A stretch of DNA of 64,000 nucleotides from Nemertoderma westbladi. Taxonomy: Eukaryota > Animalia > Xenacoelomorpha. Below are positions 1-64,000 of this stretch, in pieces. The notes beneath the pieces are model-generated. The model searched no databases. It had not been told where the DNA came from and worked only from the letters and a program-made list of their open reading frames with translations. Position 1 is the first letter of the stretch. The number at the start of each line of letters is the position of its first letter. Where the stretch lies: positions 79,829 through 143,828 of the forward strand of contig JAUCBJ010008708.1 of assembly GCA_032718475.1 (NCBI GenBank). The letters run 5' to 3'. The translations under genes were made by a program, and so were the position numbers.

Positions 1-202
1 CTGTGTTGTATCATGGCCTTAAGTACAGTAATTTGAATTGCAGTACATGCAACTACATTTATTACATAGTTCCACCCTTTAATTAACACCCTAATACGAT
101 TTTTAATAACTCTCTATTCTCCTTTCTATTTAAATCAAATATATAATCACCAACTGGATGGTATTTGTTAATTTAGGATTATATTCAGTTAATTAACAAG
201 CA

Positions 203-1174
203 ATGAGCAATGACAGAGAACAATTTGAAGATTTACTTGAATATGAAGATGAGCATGGAAGTACAAACCTCCATGATTTATATCAACTAAAACATGAAGA
301 TCTATTTTTTGGGGGGTATGACGTTTCCTCAGACGAAAAAACTTTGGACGAAATCATCTCAAGTGAACTCGATCCACAGCAAGTAGCAACTTATCCTGAT
401 CCTAGTAGAGTTGGGGCAGAAAGAGAATTTGCACTTTATCCTGATCCTAGTAGAGTTGGGACAGAAAGAGAATTCACACTTTATCCTGATACTAATAGAG
501 TTGGGACAGAAAGAGAATTCGGACCTTATCCTGATACTAGTAGAGTTGGGGCAGAAACAGAATTCACACCTTATCCTGATACTAGTAGTAGAGTTAGAGC
601 AGAAAGACAATTCGCACCTTATCATATTATTCCTAGTAGAGTTGGGACAAAAAGACAAATAGCACCATATCCTGATTCTAGTAGAGTTGGAGCAGAAAGA
701 CAATTCGCACCTTATCATATTCCTAGTAGAGTTGGGACAGAAAGAGAATTCTCACTTTATCCTGATACTAGTAGAGTTGGGACAGAAAGAGAATTCGGAC
801 CTTATCCTGATACTAGTAGAGTTGGGGCAGAAACAGAATTCACACCTTATCCTGATACTAGTAGTAGAGTTAGAGCAGAAAGACAATTCGCACCTTATCA
901 TATTATTCCTAGTAGAGTTGGGACAAAAAGACAAATAGCACCATATCCTGATTCTAGTAGAGTTGGAGCAGAAAGACAATTCGCACCTTATCATATTCCT
1001 AGTAGAGTTGGGACAGAAAGACAAATAGCACCTTATCCTGAGTTGAGGAAGAGTAGAGTTGGGGCAGAAAGAGAATTCACACCTTATCCTGATACTAGAC
1101 AATTAGAACCGAACCATTTCGGAGCCGTTGGCAAATTTGCAGAGTCTACTGGTTCGATACACTGTGCACAATAA
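203..1174 (+). CDS. Host-like ORF or exon: acidic N-terminus plus ~16 tandem 15-aa repeats (YPDTSRVGAEREFTP); function unknown
   Basis: 323-aa ORF. Repeat-unit indels are multiples of 3, so the frame is kept. No recognisable domain. May be one exon of a larger gene. Confidence 0.5.
   Translation: MSNDREQFEDLLEYEDEHGSTNLHDLYQLKHEDLFFGGYDVSSDEKTLDEIISSELDPQQVATYPDPSRVGAEREFALYPDPSRVGTEREFTLYPDTNRVGTEREFGPYPDTSRVGAETEFTPYPDTSSRVRAERQFAPYHIIPSRVGTKRQIAPYPDSSRVGAERQFAPYHIPSRVGTEREFSLYPDTSRVGTEREFGPYPDTSRVGAETEFTPYPDTSSRVRAERQFAPYHIIPSRVGTKRQIAPYPDSSRVGAERQFAPYHIPSRVGTERQIAPYPELRKSRVGAEREFTPYPDTRQLEPNHFGAVGKFAESTGSIHCAQ
390..1100 (+). repeat. 45-bp coding minisatellite with a 276-bp higher-order duplication
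   Basis: Unit ~ttatcctgatactagtagagttgggacagaaagagaattcacacc. A six-unit block recurs 276 nt downstream. Confidence 0.9.
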
Positions 1175-1314
1175 TTCTTGTTCTCCCCTAATCTACCTTT
1201 TGTTTAGCTGGTATTATGCTAATGACCAGCTATAAATAGATGCTCCATTACAAATATTTTTGGAGCATTTAACTTTTGTCATTTATATGCACATTACACA
1301 TAGTTACTAATGCA

Positions 1315-1624
1315 CGGTTTCCACGATGTTAGGCCTGAAGTTAGGACAATTGCGACCCGGACAATTGTGACCCGGGCAATTGCGACCCGGACAATTGTGA
1401 CCCGGACAATTGTGTCCCAGACAATTCCAACCCGATCATAAAGATTTCAAATATATTATATCAATAGCTAGTAAAAAAATATTACATGAACAATGTTAAC
1501 AATATATGTAGGTTATGCCAAATTATAAATATATATATTATATATTTATATTATTATATATTATAATGTAGTCACTATTTTAAAATTGTCCGCAATTGTC
1601 CGGGTTGCAATTGTCCGGAGACCG
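1315..1624. mobile_element. MITE-like element with 15-bp subterminal repeats
   Basis: Ends CGGTTTCC...GGAGACCG form an imperfect inverted pair. ggacaattgcgaccc occurs about 6 times at 1344-1435, with inverted copies at 1585-1620. Confidence 0.55.
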
Positions 1625-2195
1625 TTAGCCCCCCCCCCCCCCCCCCCTGACATGGAGCATAGTGAAAAAAGTTGTACTTTTTAACATGTAATAAATAATT
1701 ATTATTTTTAAATTATTGTTACTTTTTCGCTCACATTTAGACCAAAATCGGGAGAAAAAGTTGCATTTGTTTTCCCTAGGGAAAAAAAATAACCCATAGG
1801 ATTGCATTGATTTTACATTTTTTCCCGGTGAAAAAAGTAAAATAAAATATTTTTGGTTGAATTTCTTAAATTTTATTAAATGTGTTCAAAGAACATTGAC
1901 GTAGAAAATATTTGCACGTCATTTGAGCAAAATCCATGAACGCACTCAAAAGTTATTGCAACTTTAGTGTCTGCATGGCGTATTCAAAAACGGAACTCAA
2001 TATCCAATATTGGTTTATATTGTTAAGCGGCTCTCTAATTACGTAATAAATATTCGAGAACACAAAATTATTTAACATTGAGTAAGGCAGCATCAGGAGT
2101 TGAATTGAAGAGTACAGTAATTTCAATTGCAGTAACTATGGAAGCAATAGGCCTATAGTAAAATACTGCAGTTCAATTTATTTTGTACCTCTATA

Positions 2196-2620
2196 CACCA
2201 TGTCCTGGAATATAGTGTCGTTATTCAGGTACCGGCCCCCCACCCCAAATATTTCTACAAATCTTAATGAGATTACATGAAATTTGAAATTGAGATAGTT
2301 TCACCTCCCTTCTCCTCCATGGGTGCGCCAGAATTTTTATTTTTTCTTTCAATCTTTAGCTACAAAAGCGTTTAAAAAAAGTGTCTCCGGTGATATTTCA
2401 CCATTTACACGCCAGTTATTCTTCAATCATATAGTGATTTGTTGGTACTGATTGAAAGCTGGCAAAGTAAGGATTCAAAATTTGTAACATAATCTGAATT
2501 TCATAGCTGAGATATGATCGTTTAAAAGTTTCATGGTTTTGCATCTGCATGAGGCTATTTTATTGTATTAAATAAAAATACCATAATTATTCTGGAACAT
2601 GTTGTTTATTTATGAATTTA
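2196..2620 (+). mobile_element. Left long terminal inverted repeat of a TA-flanked (Tc1/mariner-type) non-autonomous DNA transposon
   Basis: TA|CACCATGTCCTGGAATATAGTGTCGTTATTCAGGT is the exact reverse complement of 21070-21106. Similarity continues for ~400 bp against 20380-20830. Confidence 0.65.
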
Positions 2621-3057
2621 GCTACGTAATAGTATAGATTAGAAAGATTATCACACCAAAAGGCGCGCGGCGCCAGTCTAGCTGGCATTTATTTCTTAAG
2701 ATCTCAAATAAAATATTTATTATATAGGAAGGGATCTAGGGGTCTTATACGGTGGCTGATTTAGGCCACATTTAATTAAATTTTTTTTCGAAGAGGATTA
2801 AGAAAAAAATAAACTAAATTATATTATTTAGGGGATTAAGAAAACAGAAACAAATTAAACTAAATTATGTGAATATTGATTTTGATTTCTGATTGGTTGA
2901 AAAAATAAATAAATGAATTATATGTCTGAATTTGCAGACTTTAACAAGTCTCTCGTAAAATCCTCCCCACTCAGGACTCCTGGCGGGAATCCTTTTCCAT
3001 TCAACAGGGTTTGCTGGGAATCTCATCGATGCCAATTTGCGAAATGTCATGGCATTA

Positions 3058-5598
3058 TCAGAGTGAAATGTTATAGGCGTGAGGGGTTAACCACGCAAGT
3101 AATCTCCGGATAGCTAGGTGCGTTGTTTTGCATTTCGTATCTGGGACTAGTTCAAGGTGAACGGCTCGTATGCATGCACATACAAATAATGCAACCCAAA
3201 CTTTGGTTCCATCCTTGAGGAACAAATGACCAAAGAAGTCAATCCCCGTATGTTTAAAGGGAGTTACAGGTGTTACACGGAATGGCTGGAGAGTGGACTC
3301 AGATGTCCGGTAGGGTATTGATCGATATCGTTGGCATTGAGGACAGTTAAAGATAAGTTTGCGCACAAGTGATCTCCCCTTAGGGATCCAATAACTTTGA
3401 CGAATAGATGCAAGAGTAGCATCATATCCCTGATGTCCAAGTATAACATGAACTTCCATGACGATTAGGTAAGTCAGGTGACTCTTAGGAGGTAGTAGTG
3501 GTAGCGGATCACAGTTACGTATACGGGGTACAAAGACTAATAAGCCATCAATGAGCTTGGGATGAAAGCGCCAAAGATTGGATGACTTGGATAAATGACT
3601 AACAGGACTCAACAACAATCGAATTTCTTTCCCAAAGAATCGATGTTGCTCTACACAAATCAAATAGCTACGAGCAGCACAAAGTTCTGAGCCACGCAAC
3701 ATTTCCGAGTATTTATTGGTTGGGTGACGAGTATTATGAATAAACCGTTGGACATAAGCTACAGTTCGTATTAGGGTATTAAGACATGAAAAACGGTATA
3801 TATCAATAGGGTTATCAATAATAGGGTATGGTGAGTCGATAACGAGTAACTGGGGTGGAGGCAAAGGAACACATGGCCAATGTGACTCAGGCTCAGAAAG
3901 AAATGCCGGACCATGTTTGTATAACATGGAGTGTTGTAGTGTAGAAAGATAACAACCCCTAGAGGGAAGATCAGCAGGGTTTAGTGCTGAAGGTATATAA
4001 CGCCATTGATCACTAATATGATCAGGACGTGTGAGGTTGCAAATCTCCGCTATGCGGTTGGAAACAAAAATATTCCGCTTTGAGACACCTTTGCGAATCC
4101 ACCACAACACTGCCATTGAATCTGTCCAGATAATTAAGCGACGTGGTTGAAATATCTCAATACAGATATGGTGGCCTAGTCGACTACCTATAAGGGCAGC
4201 AAGTAGTTCGAGTTGGGGAATAGAACGTTGGGGTTTTAAAGGGGCCACCCTAGCCTTTCCGAATAATAAACATGGCGATTTTGTTGGATGTACAACATAA
4301 GCTAAGCATGCATACGCAGCTTCAGATGCATCACAAAAAATGTGAAGATCACATTGCTCATTAAGGTAAACACATCGACGAAAAGTGATAATAGGTGTTA
4401 GGGCATCCTGAATCCAAGAATGCCATTGCTGCTGAAGAGATTGAGGCAGTTCATCATCCCAATGACCCTTCACAGCCCAAGACTTCTGCAATAATATGCG
4501 TGGTATAATCGTCCATGCACAATAAAGGCCCAAAGGATCAAATACCTTGGCAAATGAACGTAAGAGGTGACGACGGGTATAAAAAGGTGGCTCAGTTATA
4601 ACACTGGTATCAATGTACAATCTATCTAATGATGAATTCCATGGAACCCCTAACAGCTTAGTGGGAGACTCAGTAGGCTTGAGTTCCATTGCAGCAAGTG
4701 CAAGAAGATGAATAGCATACTCTAAAAAATATGCTGCTTCCTCTGGGGAATCTTTGCTACTGAGGAGGTCATCACAGAAAAAAGCTTCAATAAGCTGTGA
4801 GACAATAGTAGGATCTGCATATTTAGAGATATGATATAAAACTACAGAATGTAGGTGGTATGGACTAGAAGATACACCAAATGGTGCTCGAACAAATTGC
4901 CAGGTGGATCCATTAATAATAAGCTTGACCCACTGACGGTCATTCGGATGTAGTTCAATTTGGTGAAAAGCCGCTTTAATGTCAGCAATGACGATGTATG
5001 GTTTGAGTCGAGATCTCATTAGAATATCAACCATCGGGGCTAACAGGTTAGGTCCAATATCAAGGCAATTATTAAGACTGACACCATTCGTATCAGGAGC
5101 TGAGCCATTAAATACGATCCGAAGCTTAGGTCTTGGTTTCCAAACACAATGGTAAGGCAAGAAGTTTCCAACATTATTGGCAGTGGTGGCAGGTTCAATA
5201 ATCCCTTCACTAACTAACTTGGTAAGTTTGTCGGAATATGCAATTAAATCGGAAGATTTCAAAGCCTTTTGCATACCATATTGCTGGCGTGAAACCACAG
5301 AATAATTAGGAGAAGGACGGCGTGGTCCTTTGAATGGTAGACGAACCTGGTACTGGTTAGGGTTTTCGGTTGATTTAACAGGTGGTGGATATGCGCATTC
5401 ATCATTGTCCAGGAAACTCTGAGATGATATACCAATGGCTTCAAGGGACCACATTTGAGTGACATCATCAGGTTCCGTAATCAACAGACTTGGAGTTGAT
5501 TCTATTGATATGTTATGGTTTGGTTCTCCGGACATTGGACCACAAAGAACATAACCAAAGAACGTATCGACTGGGCGTGGAAGACCAACATTAAGTAT
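3058..5598 (-). CDS. pol: Element A pol segment: RT, Pao-type RNase H and N-terminal part of integrase
   Basis: Motifs FLPYH, RIVFNGS, ADIKAAFHQI, FFCDD, LHIFCDAS, IPQLELLAA, WTDS, NPADLPSRG, zinc finger H..GH..CPQC and GIDFFG. The sequence stops before the SDNxTNF / E catalytic region. Confidence 0.9.
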   Translation of the reverse strand: MLNVGLPRPVDTFFGYVLCGPMSGEPNHNISIESTPSLLITEPDDVTQMWSLEAIGISSQSFLDNDECAYPPPVKSTENPNQYQVRLPFKGPRRPSPNYSVVSRQQYGMQKALKSSDLIAYSDKLTKLVSEGIIEPATTANNVGNFLPYHCVWKPRPKLRIVFNGSAPDTNGVSLNNCLDIGPNLLAPMVDILMRSRLKPYIVIADIKAAFHQIELHPNDRQWVKLIINGSTWQFVRAPFGVSSSPYHLHSVVLYHISKYADPTIVSQLIEAFFCDDLLSSKDSPEEAAYFLEYAIHLLALAAMELKPTESPTKLLGVPWNSSLDRLYIDTSVITEPPFYTRRHLLRSFAKVFDPLGLYCAWTIIPRILLQKSWAVKGHWDDELPQSLQQQWHSWIQDALTPIITFRRCVYLNEQCDLHIFCDASEAAYACLAYVVHPTKSPCLLFGKARVAPLKPQRSIPQLELLAALIGSRLGHHICIEIFQPRRLIIWTDSMAVLWWIRKGVSKRNIFVSNRIAEICNLTRPDHISDQWRYIPSALNPADLPSRGCYLSTLQHSMLYKHGPAFLSEPESHWPCVPLPPPQLLVIDSPYPIIDNPIDIYRFSCLNTLIRTVAYVQRFIHNTRHPTNKYSEMLRGSELCAARSYLICVEQHRFFGKEIRLLLSPVSHLSKSSNLWRFHPKLIDGLLVFVPRIRNCDPLPLLPPKSHLTYLIVMEVHVILGHQGYDATLASIRQSYWIPKGRSLVRKLIFNCPQCQRYRSIPYRTSESTLQPFRVTPVTPFKHTGIDFFGHLFLKDGTKVWVALFVCACIRAVHLELVPDTKCKTTHLAIRRLLAWLTPHAYNISL

Positions 5599-6845
5599 TG
5601 TAAAAGCTTCTGTGGGATATAACTGGCCCCTTTTGCTTCGCAATCCAGTTTCCCCCCAGGCGCTGGAATACTCTAAAAAGGTTCTCTAACTGTATATATA
5701 TTCCCCTCGCCCGCAAGGTACCGTTACAGGTGTTTTAACGGACATAAAAGTCATTCTGCTATATACGTGTTTTGGCGGACATGGTAAGGCAAAAAACCTG
5801 CAATGCACCAACTACCTTTCACAGCTTAGCCGTGATGATTCATATTACGACATCTAACAGCTGGTTGCTGACATGGAAACAGCCATTGGACGCATGGTTC
5901 TTTGTTTGGCTTGAGCCAATCAGAGCGATTTTTCCTGTCGACGTGTAGCTTTTCGGCCGATCATAAGGAGAGTGTTCAGTCTTACTGTTTTTACTTGATA
6001 CTTTGTTGTTATTGCTGTCTAAGCCAGAAACACCGGCTTTTTGGGAAGAACTCTAGTAAACTGCTTGAATTATCGAAAGTATAAACTGTTACCTCAATAA
6101 CTCACTAATTAACATGCTCACTTAATTTAATTGCATTAATCATATTGTTTGTACTGTTATTTTACCGTCAGTTATTAATTGTACCTATTTGTTGATGGAA
6201 ATATTGCTCTTTGGATAATACGGATAAATCACCCAAATTCCCAATTTTCTTGATACACTACAGGTTAGAGAGACCGGCTATATATAACAATTGCGATTTA
6301 TATCAATGTGGTGTGTATTGAATCTAATGTTATTTAGTAGACACTACCTGAGTCAATTGCTGTTCTCTTCATGTGTGATCAAATATACTGACGGTCGGCA
6401 GAATAGTGTGCATGATTGTGAGTGTGATGTGACTGGTAACAAAGCATTTCCTAAAGAATGCGACTTATACTTTAATCATAAGCCTTATCGTTGCGTTTAG
6501 TATAAGTCCTAGCTCTGTTTAAATAGATAGAGCGCCACGTCCTAAAGGAACTGTTAATATTTCCCGAAAGTTAATAATATCTGTCAGAAATTAATTATTA
6601 GTGATCTATCGAATAATACAATAGGCTTACACTGCAACCTTACACTGCAATAATAAAATCTAAGCATCCGAATTCAGCCTCCCGGGTGTAGATCCATCGG
6701 GTGAATGATCGCGCATGGGCTGGCTTCGGCTAATGTTTTGTTTATTAGCATAAAATATTGTCGTATGCTAAAGGTGTGTTAATTAACTAAAAGACATATA
6801 AATTTTGGCAGGTTAAACTGCTAAAGGTCTTCAAAAGCGCGAACA
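5599..6845 (+). repeat. 5' LTR of element B
   Basis: TGTAAAAGC...GCGAACA, near-identical to 16391-17637 (one substitution seen). CCAAT boxes near 5885 and 5916, Inr-like TCAGTC near 5976, AATAAA near 6652. Confidence 0.95.
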
Positions 6846-7280
6846 GTAACAGTTAATAATCTTATTGCAGTAGGCAATAAGGTTGCAAGTGTAGGCATTA
6901 AATACAGTTTAATACTGTTCTGACGAACAGTAACAGTTTATAATCTTATTGCAGTAGGCAATAAGGTTGCAAACTACCGTAGTGACTGGTAAAACTGAAC
7001 CGGTACTTTGTAGGTCAGTAGGCCTAACTGTCATCACCGGTACCGGTACTGCTGTACAAGTACATTTAGTATTATTCGATTTGATTATTGTATACTGGTA
7101 GGTCTTAGTACTTAATCAGGGACTGCAGCCCTGAATTTTTATTGAGATTTTACCTATTTCTGTCGGTTTTATTTCCTAGTAGGCTAATATTGAGCAGAAG
7201 GCGTGTGACCCTGCTCAGATTGTTCAGATAATTGTAGGCTGAGCTGCTGTCTGACTGTTGTTGAGTTTGGAGAGATTACG

Positions 7281-7800
7281 GCGTGTGTAGAGTTTGTCTG
7301 ATAAAGTGCCGTTAGTAAGTTGGGGCAGTCATAACTGTAAGGTCAATCCCCTCTTAAAGAGTAAGTCGTACTACCGTGTTAGCACGCATACTAACTAACA
7401 GTTTCAGAGTCTGCATATACTGTAGTTTATTTAGGCTTGATCGTAGTCTGCCAGTGTTTTAGCCTGTGTTTGTTTGTGTGGTCTGTTCAGGTACTGTAAT
7501 AGTTATTACTCAAATATTTGTAGGCTGGATTGTTGTCTAGCTATTTTTAGGTCTGAAGGGATTGCTGCGTGTGTAGAGTTGGTCTGATCAAGTGCCGTTA
7601 GTAAGTTGGGGCAGTCATAACTGTAAGGTCAATCCCCTCTTAAAGAGTAAGTCGTACTACCGTGTTAGCACGCATACTAACTAACAGTTTCAGAATCTGC
7701 ACATACAGTAGTTTGTTTAGGCTTGATAGTAGTCTGCCAGCGTTTGGTTTGTATTTGTTTGAGTATTCTGTACGGGTAGCGTAATATTTATTATTCAGAG
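7281..7800 (+). repeat. 286-bp-period direct duplication in the element B leader
   Basis: gcgtgtgtagagtt...gtctgccag starts at 7281 and again at 7567. Confidence 0.85.
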
Positions 7801-9113
7801 TTTATGCGATTATTCGCAACATTCATGTCCCCAAGTTTATTCCTACAGTAATTGTGCTTGTTATACATACCGTTATAGTTAAACTAACCCCGGTACTACA
7901 TCAGGGCTGCTTGGCGTAGGTAAAGACTGACGACTTTGTGCTTCGGTCACTCCAGCAGATGCCGTGGTTCTTTTAGCTGTTCAAGTATATTTAACTACTG
8001 ATTATTTGTTATACCGGTACTTGTACCTAATTTAGGGTTTAGAGTACAGTGCCTTCCGAAGTAATTAGTGTAGGCAGTATATTTGTGTTGTAAAGTGGTT
8101 GATAGGCACATTCGTTAGCTCTATTAGCTTCTGGGTAGGAACAATCCGTGATACATAACGTAGTACCTATAGCGATACGGTTATAGGTCGTCAGGCGGTG
8201 GTATTTTCCTATCTGGACAGTACAATATATTTACTACTACTTATTATTTAAATACCGTAGTACCCTGTCCTTTGTAATAGCCAGAAATCTAACCCTTTGT
8301 TGGACTGGTTTGTAGACTTCCTGTAAAATTACCCTAAAAAAATTTCGTACGTAATATTTTGTTGTGTTTAATTAGAGAATTGATCTCACCCGTATCGTAA
8401 GTAATTTGTAGTATTAAGTAACTTAGGTAAATTAGAATTATCAGTTTTAGTGTCAAATAAATAACACTTCACTGAGAGCTCACAGCTTCTGTGTAGTGAC
8501 TCCCCCAGAAATAATAACATTTATTTCAAATATTGACAAAAACCCATTTAAACGGGTATATATCTATTATAAATCAACTCAAACGATTTATAAATAGTAG
8601 GCCTGCCAGACAACAACTAGGTCTCAATATCAGTTGGACTACTGCTTAAATAACGGTAATAAAGTAAGTTAAAGTAACCAAGTAACCCTAAATATTCAGA
8701 AATTCAATTATTCTAAAATAATTGATAATTGACATACCGGTATTTATCATAGGCTTATTATATTTATCTCTATAAATTTGAGCTGAAATCATACCGGTAC
8801 TCTGTAATTAATCTAGTCCGTAATTATACTTATATATACTATAAGTGTAAGCTGTATACCGGTATTCACTATAGGCCTATTATATATTTATATATATCTG
8901 TGCTAAATTTATATACCGGTACCCTGTGACAAACCTAGTTTACAATACTTATATATATATTATAAGCATACCGTTATTCTAATATATTATATATATATCA
9001 CGCTACACTGAGTAGCAGTATCGGTAATTAATTATTAGGCTAACAGTGATACTGAATTACTAGACTTGCTTTAACTGTAATATAGCAGTAGGCATTCGAC
9101 TGTACAATCAAAC

Positions 9114-12100
9114 ATGGCTGACACAAGGCAAACTCTGTCAGATAGTCTTTTAGAAACAACAGCCTGTTTCTCAGATCAAAGTGTAGAGAATCCCAGACCG
9201 AGGTCTGAGACCCCTCCTACTGTAAGAAGGGCAACCCCTGCAGTAGTTGTGTCAGAACCTAGGTTGGTAGAAGCGATTTCGCAATTTGCGAAGTTAGTGA
9301 AGCGCCGTAGGTCTGCCATAGGCACTCGGGCCCAAGTTAAGCGGGATCAGGAAGCAGCTGTCAAACAGCAGCGACATCCTAGCCAAGAACCTAGTTCCCA
9401 GCAGCCCGATAGCTCCAGTAGTTCGGAGACGGTTGAGCGGACGCCCGAACGCGGAGCGAAGATGGCGGATACGGTTTATGATGAGCGGCCAACCTTTGAA
9501 GAATCAACCGACGCCACTTCTTCTCAAGTGGAAAGCGAAGTGGAAAGCGAAGTGGAAAGCGAATTAACAGCAGCAGAGAAGCCACGAACTAGAGATGCCA
9601 TTGACATCTATCTGTCAGACTATCAGCGATTCGTAGGAGACGAAGAGTTGAGGAGACGACTGTCTGGGCTTCGCCCTAATAGTGAAGGAACCAAGCTTGT
9701 GTTAGACGCAATCGATGCGGAAATGTTAGCTGCAAACCAAGCTGAATGTGATGAAAAACTCCGCCTCACTAGAGTCCGAGAAGAACAAATAAAGAAAAGA
9801 AGGATAGAGGAACAAAAGGCGGCGGCTATGGCGGCGGCTATGGCAGAAGCAGAAGTAGAAAGAAAGGCAGCGGCGGCAGAAGTAGAAGCAAAAGGAAGGG
9901 CAGCGGCGGCAGAAGCAAAGGTGGCAAAGGCAGTGGCAGAAGCAGAAAGGAGAGCATCTGAGCAGACTACCCAACTGGAGTTGGAGAATCTGCAAGAGAC
10001 ACAAGACAGTATAAATAAACAGTTTACTGCTAATCAAATGCAGATGATGAGAAAATCTACTCCCAAGCGCCAGGGGTACACATCCTCGGAGGAAGGCGAT
10101 ACTACCGATCCTGAAGGCGGAGGAAATAGATCTCATCTAAGTAGGCGTAGAAAAACATATTACCGTCGCAAATTGCCTGATTTGCCCCCAGCTGTTAAAA
10201 GACAGCTAACTAGCACAGATTTAGGTAGTGCAGAACCCATAGAACAATTTATCCAGGTCAAAAGACTCCCTACTATAGTCGATGAACCTGAAATAATTAG
10301 GCCTGTAGTTCCCAAAGTCACTTCTGTGCTAGAGACCCCTACACTTCCAGAGCTTAACTCTAAATTCCCTTTACATAGCACTACACTGCCTGTACCCGGT
10401 GGAACAGTCCATGCAAATACCCCTGTCCAGATAGCAGAGAGAGAAATCAATAATTTGTCTCCCGTCGTCCCGCGTCAGCCCGCTACTATGTTGGCGACTC
10501 CCGCTTCGGCGGTTGAGTGGGTGGAAGAGGGACGGCGGGGGATGAATCTCCTGCTAGGACAGATGCAGGAGACTGTCCACCAACTTAAGGGAACAGTGAG
10601 GGAAGGTAGAGCAGAGTTGCAAGAAGTGCAGCAAAGTATCGCGCTAGAACGCGACAAATTAGTCAATATACAAAAAGGCATACCAATGCCCCCTGTAACA
10701 TTGTGTCAACCCGTTAGGTCTGAAGTATTACATGCGCAAGGTGTGGAGCCTACACGCATCTATACTGCTAGTGAAGTTGAAACTCCTATAGCAAACCCTA
10801 TTAAGGGTGATTATAGACCTGTTATTAATGATATTCCCTATAGACCTGATAATGATCCGAGAAATTTGTATACCGATAATTCGATATTAAATAACACGAT
10901 GGCCCAAGAAAGCTTCACGCGTCAGATGGCTAGAACAGAAGCCCGCCAAGCGGTCAAAGTGGGAGAGATCGTCAAATTCAATGGAGATGAGATGAAATGG
11001 TTACCTTTCAACGAATATTACAAAGATAGCATACAGAACTCTGTACTATCTAACGGAGATAAACTTAGATTCCTCATCAAGTGCTTGGAAGGACCTCCCA
11101 AGTTAATGGCGTTAAAGTTTATTGGACATCCAGATGGATTAAGACAAGTTTGGGATACATTAAACATCAGGTATGGTAACAAGGATAACATAGCTAAGTA
11201 TTTGTATGCAAAATTAGTAGCCCCCCGACACTTCCTTAGTAGCGGGATTATAGAGTTTTCCGATGAAATTCAAGAGATTTGTAGACAACTGGACTGGTTA
11301 GGTAAGTCGCATGAATATCAGAGTTCCATGGTTATTGGAGCCGTAGTCTCTACTTTACCAAAGGGTGGAGTATGTACACGTTGGGACAAGAAAGTGTTGT
11401 ACATGAATGAACAACAACGACGAAGTCCTACCATGGCTGATCTCATGTCTTTCTTAGATGGTGAGGTAAAACTACAACTCATCAAGCAGGCCAGAGAGAA
11501 AACATCGGAAAATAAGGTAAGTGAGAAACCCGTTTCTAGGAGAAGGATAATACCAGTGTGTTATACTGACGACGGCGAAAGCCAAGCTTCTCAAGAAGAG
11601 GACAGCGGGAAAGACACAGCAAAATCTTACTATGACAACAAGACCTATAAAGACGTAAGTAAATACAAGTCTCGAACCAGTGACAGGAGAGAACAGGTAA
11701 CAACAACTCCTCCTACGTCTCCTAAGAGAATTCACGGAAGAAAGCCCGAAGAAAGAACGAGAGTGCAGAACGTTAACCAAGTTAAGGTGAGTAACATCAA
11801 ACCAAAATGTGCGCTGTGCGACGGGCCCCACCGTTTGAGTGCGTGTGCTGAATTTCTAAAGAAATCCCCTGTAGACAGACGTACAGTCCTGTGGAATAAG
11901 CGGCTATGCTATAATTGCCTCAGATCAGGACACCAACGGCGAACCTGTTACTCCGACGTAAAGTGTGCAAAGTGTGGCGCGAAACATCACATCTTGTTAC
12001 ACAGTGAGTTCGAACGAGACAACCCGAGTCAGGTAAGTGAGCCCGAACTACATGTCCAATTCAGTGATGTGAACGACACTGACCAAGGTTCTGAGTGGGA

Positions 12101-13235
12101 AGGATTCTATACAGACGAATTCTCCGATGCCAACGAATCCTGTTATCTAATAAATACCACAGTGTATCGAGCACTTACGGATGAAAAGGACACTGACGAG
12201 TTTACTCCAACTCCTTTTGACAAACAACCATCTTGGAAAGTTCCAACTTCCAACATAGGAATAAGAGAATTTCCTGTAGTGCAAGTTCGAGTTCATGGTC
12301 CCAACAAGAGTTACATAGTGAATGCCCTACTTGACTCCGGCAGCACAGGAACATTCATCGATCAAGAACTAGCCGAAGATATCTTTGCTGGACAACCCAA
12401 GTTCCGGACTAAATTGAATATGTCAGGAATTGTGCAGGTTTGGAAATCTACCCTAACGGCAGATTACTATGTAGGTGTGTTGTCCACCCCCCAGGATAAG
12501 TTAGGAACACAAGGTATAAGGTCAGTAAAAATGGTGGCTATAAAGAACTTTGCTACTACTCAAGCAGAACCTTATAACTGGGACGAGGACGAGTGCATCC
12601 AACATCTTGAGATACCTCGATTCCAAACCGATTATCCTGGAGTGCAAATACTCATCGGCCAAAACGCGCATGAGGCGCTCGAGCCATTAGAGAAACGGCC
12701 TGCTCAACCACAGTCACTACAAACCTATGCGGTAAGAACTAGAGTAGGTTGGTACTTCACTGGCCCTTCCCGTAGAACTCTCAAAGAGAGATTACCTCAA
12801 CAACAGGTATACCAAGTAAAGGGGGAAGTGGAGAGCAGTGATGTGGACGATCCAACTGAGGGAACACCATACTCCTCAGATAATGACGATATTAACTCCA
12901 ATGTAGATCAATGGAGACATTGCCTTGGGACGATTAATCCAGCCAACATCGCTTCCAGAGGAGCAACTCCTCAAGAACTGATAGATACTCCAGGCTGGTT
13001 AGGTGGATCCGACTCCTTAAGTAAAGAAGAAGAAGAATTGCCTCCTCATCTTACCACGGCAGAGAGTAGACAGGCCAAGGGAGCGGAGAAACTAACACAA
13101 CAACTCAATCGCCCAGCTGGTCGTTTATGTTTACTGGAAAGAGACCGAAAACTGTCCGGAAACTATGGAAGGCAAGATACTCTTCCTACGACCACTTCCC
13201 TAATCCGACAAATATCTAGGGACTCTATAACGTAA
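9114..13235 (+). CDS. gag: Element B Gag-protease polyprotein with in-frame remnants of RNase H and the IN C-terminus
   Basis: Coiled-coil N-terminus, BEL Gag core KFNGDEMKWLPF, three Cys/His knuckles (CALCDGPH, CYNCLRSGH, CAKCGAKHH), protease LLDSGS, then QWRHCLGTINPANIASRG and LNRPAGRLCLLE. No YxDD. Confidence 0.9.
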   Translation: MADTRQTLSDSLLETTACFSDQSVENPRPRSETPPTVRRATPAVVVSEPRLVEAISQFAKLVKRRRSAIGTRAQVKRDQEAAVKQQRHPSQEPSSQQPDSSSSSETVERTPERGAKMADTVYDERPTFEESTDATSSQVESEVESEVESELTAAEKPRTRDAIDIYLSDYQRFVGDEELRRRLSGLRPNSEGTKLVLDAIDAEMLAANQAECDEKLRLTRVREEQIKKRRIEEQKAAAMAAAMAEAEVERKAAAAEVEAKGRAAAAEAKVAKAVAEAERRASEQTTQLELENLQETQDSINKQFTANQMQMMRKSTPKRQGYTSSEEGDTTDPEGGGNRSHLSRRRKTYYRRKLPDLPPAVKRQLTSTDLGSAEPIEQFIQVKRLPTIVDEPEIIRPVVPKVTSVLETPTLPELNSKFPLHSTTLPVPGGTVHANTPVQIAEREINNLSPVVPRQPATMLATPASAVEWVEEGRRGMNLLLGQMQETVHQLKGTVREGRAELQEVQQSIALERDKLVNIQKGIPMPPVTLCQPVRSEVLHAQGVEPTRIYTASEVETPIANPIKGDYRPVINDIPYRPDNDPRNLYTDNSILNNTMAQESFTRQMARTEARQAVKVGEIVKFNGDEMKWLPFNEYYKDSIQNSVLSNGDKLRFLIKCLEGPPKLMALKFIGHPDGLRQVWDTLNIRYGNKDNIAKYLYAKLVAPRHFLSSGIIEFSDEIQEICRQLDWLGKSHEYQSSMVIGAVVSTLPKGGVCTRWDKKVLYMNEQQRRSPTMADLMSFLDGEVKLQLIKQAREKTSENKVSEKPVSRRRIIPVCYTDDGESQASQEEDSGKDTAKSYYDNKTYKDVSKYKSRTSDRREQVTTTPPTSPKRIHGRKPEERTRVQNVNQVKVSNIKPKCALCDGPHRLSACAEFLKKSPVDRRTVLWNKRLCYNCLRSGHQRRTCYSDVKCAKCGAKHHILLHSEFERDNPSQVSEPELHVQFSDVNDTDQGSEWEGFYTDEFSDANESCYLINTTVYRALTDEKDTDEFTPTPFDKQPSWKVPTSNIGIREFPVVQVRVHGPNKSYIVNALLDSGSTGTFIDQELAEDIFAGQPKFRTKLNMSGIVQVWKSTLTADYYVGVLSTPQDKLGTQGIRSVKMVAIKNFATTQAEPYNWDEDECIQHLEIPRFQTDYPGVQILIGQNAHEALEPLEKRPAQPQSLQTYAVRTRVGWYFTGPSRRTLKERLPQQQVYQVKGEVESSDVDDPTEGTPYSSDNDDINSNVDQWRHCLGTINPANIASRGATPQELIDTPGWLGGSDSLSKEEEELPPHLTTAESRQAKGAEKLTQQLNRPAGRLCLLERDRKLSGNYGRQDTLPTTTSLIRQISRDSIT

Positions 13236-14862
13236 TAACATATGGAGTGGGCGTGTGGCTATATCATTTTATATTTGTTTTTATTTTATATTTATGTATG
13301 TATTATTATGTAATTTTATTATAATCGTTTTCTTTAATTTTATTTAGTAAAATGTTATTTTAGAAAATTTAGTAAATTAGTGCAATATATTAGTGTTTAT
13401 TACGTACATAATTACTTAAAATATATATTTAGTGCGACGGCGAGAAATAATTATTTTCTCTTCCCTTACTGTCCGTATCATATTATAAATGCGTGACTAC
13501 AGTAAGATGAAATGTCCGTACTTCTTAAAGTACAATAAAGCCACTACTATATTTAAGTATTATTGGTAGGCAGAGTATTAGGAATGCAAAGTTCAGATCC
13601 TCGTGTCTCGGCTAAACCAAGCTCTGGGTAGACCTTGGAAACGACTTGCCTCTTCACACTGACATTGCTTCGTGCGATATTGCTCTTCTACCTTATAACA
13701 AATAATACATATAGTAGCGTGATGTCCCTCTAACAGTAGCGTCAATCGCAAATAAATCTGTTAAACTTTTGACCATCTGTAATTCTAGTCGATTAAGATA
13801 TCGTGGCACCCACCGATATACTTGAAAGACAAATTCTAGAATCAGTGGTTAACGTCCCCAGACAAGTTCTGGAATAAATTGGTGCCCATCCTAAATATTA
13901 ATTTAATATTTGTTAAAATCTGTAAAATCCCGATCCTTTAAAATTTCTAGTCAATTAAGATATCGCAGTATTTACCGATATTCTTAGAAGGACTATTTTA
14001 TAGAATTAAGGATCCTAAGTCCCCAGATATGCTCTGGAATAAAATTTATGTCAATTTAACAATCAAATAATAAAATTCACGGGAATAAATTTAAATTCAT
14101 ATTCAAATGAATTTCATAAATTGTCATTTTGTACAATTTATAACATTCCCAAAATTCCAGTAATTAATAGATCATGGGAGCGGAGATTCATATTGAGTGT
14201 ACTAGAGTGTGAGAATCTCCAACATATAGTCAATAGCCGATAAAATTTATAAAATCATGCATAAAGAGGATATTGACAATTAAAGAATTACTATTAAATA
14301 ACATCCCAGATCTGTATGCCTGCGCCTGAGGATTGCCCTAATTCTACCGCTAGTTTTCCATAATGTCACCATGGCAACACCCACGCTAGAATTAGAAACA
14401 AGTTAAAGGACCAATAAAAGCTTGCCCCATTGCGTAGCATAAGAGTATACATAGCGCACTATTAGTATCCAAGGATACATAGTAATAACGTGACATTCTG
14501 GAAGACACTGACTAACGGACAAATGGCATGCATGTGTGCAGTAAGTAATGATTGTATGGAATTTGTGCGTTTATAGGTGAATGTTACTACTAAAGTGTGT
14601 TTACAGTAGCTAATCGCAATTGTAAAATAGCCCTAACTCTACCGAGATAACCTCAAGTGGATTCAAGCCTTTGGGACGGACAGTGGTGGGACTTGTGCCG
14701 GTTATCGTTGTCGTGCTGTTGCTACATGTTGGCGTAAACACCGCGACAATGGTACATCGGCGCTGAGAAACCCACTGTCCGGGGGCAAAGCCTAGTAGGC
14801 AGCGACGCCCGCTTGCCTAAAATATTAACTCATATTGATATTAATAAACTCAGATAGCAGAT

Positions 14863-16312
14863 ATGACGGAATTGATAGAAGATGACCTTGGTATCAGGGA
14901 GCGATATACTCTACCTTTACAAGCGTTTGTGGATAGCTTGATACGCGGTGAAGCCGATCCGACTATTATGGAGGACGATGGTCGTTATATCGAACCGCCG
15001 ATGTCCCAGGAACAACTTACGCGTGAATTGGACTATAGAAAATTCACCGCTCGCTATACGAATCGTAATGGTACGTATATGGACTTCTTAACTACCGGCC
15101 ATCCTACCGATTTACATGATACGGACGATGTATACACCGAAAGGGAAATGGTTCTATTTAAATATCATACCCAGCGGAGTCGTAACGATAAACCGAGAAT
15201 AGATCACGAAAATTATATTCGTAACAGACTGGGAAGACGGACCCATATGTTTAGAATCTGAAGAGATTCAGCCCCCACGTCTCGGAGTAGCGATAGCGAC
15301 TACATATGGGAATGGTATCAAGGTCCACAGTGTCTCACTGCGTACGATTATCGCCATGCCAACTATGTTTCTCGGCAACGTTATCGATTATGCGCATCGA
15401 GAGACCATGTTACGCCCATGGACACAAACGTCCGCTGTTCCTATTTCCACGAACAACCGACGATGGAAATTTATTGCGCGTATTACAGACTCAATAACTC
15501 GCACATTTTTGCGGTTTGCCCTCAATTGATGACTCAATGTCACCATTGTCAACTAAAGGGACGCGCCAGTTTCGATTGCCCTTTTTAGTCACGATTTGGA
15601 AAGCGTAGATGAAATGATCACACTACGTTACATCAGAGCTTGGGAAGCGAACGCTGATTTACATTGTGATTCACGCCATCGCTATTATCCTGGACGCGCT
15701 TACGAAGGAGTTTATGCGTTCCATCCTTATTTGTTTGCCTCGGTCGAGCAGAAATCGCGCCTATCGAGTTATGAACTATTGAAGCGCGTTGGAGAATGTA
15801 TTTCAACCAAATATGTACGCAAATTTCTCAGGAGCATTAATCCGAGTGACATCAATTCGTACAACTTAATAAACTTTATCCGTCAAGATCCGGCCTATGG
15901 AGACTTATTTGTCAACTCACACCCTGAGTTACAGGAAGTATATCGACGGCCTTACGAGTACAGAGCCCGCGAACGCGAGTTGGAAAGAACCATTAAACCA
16001 AGGAAGTTTCTAACTGCCTATGGTCCACCCACGGCCCTCGTTCAGACCACTCGTAAAGGACCCGTAAGAGCGGCTGTCTTGAAACGAGCTCTCAAAGCCG
16101 TTAGACCCCTCTCCCCGGACGTTGATGTCAATCAACCCGGTACTTCGACCGGCGGATATACCGATCGCAATCCCATACCTTCTGATGCAATCATATTGCA
16201 CCCTTCACCCAGGAGTTATAGCCCTCCTCGTAAAGTGGCTCGCCCCAAAGAGAAAAGGACTCTTGCTAGCTTTAAAAAACTGCGTAAACGCCGTCCGCGC
16301 AAGAAAGACTAA
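14863..16312 (+). pseudogene. Element B 3' accessory ORF (~480 aa reconstructed) with a degenerate double Cys/His knuckle and basic tail
   Basis: Reading through the TGA at 15259-15261 and removing one T in the T-run near 15582-15586 joins ORFs 14863..15261 and 15596..16312. Candidate splice acceptors at 14851-14860. Confidence 0.7.
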
Positions 16313-16390
16313 CTGTTTAGAGTATTTACGTATATTAGAAACTGTGATTTTTGTATATTTATAGACTCAAATCCCATTTTCTGGGAGCGG

Positions 16391-17637
16391 TGTAAAAGCT
16401 TCTGTGGGATATAACTGGCCCCTTTTGCTTCGCAATCCAGTTTCCCCCCAGGCGCTGGAATACTCTAAAAAGGTTCTCTAACTGTATATATATTCCCCTC
16501 GCCCGCAAGGTACCGTTACAGGTGTTTTAACGGACATAAAAGTCATTCTGCTATATACGTGTTTTGGCGGACATGTTAAGGCAAAAAACCTGCAATGCAC
16601 CAACTACCTTTCACAGCTTAGCCGTGATGATTCATATTACGACATCTAACAGCTGGTTGCTGACATGGAAACAGCCATTGGACGCATGGTTCTTTGTTTG
16701 GCTTGAGCCAATCAGAGCGATTTTTCCTGTCGACGTGTAGCTTTTCGGCCGATCATAAGGAGAGTGTTCAGTCTTACTGTTTTTACTTGATACTTTGTTG
16801 TTATTGCTGTCTAAGCCAGAAACACCGGCTTTTTGGGAAGAACTCTAGTAAACTGCTTGAATTATCGAAAGTATAAACTGTTACCTCAATAACTCACTAA
16901 TTAACATGCTCACTTAATTTAATTGCATTAATCATATTGTTTGTACTGTTATTTTACCGTCAGTTATTAATTGTACCTATTTGTTGATGGAAATATTGCT
17001 CTTTGGATAATACGGATAAATCACCCAAATTCCCAATTTTCTTGATACACTACAGGTTAGAGAGACCGGCTATATATAACAATTGCGATTTATATCAATG
17101 TGGTGTGTATTGAATCTAATGTTATTTAGTAGACACTACCTGAGTCAATTGCTGTTCTCTTCATGTGTGATCAAATATACTGACGGTCGGCAGAATAGTG
17201 TGCATGATTGTGAGTGTGATGTGACTGGTAACAAAGCATTTCCTAAAGAATGCGACTTATACTTTAATCATAAGCCTTATCGTTGCGTTTAGTATAAGTC
17301 CTAGCTCTGTTTAAATAGATAGAGCGCCACGTCCTAAAGGAACTGTTAATATTTCCCGAAAGTTAATAATATCTGTCAGAAATTAATTATTAGTGATCTA
17401 TCGAATAATACAATAGGCTTACACTGCAACCTTACACTGCAATAATAAAATCTAAGCATCCGAATTCAGCCTCCCGGGTGTAGATCCATCGGGTGAATGA
17501 TCGCGCATGGGCTGGCTTCGGCTAATGTTTTGTTTATTAGCATAAAATATTGTCGTATGCTAAAGGTGTGTTAATTAACTAAAAGACATATAAATTTTGG
17601 CAGGTTAAACTGCTAAAGGTCTTCAAAAGCGCGAACA
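16391..17637 (+). repeat. 3' LTR of element B
   Basis: Direct repeat of 5599-6845, preceded by the PPT and followed by TSD AGTAT. Confidence 0.95.
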
Positions 17638-19646
17638 AGTATAGTGTTGGCGGTTACAATATGTAATTGGTCAGCACCAATAATAAGAGATATATTGCGC
17701 AGGCTACCATTAAATTCATCAGCCCATGGTTGGATGTGCGTTAAGTTAGTAGGTAAATGGGGCAAATATTCCTGTCTAATTGGAGGACAAAGAGATGTTG
17801 CAGTCCATGCACATAAAACCAAGGGTTGTGGCGAAAACTGACTCCGTAAAGAAATACTAACCTGAGTGGAGTCTTGAGAACAAATATGTCCTCCAAAGGA
17901 ACCTGTAGTAAAAATCTGCTGCTGTAAACAAGGTAATGCTAATTCGTCGGCCACATTTTTTGTAATATATGACCTTTTAGAACCATCATCCAGATAAATA
18001 TAAATCCAGATACCTATATCTGAATTTGGCGGTGAGATAAATGCCTTAGCTATTTTAACAAAAACAGCAGATGGATTAGGTTCGGTGGCATGAACAGATG
18101 GTTGGACATCGTTATAGATAGGTGTTGCTGTAGGTGGTTGCCATGGCAACATGCCATCGGGTTTTGTTAATGTTCTAGTATAAGTCTTAGAATTCGAGTG
18201 AGTACTTGCAGTTCCAGTACTAAGGCTAGGCTGGTGGTTTGATTTATTAGAACTATAACAAAGCAAAGAATGGTGGCGTTTGCCACAATGGCGGCAGGAG
18301 GTGGTTGAGGGACACAATGAATACTGGTGAGGTCCCAAACAATTGGTACACAGGTTTGATGCTTGAATAATGTTTGAACGAGCTAAAGGTAATTTGCTCA
18401 TAAAGGATTTACACAATCTCAGACTATGGGGGGTGCCATTGCATGCAGGACAGGGAGAACGAGATGGATTCTCATTAATAGTAGTATAATTATTTTTGCC
18501 TCGATTGCCAACAGGTGAATGTCCTGTATTATCACTTATAGGCAAAGCAGCAACAGCACTAGGTTGGAGTGGTTGTCGCCTATAATTTGGCTGATGGAAG
18601 GTTGGTTTTATATTTGTCCGGGTTATTTCTTTGACTGACTGGGCATTAAAATCCAAAGATTCCCGAGTTTCTAATTCAGAATTGGCAAAATCTAACAATT
18701 TGTCTAGATTAAAACGATCGTCTGCATGTAGATGATTCCAATCCAGTACTACATCTGGAGGTAACTTCTGTAGCAGTAGAGGTGCTAATAATAAAGATGT
18801 AAGGTCATGTGTTGCAGTGGAAGTATCAACACTACAATTTGGGTTTATCTCACTAGATAAACTTTTGATCTGTCTAAGGGAAGATTGGAAAGAATTTAGA
18901 GTTTTTCTAAACATTGGTACATTATCAGTGGCTATATTTGGTTGGTTACACAACTTGGTGGCATAGAGTCCAATTAAAAAATTGGGGTTCCCATATCGGC
19001 GTTTAAGGGTTTCTATGGCTATTATATAATTTTCGGCTGTTGCTTCCAGCCCTTCTAAAGCATCTCGGGCATCTCCCTTTAAAGACTGCCGCAAATAAAC
19101 AAATTTCCGGGTGGCCGGAATATTGCATTGATGAATTGATGTGGAAAATTGGTCCCAAAATGGGCGCCATTGCAAAAAATCACCAAAGAACTTTGGTATT
19201 TCAACCTTTGGTAAACCCCGGTCATCATCCTCCAATAGTTTGGTATGAGAACTAGAACTGGAAGAATCACTGGTTGGGGGTTGCTCTAGACGTGCTAGTA
19301 AACGGCTAGATTTGAATAAAATCTCATCTATTTCCTGGTCGAGTTTGTTAAAATTTACAATATTTAGGCCCAACTCGGACAGTTCATTGTTTATTTTACA
19401 CAGGTAAATACGGTGGTTTTCTAATACATGAATGGCATAGGCAAAATCATCAATTTCTACTGACTCACCTCGGCCTCTAAAACGATGTAAATCGCTTATT
19501 AATTTGTTGGCTTTAATTCGAGCCTGGTTATAAGAACGTTTTAAAACTTCAGCCTCAGCATTCTGACCTTCTGTTTCGACACGGTTGTCAGCAGCAGGGT
19601 TATTCTCTATATCTACAATATCGAGGGTATCATCTAGATCAGACAT
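17638..19646 (-). CDS. gag: Element A Gag-protease segment
   Basis: LPKVEIPKFFGDFLQWRPFWDQF (BEL Gag core), knuckles CPACNGTPH, CTNCLGPH and CRHCGKRHH, protease YLDDGS. Confidence 0.9.
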
Positions 19647-19760
19647 ACCGGTACCGGTAGGCCCCTAATGGGCATAGGAGCATAGCAGTATAAGCCTACT
19701 GCTGTACTGACTGGTTGTAAGTGCTAGGTGGCGGTTGCGGTTGCAGGTTGGTAGGTAGTA

Positions 19761-19776
19761 GATTCCGGTCTCACCA
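19761..19776 (-). promoter_or_regulatory. PBS-like site of element A
   Basis: TGGTGAGACCGGAATC lies 4 nt after a CA end and ~115 nt upstream of the gag ATG. It resembles an altered tRNA-Tyr PBS (TGGTCCTTCGAGCCGGAATC). Confidence 0.6.
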
Positions 19777-20379
19777 CATATGCTATGGTACCGGTATAAT
19801 TTCACAGAAGACAATACAGCAGAAGTTTATTTATTTAAAATACATTGTTCCTTCTACTGTTCTAGTCACGTACCAGTAGGCAGTACCGATAGATGTCATA
19901 ATCCGGTTCGAAGATTGTGGTGTCTCTTTTCAACATATACCTAATATAATGAATAGTTGAGAAAACACCATGTTAAACATTTGGCAGGTAGGCGTCTTTC
20001 ACAATAACAGTAATAATATAATATTGCAGTACCGGTATTGAATATTGACCACAATACACATAGGTGACATACACATTATCAGGTGTCAAGGATTACAGCA
20101 ACCGGTATCCGTAGATAGGTCAGTAGGTACAGCAGAGCAGTACATCCACAATAGGCCTAGATAAAACCGACATACAGACTTTCACAATATATATAATGAG
20201 GCCATGAGTCATAGACAGTTATAATAAAAGTCATTACACTTATAATAAAAGTCATTACAAACACACTGTTACCATCAATAATAAAACTCAGATAAAATGT
20301 TACACATAGCATAACTAAAAATCAAAATTTCTATGCTACAAAACAGATTTAAATAAAAAGAGTTAAACGTATAATTAAA

Positions 20380-21104
20380 GAAATATTGCATTGTTTCCCA
20401 GCTACGTATGGAATAAACAAAATGTTCCAGAATATGGTATATTAAATAGAATAAATGGCCTGCAGGGGAAGCAAATACCTCCAACATTCAAATGCCAATA
20501 TCTCAGCTTTTTTCCAACCAAATTCAAATGTTTTTACATATTTGGAATGCTTGCATGGGCAGCTTTCTAGCTGATGAGTAGATTAGATTTGATGGTTTGA
20601 TACCATCAAATCACAATAATGTTGAAGAATGATTGCACTGTTACCTGTGAAAAATCGCCGGAGACACCTTTTTGTACCTGTACATGAAAGCAAAAATAAA
20701 AATTCTGGCTCACCCACGGAGGAGGATGGAGATGAAACTATCTCTGTTTCAATTTCATACAATCTCATTAAGATTTCTAGAACAATTAGGGGGGGGGGGG
20801 GGGGGGGGTGGTGGAGGCATGTACCTGAATCAAGCAAAAGCAAACAGTCGGCCAAAGCCGGAGGCGACCCGAAGGCTCCTCTTTCGATAGCTGCTACCCG
20901 AGGGTAGGGGTGGGCGCCACTTCTATCCCATGATTTACTCTCAGTTATTTAACTGGTACTCATTTTATCGACCCAGTGGTAGAAAGGCTGAGTAGACCCT
21001 GGCGGGGCTGAACATATAGACAACCAATAGATTGCAGGCCCGGCGCTCCACCATCTGAGCTACCCCGCCACCTGAATAACGACACTATATTCCAGGACAT
21101 GGTG
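20380..21104 (-). mobile_element. Right long TIR matching 2196-2620, interrupted by a SINE
   Basis: Inverted copy ending ...GGACATGGTG|TA. Confidence 0.65.
20831..21069 (-). mobile_element. tRNA-derived SINE with a Nin/Deu-like central domain
   Basis: Head GGCGGGGTAGCTCAGATGG (A box), core ACTCAGCCTTT...GGGTCGATAAAATGAGTACCAG, (TTTGC)n tail. 8-bp TSD ACCTGAAT at 20823-20830 and 21070-21077; the empty site is visible near 2223. Confidence 0.85.
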
Positions 21105-21849
21105 TATCGCTGTACGTTTTATTAAATAATTAAGCAACAAAAAAGTACCAATTTAAGAATAAAATTACGTAGGCTACTACATGGGAAATTAAACGTAGAA
21201 CATTTTTTTTCAATATTCTATCAACCCTTTATTAACCTCGCTGATGACGCTCGGTAAATAAAATGCCTCGAGAATAGTGAAAAAAAGTTCTATTTTTTTC
21301 CCATGTAATAAATAATTATTACGGCTTTCTTTAAATTCTAATTGTTGATATTGCACTTAACCAGTTTCGGACACTACCCCAGTTTGTTCTAGAACAAAAT
21401 ATAACCTGATTTGGATCCCACTTGCATTGTTATGGAACGATATATATATGTTCTAGAACCAAATTTTTTTCAAAAATAAATATATAAAGTGTTGAAGAAC
21501 ATTTTCAAAACAATTTCAAAACATTTTCAAAACATTTTCAATTTCGGCATGAATGCTACGAAGAGACTAGCAAAGGGCGTATCTCTCTCTACTTTGCACC
21601 CTTGATGTCACATATGTATACTATAGTTTGGTATTAGTAAAATTAATAGTTAATAAATTAATATAGTTAAATTAATATAATAGATTAAATTACAATTTTT
21701 GTTCGATGTGTAGAGAAAATATGATGAAACATATACAGTACATGAAATATATAGTGTGGCACGTAGTGTGCTGCCACGGCTCTGACTTGGTTGAACTGAA
21801 GGCTATTTTCCTTGCACAAATAGTAAGTAGCTTCACGGCCAGTAGCTAG

Positions 21850-23660
21850 TAGGACCCCCCACCCCCCAGATTTTTCTACAAATCTTTATCATAATGCTTG
21901 AAATTTGAAACACAACTAGTTCAACTTACCGTGGTTGTTACCATGAAGCCGGAATTTTCGATTTAACCTTTAGTTCTTTTTATAAGCGTTTTAAAAAAAT
22001 GTCTTGTGCGAAATCGCACCCTCCGTATCGTGGCCATTCTTCACATTAGTCGTAATTTTTTCATATCATAAAAAATTCCAAATATTGGATTCCAAATATG
22101 TAACAATATATGAATTTGGTTGAGAAACAGCTGAGAAATAGGCGTTCAAAGATTGCAAGAATGATCATTCGCGGTAGGCCATTTATTCTATCTAAGCCAT
22201 TTATTCTATCTAACTAGAAAGCCAGCAAGCTGGCTGGAAGGAGCCCGGGGGAAAAATCCTAGCCAAGACTATTACAAAGAACTATGTCAGTCAGCAGTAA
22301 GTAAACTAAAATTGTCTAAACAATCGCGTGAGGCTAGCTGACTTTGTGGCTCGCCCCACATAATAAAAAATGCAACTTAGCTACCACTAACAAAAATATA
22401 ATATGAAGCAAATAATTTCATTATCAAGAATGTTTACAAGATATAAGATGCGATTACTGAATATTTATAAAAAATGCCCATGATGCACAACCAGATAAAT
22501 AACAATGAATAGAGCCAAATAACAAATTTAGTTTCCTTCTATAGGTATTACCCCGTCGTCAAGCGGAATATCTCTTCCCAGTGATTCTATGTGAATATGT
22601 AATATAGGTACTCCTTAGGCGGTAGGCCAGAGCGGGCTCCTTAAATACATGCAACTACTGTATTATAGTGTAGGTCAACTATAAAACATTTTGCAATCCA
22701 CAGTGAGTATCGACTGCAATAGGACACAACACACTGCTTTGTGTAACTAAAATTCATTCTCCTGATCCACCCCCTAACATAGCAGAGTGAGTAACCTTAT
22801 TGTAGATATACCCTTAGGAAGCACTGGGAAAGCAATCAGCTTATGGGGTAATACATTAGAAACCAACAGCTTATGTGTGAGTAAACATTGCCTTTCCTTA
22901 TAGCCTACTAGTAAAACTTGGCAACCAACACGTTTTTCTATGACTGTGTATAACATATTAAGCCATATTTCATCATGAACACCAGCTATTATTTTACCAT
23001 TGCTTTTAATTTCGCGACAAAACAATGTCAAAAAACTAAATATATCGAATACCACACATAGAATCGATCTGAAATTTTGTAACGCGATTATGAACCACCA
23101 AAGCAATGTACTTGCAAAATTTCATCAAAATCGCCAGGCAGGAAGTGCCTTAACCTAGATAATTATCAGTCAGTATGTCAGTCAGTATGTCAGTCAGTAT
23201 GTCAGTCAGTGTAATGTATCCTGAGATTTTTACAGAAAGTATCCCTGAGATTCTTACAGTAAGTATCCCGCTGTCAAGCGGGCTCCTAATAAATACACAT
23301 AATTCTAGAATGTGTTATGGCAACAGCGGTATTCCTATCCAATATATCTATTACGTAGCTATTCATACATAAACAAAATGTTCCAGAACATCATGTATTT
23401 ATTAAATAGAATAAATTGCCTTCAGCGAACATAAATTCTTGTAATCGTTGAACGCCTATATCTCAGCTGTTTCTCAACGAAATTCAGATATTGTTACATA
23501 TTTCAAATCCTTGCAAGGCAAGCTATTTAATGATATGAAAAAGATAGGACTAATGTGAAGAATGGCCACGATACGGAGGGTGCGATTTCGCAAAAGAAAC
23601 ATTTTTAAACATATACAAAATATATATAAAACAATTAAAGGCACAATCGGAAATTCGGAA
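21850..23660. mobile_element. Second pair of inverted arms related to the same long-TIR family, with Helitron/HINE-like sequence inside
   Basis: 21950-22200 is the reverse complement of 23400-23660 (e.g. gaaatcgcaccctccgtatcgtggccattcttcacattagtc). Hairpin plus CTAG end on the minus strand near 22213. (GTCAGTCAGTAT)n at 23168-23210. Confidence 0.5.
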
Positions 23661-24366
23661 TTAACATATATTTAAAGTTTCCTGTTGTTCTAGAAAGTTA
23701 AACTGCATACCTACAAATAATTCCCCACAAATAAATAAAATTAGATTCGCCATTGTTAATAATTAGAACTTTACAGCTTTTACCGGCCTCGTTTTGTTAT
23801 CAACAACATCGCTCGTGCTGTTACGCTTTAAAGTGCTATTTTACGAACAATGATGTATATAGTTAATATCACCCTATTGTTTAGCTAATCCTATTTGACA
23901 ATAAGCGATAATACATGATAAACAGTATAACATAATCTTGGTGAAGAATTAAATTAAAACTAACTTTCAAGTTTATTCCAGGGCCTAATAATGTCGGTCT
24001 GTCTGTCTGTCTGTTCGTCAGTTTTGTGCCATTTAACTACATTAATTGTGCTTTATCTCGTGTAAATTTGCTAGTGCAATTAAATTAAAATTAATTTAAT
24101 TTAATTTAATAAGATTACTTAATAAGAGTACTAGGTAGGAGAGATTTAATTTTTTTTTATTAGTCAAGCAAGAAAGAAAATCCTTACCAGCATAAAACCA
24201 ACACCTGTTTTCATTAAAGGTTTGCAGAAAAATTAGGTGTATTGAACCAGTATAATCAACTACAGGGTATTCTGTAATTCGTAATAATAAAGCACCACTG
24301 GAATATACCGGAAGTTCTGGGATTCAGGCTAGGATTTATCTTCCCCCATTATCAAGATATTCCGAC

Positions 24367-25590
24367 ATGGTGCCGAATCCGAATGGTCCTGGAACGGTTT
24401 CAAGAGATTTAATAAAAAATGTTTACGGAACACCCAGAGATTCACTTAATCCATTACCAGGTGGTTCCGGTATGGTGCCGAATCCGATTGGTCCTGGAAT
24501 GGTTTCAAGAGATTTAATAAAAAATGTTTACGGAACACCCAGAGATTCACTTAATCCATTACCAGGTGGTTCCGGTATGGTGCCGAATCCGAATGGTCCT
24601 GGAATGGTTTCAAGAGATTTAATAAAAAATGTTTATGGAACACCCAGAGATTCACTTAATCCATTACCAGGTGGTTCCGGTATGGTGCCGAATCCGAATG
24701 GTCCTGGAATGGTTTCAAGAGATTTAATAACAAATGTTTACGGAACACCCAGAGATTCACTTAATCCATTACCAGGTGGTTCCGGTATGTTATTAAATTC
24801 ACAATTCCAGACTCATCAATATGAACAATTCCCAAGCGCGCTTCGTCCAATGTCGTCATCCCTTGGGCTTCCTTATTATACGTTTTCCCCGCATAAGAAA
24901 GTTCTAAATACATCAGAAGGAAATAGTTTTAATATAATAAGTTTTGGTCATGAAGATAATATTGCTCAATACTCATATTCCTCAGTTTGTCGAGAAACTC
25001 TTTCACTGACAGCAAAAAGAAACATCATTGATACATCTCTAAGTTGTAAAGAAAGCAAAACAATGTCATTTGATATTCCAAATTACAGCCCATCAGAGAT
25101 AAAAGTGCTGGGTATGAAAAATGTAATATTAGGAAATGCTGATCATTTGTCAAACAGTAAACCTGTTTGGAGCATCTTCTTCGAGAAGGATGCCGAAGCC
25201 GCTCAGTTTCTACATCACTATAACATCGCTCATAGCGAATCCACAATGCGATTTGATTTTAAACCAAAAAATATGACCATTTACACAGCCACCAATCAAC
25301 AAATCAGATTGCGACCAGAAGTAAAAAAATCATTGATTCTAGAAAATGGCCAACTCAAATTCAGCTGTGCCTTTGATAAAGTATTTTCATTGGCCATACT
25401 TAGTGGTGAAACAGAAGTATGTAGAAAAGATAACGAAGTAATCTTAACAAATAAAGGAGAACACAAAACTCCAATCTTAACTAGAAGAGGAAAATTAAAA
25501 AATATCAATGCTACTCATACTATCCTCAAATTCTCAACAGAAGAAGATGCCAAACCAGTTGAGCTCTTCCTGAAGCATAACTTAAATTAA
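24367..25590 (+). CDS. Host-like protein: four 35-aa tandem repeats followed by a globular region, possibly two PH-like folds
   Basis: 407-aa ORF with 105-bp repeats at 24367-24790. AATAAA overlaps the stop codon. Confidence 0.6.
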   Translation: MVPNPNGPGTVSRDLIKNVYGTPRDSLNPLPGGSGMVPNPIGPGMVSRDLIKNVYGTPRDSLNPLPGGSGMVPNPNGPGMVSRDLIKNVYGTPRDSLNPLPGGSGMVPNPNGPGMVSRDLITNVYGTPRDSLNPLPGGSGMLLNSQFQTHQYEQFPSALRPMSSSLGLPYYTFSPHKKVLNTSEGNSFNIISFGHEDNIAQYSYSSVCRETLSLTAKRNIIDTSLSCKESKTMSFDIPNYSPSEIKVLGMKNVILGNADHLSNSKPVWSIFFEKDAEAAQFLHHYNIAHSESTMRFDFKPKNMTIYTATNQQIRLRPEVKKSLILENGQLKFSCAFDKVFSLAILSGETEVCRKDNEVILTNKGEHKTPILTRRGKLKNINATHTILKFSTEEDAKPVELFLKHNLN

Positions 25591-26169
25591 TAAATGGAAT
25601 GTAAATTTTTTGTTACATCATGTCAAGTTATCAGCGTTCTGATGAAGTACTTGTAATGCTGCAAAGTACCACTTTGCAGCGTTGCGGCCTATAGCAGAAC
25701 GTAGCAAAGTAATCAATAACCTGGAAACAATTTCAATTACTGTATTCCAGTTTAATGTATTATTTCCATGTATGAATGTATTAACCCTATAGTTGGGAAT
25801 CTGAAATTTTATGACTTTTCTAAAAATCTATTGTCTTCAAAAAAATATTGTCTTCTAAAAATATACTAAATAAATATTTTTAAAAATATTGTGAAAAGTG
25901 GGTTAATTGCACAGAGCAGGCGATTTTAATGAAAACAATTTAATTGATGTGTTTTGGTAATAAAAAGCTGTCAATCAATACTGTGATATATAAAAAAAAC
26001 TCACAAATTTATGATTTTGTGTGTTTTCACAACACATGGCTTAATAGTAACACAGTGCGACAAAAAGCTTGATAATGAAGAATTATGTAGCTAATGTTTT
26101 TTCTGTCAGTTTTGTTCTAGTACAGTTTCGAATAACTTATCTCAACTTCTTGTTTGTCTATCTCCAGGT

Positions 26170-26970
26170 GTTCTGTGGTTGCCTCACATCTACTCCCCAA
26201 TAATGTTGGCTACCTCACATCTGCTTCCCAATGGTGGCTACACCACATTACACCCCAATGGTGGCTACACCACATTACACCCCAATGGTGGCTGCACCAA
26301 AACTACTTTCCATTGTGGCTGAACCACAACAACTCCCCAATGGTGTATGAACCACATCAAGTCCCCAATGGTGGCTGCACTACACCTACTCCCCATTGGT
26401 GTCTGCACCACATTACTCCCCAAGGGTAGCTGCACCATAACTAGTCTCCAATTGTGGCTGAACCACAACTACTCCCCAATGGTAGCTGCACCACATTACT
26501 CCATAATGGTAGCTGCACGAAAACTACTCTCCAATTGTGGCTGAAACAAAACAACTCCCCAATGGTGTATGCACCAATTCAACTCCCCAATGATGGCTGC
26601 ACCACATCTACTCCCCAATGGTGTATGCACCACATCTACTCCCCAATGGTGTCTACACCACATTACTCCCCAATGGTGGGTGCACCAAAACAACTCTCAA
26701 ATTGTGGTGCGGTCAATGGTGGCCGCACCACTTCAACTCCTTCATGGGGGCTGCTCCATATTTAATCCCCAATGGTGTCTGCACCACATCAACTCCACAA
26801 TGATATCTGCACCACATCAACTCCCCAATGGTGGCTGCACCACTTCAATTCCCCAATAATGGTGGCTGCACCACATCTACTCCACAATGGTGTCTGCACC
26901 ACATCTACTCCCCAATGGTGGCTGCATCACATTACTCCCCAATGGTTGTTGCACCAAAACTAGTTTCCAA
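26170..26970. repeat. 27/28-bp minisatellite
   Basis: Unit ~caccacat(c)tactccccaatggtggctg, more than 25 degenerate copies. Confidence 0.9.
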
Positions 26971-27659
26971 TAATAAATCCTTTCTTCACATACCGAACTC
27001 TAATAAGTTGATAAAATGTAGCAAAATTACATACATCATTGCTTGCAAAGGTCACTTTTCAGCGTTAAAGTCCCTTGTTTATTTATGTCAACCTCCCTCG
27101 CTGCGCTCCCTCGGTACATAAATAAAAGCGGGTCATAACGAAGCAAAGTGCTACTTTGCACACAATGATGTAAATAGTTATTAAATGTTTCTATAATTTA
27201 TAAAACCAAAAATGTTTACAAACGAAAATCGGTCCATATCGTGGTGTGATGATGTTAGGCAACGTTTACACTACAAAGTGAAAAATGTATAACATTACTA
27301 AAACATAAAATAACCCACTCATTTTCTCTCATAGAAACAGCCCCAGTTGACATTTCATAATGATGAATGGGAGAATCTTTTAGGCTCGCTAAGCCAAGGA
27401 ATACCTGTTCACCACCATGGGTAATCTTCCACATTAAACCCTTCCACTATTGCCTTGGTTCCCAATTATCGACCAGTTAAGGATGAAAGACAGGGTTGGG
27501 CTGGGCTGCAGCATTTAAAGCACTGTGCCCGAACAGGCAGCGTCCTGCAGGCACGTGTCCAATGCATTCAATCGGATAAACCGGGTAACGGAAATAAATG
27601 CACGTGGCTTATTCCATTGTTACTTGAACTGGGTTCCAGCCGAAAACAATCTCTGGAAA

Positions 27660-27737
27660 TGAATTATTTTCGGCTGGAACCCAGTTCAAGAAGCGAACTG
27701 GAAAGCTATGGACTCATAGTGGACCCAGTGGTCACAA
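27660..27737 (+). pseudogene. RTE-like LINE fragment 1 (AP endonuclease)
   Basis: Translates AGTQFKKRTGKLWTHSGPSGH and continues across the Gypsy TSD into KSQIDHILF...SDHRL. Confidence 0.7.
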
Positions 27738-30700
27738 TGATATGTACTGATATGTACAATATACATGGCTCGCCCCTTATAGGACTATGTACGTAAGATA
27801 CCGGTACCACTAGATAGGTGGAGGGTTTTCCCTATTGCTATGCTGTACTGATATTACACTGTACTGCTGTACAACACTTTTATATTATACGTGTCTGCCT
27901 TATATACTATTGATATTCATATTATTGGGGATATTCCGATAGTGCAGACATACCATGGCGCTGCGAGTAGTTAAACTCACAACACGCATTTAGCATTTAA
28001 AGTGTAGCCAAAAGCAACCGCCTGAACGCCAACCCAAAAATGTCACTACCAACTGAGGATGACACCCTCAACCTCGATACTTCATCCGTCGACAAACTCG
28101 ATAGGAATACGCTAAAAGCTCATCTCACCAACGCTGAGATCACGTTTAGCGATAAAACTTCGACAGTTGCTCTGAAACAGAAACTGCGGAAATTCCTAGT
28201 GGAGGGCGACATAGAAGAAGAGGTGGTAGAATCAGTTGCAGGAGCAGCACACGGAATAGATGTAGCAGCTCTGCTTCACCAGCAACAGCAGCTGATTAAC
28301 GACCAACGCGAACAGCAAATACGGATGTTCACTCAACTGCAAGGGTTGCAAATACAACAGGAGGAACAACACGCCCGGTTTATGGAAACCCTCAGTGCTG
28401 GCGACACTTCTCGCCAACGCGACCGGAACATCGATACTGTCGCTCCACGCATCAACGAACGTGAAACAACTAAACTCACGGTACGCGCACCAAACCTATT
28501 GGAGGACGACGTCGACTTCAAGGAGTTTAAAAGGTGGGAGGCCACTTGGCGAAATTATTCCCGGGTCACGAAACTCAATAATAAAATCAGAGAGGATCAA
28601 CTAGCAACCTTCTTCTCATACTGCAGTCCGGATTTTTTGAACCGATTGCAGTACGCCATTAGTATCCCGCAGGATACCACATCGTCAATGGAGGAAATCC
28701 TTACGATCATACGAAATCACCTGCGAGCCCAACAAAATATAACGGTGGACCGTTATAAACTCGTCCGTAAACGTCAGGATGATAAAGAATCCTTTGACGA
28801 CTTCTATATTAGTTTGTGCGAGATGGCGGATGACGCGATTCTCGAGAGCATGGCAAAGGATGATTGGTTATCAACTCTCATAATTTGCGGTATAGAAGAC
28901 GACGAAACTCGGTTGGAGTTGCTCGCAAAGAAACCTACGCTAACACGCGAAGAAATCGTAGATTTTTGCCGCAATAAAGAACTGGCTATGAAAGACGACC
29001 AACGACTAAAGCAAAACGTCGGCGCGGTTTATCCAAAATCCCGCCCCCATAGTCGCGGTCGCCCTCGCCAGAAAAAATCTGCTGATCCTAAGGAGAAACA
29101 ACCTCGCCGCAACTCCCAACTTCCTCCCAATGTTTGCTACAAATGTGGCGGTACCTGGCCCCAGAACAGCAGCAAACCGTGTGCCGCCAAGGGTAAAACA
29201 TGCTCCAACTGCAATCGTATTGGCCACCTAGCCGACGTGTGTCGTAATCCAAAAGAGAAACAGACGCCGAAACGAACTGGAGCAATAATCCTGGCTGCAT
29301 TCAAGGAGGCGGCCTACACATCGAGGCCCCTTATATCCATAGACTTCCATGATACTCAGGGCGAATACATAGCGACTAAAGCCTGCATAGCAGATACAGG
29401 GGCTCAGGTTACAGTTGCCGGAATACAACTGTTAAAACGGTTCGGTATAACGAGGGATAAACTCCAACCAACGGAAGTAAACCACCAGAGTGCAGATGGT
29501 TCATCCATACATTGTCTCGGGTCCATAGACTTTATTCTTTGTGCGAAACCATCCTCTGACTCTCATACCGAAACCATATACATTTGTGATAAAATGAAGA
29601 GAGATGTCTTCCTCTCCCTAGCAGCTTGTAAGGGACTACACATTGTACATGACATGTTCCCCGCCCCCTTCCCAAATCAATACAGAGTTGGTGCTGTGAA
29701 GGAAGTCCTACCGACGACGGATATAAAACTCGCAGAGAAAACGGAAAAAAAACTCATAGAAGAATTTTCCGACGTTTTCGCTATCCCTTCAGAGTTGAGG
29801 ACGATGAACGGCCCACCGATGAAAATCGAACTGAGGGAGAACGCAACCCCGTTTTGCATCTACGCTGCTCGGAATATTCCGCTCGCCTACAGAGAAAAGG
29901 CGCGCCTTGAAATCGAGGATATGCTTACAAAAGGAATAATCGAACGTGTCGGGTATCGAGCTGTTCCTTGGTGTCATCCGATTGTCGTATGCCCGAAACC
30001 CGGCAACCCAGAGGAAATTCGGATGACCGTCGACTTGACGAAACTCAATAACCAAGTGAAACGGACAATTCATAACGCGCGTACGCCATCCGATATTATG
30101 ATGGACCGCACACCAAACGCTCGCTGGTTCACCAAACTCGACGCCAAATCGGGTTATTGGCAGGTGGAGCTGGCTGAGGAGTCGCGCGACCTTACCACGT
30201 TCCTAACGCCTTGAGGGCGCTACCGATACGCCAGGGCCCCTATGGGATTCATTTCCACTGGAGACTCGTATAACTACCGTGGCGACCTAGCTCTGGACGG
30301 TATACCTAACGTTAAGAAACTCGTGGATGATATACTCATAGAGGATGAATCCCTAGAAGAACACATCGATCGCGTCCGCACAATATTGGAGCGTTGTCGC
30401 ACCCACGGAATAACTCTGAACCGCAAAAAGTTTCAGTTCGCCAAACAACGCATCCAATTCGCTGGTTTTATACTTTCCAGCACCGGAGTAGAGGCCAATC
30501 CGGATAAAATCCGCGCAATCGTTGACTTTCCTACTCCCACGAATATAACAGAGTTGAGAAGCTTCATGGGTCTCACCAACCAGCTGGGATGTTTCTCCTC
30601 AGCCGTGAGCTCAGCCGCAATTCCTCTGCGTGAATTATTGCGCACTAGAAATAGTTTCACCTGGACAACCATGCAGGATAATGCATTTAAAGAGGTTAAA

Positions 30701-32322
30701 CTCGCGTTAACGAGTCCCCCTGTCTTAGCCCCATTCGAACTCCAGGCCGAAACACGCCTTGAAACAGATGCCAGTTGGTTACAAGGTCTGGGTTTTAATT
30801 TAATGCAAAAACAACAAAATGAATGGAAATTAATCATATGTGGTAGTCGATTTTTAACGAGTGTGGAAAGTCGATATGCAACTATAGAACTCGAAACCAT
30901 TGCAATAAAGTTTGGTTTGGAGAAATGCCGCATATATCTGGCTGGCATTGAACCTTTTAAAGTAATTATTGACCAAGCCCACTCGTTTCTATTTTTAACA
31001 AACATACACTGGGTCAAGTTGAGAATAACAAAATACAGCGTATAAAAGCTGAGTTGCAGTCAAATTATCTATTTGATGTAGAATGGCGGCAAGGTGAGAA
31101 AAATCGCATTGCCAACGGTTTAAGCCGTGCCCCAGTTGATAATCCAGAGGATGTAATCGAGGATGAGATGGATAACACCTCAACTTTGGCTGCAATTTCC
31201 TCTGCATTACAATCCCATCAAAATAGTATGCAAAATACTACATTACAGTGTGGCTCGCCCCATATCCCTTCTACTGATGACCCTGTCATAGAAGAGATCT
31301 GGGCTGCAGCATTAGTGGACCCTGACTACCAATCCCTTTTGTGTGAAATTCTTCAGGGACCTACAAATAAAAATACTGTGTCCAGCCTGACACAACAGTG
31401 TAAATCTATTATCCACGAAATGTCCGTCGAAAATGGACTGGTTTTATTTGGTGTACAATTAGTCATCCCGAAATCAAAACGAAACCTCGTTCTAAAACGT
31501 TTACACGCCCCACATCAGGGTATAGTACGTACCAAACAACGACGGCCGATCTCCCAACGAGATTGTGTTCGGTCACAATCTACGGTCACGAGTGCCAGCT
31601 CACCATACTACTTACGATCCTAAATGGCGCGATGCTGCTGAAGAAGCAGACAACAAACACAGCATTATTCGTAAGAAGGCGATAGACCACTATAATAGCA
31701 CTGCACGAAACCTAAAACCATTGCCCGTTGATACCAAAGTGCGCCTACAAAATGCCCGCACCAGAACTTGGGACCGCACCGGAATTATAACCAGCCGGCA
31801 AGGAGCGCGTGACTATTGGATAAAACTCCCATCTGGGCGCGCAATGCGGAGAAACCGACGTTTCATACGACAATTCAATGAGCCGCTAGAACTTGGAAAC
31901 GACTTGCAAACCGGTGACTTCGAAACTGAAAGTAAATCTGATACAAACGTTGAAACTGAAGCAAGTAATAACCACTCAGAAGAAACTGAAAGCAATTTAC
32001 TACGCCACAGTACACGCTCACGTAAACCCATTGTGCGATTCGATGAACGGGTTTACGAAACAAGATTTTAAATTGAAAAACATTAAAAATCTAAAAGGGG
32101 GAGTTGATATGTACTGATATGTACAATATACATGGCTCGCCCCTTATAGGACTATGTACTTAAGATACCGGTACCACTAGATAGGTGGAGGGTTTTCCCT
32201 ATTGCTATGCTGTACTGATATTACACTGTACTGCTGTACTACACTTTTATATTATACGTGTCTGCCTTATATACTATTGATATTCATATTATTGGGGATA
32301 TTCCGATAGTGCAGACATACCA
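27738..32322 (+). mobile_element. Ty3/Gypsy LTR retrotransposon (Mag-like), defective
   Basis: 218-bp LTRs at 27738-27955 and 32105-32322 (2 substitutions seen). TSD CACAA. PBS TGGCGCTGCGAGTAG (tRNA-Ser-like). PPT AAAAGGGGGAG. Confidence 0.95.
28040..32071 (+). pseudogene. gag-pol: Gypsy gag-pol, disrupted
   Basis: Knuckle CSNCNRIGH, protease ADTGA, RT KLDAKSGYWQ / LVDD, RNase H TDAS. TGA at 30212-30214 where Trp is expected, frameshift near 30980, and the IN core is missing between LHAPHQG and FGHNLRS. Confidence 0.9.
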
Positions 32323-33604
32323 CACAAGTCCCAGATAGACCATATTCTGTTTCGTAGGAAATACAGGAGCTCTATACAAGACTGTAATGCATTTACACTT
32401 CGACCCTTCTCCAGTGATCACCGCCTTATTGTGGCAATGGTAAGACTTAGTCTGCGTGCTAGCAGAACAACGAAATCTGCCTTGCCGCGGCATGACTGGT
32501 CCTCTCTGTTGCAACAGCCAAGTGTGAAATCCAGTTTCACACTACAGCTGAGCAACAGGTATGAGGCTCTTGCCTCTGAGGCGGCAGATCACTGTGAGGG
32601 CTATACTGCCTTTACAGAAGCAGTTAGCAGCTGCAGAAACAGTTCCTGTATACCCACGAAACAGGAAAAGGGCCCCCTGGACTGACAACAAAATTCAGAA
32701 GTGCCGAAATGACCTTCATAAGGCGCAGAAAGATTCCCGACTCAAACAGACTACAGCGGCCAAGAATGCAGTTAAGGCTGCATCTAGGTCCCTGAACAGG
32801 CAGTACTCTGTTAATCTACAGGAGCTAATAAACCAACAGGTTGATGCCATCAATGATGCTGACGACGACAACAGGAAATGGAAATTGATCAATTTGCTTA
32901 CTGGGCGGAAAAGCCAACCAACCACCAAGGTTAAGGCTGAATCACCAGCCGATCGCCTCAATGGTTGGAAAGCCCACTTTGAAAAGCTCCTCGATAATGA
33001 CAGGGTATTGCCTGATAACTTTATAGAAGTAAAAGTGTCTGAGTCTGTACTCCCCCATATTCCCATTGGCGATATCTCCTTTGCAGAAGTGAAGACTGCT
33101 GCAAAGAGCATTAAGACCAATCGTGCCAGTGGAGTATATGGTGTTCCCCCTGAGGTCTTTAAAATACCTGAGTGTTTAAAGCTCATCTATCCCATCATAG
33201 TGGACATGTACCGAATAATAAGAGTCCCACAAGAAATGAAAACAAATAAGTTGGTGCCAGTTTCCAAGAAGGGCAACCTAACACTCTATGGTTCTTTTCG
33301 GGGAATCTCATTGATCTCGATTGCTGCAAAGCTATACAATAGGAATCTATTAAATCGCATCAGGGATACCATTGAGAGACTGCTCCGTGGAAATCAGAAT
33401 GGGTTCCGTAAAGGTCGTGGGACCATGGAGCCCATTCTGGCACTTAGAAGGATAATTGAAGAATTATCAAAAAAGAAAGACAGGCATCTGGCTGTTATCT
33501 TTGTTGACTTCTTCAAGGCCGTTGATTCAGTCTCTCGCTCATGTATGTTCAGCATACTTTCATTATATGGGATTCCTGATGAAATTATTGCAGCAATCAG
33601 ATCA
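32323..33604 (+). pseudogene. RTE-like LINE fragment 2 (end of endonuclease to RT domain A)
   Basis: QIDH, SDH, FRGISLISIAAKLYN, QNGFRKGRGT and FVDFFKAVDSV motifs, with a frameshift near 32650. Confidence 0.85.
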
Positions 33605-35873
33605 TGTAAGGGTCCAGTAGTATACCGCTTACCAGATCCTAGTAACGATGTATCTTACTATGAGACTCTAGTAATGTATACGGGCTTGTACAGTATCTGA
33701 CAACAAATCCCAGTCCAGGATATCTAAACAAACAGATATAGTACACAAACGACTACTGGCGAGGAACAGAGCCTTGTATCTATTCTATGTACGTGAGCGG
33801 GTCGAATGCCTACGTACTAGACAGAAGGATACCTGTCCTCTAACCGGTGAGGCAGATGTACAGTTACAGTAACAGACCAAACTCACGGGAAAACAATCCC
33901 CGCGCAGCGAATCCTAACTATCACTGACAGTCCTAAATACAGTAACTTGCCGCGGTGTGATTTATATGGTTTATATACGAGCTAGTGGGTTAACAGACCT
34001 AGCGTAACAACACTGACAGTCCTAAATCAGTCGAAAAGGGGTCGTACCTAAATGTAACAATAACTGATCCCCCTGTACGAAATCAGTCTAAAGGGTCAGG
34101 CCTAAATGTAACAATACCGTTGTCCAGACAAACAACAGTTTAATAACGAAAGTGAAATACTCCTTTTTTTGCCGCAACTAAATCAGATCCTAATTTTACA
34201 AATACAGATAATTTCCACCTAACGTAATGTATAGTACGCTATAGCTAGTAGAACTTTAAGGGCGATATGTTTTAGGGCGTGTGTGTGTGGGTGTGTTACA
34301 AATAAAACAATTTCGTGTAATTCCTTTTACTAGGTTTTAGTGATTTTCTGACTAAATGATACCGTGCGCTAGCTACTAAAATAAACTAGTCGCGTTTGTA
34401 GAACTTTATACTCACGAATGACGTCAAAGCTCTCTCCTTCCTATCCACAACCCAATGGGCAACCACAGTGTTAGTAACTACACCCGTGATCGGCACTAAT
34501 ACCAGATTCTGGTTGTAAGATAAGAATAGGGGTTAATCGCTACCGTACGTTAGCTGATCTGGTATACTAATTTAATTCTAGAACTTTGTTGCTGCGGTAG
34601 TTAGCAGCAATACCTATCAGTACGTGGCGAGGCGCGGTAGGATATTAATAAACCTCCCTAGGCCAAGCAGTGTGCCGGTAGCAGAAATGCTCCTTGCCTG
34701 ATCAAATAGCTAACTCCAGACAGGGGGGGGGGGGGGGGGGGTACTAATGTACGTTCTACAAAGCGAACCGGTACCAAACAGTCAGTGCTACGACTCACTA
34801 AATTATGGAACATATGCTGTCCGTACCTAATATGTACTCGCGTACTGACGAATGGCAATAGTTCGCACCTGTAGGAAGTACAGGTTAACCCAGGGATTCG
34901 TAGGACTTGACAAAGGGGGGGTGTCTGGATATAATTATTTGATCCTAAATTTGCGGCGTCCAGTACAGTGTCACGCTTACCCTGATCTATAGGTCTTACG
35001 GCGGGCAAGGGCGTCGAACAAAGTCTTACCTTCTCACAAAGCGGGCGCTGCATAGCAAGTGGAGTATTTCGAAGGGCAAAGGGGGTGCGCGGTCAATCCA
35101 ATGTGGGCGCTAGCGTGTTGTGGACATCTCTTCCCTGCGTTGCTTACGGCCTAACGATCTAGGCTGCCATCTCCCTGGTGTTCGGCTGTCCCGAAGTCGG
35201 ACCAAAAGAAAACATGTCAGGAAATTGCAGTATATTTACAGTTTTACAAAAGGATTTATCAAATAAAGTTTCAACAAGAAACCGAATTAACTAATTTTAC
35301 AAGAATAAACTATAAGGTGGAGAAAAGGGGTAACGAAGTATATATTGATAACCGAAGGCAAACCGGCCTTTTATACTAGAAATTGCACATGGAAACTAAA
35401 CAGAATTTTCCACAGCTTCACCATTGAGCAATGAAGTGCTTCGTGCTCTATGATTGGCCCAGCTCATCGTTCAACGCAGTCCGGCCCTTACACTAATCTG
35501 GGACATGGAATCCTAACAGAATTTTCCACTGCCTCACATTTGAGCAATAAGATAATTTATGCCCTATGATTGGCCTGGCTCATCATTCGCTACGCTGTAC
35601 GCTTCTCATTGGCCTACCAATTAGCACCACACGAAAATAAATGGCCCCAAAATACAAATTTCCCGACTGGGATTCGAACTCGTAACCTACGTAATGTAAC
35701 CAACGCCTTAACCATCTGACCACTACGCCACGAGAGTACCTAAGGGTTTTATGTGTACAAATATGAATAGGCATATTACATTACTGTAACTTAATCAAAA
35801 TACGTCGGATTTTCAAAAGTTTTTACGTTAAAGTTAAACTACAAATGCTATCTTATAGTGAAATAATTCATCA
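33605..35873 (-). repeat. 3' LTR of element C (2269 bp)
   Basis: Differs from the 5' LTR by a 6-nt poly-G length change and about 5 substitutions seen by eye. Confidence 0.95.
35661..35730 (-). promoter_or_regulatory. tRNA-like Pol III A/B-box module in U3 of the element C LTR (second copy at 48739-48808)
   Basis: TGGTCAGATGGTTAAGGCG ... GAGTTCGAATCC. The acceptor stem does not pair, so it is not a tRNA gene. Confidence 0.6.
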
Positions 35874-36390
35874 CCGCTCCATGAAAACAGTAAGTAAGAC
35901 TGTTTTCACCAATCAAAATATAAAATATCTACAAACTATTTCTAAATTTACTGGTAGGGCCTAAAATATAAAATATAATCACTATCTAATCATTGCATAC
36001 TTAATATTGCAGATACGGCGTAAATACAATCGATCGTACATACAAATACAAATTTACGAATTAACTTTAGTGCCTAAAATACAAAAAAAGGCTTTCGGTT
36101 ATCAAGGTAAGCAAATTAAACAAATCAGAACAAATAAATCAAACAAATCAAACAAATAAATCAAACTCTTTCGATAAATCTTTATATATTGTAAATATAC
36201 ATAATAAACCTTCACCAAATTAAATTAGTCCAAATATAATATAAACACAATGCGCTAATAACTTCCAATAGTGTCCTCCTGACGATCTGAAAAGTTCGTC
36301 CTACTGGTCTGGATGTCTTCTCCTGAGCATCAATTGCTAACGGTAGGCTCGCAAGCCTTCCTTTCCATCTCGCTCCTCCAAATCCAACAT

Positions 36391-36931
36391 TCATACATAA
36401 TATCCGAATATAAATATCCAATATAACATCCAAATATAATATCTGAATATAATATCCTTTCTTCTCGCTTTCCTATTCCTTGGCCGACCGGGCTCGTCCA
36501 CGTCCTCTATTGCGATTGGGTGGTGGTCGAGGTCGAACTGGGCTCGGACTTCGGCGTCGAGTTGTCGGTGGTTCCAAAACGCTAGGAAAGGGGACGACGG
36601 GAGATGAAACGACCCCCTTCTTGGTAACGCAGACTTTGGTGGTTTGGGCAACGCGCTAATATCGGCTCAGGGTTCTCGCAAACGTCGTTGGCGTCGCATA
36701 ACGCATCGTAGGTGTACAACGCTTTGAACTCCGCGCGTAACTCCTCCGCTGTTTTGTTATAAGCGTCCAATCGCTGTCGCGTGATGTTTGGATCCGCCTT
36801 GGATTTAGCAAGCTTGGCTGTACTCCTAGCCATACTCTCCACTCCAAACAGGTTAAAGTTTTGGCCCCATATCGGTTGAACGGCGCCTGGTGCTACTATT
36901 CCTGCGTGGATCCTTGATAATAGTGTTTCTA
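36391..36931 (-). pseudogene. Element C 3' accessory ORF, internally deleted and probably frameshifted
   Basis: Homologous to ORF 63233+ (NPEPILARCPNHQSLRYQEGG vs HPEPILTRCPAHQFLRYNEGG). Preceded by the acceptor CTAACCTCTGTTTGTGCTTCCTCTAG. Confidence 0.75.
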
Positions 36932-37623
36932 CTAGAGGAAGCACAAACAGAGGTTAGATGTGAGGAGACTTAGAGTTTGTCGGCTTTTGGCTCAACTCTG
37001 CTCTAAACCCCAACCCATTTTGCCTAATGACTTCGGGTTCGCGTGATTTCGCACTGGCCCCTAATCCAAAAAATTGTGCCGATAAAAAACGAATTCCGGG
37101 TAAACTAGCCGCGAGTCTAAAATACTCACCTTTTAATTTCCCAAACTACATTTCCCAAGAAAATAATGCAGTCGAGAATTAATTGGTCAAAATAATAGTA
37201 GACACGACTACGTAGAACAAGACCGATTTTCTTTTCCAGAAAAAATTTTATCGGTAGGCTCGCAAGCCTTCCATCCGCTCTTGTCCTCCCCAATTTTAAT
37301 TTTATCTAGCTGTATTCTAGAATTTGCTTTCACTGGAGAATCGTTTTTCTTAAATTTAAATCCAACTAAATGGATTTGTCTAATAATTTTTGAAAATTGT
37401 CTCACTTGTGGGTTCCAAGTGGAATTCCATTCCTACTGTACACACAATCCCGCTCCTATGTGATACATAAGGGTACTACCCTCCATGTTCACGTATAAAG
37501 ACAATGGAATTCCACCGCTGTCTCTATCTACAGTGAAGAGGATTACAAATGCACGTACAGTAATACAAATACAAATAACTAAAATACAGTAGGTCTATGT
37601 GGCGGCCAACAAAGGTCCCACAT

Positions 37624-38079
37624 CTATTTACTAATATTGGGTGGAGATTTGTAGTCTCCCGTCTCGTTTCTAGTCTCCTCAAGGAGTACGAGACGTTGTA
37701 CAGGCCTATCTACGGTACGTCCGTCGATAGTCCGTACAGTAACTGTTCTCACTATACCAGATGTAGGGTGCGTGGTCAAAATGACTCCAGTCAGCCAAAA
37801 CCGTATTTTCAGATTAGCTTCAGCCAATAAAACATGGTCACCACGTCTTAAACATCGGGTATTTAGATACCAGGAAGTTCTGGTTGAAATAGAGGGCAAA
37901 TAATTTTTCTGCCATATTTCCCAGAATTTATTTGCAAGCAATTGAGTGATTTTCCAAGCCTTGTTGCCGTATCCGTCACTATCAACGGGTACCGAAATGG
38001 GCAACAGTGTCGTCGGCGCCTGCATAAGCAGGTGCGCTGGTGTCAAGGCAAACTGTACGTCGTTATTGTCTGGGATCAT
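37624..38079 (-). pseudogene. Detached C-terminal part of the element C integrase
   Basis: ALTPAHLLMQ...FWEIWQKNYL...DRPVQRLVLLEETRNETGDY aligns with the end of ORF 54150..62477. Confidence 0.85.
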
Positions 38080-38085
38080 GGTGTT

Positions 38086-41000
38086 TCATGGTAATTCATG
38101 GTGTTGCGGTATGATGATAGGATACCTAAAGTCAAGTGCAAAGTCGATGTTTTGGAGTCTGGACTTGTGACAAAGTAAGCCCCGGTAAATAATCGAACTC
38201 CAACTCAAAATCGGTGAAGACTTAATCTGTTTACCTTGTTTGATCGCTGTGAACTCTCGTGCGAAATATCGCAATTGATAATGTCGAATGATATCAACTT
38301 CACAGTGTTCAATTTCCTTTAAGGTAAGTCTTCTAGGAAAGTCGCGTTTGCCTCTGGCATATTGTCTCAATCGTTTGAGCCATGCTAACTTGCGGCACGC
38401 GTCAGTCCATGATCTAGTTAGGTTCACTATCCTGTCAACGTAAGTGTTGGTGACGTCATCGGGTAAGGTGTAGTCGTAGTGTGGATACTTGTCTGGACTT
38501 GGTAGGCCCACGGGCCTTCCGGTAGGTTTGTCTGAGTCCCCAAGTACGTCAATCTCTACGGTCTTACCTTTACCGTCCGCACCTAATATGTCGACTGGCA
38601 GTAATGGTTTCAACTCTACAGTGTCAGTGTGTTCCTGTGAGCCTGTAAGCTTCCTAACCTTAGTCACCACTTTACCTGTAGGTAAGTCAAGTACCTTCTT
38701 CGAGCGGAGTGTAATCCCTGTGGCCACATCTCTGTCGTCCAAAGAAGTCAAATTCGGTAAGTCTCTAAATGTCCGCTCCAATGGGTCTTCTAATGGAGTG
38801 TCTAGTAGACAGTCTGGTGAAGCGTCTGGTGAACAGTCTGGTGAGACGTCTGGTGAGACATAGCGCGGAACATCCGGCGAAATGTCCTGTCGTCGGTCCC
38901 AAAGTCTGTCTAGCGTAACTTCTATCAGAAAGTCTGGTTCAAAGTCTGGTGAACAGTCGGTCGAGATGTCTGGTGAACAGTCTGGTGAGACGTCCGGTAG
39001 ACATTCTGTCGAGAGTTCCATCAAACAATCTGGCGAACAATCCGGAGAACAATCTGGTGTCTCTTCTGGTGAATAGTCTGGCGAGTAATCTGGTGAACAA
39101 TCCGGCGAAACGTCTGGTGAAATCTCCCGCGGAACATCCGGCGAAGGATTCGTACAAGCGTCTGGTCGAGTGTCTGGCGAGACGTCTGGCGTAATGTCAG
39201 GTCTGGCGTCCAGGTCATCAGATTTCGTCCGTCCTTTTTTCCTTTTGACCTTGGCGTTGGCTTTCCATTTAGACTTGACAACCTTGTCGAGTTTTATCTC
39301 GGCACCCTCTGGTATGGTGTTGGTTGTCGCGTCGAATAACGGTGGCCATTCGTCTGATGGTCGCTGTAGGAAATCGGGTCCTCTAAACCAAAAGGATTTA
39401 TTGTCCGGTTTACAAAAGTCAAGTGGTTGCATCCCCCGTGACGCGATGTCAGCTGGGTTCAGCTTCCCTGGACAGTGACGCCAATCTTGTTTGAGCGACC
39501 GGTCTAGTATTTCAGCCCGTCTGTTGGCTACGAAAGTCTTGAACTCGAATGTTTCGTTGTTTATGTACCAAAGTACCAACGTCGCATCCATCCAATATGT
39601 GACCTTCAAGTTAGCCTCCAGCTCGCGTTGAACTAGACTGACAATATCGGTAGATATCGTCCCGGCTTGCAGCTCCCCACGAGGTACAGTCATATACTTC
39701 AATGGCATTGTTCTAGCCCTTGAAGTAACGAGAGATACATCGTAGCTGTCCGATGTCACTTGTCGTCTAAGGTATAAGGTAACCCCCAATCCATCCTTGC
39801 TAGCGTCACTAAAGCTGTGAAGCTCTAAATCGGCAGGAAAGGTGGTTTGTAAAGGAAAGTATACCCTCGGTATGGTATAGTCTTGTAGGAACGTCAGTTG
39901 GGCTTCCCAGTCCCTCCATCGCTCAGCTAACTTTTCTGGGATGGGATCGTCCCATTCCAGTCCGGCTTGCCAAATGCTGCGGAGTATGATCCTAGCATGT
40001 AGGATCACTGGACTAATGAAACACAATGGGTCATACAATCGACTCATAGTCGATAAGCAAGTCCTCTTAGTGAGAGGTCTAGTCTGGTCGTTGGACCTTA
40101 CACGTACCCTAAAATTGTCGGTGTTAGGGTCCCAACTAAGTCCTAATACTTTGGTCGTCGGCAGTGGTTCTAGGTCTAAGTCTAAATCACCTCCGCTACG
40201 ATCCATCGGGTCAAATGAGTTCACCAGTTCGGGTTCGTTGGAAGCGAACTTCGTCAGGTGAAATCCGCCCTCAGCGAGACAATCCTGGAGTTGGTGTGCT
40301 ACGGTTGTAGCGCGCTCCAAGGTGTCACAACTCTTGAGGCCGTCATCCACGTAGAAATCTCGTTCCACGGTCCGAACTACTTCTGGGTCAAATTGGTCTC
40401 GTCTGTCTAATGCTGTCTGCTTCAAGGCGTACATGGTGCAGTTGGGGCTGTCCCTGGCTCCGAATACTCTTACCTGCATTTGGTAAGTTTCTGGCGGAAG
40501 TTGTAAGTTTCCGTCCGGATACCAAAGAAACCTCAAACTTTCCCTGTTCCGCTCCAAAGCCTTAACCTGGTGAAACATGGCCTCTACGTCACAGGTGAAA
40601 GCCACTTTGCGTTGTCTAAAACGCATTAGGACTCCCATGAGGTAATTATTCATATTCGGCCCGTCCATCAGTTCGCTATTCATAGACATCCCTTGGTAAA
40701 GCGCAGCGCAGTCGTTGACTACACGCACCTTGCCAGGTTTGTCCGGGTGTCGAACATAATGATGTGGCAGGTAATATGTCTGGTCTGTAGTTACCTCAGG
40801 ATTTAACATCCTAATGGCGTATCCCTTTTGGAGATACGTCTGAAGTTGTGCATTGTATTGCATATGGGCCGTCTCGTCTCGCAACAATCGCTGCCTTATT
40901 GATTTGAGTCGCCTCAAAGCAAGCGGGTAATTGTTAACGAGCTTAGGTTGTCCATTGCGCCACAACATACCAACCTCATAGTGGCCATTCGCGGTCTGGC

Positions 41001-44000
41001 GAATGGTATCTCTCATAATATTTAATGACCGTTTTTCCTGTTCTGACATAGCGGTCTCGTAACTACCGGGTTCTGCTGAGTCCTGTTCCAACCATTGTAT
41101 GGTCCGTTCAGTCAGCAGTCGGTCAAGCGCTGCTTGCACTGCGCCATGGTCCTCGTCCACGTCTTCGTCCGCTGCGGTGGCTAGTGTCAAGGTGTCTGGT
41201 AGGCTCGCAAGCCTTCCGGTGTCACTAGTCGGCGTCGAATTGTCGTGCGGCGGTTTGACAACCTCTTGATCTATCGGTAGGCTCGCAAGCCTTCCAAGAT
41301 CAACGACCGGTGTCGAAGCCTGGTGGGTGGGGTCAATGACCTTCGGATTTTTCGGTAGGCTCGCAAGCCTTCCAAAATCCTCGTTCATCGAGTCATCCAC
41401 GGCAACAACCCTCAGGTCTTCGGTAGTCAATACAACCTGGTCTACTGCAAGTAGTTGTAAGTCAGAGGTCCGTATGGTCGTGTCCAGATCGGTTACGTCA
41501 GTATCGGTGGCGTCTGCGTTAGTGACGCAAGTCTGTCGTAGTGCCGTCCGTACAATTGGACCACGGGAGTGTGAAGGAGAATTATCTATCGTGTTAGTCA
41601 ATAAACTACACGTGCTCAAAACGTCGTCCTCCTGGTCACTTACCTCTAGTGAACGTATTGGTGCTCTAGTATACCAACCTATGGGAGTTCTACATGCGTA
41701 GGGGTTGCCCGCTGTAATAACAGATGGGCGTGTCTCCCATACCTGATGTAAGTTAAACTGGTCTGTCCCAATTAACATCGCAATGGAACGATAATTGACA
41801 GGACATTCCGGTATTCCAAGGTGTCGAAAATACTTACGATCTTCCGGAGATTGCTCTGGCACAGGGCCGAGCAAGTTACTAAAGTCCTTCGTAGCTGCAA
41901 AGGTCAAATTTCTTACCGGAAGTAATGAGCGCTCCTCCTTGCTGTGTTCCGTTTTGGAAAGAAGAGTGTCTAAAGTTAGTTTTACTCTCGTCACAGGAAT
42001 CGCTCTCTTACCATGCATGCTGCTTACAGTATACTGAGCAGTCTTACCTTGACTCAAGTCCGTAACTACGTCGGCTACTTGTTCGTCGACATAGCTATGC
42101 GATGACGCAGAGTCTAAGATGGCGTATATACGCTTGCTCCCTCGGGTTCCGGTAATCTTTATAGGAATCACGCTAAACCCTTTCAATTGGTTCTGTGTGA
42201 GGAGCGTTATCGAAGGCTGTTCCTCACCTGCATGCACGTAGAAAGTGTCGTCTTCCTCCTCGTCCTCGTCCGATGATCCTGACTGATCCATACAGTCGGT
42301 ATAAAAGGTACGGATCTCGCGCGGCGCACGCTCCTTATAAAGCGCGTCGCATCTAGCCGCTTTATCGGGATGCTCTCGTCGAAAGCGTCTGGTCGGAGTA
42401 TGACTGGTTGTGTGAAGCAACGCGTCATGGTTACGTCCACACAGAGAACATGTATCATCGCTCGGGCAATCCTTCCGGACGTGTCCTGGCTTCATACATC
42501 TCCAACAGGAATCTAGAGATCGGATTTGGAGTCTCCTTTCCTCGATCCCTAACTCTTTAAAAGCGCGACATCCACGTAGTTTATGTCCGCTATGGTTTCT
42601 GCCGTTCCGCTCGCAGTATGAGCATCCCACAAAGTCCGCCGGCAACTGTTGTCGTGGCTGCGTGGTGCCGATAGGCGTCAGAACTTTAGAAGTCTCAGTA
42701 GGGGTGGCGTAAGTAACGGCTTTCGCGTTCGTCGGAAACGGTTTAGTCCGATTCGGCGCAGAAACAGTTATCCCTTCCGCCGCGATATGGTGATCGGTAT
42801 AGTTCGATCGAGTCTCGATCACGGCCTCCCGTGAAATAAGTTGATAGACATCGGTGAGTTTTAATAACCCTCCGGCCTCTTCGCGTTGGTACTCGATGCG
42901 TCGCCATTCTCGTCGTAGTCGATGATGAAGTCGACCGATTATTCGAATGAGAACCGTCGGTGCGTTAGCGTACTCGAGTTGTCCAATGGACCGTAAAGTC
43001 CCTATAGCGTTCTTTATTTCGTCCGCGAGTCGTAAAAGGTCGATCGGTCTCGAAATGTTGCCTCCTCTGCAGAGGTCTTCAATGATGGATTTAGCCATGG
43101 CGACATTACCGCCGTAAATCGAATACAAACGGTCGTACGCCAATTCAAAGGCATCGGGAACACCAATAAAGGTTTCCGCTAATCGTTTCGGCTCACCAGA
43201 CAGAACTTGGAGCAAGTAATTAAACTTCTCCGTCGAGGTGAAAGCACACTTAGCGATCTGGGACTCTACGTAGTCTACCAGTGTGCGCCAGTGTTTCGCG
43301 TTGCCAGAGAATTTCGGCAGTTGCTGTGCCGGTAATCCGTGTCTAGCCGCGAATTTCGCAATCTCGTTAACTAAGTCCAACTGTCCGCGTCCCTGTTCGG
43401 TGGCGTCGTCCAGTCGCTTCCTTCCGCGCGTTGTTCGTCGGTAGGAATTATTAACGGGATCTTCTTCTCGATGTGTCGGAGTCCGTCTAGTCTCCTGTTC
43501 TCTCCTCGGTGGTCGATGTTGTCTAGGTTGTTCCAACTCCACGCTGGTTCGTGATCGATCCGACGGTTGCGCTTCGAGTCGCTCTTCGAGTTGAGCTAGT
43601 CGGTCCGTTACAGGTCGCATTATTTCGGCGAGTCTGTTGGTGCTGATCGCTTCCGCAGGTTGCAACGTGGGTTTCTGTTGGGGTGTTTCTCGTGGAGGAT
43701 TATCAATATAGGGGTTCGTCGATCGTTCCTCCCGTTTGTAATCCGCTGCCGCTGCCGCTCCAGTACGGAATATTTCCCGTTCCGTCGACTCCGAGTCACT
43801 GGATGAATCGCTGTCGTCCGGATAAGGTGGTTGGCGGGTTCGCGTCCGGCGTATTATTCTTGGTCGAGTTCGTCGTGGTCTGGGATCTACGGCTCCTCGT
43901 TGTTCGGTAGGCTCGCAAGCCTTCCACGAAGTCGTAGGTCTCGTTAAACATTGGGTGAGAGGTCTAGTAAAAACATCTGAGTTAAGTTCTACTGTAGGTT

Positions 44001-45732
44001 TATAAATGACTGGGTTCGCGCAGCACGTCACAGGTTTAACTTGCAATGGTTTACTCACCTGTTTTACTGTCATAAACGCAGGTTCGTCTCTCTCCACAAG
44101 TAAACTACGACTTACTGTAGGTGGACTAGTTATGTTACCTGCTAAAATTGGCGATGAAGTCGCCCTAGGTTGCGGTATTTCCGTCACAACAAACCTGCTA
44201 CCTTGCGTCGGACGCACAGGCGTTATTTCCTTAGGTTTCGTAACGAAGACCGGTTTTATCGGAGTCGTGGGTTTGAGCATAGGAATAACTTGGGGAAAAC
44301 GTTTACAGTAATCCTCGACGAACTCCTCTCCTCGATCTATCGCTCCCACGCTTCCTTCCTCGATCCGCTTCTGTATTCCGCGATATCGAGCTTCCATACG
44401 ATCCAGGGCAGACAAGTCGTGTCCAGTTCGCGATCTTATAGATCTATCTCTCGCGTCGAGTTCGAGGTCCGCTTGCGCGTTCGCTGTCTCGCGCGATCTA
44501 CGATTCAATTCGAACTGTAGTTGCATCTCCCTTTCGCGTCGATCTGCGTCCTGTTGTTGTGCCGCTAATTCCGCTTCCTGTATAGCTAATCGAGCGTTTA
44601 TTTGCCGCGCCTCCAACTTGGCATGAGCGTCGGATGCTGCTTTCTTCCGTGCTAACTCGTCAGCTGCCGCCTGTCGTGCTAACTCGTCGGCTGCTGCCGC
44701 CGCGGCCGCTTCTCGCGCTAAGTCCTCCTCCAGTCTCCGCATCTCTGATGCTTCGAACTCAGCCTGTGCTTGAAGTTTCGCAAGTTTCGCTACGTCCTCT
44801 CTGCGCTGTTTTTCTCCTTCGATGGCGATCTGTGCCATCTGTAGTTGCGCTTCTTCCTCGGCGACTTGTTGTCGGCGTGCAACCTCCTGTTGTTGTCGAG
44901 TAATTCCAGACGCTGTTCTACTAACGTCGCCAACGTTGCCAACGTCGCTCCGTACGCTAACGAACGATCTATCCAGTGGTGGATGTTGGTAGGCTCGCGA
45001 GCCTTCCGTAGTGAGAACTTCCGTCGTCCCTCGCGGTTCGACTTCCGGTTCGTCGATCGGTACGCCGCATCTACGAAGAAAATTGGTCAGCGTTTCCAAC
45101 CTTCCGTCCAGGCAGTAGAGTTCTTCTTCCTCTTCTGGTTGTAACAACGCGTCCGAAACTGACTCACCTAGCAGTTGGTCGAACTGCTCCTGTTGAGCCA
45201 ATCTTATCACCGACTTAAACTGGATAAGGCTTTCTCTCGCACTTACCAATTTATCTACTATCTTTACCTGAGTAAAGTTGTCGCCACGCAACTCTGCAAG
45301 TTCGTGCAAACCTTTAAGTTTATCTACGGAGGCATGTACCCTACTTTCTATCCTTACCTGTAAGGTGTAGAACTCGTATCTCGACATCGGGGCGGTTAAC
45401 TCACGTAAAACGCGAAAACCTTCTCCGAGGTTCCGAGTAATCTGGGCCATGTGTCCTCCTATACTTCTAATAACGTTCTCCTGGCTTCCAGTCGAACTTA
45501 CCATGTCCGGTTCCCGCGATCTAGTCTGCGGGACGGTAAGGAAATCTTCGATCCTGCCGTCGCCACGCGTTGCGGCTTCCGGTATTTCCGTTCGGGGTAC
45601 CGGCGACGCAAGCGGTGTGACATCGGTGGAATCTCGGGTTCTCCTTCTCGGTTCGTCTACTGTCGATCTGTCCAGGTCGCACGAGTCATAGTCGGTAGAT
45701 GGGTATCTCGTCGAATGGGGTGTGTCACTCAT
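38086..45732 (-). CDS. gag-pol: Element C Gag-PR-RT-RNase H polyprotein (2548 aa), ending before the IN zinc finger
   Basis: LPKFSGNAKHW, three knuckles, ILDSAS, YYLPHH, FYVDDG, LHSFSDAS, NPADIASRG. SPDx repeats in the RH-IN linker. Confidence 0.95.
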   Translation of the reverse strand: MSDTPHSTRYPSTDYDSCDLDRSTVDEPRRRTRDSTDVTPLASPVPRTEIPEAATRGDGRIEDFLTVPQTRSREPDMVSSTGSQENVIRSIGGHMAQITRNLGEGFRVLRELTAPMSRYEFYTLQVRIESRVHASVDKLKGLHELAELRGDNFTQVKIVDKLVSARESLIQFKSVIRLAQQEQFDQLLGESVSDALLQPEEEEELYCLDGRLETLTNFLRRCGVPIDEPEVEPRGTTEVLTTEGSRAYQHPPLDRSFVSVRSDVGNVGDVSRTASGITRQQQEVARRQQVAEEEAQLQMAQIAIEGEKQRREDVAKLAKLQAQAEFEASEMRRLEEDLAREAAAAAAADELARQAAADELARKKAASDAHAKLEARQINARLAIQEAELAAQQQDADRREREMQLQFELNRRSRETANAQADLELDARDRSIRSRTGHDLSALDRMEARYRGIQKRIEEGSVGAIDRGEEFVEDYCKRFPQVIPMLKPTTPIKPVFVTKPKEITPVRPTQGSRFVVTEIPQPRATSSPILAGNITSPPTVSRSLLVERDEPAFMTVKQVSKPLQVKPVTCCANPVIYKPTVELNSDVFTRPLTQCLTRPTTSWKACEPTEQRGAVDPRPRRTRPRIIRRTRTRQPPYPDDSDSSSDSESTEREIFRTGAAAAADYKREERSTNPYIDNPPRETPQQKPTLQPAEAISTNRLAEIMRPVTDRLAQLEERLEAQPSDRSRTSVELEQPRQHRPPRREQETRRTPTHREEDPVNNSYRRTTRGRKRLDDATEQGRGQLDLVNEIAKFAARHGLPAQQLPKFSGNAKHWRTLVDYVESQIAKCAFTSTEKFNYLLQVLSGEPKRLAETFIGVPDAFELAYDRLYSIYGGNVAMAKSIIEDLCRGGNISRPIDLLRLADEIKNAIGTLRSIGQLEYANAPTVLIRIIGRLHHRLRREWRRIEYQREEAGGLLKLTDVYQLISREAVIETRSNYTDHHIAAEGITVSAPNRTKPFPTNAKAVTYATPTETSKVLTPIGTTQPRQQLPADFVGCSYCERNGRNHSGHKLRGCRAFKELGIEERRLQIRSLDSCWRCMKPGHVRKDCPSDDTCSLCGRNHDALLHTTSHTPTRRFRREHPDKAARCDALYKERAPREIRTFYTDCMDQSGSSDEDEEEDDTFYVHAGEEQPSITLLTQNQLKGFSVIPIKITGTRGSKRIYAILDSASSHSYVDEQVADVVTDLSQGKTAQYTVSSMHGKRAIPVTRVKLTLDTLLSKTEHSKEERSLLPVRNLTFAATKDFSNLLGPVPEQSPEDRKYFRHLGIPECPVNYRSIAMLIGTDQFNLHQVWETRPSVITAGNPYACRTPIGWYTRAPIRSLEVSDQEDDVLSTCSLLTNTIDNSPSHSRGPIVRTALRQTCVTNADATDTDVTDLDTTIRTSDLQLLAVDQVVLTTEDLRVVAVDDSMNEDFGRLASLPKNPKVIDPTHQASTPVVDLGRLASLPIDQEVVKPPHDNSTPTSDTGRLASLPDTLTLATAADEDVDEDHGAVQAALDRLLTERTIQWLEQDSAEPGSYETAMSEQEKRSLNIMRDTIRQTANGHYEVGMLWRNGQPKLVNNYPLALRRLKSIRQRLLRDETAHMQYNAQLQTYLQKGYAIRMLNPEVTTDQTYYLPHHYVRHPDKPGKVRVVNDCAALYQGMSMNSELMDGPNMNNYLMGVLMRFRQRKVAFTCDVEAMFHQVKALERNRESLRFLWYPDGNLQLPPETYQMQVRVFGARDSPNCTMYALKQTALDRRDQFDPEVVRTVERDFYVDDGLKSCDTLERATTVAHQLQDCLAEGGFHLTKFASNEPELVNSFDPMDRSGGDLDLDLEPLPTTKVLGLSWDPNTDNFRVRVRSNDQTRPLTKRTCLSTMSRLYDPLCFISPVILHARIILRSIWQAGLEWDDPIPEKLAERWRDWEAQLTFLQDYTIPRVYFPLQTTFPADLELHSFSDASKDGLGVTLYLRRQVTSDSYDVSLVTSRARTMPLKYMTVPRGELQAGTISTDIVSLVQRELEANLKVTYWMDATLVLWYINNETFEFKTFVANRRAEILDRSLKQDWRHCPGKLNPADIASRGMQPLDFCKPDNKSFWFRGPDFLQRPSDEWPPLFDATTNTIPEGAEIKLDKVVKSKWKANAKVKRKKGRTKSDDLDARPDITPDVSPDTRPDACTNPSPDVPREISPDVSPDCSPDYSPDYSPEETPDCSPDCSPDCLMELSTECLPDVSPDCSPDISTDCSPDFEPDFLIEVTLDRLWDRRQDISPDVPRYVSPDVSPDCSPDASPDCLLDTPLEDPLERTFRDLPNLTSLDDRDVATGITLRSKKVLDLPTGKVVTKVRKLTGSQEHTDTVELKPLLPVDILGADGKGKTVEIDVLGDSDKPTGRPVGLPSPDKYPHYDYTLPDDVTNTYVDRIVNLTRSWTDACRKLAWLKRLRQYARGKRDFPRRLTLKEIEHCEVDIIRHYQLRYFAREFTAIKQGKQIKSSPILSWSSIIYRGLLCHKSRLQNIDFALDFRYPIIIPQHHELP

Positions 45733-46688
45733 GTCTTATTATATACGTCGAGTACGGGTAATAAAATGTCAGTGTCTGAATGTTGAAGTGTCAAACTTAC
45801 CTTGGTATATATAGTACATATATACCCTAACCGGTACAAATAAATCAACAAGTCAGAATGTCGAAATGTCAAAATGTCGAAATGTACAAATGTCAAACTT
45901 ACCTTGATATATATATATATCATATATATACCCTAACCGGTACAAATAAAACTAACAAGGTATATAATAAAATAAGTAGTAATCTAGCCTACCGGCTAAA
46001 TTTGTACGAATAAGTGAGATAACGGTATACGTTAACAAAATATAGATCAACAAGTAAACAATAGGCCAAACAGCAACGTCTAACGGGAAAATAAGTACCA
46101 ACAACACTACTAATAGACAGTGAAACCCACAAATTTTGAGTACTACTGTGCTTTCTTAAGTTTGAACGACGCGAGTCGTAAAACTTACGTTCCTTTGATC
46201 TTCCAGTCGTACAAATTCCCAAATACAAACCGGACGTGGCTCTTTCCGTTTTTCGGCGGCGCGGACGAATTTATTGTCTCCCAAACTTTGCGAAAAGCGG
46301 TCTAATCCTCGAAGCGGTCCAGAAATGAGTCCTTGAGTCCTGAAAAGGTCGAAGGTGAGAGTTTTACTTCTACGCTTACGAAAAATCTTCCTAGGTACCG
46401 ATACAAATTGGTCTTTAAACCCTATGTACCTTTTCAAGTACCGAAAAGTAACACCGCACACACACGGCGTAAAACAAAGTGCTACAAACTAACTGTTAGC
46501 TAGTCAAAGATTAAATACGAAAGTACTAGCTACCCTAAAAGCCTACTGAAGCAGGGGACGTTCTAAATTACTAAATTTACTAACCTTAGTTTTTAAATAT
46601 CTCCTACTTTCAATAGCTAACAGATCTAAACTATACTATACGCTACGGCGGAAATACTATATACTAATTTATATAAAATACTTCCTAC

Positions 46689-48951
46689 TGTAAGGGTCCA
46701 GTAGTATACCGCTTACCAGATCCTAGTAACGATGTATCTTACTATGAGACTCTAGTAATGTATACGGGCTTGTACAGTATCTGACAACAAATCCCAGTCC
46801 AGGATATCTAAACAAACAGATATAGTACACAAACGACTACTGGCGAGGAACAGAGCCTTGTATCTATTCTATGTACGTGAGCGGGTCGAATGCCTACGTA
46901 CTAGACAGAAGGATACCTGTCCTCTAACCGGTGAGGCAGATGTACAGTTACAGTAACAGACCAAACTCACGGGAAAACAATCCCCGCGCAGCGAATCCTA
47001 ACTATCACTGACAGTCCTAAATACAGTAACTTGCCGCGGTGTGATTTATATGGTTTATATACGAGCTAGTGGGTTAACAGACCTAGCGTAACAACACTGA
47101 CAGTCCTAAATCAGTCGAAAAGGGGTCGTACCTAAATGTAACAATAACTGATCCCCCTGTACGAAATCAGTCTAAAGGGTCAGGCCTAAATGTAACAATA
47201 CCGTTGTCCAGACAAACAACAGTTTAATAACGAAAGTGAAATACTCCTTATTTTGCCGCAACTAAATCAGATCCTAATTTTACAAATACAGATAATTTCC
47301 ACCTAACGTAATGTATAGTACGCTATAGCTAGTAGAACTTTAAGGGCAATATGTTTTAGGGCGTGTGTGTGTGGGTGTGTTACAAATAAAACAATTTCGT
47401 GTAATTCCTTTTACTAGGTTTTAGTGATTTTCTGACTAAATGATACCGTGCGCTAGCTACTAAAATAAACTAGTCGCGTTTGTAGAACTTTATACTCACG
47501 AATGACGTCAAAGCTCTCTCCTTCCTATCCACAACCCAATGGGCAACCACAGTGTTAGTAACTACACCCGTGATCGGCACTAATACCAGATTCTGGTTGT
47601 AAGATAAGAATAGGGGTTAATCGCTACCGTACGTTAGCTGATCTGGTATACTAATTTAATTCTAGAACTTTGTTGCTGCGGTAGTTAGCAGCAATACCTA
47701 TCAGTACGTGGCGAGGCGCGGTAGGATATTAATAAACCTCCCTAGGCCAAGCAGTGTGCCGGTAGCAGAAATGCTCCTTGCCTGATCAAATAGCTAACTC
47801 CAGACAGGGGGGGGGGGGGTACTAATGTACGTTCTACAAAGCGAACCGGTACCAAACAGTCAGTGCTACGACTCACTAAATTATGGAACATATGCTGTCC
47901 GTACCTAATATGTACTCGCGTACTGACGAATGGCAATAGTTCGCACCTGTAGGAAGTACAGGTTAACCCAGGGATTCGTAGGACTTGACAAAGGGGGGGT
48001 GTCTGGATATAATTATTTGATCCTAAATTTGCGGCGTCCAGTACGGTGTCACGCTTACCCTGATCTATAGGTCTTACGGCGGGCAAGGGCGTCGAACAAA
48101 GTCTTACCTTCTCACAAAGCGGGCGCTGCATAGCAAGTGGAGTATTTCGAAGGGCAAAGGGGGTGCGCGGTCAATCCAATGTGGGCGCTAGCGTGTTGTG
48201 GACATCTCTTCCCTGCGTTGCTTACGGCCTAACGATCTAGGCTGCCATCTCCCTGGTGTTCGGCTGTCCCGAAGTCGGACCAAAAGAAAACATGTCAGGA
48301 AATTGCAGTATATTTACAGTTTTACAAAAGGATTTATCAAATAAAGTTTTAACAAGAAACCGAATTAACTAATTTTACAAGAATAAACTATAAGGTGGAG
48401 AAAAGGGGTAACGAAGTATATATTGATAACCGAAGGCAAACCGGCCTTTTATACTAGAAATTGCACATGGAAACTAAACAGAATTTTCCACAGCTTCACC
48501 ATTGAGCAATGAAGTGCTTCGTGCTCTATGATTGGCCCAGCTCATCGTTCAACGCAGTCCGGCCCTTACACTAATCTGGGACATGGAATCCTAACAGAAT
48601 TTTCCACTGCCTCACATTTGAGCAATAAGATAATTTATGCCCTATGATTGGCCTGGCTCATCATTCGCTACGCTGTACGCTTCTCATTGGCCTACCAATT
48701 AGCACCACACGAAAATAAATGGCCCCAAAATACAAATTTCCCGACTGGGATTCGAACTCGTAACCTACGTAATGTAACCAACGCCTTAACCATCTGACCA
48801 CTACGCCACGAGAGTACCTAAGGGTTTTATGTGTACAAATATGAATAGGCATATTACATTACTGTAACTTAATCAAAATACGTCGGATTTTCAAAAGTTT
48901 TTATGTTAAAGTTAAACTACAAATGCTATCTTATAGTGAAATAATTCATCA
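46689..48951 (-). repeat. 5' LTR of element C (2263 bp)
   Basis: TGATGAAT...CCCTTACA in element orientation. Duplicated CCAAT modules at 48465-48670 and TATAAAA at 48453-48447. Confidence 0.95.
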
Positions 48952-49470
48952 GATCAGTATACGATGGTTCGACAACATTTGTGTCTACTGTTGACGGTGA
49001 CACAGAACTATTTGATGTGACACACTTGCACCATTCTTGTTCATTATTGTGGTTGACTATGTTCTACGCATGTCCTTAGATCATCATAATGATGATGGGG
49101 TGATGATAACTCCACCTACTGGCTCCAGACGTCGAGGAAATCCTGCCAAGTACCTAACTGATCTAGACTTTGCTGATGACTTAGGAGTACTCTCAGAAAC
49201 ATTAGAGGGAGCCCAACGGCTCCTCAGTTCATTAGAACATGCTGCTTCTAGTGTTGGTCTTTTTATTAACTCCAGAAAGACCAAAATTTGGACAGTTAAC
49301 TTTGAAAGTCCTCAGCAATTCTCTGATCGGATGAGCATAAGCTCAAAGGATGGTATGCTTGAGCATGTGGACGACTTCTGTTACCTGGGATCATGGATCA
49401 GGAAGTCAGGTGAGGACCTTCGAATACGTAAGGGAAAGGCATGGGCAGCCTTGAATAGGCTTTCCAGATT
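48952..49470 (+). pseudogene. RTE-like LINE fragment 3 (RT core)
   Basis: Continues IAAIRS|VYDGS across the TSD. LFIIVVDY, LDFADDL, INSRKTK and FCYLGS are present; the QG motif is deleted. Confidence 0.85.
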
Positions 49471-49639
49471 GACAATGAACCCTACCTGGCTTCATTTGAA
49501 ATTCTTTACCGGGATGTAAAGGATGGACAAAAAAAACTAGATTCTGATCACTTCTCCTTGAAGCTGAAAAATGACGCCTACACTGGCGCCAATGGCTACA
49601 CTCAGCCGGCAATCAACAGATTTCTCACAAAATTACAAC

Positions 49640-50400
49640 TCAAGTCTTTGAAATTACTCCATAAGAATTGAGATATTATTATCGCAAATCCTGATAAAGG
49701 AAATGCTGTACTAATTGTAGATAGAACCGACTTCATTACCAAAATGAATGAGATTTTGAAGGATCATACAAAGTTTAAACCCGTTCACCCTAAAAAAAGA
49801 CATAATGATTGGTTGAAACATGATATTTATAGAGAGAAGATAGTGAGGGAATACTTGTGGTCACTGTGTAGGGAACATATATTATTACAGGAACTAGGTA
49901 TAATCAACTTAAACCCATAGTTACTACTGATGATTATACTATATTAAACACTTTTAGTTTTGTTCAAGAAATAAGTAATCGTAAGTATGATCATGATATT
50001 TACATGTGTTCGTTTGATGTTTCATCATTGTTTACAAACGTCCCGGTCAAAGAAACAGTTGACATCATAGTTAGTGAGCTATATAATAATACAAACATCT
50101 TGGTAACCAATCCTGATATTATCCAATCACCTGATCTTGGTAACATAAATAAAATACAAAGTTTCAATCAATCTCAATTCGAACACCTCCTTAAAATTGC
50201 TGTTTAGGACAATATTTTTGCCTTTAATGAAATACTGTATCTGTAGATTGACTGTGTTGCTCTTGGCTCCCCCTTAGGCTCACGCATTGCCAATGCATTT
50301 CTTTCCTACCATGGAAAACAGTGGCTTAAATACTGCTCACTAGAATTTAAACTAAAATTATACTATATGAGATATGTCGATGACACTATAGCCTTTTTTT
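49640..50400 (+). pseudogene. Decayed Penelope-like element RT
   Basis: PDKGNAVLIVDR, SFDVSSLFTNVP, ALGSPLG and RYVDD motifs, with stops and deletions. Confidence 0.8.
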
Positions 50401-50661
50401 AAAATGCATAATATTTATTACATTTACCTTTTATCAGATAAACTAAATTACAAAATACATTTTTACTGAGATGTCACTGCACGGAAACTATATTAAACGT
50501 TATTGAAAAATTGCAAACAACAACAAAATATCTACTATATTGCAAAGTTTAAATGTGTACATAAGGTAGGGAAGCACCATCCTCCAGACCAGCAAGCACA
50601 TCGCCATACAGAGCGAGAGGACCTATAGCCTTTTTGTTACGGTATATGGCGCTGTATCCAT

Positions 50662-50760
50662 ATTATTAGTCATCATGCAGTATGCAATATTAGTCCGTTA
50701 TGCAGTATGCAATATTAGTCCGTTATACTGTATGTAATATTAGTCCGTTGTGCAGCATGA
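50662..50760 (+). repeat. 25-bp tandem repeat (~4 copies) in the presumed U3 of element D
   Basis: aatattagtccgttatgcagtatgc units. Confidence 0.8.
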
Positions 50761-53700
50761 TATTTTAGATAAGGCATAATAACGCAGTGGTATTTAGATA
50801 GGGAAATCGAAACACCCATATATTTGAATCCATCCATTTTGTATAGTATGTAGCCCTACCTACGTAATTTTGTATTAGGTTATATGTAGATAGTTCCAGG
50901 GTAAGTTTATTCGGACCCTGGATTCCGTGCTTGCTGATATTAGTTTTAGTAGGGCTAGCATATAGGGACGCTGTCCTGGCCATTCAGCAGCCAGAGACGT
51001 GAACCATTACCATATATGGTAATAATTCGAGGAAGGGGAGCAAATAGGGCTACAATCCGGCCTCCTTATTGGACTAGCTGCTTCCAGGTTGGTCTAGTGC
51101 TAGCACGGACTGGAGAGCCAATAAGAAAGCGATTGAGTCACCCTATTGCATCACCCCATCCGGATCACCTATAAATTGGCGGTGTGCCGGTAGAGCCTCA
51201 CTCTCATCACATGACACCTAGCCCTAGCACCTGTCTTACTGTTTTCTTGATACTTGTATTTTTCTGCAATTTGCTGATTTGATTAATTTCTTGGAATGAT
51301 TTGCTAGTGCGATTACTCTTGCTTGTGTTTCTCAATTAATTCCTGTCGATTACTGCTAATTACAACTGAACTATGATTTCTACCTTTTGATTAATGGTTC
51401 TATGTGATTCTTTTCTGCGCAATAATCCTAAGGGATTCCTGAGACTGTCAGACTTTGTGATTTGCATGCGCCGCTACGGTAGCTATTAGCATAATGGAGG
51501 GCTAAGGCGCCAGTGGGCGGTGGGCACATCGGGGGGTTGAGCGACTAAGGGAGAGCAGAGGATTCAAAGGCAGGCAACGCTGGCGGGGGTCAACGTTGCG
51601 GTCGGGCAACTTGCGTGCAACGGGCAGACCTATCGCCGGTACAGTAATTAGGGGGCTGATGATCCAGGTTTCGTCTCTATTTAGTATTAGGGGGCAGGAA
51701 TCAGGTTAGTTAGGAGTCCCATATGTACCCGGGAGAGGCCTGCACGTGTTACAGCGTATTAGAGCGTACAACGTTAAATGTAGAGTACGAATAGTGAGTC
51801 GCATAATTGTGGACTATACAGTAGTTAACTGCATAATTGCGAACTGTAATTTCTGACGCTGATTGGGGTGTTATTGAAGTGTGCCTATGATTATGAATGT
51901 TTAGGTAGGCGCCCCCCTTTCTTTGATTGATTTCTATTTCTTAGTTACAATAATTGGTTACTGATTAGGTCAAAGTAATACGGCAAATTTAGGCTATTAC
52001 TAGCGAAACTTGTTGCGTAATAAATTAGAATTACGTATTCTGGAACTCTTAGTAATTAGTACGCTGTTAAATATTTGTGACTGTAATTAATTAGTAAAAA
52101 TTAAGAATTAGTACGCAGCATAGCGGAGAGTAGCTAAAGTAATAATTCGAGTACTGTAAACTATTCACGCTGAGCGGTTATTTGCATTAGCGGGCAATCA
52201 GCTAGATTGTACTATTCGGTACGCACGATACGCTAGTAATTTGCTGGTCTAAAGCCAGCTGCAGGCGATTTTAGACCCGGAGTGATGTTATTTACTTAGG
52301 AACAGATACTGTACCGTTTTGATATTTAAATATTCTCGCATTCACACATTACGTTAGGGAACCTCCAGTATTCGCGATTAGAAAGACGTAGGTAATAGCG
52401 TGCTTTAATAGTGATAAAATTAGGCGTAAGAATACTCTGAGTGCAAGGCCTCTCGCACTCGTCTTAAGTAAGCTTAGGGAGCCGACTCGGGTTTATTGTT
52501 TTGGTTATTCCCGCGTGGCTCATAGATTCGAACAGTTAGCTCTCTATCGAGCGATCGGTAGAGAAAGGAACAAGCGATTTTGCAGGAGTTGTGTAAATTT
52601 AGTAAATATATTAGCGTACGGCAGATTAGCGCCATCTAACGATAAGTAGCGGTTTTGTATTTAGCAACCCTTACAATTTAGTAATATCACGCTCCTGATC
52701 CCCTTTACTTAACAGTAGAGCAGTCTTTGTGTCTTATTCTGTTATTGGTTAGGCGAGAGCTCATTACAGTCATTAGGTTGGCAGAGAGGTATACGGGTAT
52801 TTGTCTGTTCAACAGTTCTGCTGTTAGTATAGAGGTCGCGGTTGTTTATCAGTAACACGTGCTATTGCTTTGCTGTACTGCGTACAGTAAGGCAGATAGA
52901 GTATTCTTAGGCTGTTAGCTTAGATTATTGTTACTTTAGATTACTGATACTTCGTATCAGTAACACGTGTATTTATTGGCTGTTGCTTGCAGCAGTCGAT
53001 AGTGTATTCTTAGGCTGATTAGTAGTATCATAGTATTAGGCAATAAATTAGAGCACGTGATCGTCTGCTGTAGGCTATAGGCTAGCGTACGGTAAGACAT
53101 TGAGTATATTTCTTTAGGTTGTTAGTTTAGATTACTGTATTCACTGGCTGCGTACAATAGTACAGTAGTACATTAGGCTGATTGCTGTTACTGCGTACGG
53201 TAGAAGGGACATTTGTTTTGCCGTACCACATATACAGTATCATTAGGCTGTTAGGTTGGTGTACTGTTTTACTTACTGAACTGCATACGGTGGATGTACG
53301 GTAGTGCGTTTTGCTAATTGCGAATACAGCAGTTCCTTAGGCCTTAGGGCAAATTGTAAGTAGTAAGTTTTTTGAAATTTTTAGCTAGGTTTGCGAGAAT
53401 TCAGTTTCGGTCAAAATTATTTTGTAAAATTCTAGAGTTTTTGTACCGGTATGTTAGGTAACCGCTTAGTTATTTTATACCATCTGGAGATACATGGCAA
53501 GACGGAACTTCTGAGTTTGGGGTTCGTGTGGGTCTGCGGGTTCGGTTTGCAATCAGCGGAGAGCCTGAATCTTTGGACGCGGACGTGGAATCTCACAGCA
53601 AACAAGGTTAGTTGTTCTGTTGGCACCAATGTGTTTGTGGAAGCAGTAAAAAATTATCGGTTGTTTAACTGCGAAGCTGAACTCAGTTTATTAGTTAGGA

Positions 53701-54149
53701 TATTTAGGTTTAGCCGGCCATGGTTTTTTGAATCGCTCAAGTTAGAGAGAGAGTTAGAGAGAGTCGCAACCCGAAGATGTAGCCACGCGCTAGTGGATAC
53801 ATATAATATTTGAAACTAAAATTACGTTGATTAGAGCTATATATAAAATTAGAAATATTCGGGCGGCAAGTTTATTTTGAATATTTTGTATTAGATTCAA
53901 AGTTATTTTGTGCTATACCGGTATTTAATGCTATATAGTAGCTATATAATAATATTTTTGTTTAAATATTGTGTTAGTATTTGCTATAACTATATACCCC
54001 ATTAAATTCACAATATTGCATTGCGAATTTATTTGACATTTGGACCAACTGATTATTAGACAAATAATTTGACCGTGTTTCGGTTAAATTATAATTATAT
54101 CTCGAACCTTTGCGAGATATTTTGCCGGAAGGCAAACATTATTTAGACT

Positions 54150-57100
54150 ATGAGTGTCTCAGACAAAGAGGCACTAGAGGACAGCTACGAGACGGCGGCT
54201 GGACCGCCGACTGACGATAGCGTCAATATTACTGTTGACGACAATGCCGACTATGACGACGCAGCGAGCGATGCTGACGTAAGTGAACAGGAGGACGAGA
54301 CAGTGACTAGTGAGGAAGAACAACAACCTCAAGTAATAGTATTAGGATCCCCTACCGCTACTGTAAGGAAGGATTGTACAGCAACCCGACCAGAGGTGAG
54401 TGATAAGGAGGGTAGTGTAGCAGAAGCGAGAGCCCGGAGCCCGGTTTCCAGACCTGTGGGTATGGTAAGTGCCGTGGTCCCAGCGGCTGTAAGGAGTACC
54501 CGTAGTTCCCGAAATAATCCTTCAAGTCCACCGAGCGTAAGTCAGGTAAGTGATAGAGAGTTCGACACTGCGATGAAGAAGAAACTTCGCGCGCATGCCG
54601 GACATATAACCCGGACGGCGGACAAGGTAAGGAAAATGTTAGCTGACTCAGCGAACATCGGGAGGGTAGAGTTAGCAGAGATTAGAAGAGGATATAACTC
54701 AGCGTTATTCAAGCAGACGGAGGAGCTTGCAGTCCTAGCGAAGAAGGCAGTAGAGTCTCAGTCGAGCGACGTGGCGACGAGGATTTACGACAGGGTTTTA
54801 GCAGCCTTGTTGGAGCACCGCGAGTTATCGGAGCGATTCCGACGAGTTAGGACGGAGAACTGGCTGCTATGGGCATCACAAACGCAGGCGACTCAGGTGA
54901 GTGACGCAAAGTTAAGAGACTTAGTGGAGCAAGAAGAGATCCAAGATAAAGAGGAGCGCCGTTATCAAAGGGAAGTTACTAGCTGGTTGATGCAGAATGG
55001 AGTGGTGGTACCGGGTCAGGTGCTACCAACCACGGAGAACATCCAACAGAGGACGTTGACTCCACCTGATGACGCATCTAGAGACAGCGGCGATTCCCAG
55101 GTTAGTCACGCGCGAGGTAAGGTAATATGTGCTAGATCCCTTGTTTCGCACAACTCGGCGGAGGAGAGAAGACGCCGACTGGACGAACAGCAGGCGGAAG
55201 TTTTGCGTGCATCGGAAGCACGGAAGGAAGCCGAGCGGGAACGGGAACGAACACGTAAGTTAGACGCGAAGTTGCGCGAACTGGAAGATAAAGGTAAGCG
55301 TGAGCGAGCGGAACGCGAGCAGAAGGAACGCGAACTTCAACTTGAACGCGAACGCAAGGAACGCGAACTCGAACTTGAACGCGAGCAGAAGGAACGCGAA
55401 CTCCAGCTCGAACGCGAACAGAAGAAACGTGAACTCGAACTTGAACGCGAACGTAAGGAACGCGAACTCGAGATCGAAAAGGAGCGACAAGCGTTGTATG
55501 AAGAAAGGGCGCGTGTGGAAGAAGAGGGCGCAGCGAGACGAGCGAGGGAAGAAGAAGAACGTAAACTGGCGCAGTTGGAAAGTGCGAGATTAAGTTTAGA
55601 GAGCGAAGAACGGACTAGAAAGGCAAATGAAATCGCAGAGAAGGGGATGCGAATGATCGAAGAATGTGGGGCGAGTGTAGGGACTGAGTTGCGAGAACTG
55701 TTCGCACTGCAGAAGGCCGAACAGGAAGCGAGAACTCCGACCATACGCGAGTCGACGACGACCAGAATTCCTATACCCGGTCCAGCTATTACGAGTACAC
55801 GGATTGCTAAACCGTTTTCTACATATCGCACGCCAGTTGGTATTAGTGCTTCACCTATCGCGCAGGATCTACGTCATCGGAACACTGCACCACTATACAC
55901 CGAACGAGAGAATGAAGAGTTTAGAGAAACTCCGACGGGACGAGTACTTGGCGAACCGAACCCGCGGGTTTGGAATACGCGGACGGAGCGCCGACCCAGT
56001 TCGACGGAGAACTTCCGGGTTAAACCGGAAGAGGGATCATATGAGAGACAGCGGATTACTCAGATAGAGCCGACTATACAACAGAACCCTAGCCAGGAAT
56101 TTATTACGAGGGATGAGTTGAGTGCTAGTTTAGCGCAAGCTATATCGCCACACATCCAACCTATAACGGACATGCTTAGCAACCTACGGTTAAAGGAAGC
56201 AGCCCAGGTAAGAAGTAATTCTAATCCTAGCAGACCTGAGTTAGACAAAGTCCAGCCTAGTCAACGAGTACGCATATCGGAGGAAACTATACCACATAGA
56301 CCTCAGGTAAGGACGCCTGTCCCGAACATCTCTAATCCCAACTTCGAAAACTCAGCCGAGAAATTTATAGAGGAGGCTTGGATCAGGGCCTCGGCGCGCA
56401 AACCATCGCGAGCGTTAAGGACTGACACCGAGTCGAGCGATGAAGAGGAAGAAATGAGACGTCAGAAGTCCCGAAACTATAAGGAAAGAAGGACCGACGC
56501 GGAGCAGGTAAGTTGGAACCACCGGGAAAGGACCAGACTTAACAACCCTGCGGAACTAAACCATTTGTTAACCCGGAGCGACGCAACCCTTAGGGACATA
56601 GGTAAGTTTGCTGCTAGGCAAGGACTGCCGACGCAACAACCCCAGAAGTTTATGGGCAACCATAAGCACTGGAGGACCTTTAAAACCTATGTCGACGAGC
56701 AGCTAACCAACAGCACCTTTACTCCCAACGAGAAGTTCAACTATTTGCTTCAGATGCTCCATCGAGAACCTAGAGCCATTGCTGATAACTTCGTCGGCAA
56801 CGAGAGAGCATTTGAGTTAGCGATGAAGACACTTAGTGACATCTACGGGAATAAAACCAAGATGGCGCAGTCGATAGTAGAAGACTTGGGTAAGGGCGGA
56901 AGGATTACAACTCCGTTAGAGCTGTTGAACTTAGCGAACGCTATTTCGAACGCATTGGACATCTTGAGGACGGTGAATCTACCTCATCATGGTGATCACG
57001 CCGAAGTCTTAAAGAGCGTAATTAGACGTCTAAACATGCGTTACCGACAGAAATGGCGCAAATTAGAGAATAAGTTGGAGGGCCAAGGTAAAGTATTGAC

Positions 57101-60100
57101 ACTTCAGCATATTCATGACATGATAGCCACAGACGCAGTAGCACAGATGAAATCAAACTTCTCAGAAGAGAATATGAGGGAGTCTAAACCTGTTACCGGT
57201 AAGTCTATGGTAAGTTTTGACGATGACAGGACCACTGTGACATTTAACTCAGTAGACAGATATAATTCGAATACCCCAGCCTTTAGATCAGACTCGCGAG
57301 TATGGTCAGGTGAGCGGTTAGATAGACCTAGGTTAAAGCAACAGGAGTTGCCGGATGGATTTGTAGGTTGCCAATACTGTTTACTAAAGGAGGTAAGATC
57401 TGACGACCATAAGTTAGATAGTTGCAGACGGTTCAAAGAATTAAATTCGGAACAGAGAAGAGTTCAAGTGCGGACGTTGGACACCTGTTGGGCATGTCTT
57501 GCGCCAGGTCATGTACGGCGGCAGTGCCCGAACAGCAAGGACGGATGCATGGAATGCGGCAGACTTCATCACAAGTTGCTACATGCGGATTTCCACACCC
57601 CAACGGACCGTTACTTACAGCGAAATCCTCACAGGAAGGGGAGCAAAGAACCCATATCGATAAGGAGGAATACGTACACTGGCATCCAGGACGATGGTTA
57701 TCAACCAGGTTCGTCGGATGAGGATGGCGAGTCGAGCGCAAGAGAGGTGACCTGCCAAGGTTTCACCGCGGATAGTTCATCAACCAGCGCGCGGACGTAT
57801 TTATCATCGGCCACGTCGGAAATATTTAGCGTGATTCCGGTGAAACTCACTGGAGATAAGGGATCGAAGCGAATATATGTGATGTTGGACACTGCGTCCA
57901 CATTATCTTATATCGACGAGGAAGTGGCGAGAGCCATTTCTAGCTTCCAGGACGCCGAGGAGATCCAAATAGAGTTGAAGTCTATGCACGGGGTAGGAGA
58001 CCTCAAGGGACACAGAATTTCGGTAGAACTAGATTCCCTACTTCCGAGAGACCAACACACTCGACAAGAACGGAAAGCTTTGCCATTGGACGGATTTAAG
58101 TGTCTAGCTATGAAGGGATTCAGCAGGCAGTTAGGTAAGGTGCCGCCGATGAGTCCCATAGCACAGGAGTATTTTGACAAGCTCAGGATACCCAGACACC
58201 AGGTAGGTTATAGGAATGTTTCTATGTTGATTGGTGCAGAACAGCTGATCGCACACCAGATATGGGAAACGAGACCAGCTGAGCCGCATGTCAATGGACC
58301 ACATACCCATAGGACCATACTAGGTTGGTATACACGAGTACCCATGTCTTATGAGTTTACAGGTGGCGACAAGCCAATGAACAGATACGACGAATTACAG
58401 CCTATAATTCAACCACCGTTAGTAGAACCACCAGACATAGACGAGTTTAGGAGAACCTGTATTGACCACTATAGTGACTTTAGCGAGTCGGACGAGGAGT
58501 TGATTCCCGATAATGTTAGGTTGTCGGAACCACTTCACAATGACCGGACAGATAGTGAACCCGAGGACTACTGTTATCAGACCCGTGGGTCTGGTTCAGC
58601 GGCCCACGCTACCTATTTGACTAACGTTTTGACTTATACAGACATAGTGGAGGGTCAAGTGGCTAAATATCGAGACCTAGACATTTTCCAATACAGTGAG
58701 GAGGAGCTACAGAAGGAATTGATACGCCAGGACCTCGAGACAGGAGCCAGAACTGTCGAATGGCTGGATAGGGACGCAATGGAACCCGGTGGATATGACC
58801 TAGCCATGTCTACTGATGAGAAACGGTCGTTGGAGATGATGGAAGACACCATACGTCTGCTACCGACTGGACATTTTGAAGTTGGAATGTTGTGGCGTCG
58901 ACAACCACCTAAGTTGGAGAACAACTACAGCTTAGCCTTGAAAAGATTAAACGGAGTAAGGGCTCGGTTGTTGAAGAATCCGGACATTAGGGAGAAGTAT
59001 TGCGCCCAGATCAACAACTATTTCGCCAAGGGATTTGCTGGGAAGGTAGAGGACCCTGACTTAGTAACAGACCAGACTTATTACCTTCCACACCACTATG
59101 TGACTCACCCTGACAAACCTGACAAAGTCCGAGTAGTCAACGACTGCGCAGCAGTCTATAGAGGTATGTCCCTGAATTCAGAGTTGATGGATGGTCCCAA
59201 CCTGAATAACTATTTGATAGGAATACTGTTGCGTTTTAGACAGCGGCGATTCGCATTTACTTGTGACATCGAGGCGATGTTCCACCAGGTAAGAGCCTGT
59301 AAGGCAGACCAGGATAGCCTTCGCTTTCTCTGGTACGAGAATGAAGACTTATCCGGCCCAGTGGTTACATACCAAATGTACGTAAGGATATTTGGCGCCC
59401 GCGATAGTCCGAATGGCACGCTGTTTGTTCTAAAGAAAACGGCAACAGCCCAGATTGGTAAGTACCCAGTAGAAGTAATCGAGTCCATCTTGAGAAACTT
59501 CTATATGGACGACGGATTGGTGTCCAAGGACACAGCGGAACAAGCCATAGAAGTGGCTCACGGCCTGCAAGAGTGCTTGGCTACAGGGGGATTTCCTCTG
59601 ACCAAGTTCACTACGAATTCGGAGGCCCTATTAGAGTCGTTCCCGGTAAAAGATCGCGGGAGCGGAGACATAGAATTGGGGGTAGAACCAATCCCCATGG
59701 CGCGAGTACTGGGACTCGCTTGGAACCCGAACTCAGATAAGTTCCAGGTAAGAGTTAGATTTGAGCCCAGTAGCCCAGACAAAATTTTGACTAAGAGGAT
59801 TTGCTTATCGACTTTAAGTAGACTATTTGACCCGATGAACTTTATCAGTCCGGTTATATTACAGGCACGAGCGTGCATGAGGAAAATTTGGTTGTCCGAC
59901 TTAGAGTGGGACGAACCAATATCTCCTATACATGCAAAGCAGTGGAGAGAGTGGGAAGCCGAGTTGCATCTATTGAAAAATATAGATGTACCCCGTTCCT
60001 ACTTTCCGAATCAGCTGGTATTTCCAGCTGATCTCGAACTGCATTTGTTTAGTGACGCAAGTGACACCGGCTTTGGTATGGTAGCCTACCTTCGCCGAGA

Positions 60101-62477
60101 GGTAAGTCAGGACAAGTTTGAGACGGCCTTTGTGACTTCTAGATCAAAGACAATGCCGGTCAAATACATGACTGTCCCTCGTGCAGAGTTACAGGCGGCT
60201 GTAGTTTCAGTCGAGGTGAGTAAGCAAATAACTGAGGAGTTAGACACGACATTGACCTTATTCTATTGGACGGACGCATCCTTGGTGTTAGTATACATTG
60301 CGGCCGACAATATTGCACTAAAGACATTTGTGGCCAATAGACGCGCTCAGATCGTTGACTTTTCGACGAAGGAACAATGGAGACATTGTCCGGGAGTGTT
60401 GAACCCGGCCGACATAACTTCGAGAGGTGCAATGCCGGCGGAATTCTGTCAGGAAGAGTCGCAGGAGTTTTGGTTGCATGGACCTGATTTTCTAACAAGG
60501 ACACAGGAACATTGGCCAGAGCGACTAAAGATAGTGACCAATCCGATGCCTGAAGATGCAGAAGTCAAAGTGGAGAAAGTCTCTAAGTCGAAGTCTAAAG
60601 CCAAACTTAAGTCATTGGAGCGGCCTGAAGAGTCATTGGAGCGGCCTGAAGAGTCATTGGAGCGGCCCGGAGACCTGTCAGACCAACAGACTTACGTGAC
60701 TACTAGGTCAGGAAGGGTAAGTTACGACATAAAACCACCCTTACAGACTGGACGACAGTCACAGTTGGTAAGTGACGGACAGAAAATGACCGACACAATG
60801 GAGTCTTTGGTTTCCAAACCTGCGGGTTTGGATTCGAAACTTCCATTAACTAGCGGACAACCGTCGCTGGCATTAGAGTCATGCAGTATTTATGACAAAT
60901 TACTAAATTCGTCTGCCTCTTGGCTGACAATTTGTAAAAGAACTGCGTGGTTAAGCCGATACGTTTCGTACCTTTGTTTAAAACATTCGAAACATTTGAG
61001 AGAACCATTGAGCACCAATAGTGAGCGAATTCGGAAATTGAAACAACCTCTGACAGAGGATGAGATTGATCAAGCGGAATTAAAGCATTTGAAGCATTAC
61101 CAAATGTGTGCCTTCCCAAAAGAATTCCATCTATTATCGGCTCAACGACTAGTTCTCTATAAACCCCTTAGAAAATGGAGTCCATTAATCCATAAGGGTT
61201 TAATTTGTCATAGATCGAGAATCCAGACTGTCGACATAAACTCACAGTTTCGATTCCCAGTGATAATCCCTAGTCACCCAATAGAATTGCAAAGAGCGAT
61301 TCTATGGGATATACACAAGAGGTTGCATCACGCGGGAAAGTTACACTGTCTGTCGGCAGCGAGACAGCGATTCATTCTATTGCAGCCAAGCAGGGCAGTA
61401 GGCACTATGTACGACGCCTGTCTGGTTTGCAAGAGGGTGAACGCCAGAGTATTGGAACAGGAGATGGCTGAACTCCCGGAAGCGAGAGTGCAGGCATATG
61501 ACCCACCCTTTACGAATACAGGGGTGGATTGTTTTGGTCCGATTGAAGCAAAGAGTGGACGGCTGACCCACAAACGATGGGGTCTGCTACTGACATGTAT
61601 GGCGAGTAGAGCCATACACATTGAGCGTGTGGCAGACATGTCGACCAAATCTCTGCTCCTGGCCTTGAAGAGATTTATGGCCAGGAGAGGACTAGTAAAG
61701 GCGTTTTACTCTGATAAGGGTACAAACTTTGTTGGAGGGAATAGCGAGTTGAACGCGGCTCATAAAGCAGCACAGAATAAGGAAATTTCTGCAGCACTTT
61801 TGCCGCAAAGAGTAGAGTGGAGATTCAATACTCCAGAAAGTCCTTGGAGAGGAGGAAGTTGGGAGCGTTTAGTTCGCTCTGTAAAACAGGCCATTGCCAA
61901 AACATTGCCTGTGAACAAACAACTTACCGACGACGAACTGGTCACAGCTTTCATTGAAATCGAGCATACCCTAAACTCGAGGCCGATAGCTATGTTGCCA
62001 GACGGTGTTGCATTAACGCCGAATCATTTGCTAATGCAGAGTCCAGCATTTCTTGTGCCGGCATCAGAACCCATTAGTGCCGACCTATATAGTCGTAAAA
62101 GCTGGAAAGTAACACAGTTTGTGGCGTACACATTCTGGGAATATTGGCGGGAATACTATCTTCCCACCATATCCACCAGAACAAAGTGGTACAAAACGGT
62201 TCGGAGTCTCCAAAGGGGAGATTACGTGTTGATAACCGAACCCATTGTCAAGAGAAAGTATTGGGAGACGGGAGTGATCTTGCACACACACCCAGACGTG
62301 CAAAACATAGTGCGCACAGTCACTGTGAAAATTAGGTGCAAGTGTCCGCACCCAAAAAAGTGTAAAACTAATGGTTTACACACCTTGGACCGACCGGTCC
62401 AAGATATTGTGTTATTAGAGGAGACACGTATCGAGACGGGAGATTATAATTTGTCTCCTGCCTCAAAACAGAGTTAG
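54150..62477 (+). CDS. gag-pol: Element D full Gag-PR-RT-RH-IN polyprotein
   Basis: E/R coiled coil, Gag core, three knuckles, MLDTAS, FYMDDG, LFSDAS, HHCC finger (HKRLHH...CLVC), catalytic GVDCFG / SDKGTNF / WERLV. Confidence 0.97.
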   Translation: MSVSDKEALEDSYETAAGPPTDDSVNITVDDNADYDDAASDADVSEQEDETVTSEEEQQPQVIVLGSPTATVRKDCTATRPEVSDKEGSVAEARARSPVSRPVGMVSAVVPAAVRSTRSSRNNPSSPPSVSQVSDREFDTAMKKKLRAHAGHITRTADKVRKMLADSANIGRVELAEIRRGYNSALFKQTEELAVLAKKAVESQSSDVATRIYDRVLAALLEHRELSERFRRVRTENWLLWASQTQATQVSDAKLRDLVEQEEIQDKEERRYQREVTSWLMQNGVVVPGQVLPTTENIQQRTLTPPDDASRDSGDSQVSHARGKVICARSLVSHNSAEERRRRLDEQQAEVLRASEARKEAERERERTRKLDAKLRELEDKGKRERAEREQKERELQLERERKERELELEREQKERELQLEREQKKRELELERERKERELEIEKERQALYEERARVEEEGAARRAREEEERKLAQLESARLSLESEERTRKANEIAEKGMRMIEECGASVGTELRELFALQKAEQEARTPTIRESTTTRIPIPGPAITSTRIAKPFSTYRTPVGISASPIAQDLRHRNTAPLYTERENEEFRETPTGRVLGEPNPRVWNTRTERRPSSTENFRVKPEEGSYERQRITQIEPTIQQNPSQEFITRDELSASLAQAISPHIQPITDMLSNLRLKEAAQVRSNSNPSRPELDKVQPSQRVRISEETIPHRPQVRTPVPNISNPNFENSAEKFIEEAWIRASARKPSRALRTDTESSDEEEEMRRQKSRNYKERRTDAEQVSWNHRERTRLNNPAELNHLLTRSDATLRDIGKFAARQGLPTQQPQKFMGNHKHWRTFKTYVDEQLTNSTFTPNEKFNYLLQMLHREPRAIADNFVGNERAFELAMKTLSDIYGNKTKMAQSIVEDLGKGGRITTPLELLNLANAISNALDILRTVNLPHHGDHAEVLKSVIRRLNMRYRQKWRKLENKLEGQGKVLTLQHIHDMIATDAVAQMKSNFSEENMRESKPVTGKSMVSFDDDRTTVTFNSVDRYNSNTPAFRSDSRVWSGERLDRPRLKQQELPDGFVGCQYCLLKEVRSDDHKLDSCRRFKELNSEQRRVQVRTLDTCWACLAPGHVRRQCPNSKDGCMECGRLHHKLLHADFHTPTDRYLQRNPHRKGSKEPISIRRNTYTGIQDDGYQPGSSDEDGESSAREVTCQGFTADSSSTSARTYLSSATSEIFSVIPVKLTGDKGSKRIYVMLDTASTLSYIDEEVARAISSFQDAEEIQIELKSMHGVGDLKGHRISVELDSLLPRDQHTRQERKALPLDGFKCLAMKGFSRQLGKVPPMSPIAQEYFDKLRIPRHQVGYRNVSMLIGAEQLIAHQIWETRPAEPHVNGPHTHRTILGWYTRVPMSYEFTGGDKPMNRYDELQPIIQPPLVEPPDIDEFRRTCIDHYSDFSESDEELIPDNVRLSEPLHNDRTDSEPEDYCYQTRGSGSAAHATYLTNVLTYTDIVEGQVAKYRDLDIFQYSEEELQKELIRQDLETGARTVEWLDRDAMEPGGYDLAMSTDEKRSLEMMEDTIRLLPTGHFEVGMLWRRQPPKLENNYSLALKRLNGVRARLLKNPDIREKYCAQINNYFAKGFAGKVEDPDLVTDQTYYLPHHYVTHPDKPDKVRVVNDCAAVYRGMSLNSELMDGPNLNNYLIGILLRFRQRRFAFTCDIEAMFHQVRACKADQDSLRFLWYENEDLSGPVVTYQMYVRIFGARDSPNGTLFVLKKTATAQIGKYPVEVIESILRNFYMDDGLVSKDTAEQAIEVAHGLQECLATGGFPLTKFTTNSEALLESFPVKDRGSGDIELGVEPIPMARVLGLAWNPNSDKFQVRVRFEPSSPDKILTKRICLSTLSRLFDPMNFISPVILQARACMRKIWLSDLEWDEPISPIHAKQWREWEAELHLLKNIDVPRSYFPNQLVFPADLELHLFSDASDTGFGMVAYLRREVSQDKFETAFVTSRSKTMPVKYMTVPRAELQAAVVSVEVSKQITEELDTTLTLFYWTDASLVLVYIAADNIALKTFVANRRAQIVDFSTKEQWRHCPGVLNPADITSRGAMPAEFCQEESQEFWLHGPDFLTRTQEHWPERLKIVTNPMPEDAEVKVEKVSKSKSKAKLKSLERPEESLERPEESLERPGDLSDQQTYVTTRSGRVSYDIKPPLQTGRQSQLVSDGQKMTDTMESLVSKPAGLDSKLPLTSGQPSLALESCSIYDKLLNSSASWLTICKRTAWLSRYVSYLCLKHSKHLREPLSTNSERIRKLKQPLTEDEIDQAELKHLKHYQMCAFPKEFHLLSAQRLVLYKPLRKWSPLIHKGLICHRSRIQTVDINSQFRFPVIIPSHPIELQRAILWDIHKRLHHAGKLHCLSAARQRFILLQPSRAVGTMYDACLVCKRVNARVLEQEMAELPEARVQAYDPPFTNTGVDCFGPIEAKSGRLTHKRWGLLLTCMASRAIHIERVADMSTKSLLLALKRFMARRGLVKAFYSDKGTNFVGGNSELNAAHKAAQNKEISAALLPQRVEWRFNTPESPWRGGSWERLVRSVKQAIAKTLPVNKQLTDDELVTAFIEIEHTLNSRPIAMLPDGVALTPNHLLMQSPAFLVPASEPISADLYSRKSWKVTQFVAYTFWEYWREYYLPTISTRTKWYKTVRSLQRGDYVLITEPIVKRKYWETGVILHTHPDVQNIVRTVTVKIRCKCPHPKKCKTNGLHTLDRPVQDIVLLEETRIETGDYNLSPASKQS

Positions 62478-63232
62478 TGTTGGACGCAACTCACTTCGTA
62501 TGCATTCCTCGTATGCAAATACAAGGAAATGCATAGGAGCGGGGTTGTGGTGATTTGCGTTGAGTTTTGTCTAGTGGGTATCAAAACAAAATTTTATTTT
62601 CAAAATTTTGGAAAATTAGAAAATTTTTAAAAATTAGAAGTGAACCCAAGACAATTCCAGACGCTGTGTATAGACGCGTTTTAGAATTCGTCTATAGATA
62701 AACAGTAATTTGAAAAGTCGTGAAGCCTGGAAAATAGCATTTAGAAACCATGGTGACGGCTATATTACGTAGGAGTGTAAATTGAGTTTAGCAACTTCCA
62801 CAGATTGGTGCCAACAGTGCAACTAAGGTGCTAAAGGTTAGTAGCACCAGAGGCGTGCACGGACCCCACTCAGTAGTTTGCAGGATGTGTGATGTTCGAT
62901 TATCAAACCTGTGGGTTTGGTATAGTCGAGTATTGTGGCTATGATCCTTTCTAACTACTGTAGTTTAGTACGAGTAATGGGAGTAGTTTGGGCATCAAAA
63001 AGTGAGTTGGTCACGGCCAGTTTATCTCCAAAGTTTTGCGCTATGCATGGGAATAGGTTAGAGGATAGTTAGTTAGGAAGAGACGGGATCTAGAGAGTCG
63101 AACCTGAACTGCTGGAAGGCGGGGGGGTTCGGGAGGTCTGTCCTTCGGCGACATCTAACTGATTTACCCACAGTGTAGTTGGTTACGTAACGGCACTTAT
63201 TGGGATATATATATGTATATACGCGTAACATA

Positions 63233-64000
63233 ATGGAGAGGGATATTAGAGCGCAGCCGCGCAGAGGATTTACTGCCAGAGAGGAGGCGGAGCTACCATT
63301 CGCGCGACCAGGATGTAAAGACTCTAACGTTTACTATCATGGGCGGTCCGTGATGGAGCTGAACGGAAAGTATAAACCAAGTTATGATAAAGAATTACGG
63401 AGAGAAAGAATGAGAGCGTTGGGGGACCGGATGGAAGTCTTGCGGAAAGAGTATCGCACGCGGTATCCCTACGACTTTGCTTTGGACGTGTGCGACATTA
63501 GCGCAGATCCGGACGAGGAAATCGCACGACTATACCATATGAATATGTATTTACGACACGAGGAGCCTCTACCTGCAGTCCGAGACCAGTTCGACGGAAT
63601 GCATCTGTATCGGAGGACTCGAGGCGAGGATCAGGAGACGCCGAAGGTCTTCAGCGTATACAAGCTCTTCTACAAGTGTGGTGAATGCATGAATAAACAG
63701 GACGTGGCGATTCCCGACCGACTAGACGAGCAACATCCGGAACCGATATTAACGCGATGTCCAGCTCACCAATTCCTTAGATATAACGAGGGAGGTTATC
63801 CGATGAGCAACCCGATGATCAGTATCGACTTCAGCGGAAAGCGACCTCCGAGACCCATTACGCCGACCGTTACGACATTAGATCCGTATACGGAGATTAA
63901 ACCCTGTTCGACACCCAGTTTGATAGAGACGGCAGCGGCCATTTCGCTATACCGAGCCTACAAGGATCTAGAGGCGCGGCGCGAAGCGGCGCGGGACTCG
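63233..64000 (+). CDS. Element D 3' accessory protein (at least 256 aa, open at the window edge), unknown family
   Basis: Translated by hand: MERDIRAQPRRG...YKCGEC...HPEPILTRCPAHQFLRYNEGG..., with no stop. Acceptor CATCTAACTGATTTACCCACAG at 63152-63173. Absent from the ORF track, presumably because it is unterminated. Confidence 0.85.
   Translation, partial: MERDIRAQPRRGFTAREEAELPFARPGCKDSNVYYHGRSVMELNGKYKPSYDKELRRERMRALGDRMEVLRKEYRTRYPYDFALDVCDISADPDEEIARLYHMNMYLRHEEPLPAVRDQFDGMHLYRRTRGEDQETPKVFSVYKLFYKCGECMNKQDVAIPDRLDEQHPEPILTRCPAHQFLRYNEGGYPMSNPMISIDFSGKRPPRPITPTVTTLDPYTEIKPCSTPSLIETAAAISLYRAYKDLEARREAARDS

Follow-up and report, generated by a model that had tools for sequence, protein, structure and literature searches.

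Element C, a 15.3-kb BEL/Pao LTR retrotransposon, carries eight copies of a 20-nt hairpin, and its sister, element D, carries six cognate hairpins with a different 8-bp stem and the same YGYG loop. The constraint on these hairpins is at the nucleic acid level and, as judged from the sequence, most likely at the RNA level. A tentative explanation, to which we give somewhat less than an even chance, is that Gag of each element docks through its zinc knuckles at these dispersed sites on its own RNA, selecting full-length RNA for packaging by avidity; the evidence base for this reading is two elements, one copy each. Both elements lie in the window, the whole 64,000-nt stretch of DNA that was analysed.

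Elements C and D are 57% identical in RT-RNase H and form a long-branch clade within the BEL/Pao tree. Element C has the organization of the Belpaoviridae, with an LTR-flanked gag-pol, Pao-type domains in PR-RT-RH-IN order, and a 5-bp target-site duplication (TSD). Pfam matches are DUF1759, Peptidase_A17, and DUF5641, with an additional integrase zinc-binding domain in element D, and the element C gag-pol ORF stops early, such that ~242 aa of integrase found in D are missing. Gag of both elements has three zinc knuckles, a number named as a BEL/Pao feature (bioRxiv 10.64898/2026.03.22.711591); in element D they occupy 57369-57584. Inspection by eye past 46689 for an 18-nt tRNA-Arg/Gly site revealed no TGG-type primer-binding site. 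The main features are as follows:

46689..48951, minus strand: element C 5' LTR, 2.26 kb, 99.5% identical to the 3' LTR, without a hairpin copy
38086..45732, minus strand: element C gag-pol, a single ORF with DUF1759, three zinc knuckles, protease, RT, and Pao RNase H
42412..42624, minus strand: the three Gag zinc knuckles of element C, the candidate loop reader
37624..38085, minus strand: element C integrase C-terminal remnant (DUF5641)
33605..35873, minus strand: element C 3' LTR; the 5-bp TSD lies on either side of the element
54147..62477, plus strand: element D gag-pol ORF, BEL/Pao

The element-sense sequence GGAAGGCTTGCGAGCCTACC, with an A.A mismatch in the stem and a 4-nt loop, occurs exactly at six sites in element C (36342, 37253, 41198, 41276, 41354, and 43906), and there are two variants. 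That at 44988 has a single change, in the loop; that at 38501 has four changes, which include replacement of the closing U-A pair by C-G and two loop changes (UGCG to CGUG). The preliminary description had reported all eight sites, their geometry, and the closing-pair change, and each is present as described; when up to 3 mismatches are allowed, 100 shuffles give a mean of 0.01 matches and a maximum of 1. The coding copies are also read in three frames, as had been claimed, with GRLASLP three times and GRPVGLP once in one frame and WKACEPT and EGSRAYQ in the others, and two copies are outside gag-pol:

44988..45007, minus strand: loop CGCG, N-terminal gag, aa 243, frame 2
43906..43925, minus strand: loop UGCG, gag linker, aa 604, frame 1
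41354..41373, minus strand: first of the three 78-nt-spaced copies, protease-RT linker
41276..41295, minus strand: second of the three, protease-RT linker
41198..41217, minus strand: third of the three, protease-RT linker
38501..38520, minus strand: variant with closing pair C-G and loop CGUG, RNase H-integrase linker, aa 2406
37253..37272, minus strand: noncoding, in the interval from the pol end to the predicted splice acceptor
36342..36361, minus strand: noncoding, 3' of the accessory ORF, and retained if the message is spliced

The three copies spaced by exactly 78 nt had been taken as a tandem, leaving six independent sites. The spacing is exact and the motif is identical at 20/20 positions, but the flanks are alike at only 29/58, 22/58, and 18/58 positions (31-50%; background, 14.6 ± 3.4), and the triplet is absent from Tandem Repeats Finder output. 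The number of independent origins in element C is ~5 rather than six, because the two noncoding copies also have common flanks (27/58 identical).

The hairpin had been reported as not found in elements B and D. This is correct for element B, where no YGYG-loop hairpin is present and a single look-alike lies at 9191 (loop CGAG), but not for element D, whose six 20-nt hairpins are recognizable by structure. They span all three frames and occupy linker regions matching those of element C:

54447..54466, plus strand: loop UGUG, 6/8 pairs, N-terminal gag; weakly predicted in context
55955..55974, plus strand: loop CGCG, 7/8 pairs, gag linker; fold absent from 40- and 150-nt context predictions
57287..57306, plus strand: loop CGCG, closing pair U-A, directly before the first zinc knuckle
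58576..58595, plus strand: loop CGUG, protease-RT linker
60813..60832, plus strand: loop UGCG, 8/8 Watson-Crick pairs, RNase H-integrase linker
62902..62921, plus strand: loop UGUG, noncoding, in the interval from the pol end to the predicted acceptor

The 14 hairpins of the two elements share a strict loop. Positions 2 and 4 are G in every copy (28/28 positions), positions 1 and 3 are C (15) or U (13) and never A or G, the most frequent loop sequence is UGCG, and the pair under the loop is C-G in 14/14 copies. The closing pair alternates between U-A and C-G in element C and again in element D, and a purine-purine mismatch is present in all eight element C copies (A.A) and in two of six element D copies (G.A). 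Across the nine distinct copies, 90% of cells pair and five of eight pairs change on both sides, a covariation score reached by 0/500 shuffles, although sequence relatedness inflates this figure. Inside element D alone, three double-changed pairs are reached by 16/500 shuffles and the percentage paired by 52/500, and covariation there is only suggestive. Thermodynamic prediction is less distinctive: five of seven tested 40-nt windows are no more stable than shuffles (z of -1.0 to -1.5), and for two element D copies the predicted fold in context is weak or absent.

All 14 copies have the orientation of their element, and the four G.U wobbles, all in element D stems, pair on the element sense strand only and are mismatches on the opposite strand, which favors RNA over a DNA palindrome. 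Protein-level constraint is ruled out by the use of three frames in both elements together with the noncoding copies, as the preliminary description had concluded from element C. Simple CpG decay of a palindrome is rejected, as it would yield CA too and there is no CpG depletion (observed/expected, 1.22 and 1.03). The RNA-level reading is stronger than was first known because element D carries a structurally equivalent set on a different stem; this set, the invariant loop Gs, and the sense-only wobbles support the earlier proposal of a dispersed protein-binding RNA hairpin, whereas its further part, a marker of unspliced RNA, is not supported by hairpin position (see below).

Apart from the 78-nt triplet, hairpins are spaced at 0.9 to 2.7 kb in linkers and noncoding gaps. 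Ten of the 11 coding copies fall outside the conserved blocks that C and D share; the 11th is in a variable linker preceding the knuckles. No copy is present in the leader and LTR of element C or upstream of D gag, and no C-type copy is found outside element C in the window. Elements A and B and a gypsy element in the window lack the array, and only background is seen in 555 kb from 80 BEL loci that are more distant. Among the elements examined the array is restricted to the C/D clade, in which multiple stem-loops (eight in C, six in D) with a retained structure and common loop are distributed along the genome. Rfam covariance models across 33000-49500 yield one chance match (E of 3.2) and none at the hairpins. 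The motif peptides are absent among the 120 near-length homologues listed (best, 46%) and from shorter proteins found with a Gag-protease query, and the 120 shorter RT homologues listed share at most 50% identity, none belonging to the C/D clade by identity. Viral and prokaryotic collections contain no protein relatives, and pattern scans of them returned 4 and 2 single-copy stretches, matching chance expectation. A motif-agnostic hairpin-family scan was too loose, with chance sets of 3 to 4 members at many loci, and is excluded from the evidence. A histone stem-loop, p53 site, and Helitron end were dismissed on sequence grounds against consensus patterns, as were a bacterial REP (D lacks GTAG) and a YNMG-only loop (UGUG and CGUG misfit).

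If the hairpins fold in sense RNA in vivo, Gag NC is a candidate reader by analogy with retroviral NC, for which a GNG/UGCG loop rule is known. GNG in RNA apical loops provides high-affinity sites for HIV-1 NC (PMC3089453), and RSV NC is described as binding a UGCG tetraloop through its G residues, with a UGCG-to-GAGA change lowering NC affinity 10,000-fold (PMC5035970). Each of the 14 copies is a short stem capped by a GNG tetraloop, in which positions 2 and 4 are G. Repeated sites would let avidity pick full-length RNA for packaging, differing stems could let each family favor its own RNA, and copies may arise through local duplication or template switching and then be retained by selection; the motif survives in old duplications while the flanks have decayed. 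Against Gag docking, the absence of hairpins from leader and LTR is unlike the mapped signals of Ty1 and Ty3, which are placed in leader/LTR with most internal sequence dispensable (PMC4974528), and reported assays with full-length Gag found that neither the UGCG loop of RSV nor the GGAG loop of HIV was required for specificity or packaging. Such an array is missing from elements A and B, whose Gags have three knuckles, and likewise from the 80 other BEL loci, and loop reading by NC alone leaves the fixed family-specific stem with its A.A mismatch unexplained.

The main rival to Gag docking, which we regard as rather unlikely, is that the hairpins are response elements for an accessory protein peculiar to the clade. 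This protein, translated from a message predicted to be spliced, would coat unspliced RNA for export or stability in a Rev- or CERV-like manner. The relevant features are as follows:

45795..45905, minus strand: two predicted splice donors (AG/GTAAGT at 45902 and 45800), element C leader
36929..36960, minus strand: predicted splice acceptor of element C (CTAAC branch point, pyrimidine tract, AG)
36582..36953, minus strand: element C accessory ORF, homologous to that of D and ~85 aa shorter internally
63233..64000, plus strand: element D accessory ORF with a Cx2C..Cx2H motif; it leaves the window at its end

The hairpins co-occur in C and D with the homologous accessory ORF behind a conserved predicted acceptor signal (CATCTAAC..YAG; D copy at 63152-63173), and element B, which lacks the array, has an accessory ORF unrelated to theirs. 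An Arg/Ser/Pro-rich stretch follows the ORF in element C, in a different frame. Family-specific stems with purine-purine mismatches would suit a co-evolving stem reader, for which Rev-RRE is an analogy, although a purine mismatch is missing from four of the six D stems. The LTR-retrotransposon protein CERV comes from a spliced message, and its Cys loop is needed for gRNA export (PMC10309623). RNA binding by the accessory protein is unsupported because it has no homologue in database searches (Atlas scores of at most 0.77; one repeat-protein match was judged spurious) and no usable model (single-sequence pLDDT of 36).

This reading also depends on predicted splicing. The preliminary count of seven of eight element C hairpins in the region removed by splicing is correct for the predicted intron (donor 45800/45902 to acceptor ~36930), but is not evidence for enrichment, since this intron spans 82% of the internal region and 6.6 of 8 are expected there. 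In element D, 6/6 copies are upstream of the acceptor, as the accessory reading would predict. The 36342 copy is 3' of the acceptor, within the 3' UTR of the predicted spliced message, so that the hairpins of C are not confined to the intron, and family-member contigs join one more hairpin-bearing segment there; some family C members probably have two copies in the spliced 3' UTR. Comparison of family C copies gives 1560 differences, of which 40 are listed. The suggestion that the hairpins mark unspliced genomic RNA is thus not supported by their position.

Recognition of the motif as an imperfect double-stranded DNA palindrome by a dimeric element or host protein, for example for antisilencing as with VANC on VANDAL, is improbable. 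The motifs are dyad symmetric about a 4-bp spacer and specific to each family in sequence, both strands have equal folding energies for most element C copies, and the motifs have partially spread through tandem duplication, as described for the family-specific VANC targets (PMC5735166). However, the single orientation, spacer Gs invariant on one strand, and sense-strand G.U pairs all argue against this, symmetric double changes are not needed by a dimeric DNA reader, and the LTR promoter region has no copy.

Localization, stabilization, or translation of the RNA through a host RNA-binding protein, such as in germ line transport or decay protection, seems similarly improbable. Constancy of the loop and underlying C-G pair across two diverged elements is as expected for an unchanging reader, and stem-loops that localize Drosophila retrotransposons are a precedent, but A, B, and the gypsy element, the other LTR elements of the window, lack the array, there is no Rfam match, and the family-specific homogeneity of the stems is left unexplained. 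Least probable is that the hairpin promotes template switching by RT and self-copies neutrally into tolerant linkers: insertion-tolerant positions, six identical copies, some with common flanks, and contig joints pointing to copy gain or loss among family members fit this, but a 20/20 motif between flanks that are 31-50% identical, the paired changes, one loop rule on unrelated stems, and mere background in 80 other BEL loci do not.

A broader and more doubtful proposal than Gag docking itself is that the hairpins form an RNA barcode in a giant BEL clade, with a shared YGYG loop, a stem rewritten per family and replanted in flexible linkers, and a co-evolving reader (Gag knuckles or the zinc finger accessory protein), by which families would recognize, export, and package only their own genomes. 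Selection of genomic RNA by LTR retrotransposons is poorly defined: Ty1/Ty3 packaging sequences are described as ill-defined, with possible contributions from scattered sites (PMC4974528), and BEL/Pao replication is poorly understood (PMC8742986). In C and D each candidate site is a separate 20-mer, the differing C and D stems under a common loop provide a swap control made by nature, and there are two candidate readers, both small, so that the question can be tested directly in vitro. If family specific, the hairpin/reader pairs would be a natural orthogonal RNA-protein tag set.

Elements C and D resemble the Belpaoviridae (PMC8742986) in their LTRs, single PR-RT-RH-IN gag-pol, DUF1759, Peptidase_A17, DUF5641, and three knuckles, but differ by a non-env accessory ORF and their long-branch clade, and element C (15.3 kb, LTRs of 2.26 kb) exceeds the profile ranges (4.2-10 kb, LTRs of 0.2-1.2 kb); internal RNA signals are not listed in that profile. 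VANC/VANDAL (PMC5735166) similarly has short, family-specific, tandem-multiplied motifs beside an element-encoded accessory protein, although these are noncoding DNA motifs of DNA transposons, whereas the C/D hairpins are strand biased and mostly in coding linkers. Rev/RRE and Cer1 CERV share an accessory protein with a Cys motif, a predicted spliced message, and an intron-containing genomic RNA needing export, but the RRE is one large structure rather than many small hairpins, the section on CERV names no RNA target (PMC10309623), and Cer1 is of another lineage, with no homology found to the C/D protein. RSV mu-Psi SL-C (UGCG) and HIV-1 SL3 (GGAG) are likewise short stems with tetraloop G at positions 2 and 4 in genomes coding for CCHC-type knuckles, but they are single hairpins in a folded 5' leader, whereas C and D have 6 to 8 near-identical, free-standing hairpins with family-specific stems across 8.5 kb, in coding as well as 3' sequence, and none in the leader. 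Single-stranded RNA virus packaging signals (enterovirus E, PMC7793301; review, PMC6281560) are also many small sites along the genome, within coding sequence, with the capsid polyprotein as proposed reader; those of enterovirus E are described as degenerate and SELEX-found, whereas the C/D hairpins, as candidate sites in an LTR host, are few, near-exact, and visible in the sequence.

Element C, a minus-strand BEL/Pao LTR retrotransposon, carries a 20-nt hairpin at all eight sites reported in the preliminary description; six are exact copies of element-sense GGAAGGCTTGCGAGCCTACC (36342, 37253, 41198, 41276, 41354, and 43906), one is a loop variant with a single change (44988), and the copy at 38501 has four changes, which replace the closing pair U-A with C-G and the loop UGCG with CGUG. 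Chance matches at ≤3 mismatches average 0.01 (maximum 1) in 100 dinucleotide shuffles of the whole window, which holds no further dispersed 12-mer family of this kind. Every copy has the same fold, a 4-nt loop closed by five pairs, below which come an A.A mismatch and two outer pairs. Calculated with 40-nt flanks, the sense-strand inner-stem probability is 0.97-1.0 for six copies, while the two variants reach 0.72 and 0.56. The coding copies do occupy all three reading frames, and two copies are non-coding. Bases at -1/+1 of the stem are U/G (4), C/A (3), or A/G (1), with Watson-Crick pairing in 0/8; the helix behaves as though limited to 8 bp.

Element D, the plus-strand sister of C that runs off the window end, had been thought to lack the motif, but a search for dispersed near-repeats finds six structurally cognate hairpins (54447, 55955, 57287, 58576, 60813, and 62902), each 20 nt long with an 8-bp stem unrelated to that of C and a YGYG loop (two UGUG, two CGCG, one CGUG, and one UGCG). 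The case for an array is thus stronger than first claimed. A rule of a YGYG loop with seven of eight pairs finds eight hairpins in C and four in D (shuffle means 0.07 and 0.12, maximum 1, n=200), and a looser rule, formulated only after the copies were known, finds eight and six (means 0.07 and 0.06, maximum 2, n=300). The D copies also span all three frames plus one non-coding site, and the elements share placements in N-terminal gag, the gag linker, the protease-RT and RNase H-integrase linkers (C 1504 aligning with D 1477, and C 2405 with D 2223), and the gap that follows pol; successive copies are 1.3-2.2 kb apart in D and, a closely spaced triplet excepted, 0.9-2.7 kb apart in C. The sense-strand rule gives no match in element A, in a gypsy element, or in element B, for which absence had been correctly reported, and the best 80 of 327 confirmed metagenomic BEL loci (incomplete and in part redundant sequences at 38-46% identity, together 554,655 bp) give three sense and three antisense matches, no locus having a second match on the same strand; among the elements examined, the array is therefore a trait of the C/D clade. 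Element B has a single D-like hairpin with a CGAG loop at 9191. The features surrounding the arrays are:

33605-35873 and 46689-48951, minus strand: LTRs of element C, 99.5% identical to each other
38777-39192, minus strand: 12-bp tandem array coding for an SPD-rich repeat, in the RNase H/integrase gap of C; not present in D
32552-33700 and 48952-49480, plus strand: non-LTR retrotransposon RT gene (RVT_1), split by element C
5599-17637, plus strand: element B, BEL/Pao, nested in BEL element A; LTRs 1.25 kb, RT-RNase H missing
197-1174 and 24256-25590: ORFs with 45-bp and 105-bp coding repeats; no Pfam match

Element C is 15.3 kb long with 2.26-kb LTRs, exceeding the ICTV size and LTR ranges for Belpaoviridae (PMC8742986), and is flanked by a 5-bp target-site duplication. 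Its single gag-pol ORF codes for DUF1759, three zinc knuckles, and Peptidase_A17, with a DUF5641 remnant, and is missing about 242 aa of integrase that D has; family contigs show loose ends at this gap (38078-38091). The missing integrase, the near-identical LTRs, and the loose ends together identify C as a young non-autonomous deletion copy. The family is very high-copy and variable in contigs of four runs. C and D share 57% identity over RT-RNase H and form one long-branch clade (SH-aLRT 100) in a quick tree whose 43 rows are the first 40 of 120 listed matches together with C, D, and A. Named homologues of C come from marine invertebrates and fish, with identities among the matches listed of ≤46% for near-length and ≤50% for shorter proteins. 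Each C LTR has a tRNA-like stretch (48740-48815 and 35660-35735, minus strand) with Pol III A-/B-box-like motifs by eye, in which ARAGORN calls no tRNA, followed by two 116-bp-spaced repeats. A canonical TGG primer-binding site cannot be seen downstream of the 5' LTR (46660-46695, minus strand), and family contigs carry alternative sequence at this junction.

The best reading of the array, which we hold tentatively, is that the hairpins would be docking sites for the Gag zinc knuckles. GNG RNA loops are high-affinity sites for nucleocapsid (NC), the zinc-knuckle part of Gag (PMC3089453), and RSV NC binds a UGCG tetraloop through the loop G residues (PMC5035970). The reading is tempered because a loop change left the specificity of full-length RSV Gag undiminished (PMC5035970), HIV GGAG loop substitutions left packaging unimpaired (PMC7599994; PMC12789967), Ty1/Ty3 signals are located at the ends (PMC4974528), and BEL capsids that lack NC show no preference for sequence in packaging (bioRxiv 10.64898/2026.03.22.711591).

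The main alternative, on balance unlikely, is that the hairpins are read by the protein of an accessory ORF 3' of pol, in a Rev- or CERV-like manner (PMC10309623).

36582-36953, minus strand: accessory ORF of C
63233-64000, plus strand: accessory ORF of D
14848-15261 and 15557-16312 (the latter with a basic tail), plus strand: accessory ORFs of element B

The clade-specific protein of C and D co-occurs with the array and has a Cys/His motif (Cx2C..Cx2H), although it has no model, and 1.84 billion representatives include no homologue of it. The C ORF is shorter internally, and a loose end appears at 36675 in family contigs. Splicing from the leader to the accessory ORF is plausible, with donor-like sites in C at 45902 and 45800, a predicted branch-point/acceptor signal at 36960-36929, and the same CATCTAAC..YAG signal in D at 63152, ahead of the homologous ORF. 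Seven of the eight C copies do lie in the predicted intron, but this count, earlier offered as an argument, is uninformative since the intron is 82% of the element interior; at least one copy would remain in the spliced message. Unspliced RNA would have several-fold more copies, in keeping with selection by avidity under both models, and taken together these two models of an element protein acting on RNA are probable.

The motif is probably a hairpin in the sense RNA. Its orientation is that of its own element in 14/14 copies, and the loop has G at positions 2 and 4 in all 28 cases and C (15) or U (13) at positions 1 and 3. Decay of a CGCG palindrome was rejected as the loop origin, since CA would also be expected and neither C nor D is CpG depleted. 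Four G.U pairs in D stems, perhaps only two independent events, are paired on the sense strand and mismatched on the opposite strand, and in each element the closing pair is U-A in some copies and C-G in others. Covariation, at first suggested by one compensatory change, is seen across C and D jointly (nine distinct copies, 90% of cells paired, five of eight pairs changed on both sides, 0/500 shuffles reaching the score), a statistic mostly reflecting the C-versus-D difference, but is no more than suggestive for D alone (16/500 and 52/500 shuffles). C copies fold equally well on both strands, shuffled sequence folds just as well as five of seven tested 40-nt windows, and the fold of two D copies is weakly predicted or unpredicted in context. 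It is improbable that the motif is a VANC-like DNA site (PMC5735166), and equally improbable that a host factor reads the hairpins.

Three C copies lie 78 nt apart, with flanks identical at 29/58, 22/58, and 18/58 positions (background 14.6 +/- 3.4) and the motif identical at 20/20; the two non-coding C copies have flanks identical at 27/58. The triplet, first described as a 78-bp tandem, is the product of an old duplication, and the independent origins of the C copies number about five rather than six. Because the motif is intact beside decayed flanks, it was evidently preserved or re-homogenised during flank decay. Ten of the 11 coding copies lie outside blocks conserved between C and D, which make up 46% and 60% of the proteins, and among the 40 of 1560 family differences listed, none is in a motif versus 0.6 expected. 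Contigs join 36443 to 37250 in runs of three studies, two of which also join 37280 to 36470/36473. These joints point to an additional segment with a hairpin at 36443-36473, within the accessory 3' UTR, in other members of the family, and hence to copy turnover, although contig joints at repeats may be artefacts; that the hairpins are neutral self-copying sequence is very improbable.

No Rfam family matches the hairpins, and the open-access literature searched describes no BEL/Pao hairpin arrays; PMC13524379 is about env genes. Sequence comparison of two element copies argues that the array is a real, selected, clade-specific feature. It falls outside the retroviral Psi hairpins because it is not in the leader, and outside the RRE type because it is not intron-confined. 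In its working mode, which we infer, it is likened to dispersed packaging signals (PMC7793301; PMC6281560) made of NC-type tetraloops.

Follow-up and report, generated by a model that had tools for sequence, protein, structure and literature searches.

A conserved third reading frame, donor-motif excess and dispersed hairpins in two BEL/Pao retrotransposons of Nemertoderma westbladi: a candidate RNA-binding regulator

The window, the whole 64,000-nt stretch of Nemertoderma westbladi DNA that was analysed, is animal-type DNA with nested retroelements. Besides the BEL/Pao elements C and D considered here, it contains elements A and B and one gypsy-like element. Element D lies on the forward strand, and contains a 5' LTR and leader (50635..54149) followed by an uninterrupted gag-pol of 2775 codons (54150..62477) with the Pfam domains Peptidase_A17, DUF1759, Integrase_H2C2 and DUF5641. 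One read contig departs from the sequence at 50635, and the 3' LTR lies outside the window. Element C lies on the reverse strand, with a 5' LTR (46689..48951), a leader carrying consensus donors at 45902 and 45800, and a gag-pol (37624..45735) that is broken at 38085/38086 and lacks the integrase core. Its 3' LTR (33605..35873) is 2269 nt long, is preceded by a polypurine tract and is 99.5% identical to the 5' LTR, and the element is flanked by a 5-nt target duplication.

BEL/Pao-type domains in the order PR-RT-RH-IN, the gag-pol arrangement of the Belpaoviridae, were found in both elements, and C shows in addition the flanking LTRs, target duplication and polypurine tract of that family. A primer-binding site for tRNA-Arg or tRNA-Gly is another of the family's criteria; beyond their 5' LTRs, B and C both continue with GTA, and ARAGORN returned nothing in the window. 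With 15,347 nt and 2,269-nt LTRs for C, and more than 13,366 nt for D, both elements are outside the usual size of Belpaoviridae (4.2-10 kb, with LTRs of 0.2-1.2 kb), a range that is descriptive rather than a strict criterion (PMC8742986). C and D share 57% identity over RT-RNase H, and each is 41-44% identical over this region to the top BEL/Pao database matches; those with a name are from cnidarians, echinoderms, hemichordates, shrimp and a mussel (both statements apply to the 120 best of 1488 matches). A quick tree with 32 rows placed C and D in one clade inside BEL/Pao on a long stem (SH-aLRT 100), and they appear from these comparisons to be sister elements. Their LTRs had been described in a first-pass annotation as largely unalignable, and blastn indeed gave no C-D LTR match. 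A purine-rich 18-nt block is common to D (62532..62549, forward) and C (37460-37443, reverse), with 17/18 positions identical (E 0.002), and is an internal copy of the polypurine-tract motif that precedes the 3' LTRs of B and C.

Downstream of pol, each element contains a third open reading frame, here called ORF3. The first-pass annotation had noticed in D a frame missing from the ORF track and homologous to the 3' ORF of C, and both observations hold. ORF3 of D (63233..64000, forward) shows 255 codons from ATG 63233 and is still open at the window end, and that of C (36582..36953, reverse) is 123 codons from stop to stop, with the first in-frame ATG at 36833. By blastp, two blocks were found to align (16/22 identical, E 1e-9; 17/52 identical, E 2e-7), and the score of the C-D alignment was reached by 0/2000 shuffles. 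The block around PEPIL is the sole non-self tblastx match in the window at E < 0.05 (E 2.9e-7). In contrast to these blocks, the N-terminal 47 residues show no alignment beyond chance (1059/2000 shuffles as high), and C has 76 residues fewer than D between the conserved blocks. The D protein consists of a helical basic/acidic block (about residues 48-99), a CxxC (149-152) and a PEPIL-CxxH block (167-188). The possible zinc site that had been pointed out in D is present, as C149-x2-C152 and C176-x2-H179; CxxH is common to C and D and CxxC is missing from C. Zinc binding by the ORF3 protein is a putative property, in effect a guess. Pieces of the 3' ORF of element B were compared with C and D and show no detectable homology (446-1633 of 2000 shuffles reached the score).

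The basic motif on which a regulatory role had originally been founded did not survive. The Arg-rich GRPRNRKARRK of C lies in another frame than the conserved ORF and past its stop at 36582, and the alternative C frames do not resemble the C-terminal part of the D protein (1153 and 624 of 2000 shuffles as high); in the present C copy, this motif is not part of the conserved ORF3 protein. The in-frame products, the 255 residues of D and the product of C, are free of Arg-rich motifs, basic runs and NLS patterns, with at most five K/R in any 12 residues of D and at most four in C. One loose NES-like match occurs in D (116-125), in a stretch missing from C, and none occurs in C.

Selection on ORF3 was assessed with read contigs from four public runs, placed on D only. 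Because 1440 and 743 contigs from two deep DNA runs cover the 961-nt ORF3 region, with a depth that is no measure of copy number, D ORF3 is a standard component of a family with many copies. Among the variants listed (40 of 47 places, 34 of them in the ORF), 27/34 were synonymous, against 10.6 expected from identical mutation types, and the remaining seven change a residue and none gives a stop. The resulting pN/pS of about 0.12 was reached in 0/20,000 simulations; a dN/dS near 1, which the first-pass annotation had named as refuting, was thus not seen. Again among the listed variants, the bias is present in all three segments of the frame (11/13, 7/8 and 9/13 synonymous) and at segregating sites alone (22/27). 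One antisense frame shows 22/34 synonymous variants, an expected shadow, with two stops gained. Upstream of the ATG, in 20% of the stretch, lie 10/12 of the listed indel places, several of which come from one divergent contig. Altogether, these data support ORF3 as a conserved, selected protein-coding accessory gene. An in-frame deletion removing residues 49-158 also occurs as DNA in the D family. A joint at 63378-63708 was considered as an intron and rejected, as its ends are AA..GG and it is present in DNA runs.

No described family was found for ORF3 in the protein families, proteins and structures searched. Searches with D ORF3 gave 0 usable relatives among 819 candidates, none in viral or metagenome contigs, and a tblastn search of 79 BEL/Pao control loci was likewise negative; searches at near or longer lengths, including one with the C+D alignment, gave none among 5.8 billion proteins. 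A single match among 1.84 billion representatives (E 1.8e-8), a 2195-aa FAZ1 repeat protein, was rejected as a relative because its score was summed over nine repeats of about 30% identity each. Other hits were taken as chance: Pfam Mac (E 0.13, with no other Pfam family), PDB sequences (E 0.26 or worse), one PHROGs match of unknown function to C ORF3 (E 0.003) and Atlas matches with scores of 0.85 or less. Two AlphaFold models had mean pLDDT values of 35.5 and 37.4 and were unusable. ORF3 thus appears to represent a protein family that is absent from the databases searched. In 21 of the 79 metagenome BEL/Pao loci, the end of pol and a flanking repeat are both visible; the sequence between them spans 45-919 nt and holds no more than 70 stop-free codons, so the closest relatives available do not as a rule carry an internal third ORF.

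Is ORF3 expressed from a spliced RNA? The first-pass annotation had proposed that both frames follow a shared branch point and a YAG acceptor. The sequence CATCTAAC followed by YAG does precede both ORFs, but the sharing of this 8-mer is not beyond chance, since 593/2000 shuffles share some 8-mer on the diagonal. In D, the predicted branch point and 3' splice site occupy 63152..63173 (forward), with a predicted first exon base at 63174, and in C they occupy 36932..36960 (reverse), with a predicted first exon base at 36931; the distance from pol stop to acceptor is 697 nt in D and 693 nt in C. The strict pattern of branch point and YAG has 18 distinct occurrences in 128 kb (both strands); that chance would place it no more than about 100 nt ahead of each of the two start codons is therefore unlikely, in what is a post hoc test. 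In D, the 59 nt between acceptor and ATG carry stops in the ORF3 frame and would therefore be 5' UTR, with ORF3 starting at its own ATG; in C, the reading frame is open across the predicted acceptor. Neither acceptor is followed by a strong donor (the top scores, with generic splice-site weights, are 5.4 and 4.0), fitting a terminal exon.

The donor that would be joined to these acceptors may lie in the leader or nearby. The best donor-like site of the D post-pol spacer (63002..63007, forward) would give a predicted 172-nt intron, and is equalled in 715/3000 shuffles; C has a strong local donor at 37129, equalled in 430/3000. Because these best spacer donors sit 170-200 nt upstream of the acceptors in both elements, a short local intron, in an RNA that starts internally, is no less possible than splicing from the leader to the acceptor. 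In the run guessed as RNA, the LTR, leader and flank of D are thinly covered and no joint was seen. Splicing of ORF3 RNA is, on these signals, a plausible prediction.

The gag-pol frames of both elements are rich in the donor motif GGTAAG. When the protein was kept fixed and synonymous codons were shuffled, 20 motifs were observed in D gag-pol (between 54464 and 60772) against 4.8 expected, nine in C against 1.6, and four in the gag of B against 0.7, and none of these counts was reached by 200 shuffles. GGTAAG ranks first in over-representation among the 4096 hexamers in both D and C gag-pol, and first (D) and third (C) when codon-boundary dinucleotides are kept. The wider motif GGTRAG occurs at 24 sites in D and 13 in C, none at a shared position, and antisense GGTAAG was found once in D against 1.4 expected and six times in C against 2.5. 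No GGTAAG was found in element A and the gypsy-like element of the window, where power is low. Across the long ORFs present in 49 of the BEL/Pao control loci, 17 copies were observed against 62 expected, and 41/49 ORFs have none. C and D thus keep a donor signal that their BEL/Pao relatives purge. One control locus, L046, is also enriched (7 against 1.8 expected), and has no ORF before its LTR.

In human cells, GGTAAG was reported to retain unspliced RNA in the nucleus and to be depleted from intronless mRNAs (PMC4380460 and PMC9074902, each in part), and to destabilise unspliced RNA (PMC4380460, in part). A kept donor signal would imply a need for active export, yet may simply protect a long transcript. 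Moreover, U1 sites alone do not demand ORF3, because B and L046 are enriched without ORF3 or hairpins. Enrichment of U1 sites in LTR elements was not described in the literature searched, a scope outside which most subscription papers lie.

The second feature of both elements is a family of dispersed hairpins with a YGYG loop. D contains six of 18 nt (54448..62920, forward; starts 54448, 55956, 57288, 58577, 60814 and 62903) and C eight of 20 nt (36342..45007, reverse; starts 45007, 43925, 41373, 41295, 41217, 38520, 37272 and 36361). The loop is common to both families, whereas the stems differ. Five of the D hairpins lie inside gag-pol against 0.27 expected and six of the C hairpins against 0.36 (0/500 shuffles), and the pattern matches were reached by 0/100 window shuffles. 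In both elements, they are located in gag, the PR-RT linker, the RH-IN linker and the post-pol spacer; one C hairpin lies downstream of the predicted acceptor and would remain in an ORF3 mRNA. Within gag-pol they occupy all three reading frames, and are therefore not peptide motifs. YGYG hairpins occur at 0.4 per 10 kb in the 79 control loci, against 7 and 8 here. The D-type and C-type patterns are missing from those loci, neither family was found in element A, B or the gypsy-like element of the window, and Rfam gave nothing over 33000-64000.

Several details suggest that the hairpins are likely to act at the RNA level. All 14 lie on the sense strand of their element, and the palindrome positions that depart from Watson-Crick pairing are G-U in 17 cases, G-A in two and A-C in none, in addition to a fixed A-A position in the C hairpins. 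Three pairs are changed on both sides, but the covariation does not reach significance (37-50 and 102 of 500 shuffles), with few and non-independent copies. Just outside the C stem, one position shows three C-A and four T-G combinations.

We propose that the ORF3 protein may be a soluble RNA-binding regulator that reads the hairpins and spares the donor-rich unspliced RNA from splicing or retention, a reading to which we give a probability of about 0.4. ORF3 would be translated, starting at its own ATG, from an RNA spliced to the acceptor at 63174 or 36931, and many U1-binding motifs would leave the full-length RNA prone to splicing or nuclear retention. The hairpins would function as RNA, with the ORF3 protein, rather than Gag or a host protein, as their ligand, and the outcome would be export or stabilisation of unspliced genomic RNA. 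The links that join ORF3, donor motifs and hairpins into such a mechanism are inferred. The Rev/Rec-like regulator suggested by the first-pass annotation is thereby upheld in part: its Arg-rich ground fell out of frame, and donor-site enrichment and dispersed hairpins give indirect support. Since C and D are sisters, the joint presence of hairpins and ORF3 counts as one co-occurrence, not two. Several observations speak against a regulator: the lack of any Arg-rich motif, basic run or NLS pattern in ORF3, the donor excess in B and L046 without ORF3, the shortness of ORF3 in C, in a copy without integrase core, and the existence of the deletion form of D.

In a first alternative, the hairpins would be packaging or dimerisation signals recognised by Gag or by another copy of the RNA, the U1 sites would protect a very long transcript from ending too early, and ORF3 would encode a soluble protein with an accessory task of its own, most probably that of counteracting silencing or defence by the host. 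In favour of this, the hairpins are all near-palindromes, self-complementary with G-U pairs, and are spaced at about 1-2.5 kb. The lengths of C and D exceed the family range (PMC8742986), and U1 binding is reported to suppress early cleavage (PMC9074902 and PMC12789967, in part), which would fit a guard for long transcripts. A separate role for ORF3 also fits the donor enrichment of elements without it, its fast divergence between sisters and the tolerance of large in-frame deletions. However, BEL/Pao elements of other hosts lack such hairpin families although they also package RNA, and family-specific stems with a shared loop fit a fast-evolving partner. We consider this account the main rival, somewhat less probable than the regulator reading.

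Alternatively, ORF3 might be a sequence-specific DNA-binding factor, with the palindromes as its DNA sites, acting in anti-silencing as VANC does or in transactivation as Tas does. Foamy-virus Tas is a transactivator. VANC of VANDAL transposons resembles ORF3 in being an element-encoded accessory protein paired with family-specific repeated motifs (PMC5735166, in part), and the possible zinc site of D and the loops, which are CGCG and C-to-T variants of this CpG-containing palindrome, would suit such a factor. VANC belongs to a DNA transposon and has DNA targets, often tandem repeats (PMC5735166, in part), whereas the C and D motifs are dispersed, lie mostly in coding sequence and show a strand bias as in RNA hairpins. 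The same orientation of 14/14 hairpins and the G-U compatibility of every loop change on the sense strand argue against DNA sites. Symmetric CpG decay should also give G-to-A changes in the loop, and none was found with stem-only patterns. A DNA-binding role is therefore improbable.

Could ORF3 instead be the N-terminal end of a divergent env, or of a small fusogen, with its anchor beyond 64000? Its position after pol and its predicted acceptor are as in env, the end of D ORF3 is outside the window, and BEL/Pao elements have acquired unrelated fusogens (PMC13524379 and PMC8742986, the former in part). The env-like ORFs of Tas, Cer7 and roo and the chuvirus-like glycoproteins are likewise third sense ORFs between pol and the 3' LTR (PMC8742986, PMC554778 and PMC13524379, the last two in part). 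In contrast to these, the visible D ORF3 contains no signal peptide or membrane helix, as had been noted at first (maximum 19-residue hydropathy 0.70), and no N-glycosylation site in its 255 residues. It is hydrophilic, with 42 K+R and 42 D+E (84/255 charged) and 17 Tyr. The C product after its Met also has no signal-like or membrane segment, and C ORF3 stops at 36582 with 709 nt left before the LTR. No match was found to viral glycoprotein families in Pfam, protein databases or PDB. Small fusogens of the sORF2/FAST-like type have one membrane helix followed by a basic stretch (PMC11952523, in part), unlike the in-frame ORF3 products, which have no membrane helix. The evidence thus supports a non-env ORF3 in its visible part, and an env origin has quite a low probability. 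Further papers bear on the rival readings (PMC2774666 and PMC2238898, in part).

A captured or chance frame without function for the element, to which the short C version and the deleted form circulating in the D family might point, is very improbable and largely refuted by a pN/pS of about 0.12 among listed variants, as low as the gag-pol control (0.29; 11/17 synonymous on 17 of 40 rows out of 721), by the opposite pattern in the other two sense frames (3/34 synonymous among the variants listed) and by the concentration of indels upstream of the ATG.

The regulator reading, if it holds, would bear on a step that is poorly known outside a few cases, the nuclear exit of intron-bearing full-length LTR-retrotransposon RNA; ICTV describes the replication of Belpaoviridae as a poorly understood process (PMC8742986). 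In C and D, a protein without known relatives and a short, well-delimited candidate target lie within one element, in two stem variants, so that binding, specificity and export are testable with small reporters. Should the regulator reading fail, the donor excess and the hairpins remain cis-features of retrotransposon RNA for which no description was found in the literature searched. For Belpaoviridae, gag, pol and env-like genes are the only ones listed in the ICTV profile (PMC8742986), and the parts covered of PMC3118150, PMC554778 and PMC13524379 agree with this list for BEL/Pao. No description of a non-env or Rev-like ORF in BEL/Pao was found in the literature listings searched, most subscription papers being outside their scope. 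A 1999 paper on C. elegans Cer elements reportedly mentioned putative accessory genes and an internal promoter in a BEL-like group; if so, non-env accessory ORFs in BEL/Pao have already been suggested.

What distinguishes ORF3 from the accessory proteins of other retroelements? Rev, Rex, Rec and Rem carry an arginine-rich RNA-binding/nuclear-localisation motif and a leucine-rich export signal, whereas the visible ORF3 has no Arg-rich motif and no homology to them, the tail of the D protein lying beyond the window. They are nevertheless alike in being spliced accessory genes 3' of pol (as predicted here for ORF3) and in pairing with a structured cis-element on unspliced RNA, for which the hairpins are candidates (PMC12789967, in part). 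Rev-type systems use one large response element, whereas C and D have many small hairpins and no env (PMC12789967, in part). The non-env ORF3s of bdelloid and plant LTR elements are likewise family-wide post-pol ORFs conserved across copies, and typically come from spliced messages (PMC5408684 and PMC7264820, in part). Those elements are Ty3/gypsy or copia, however, and C and D are BEL/Pao (PMC5408684 and PMC7264820, in part); in addition, the bdelloid proteins show matches to GDSL or DEDDy enzymes or have TM helices, whereas the present ORF3 matches nothing (PMC5408684, in part).

A layout like that of complex retroviruses, as the first-pass annotation had put it, is not unprecedented in LTR retrotransposons. 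The Rev-like reading is partly supported here, and CERV of the C. elegans element Cer1, a product of spliced RNA, is needed to export donor-bearing genomic RNA, the function now proposed for ORF3 (PMC10309623, in part). CERV resembles ORF3 as an LTR-retrotransposon accessory protein without a recognised RNA-binding motif, and its Cys-rich loop, a possible zinc finger, has a counterpart in the possible CxxC/CxxH zinc site of D (PMC10309623, in part). Unlike ORF3 of D, which follows pol and has no in-frame join through its acceptor, CERV has 517 aa and shares exons with gag, and dispersed hairpins are not described for Cer1 in the parts of the source covered, whereas C and D carry eight and six (PMC10309623, in part). 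In the database searches, ORF3 gave no match to CERV. Cer1 is a gypsy-type element. By sequence and motif, ORF3 appears to be a member of none of CERV, Rev, Rex and Rem. It is conceivable, though doubtful, that this BEL/Pao lineage independently evolved a U1-site-coated genome together with a zinc-binding family that reads six to eight family-specific hairpins, as a switch between spliced and exported RNA. If true, this would be an independent invention of Rev-like control, distributed along the RNA rather than held in a single response element.

In D, the plus-strand member of the two sister BEL/Pao elements C and D, ORF3 (63233 to >64000), the accessory ORF after pol, also exists as DNA in a shorter form carrying an in-frame internal deletion of 327 nt (63378-63708, plus strand). 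This deletion is spanned by one contig from the public sequencing run X4, and loose ends in runs X1 and X3 are compatible with it. The PEPIL-CxxH block (residues 167-188) is retained in the deleted form, and the same block is retained in ORF3 of C (36582-36953, minus strand). The stop codon of a six-codon upstream ORF (63213-63235, plus strand) overlaps the ORF3 start codon in D (TAATG), and the two may form a stop-restart arrangement. In C, the leader contains an ATG (45800-45819, minus strand) lying 19 nt upstream of the leader donor at 45800, in a phase that would join the ORF3 frame at the predicted acceptor (first exon base 36931), an agreement with a chance probability of about 1 in 3.

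The splice-donor motif GGTAAG, over-represented in gag-pol of C and D, is in excess in only one control BEL/Pao element, the metagenome locus L046 (7 occurrences versus 1.8 expected), an element without an ORF between pol and the terminal repeat.

C is itself nested inside a LINE-like RT gene (32552-33700 and 49016-49519, plus strand). Its RNase H-integrase linker contains an insert rich in Asp, Ser, Pro and Cys, encoded by tandem 12-nt repeats (38777-39157, minus strand). A tRNA-like stretch seen by eye in its LTR (~35660-35740, minus strand, with a copy in the 5' LTR) received no call from ARAGORN or Rfam.

The window also contains a gypsy-like element (27738-32322, plus strand) with 218-nt repeats, and tandem repeats with units of 45 nt (197-1174, within an open frame of 325 codons), 105 nt (24256-25590, within an open frame of 444 codons) and ~28 nt (26174-26971). 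Element B, the third BEL/Pao element, lacks RT and integrase, has LTRs (5599-6845 and 16391-17637) of 99.9% mutual identity, and is nested inside a further one, element A (3058-5685 and 17613-19664, minus strand).

The polypurine-tract motif is present a second time upstream of the 3' ORF in all three elements having such an ORF: B (~14172-14190, plus strand), C (37460-37443, minus strand) and D (62532-62549, plus strand). In C and D this second copy follows shortly after pol. Its possible roles are an extra plus-strand primer or the leftover of an older LTR border.

The 3' coding region of B (14848-16312, plus strand) is broken into 137, 108 and 251 stop-free codons. Knuckle-like Cys/His spacing is seen within it, and its C-terminal tail is rich in Lys/Arg (9 per 12 residues). 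No homology to ORF3 of C or D was detectable and Pfam returned no match. By composition, this region is a better candidate for a nuclear RNA-binding protein than the visible part of ORF3 in D.
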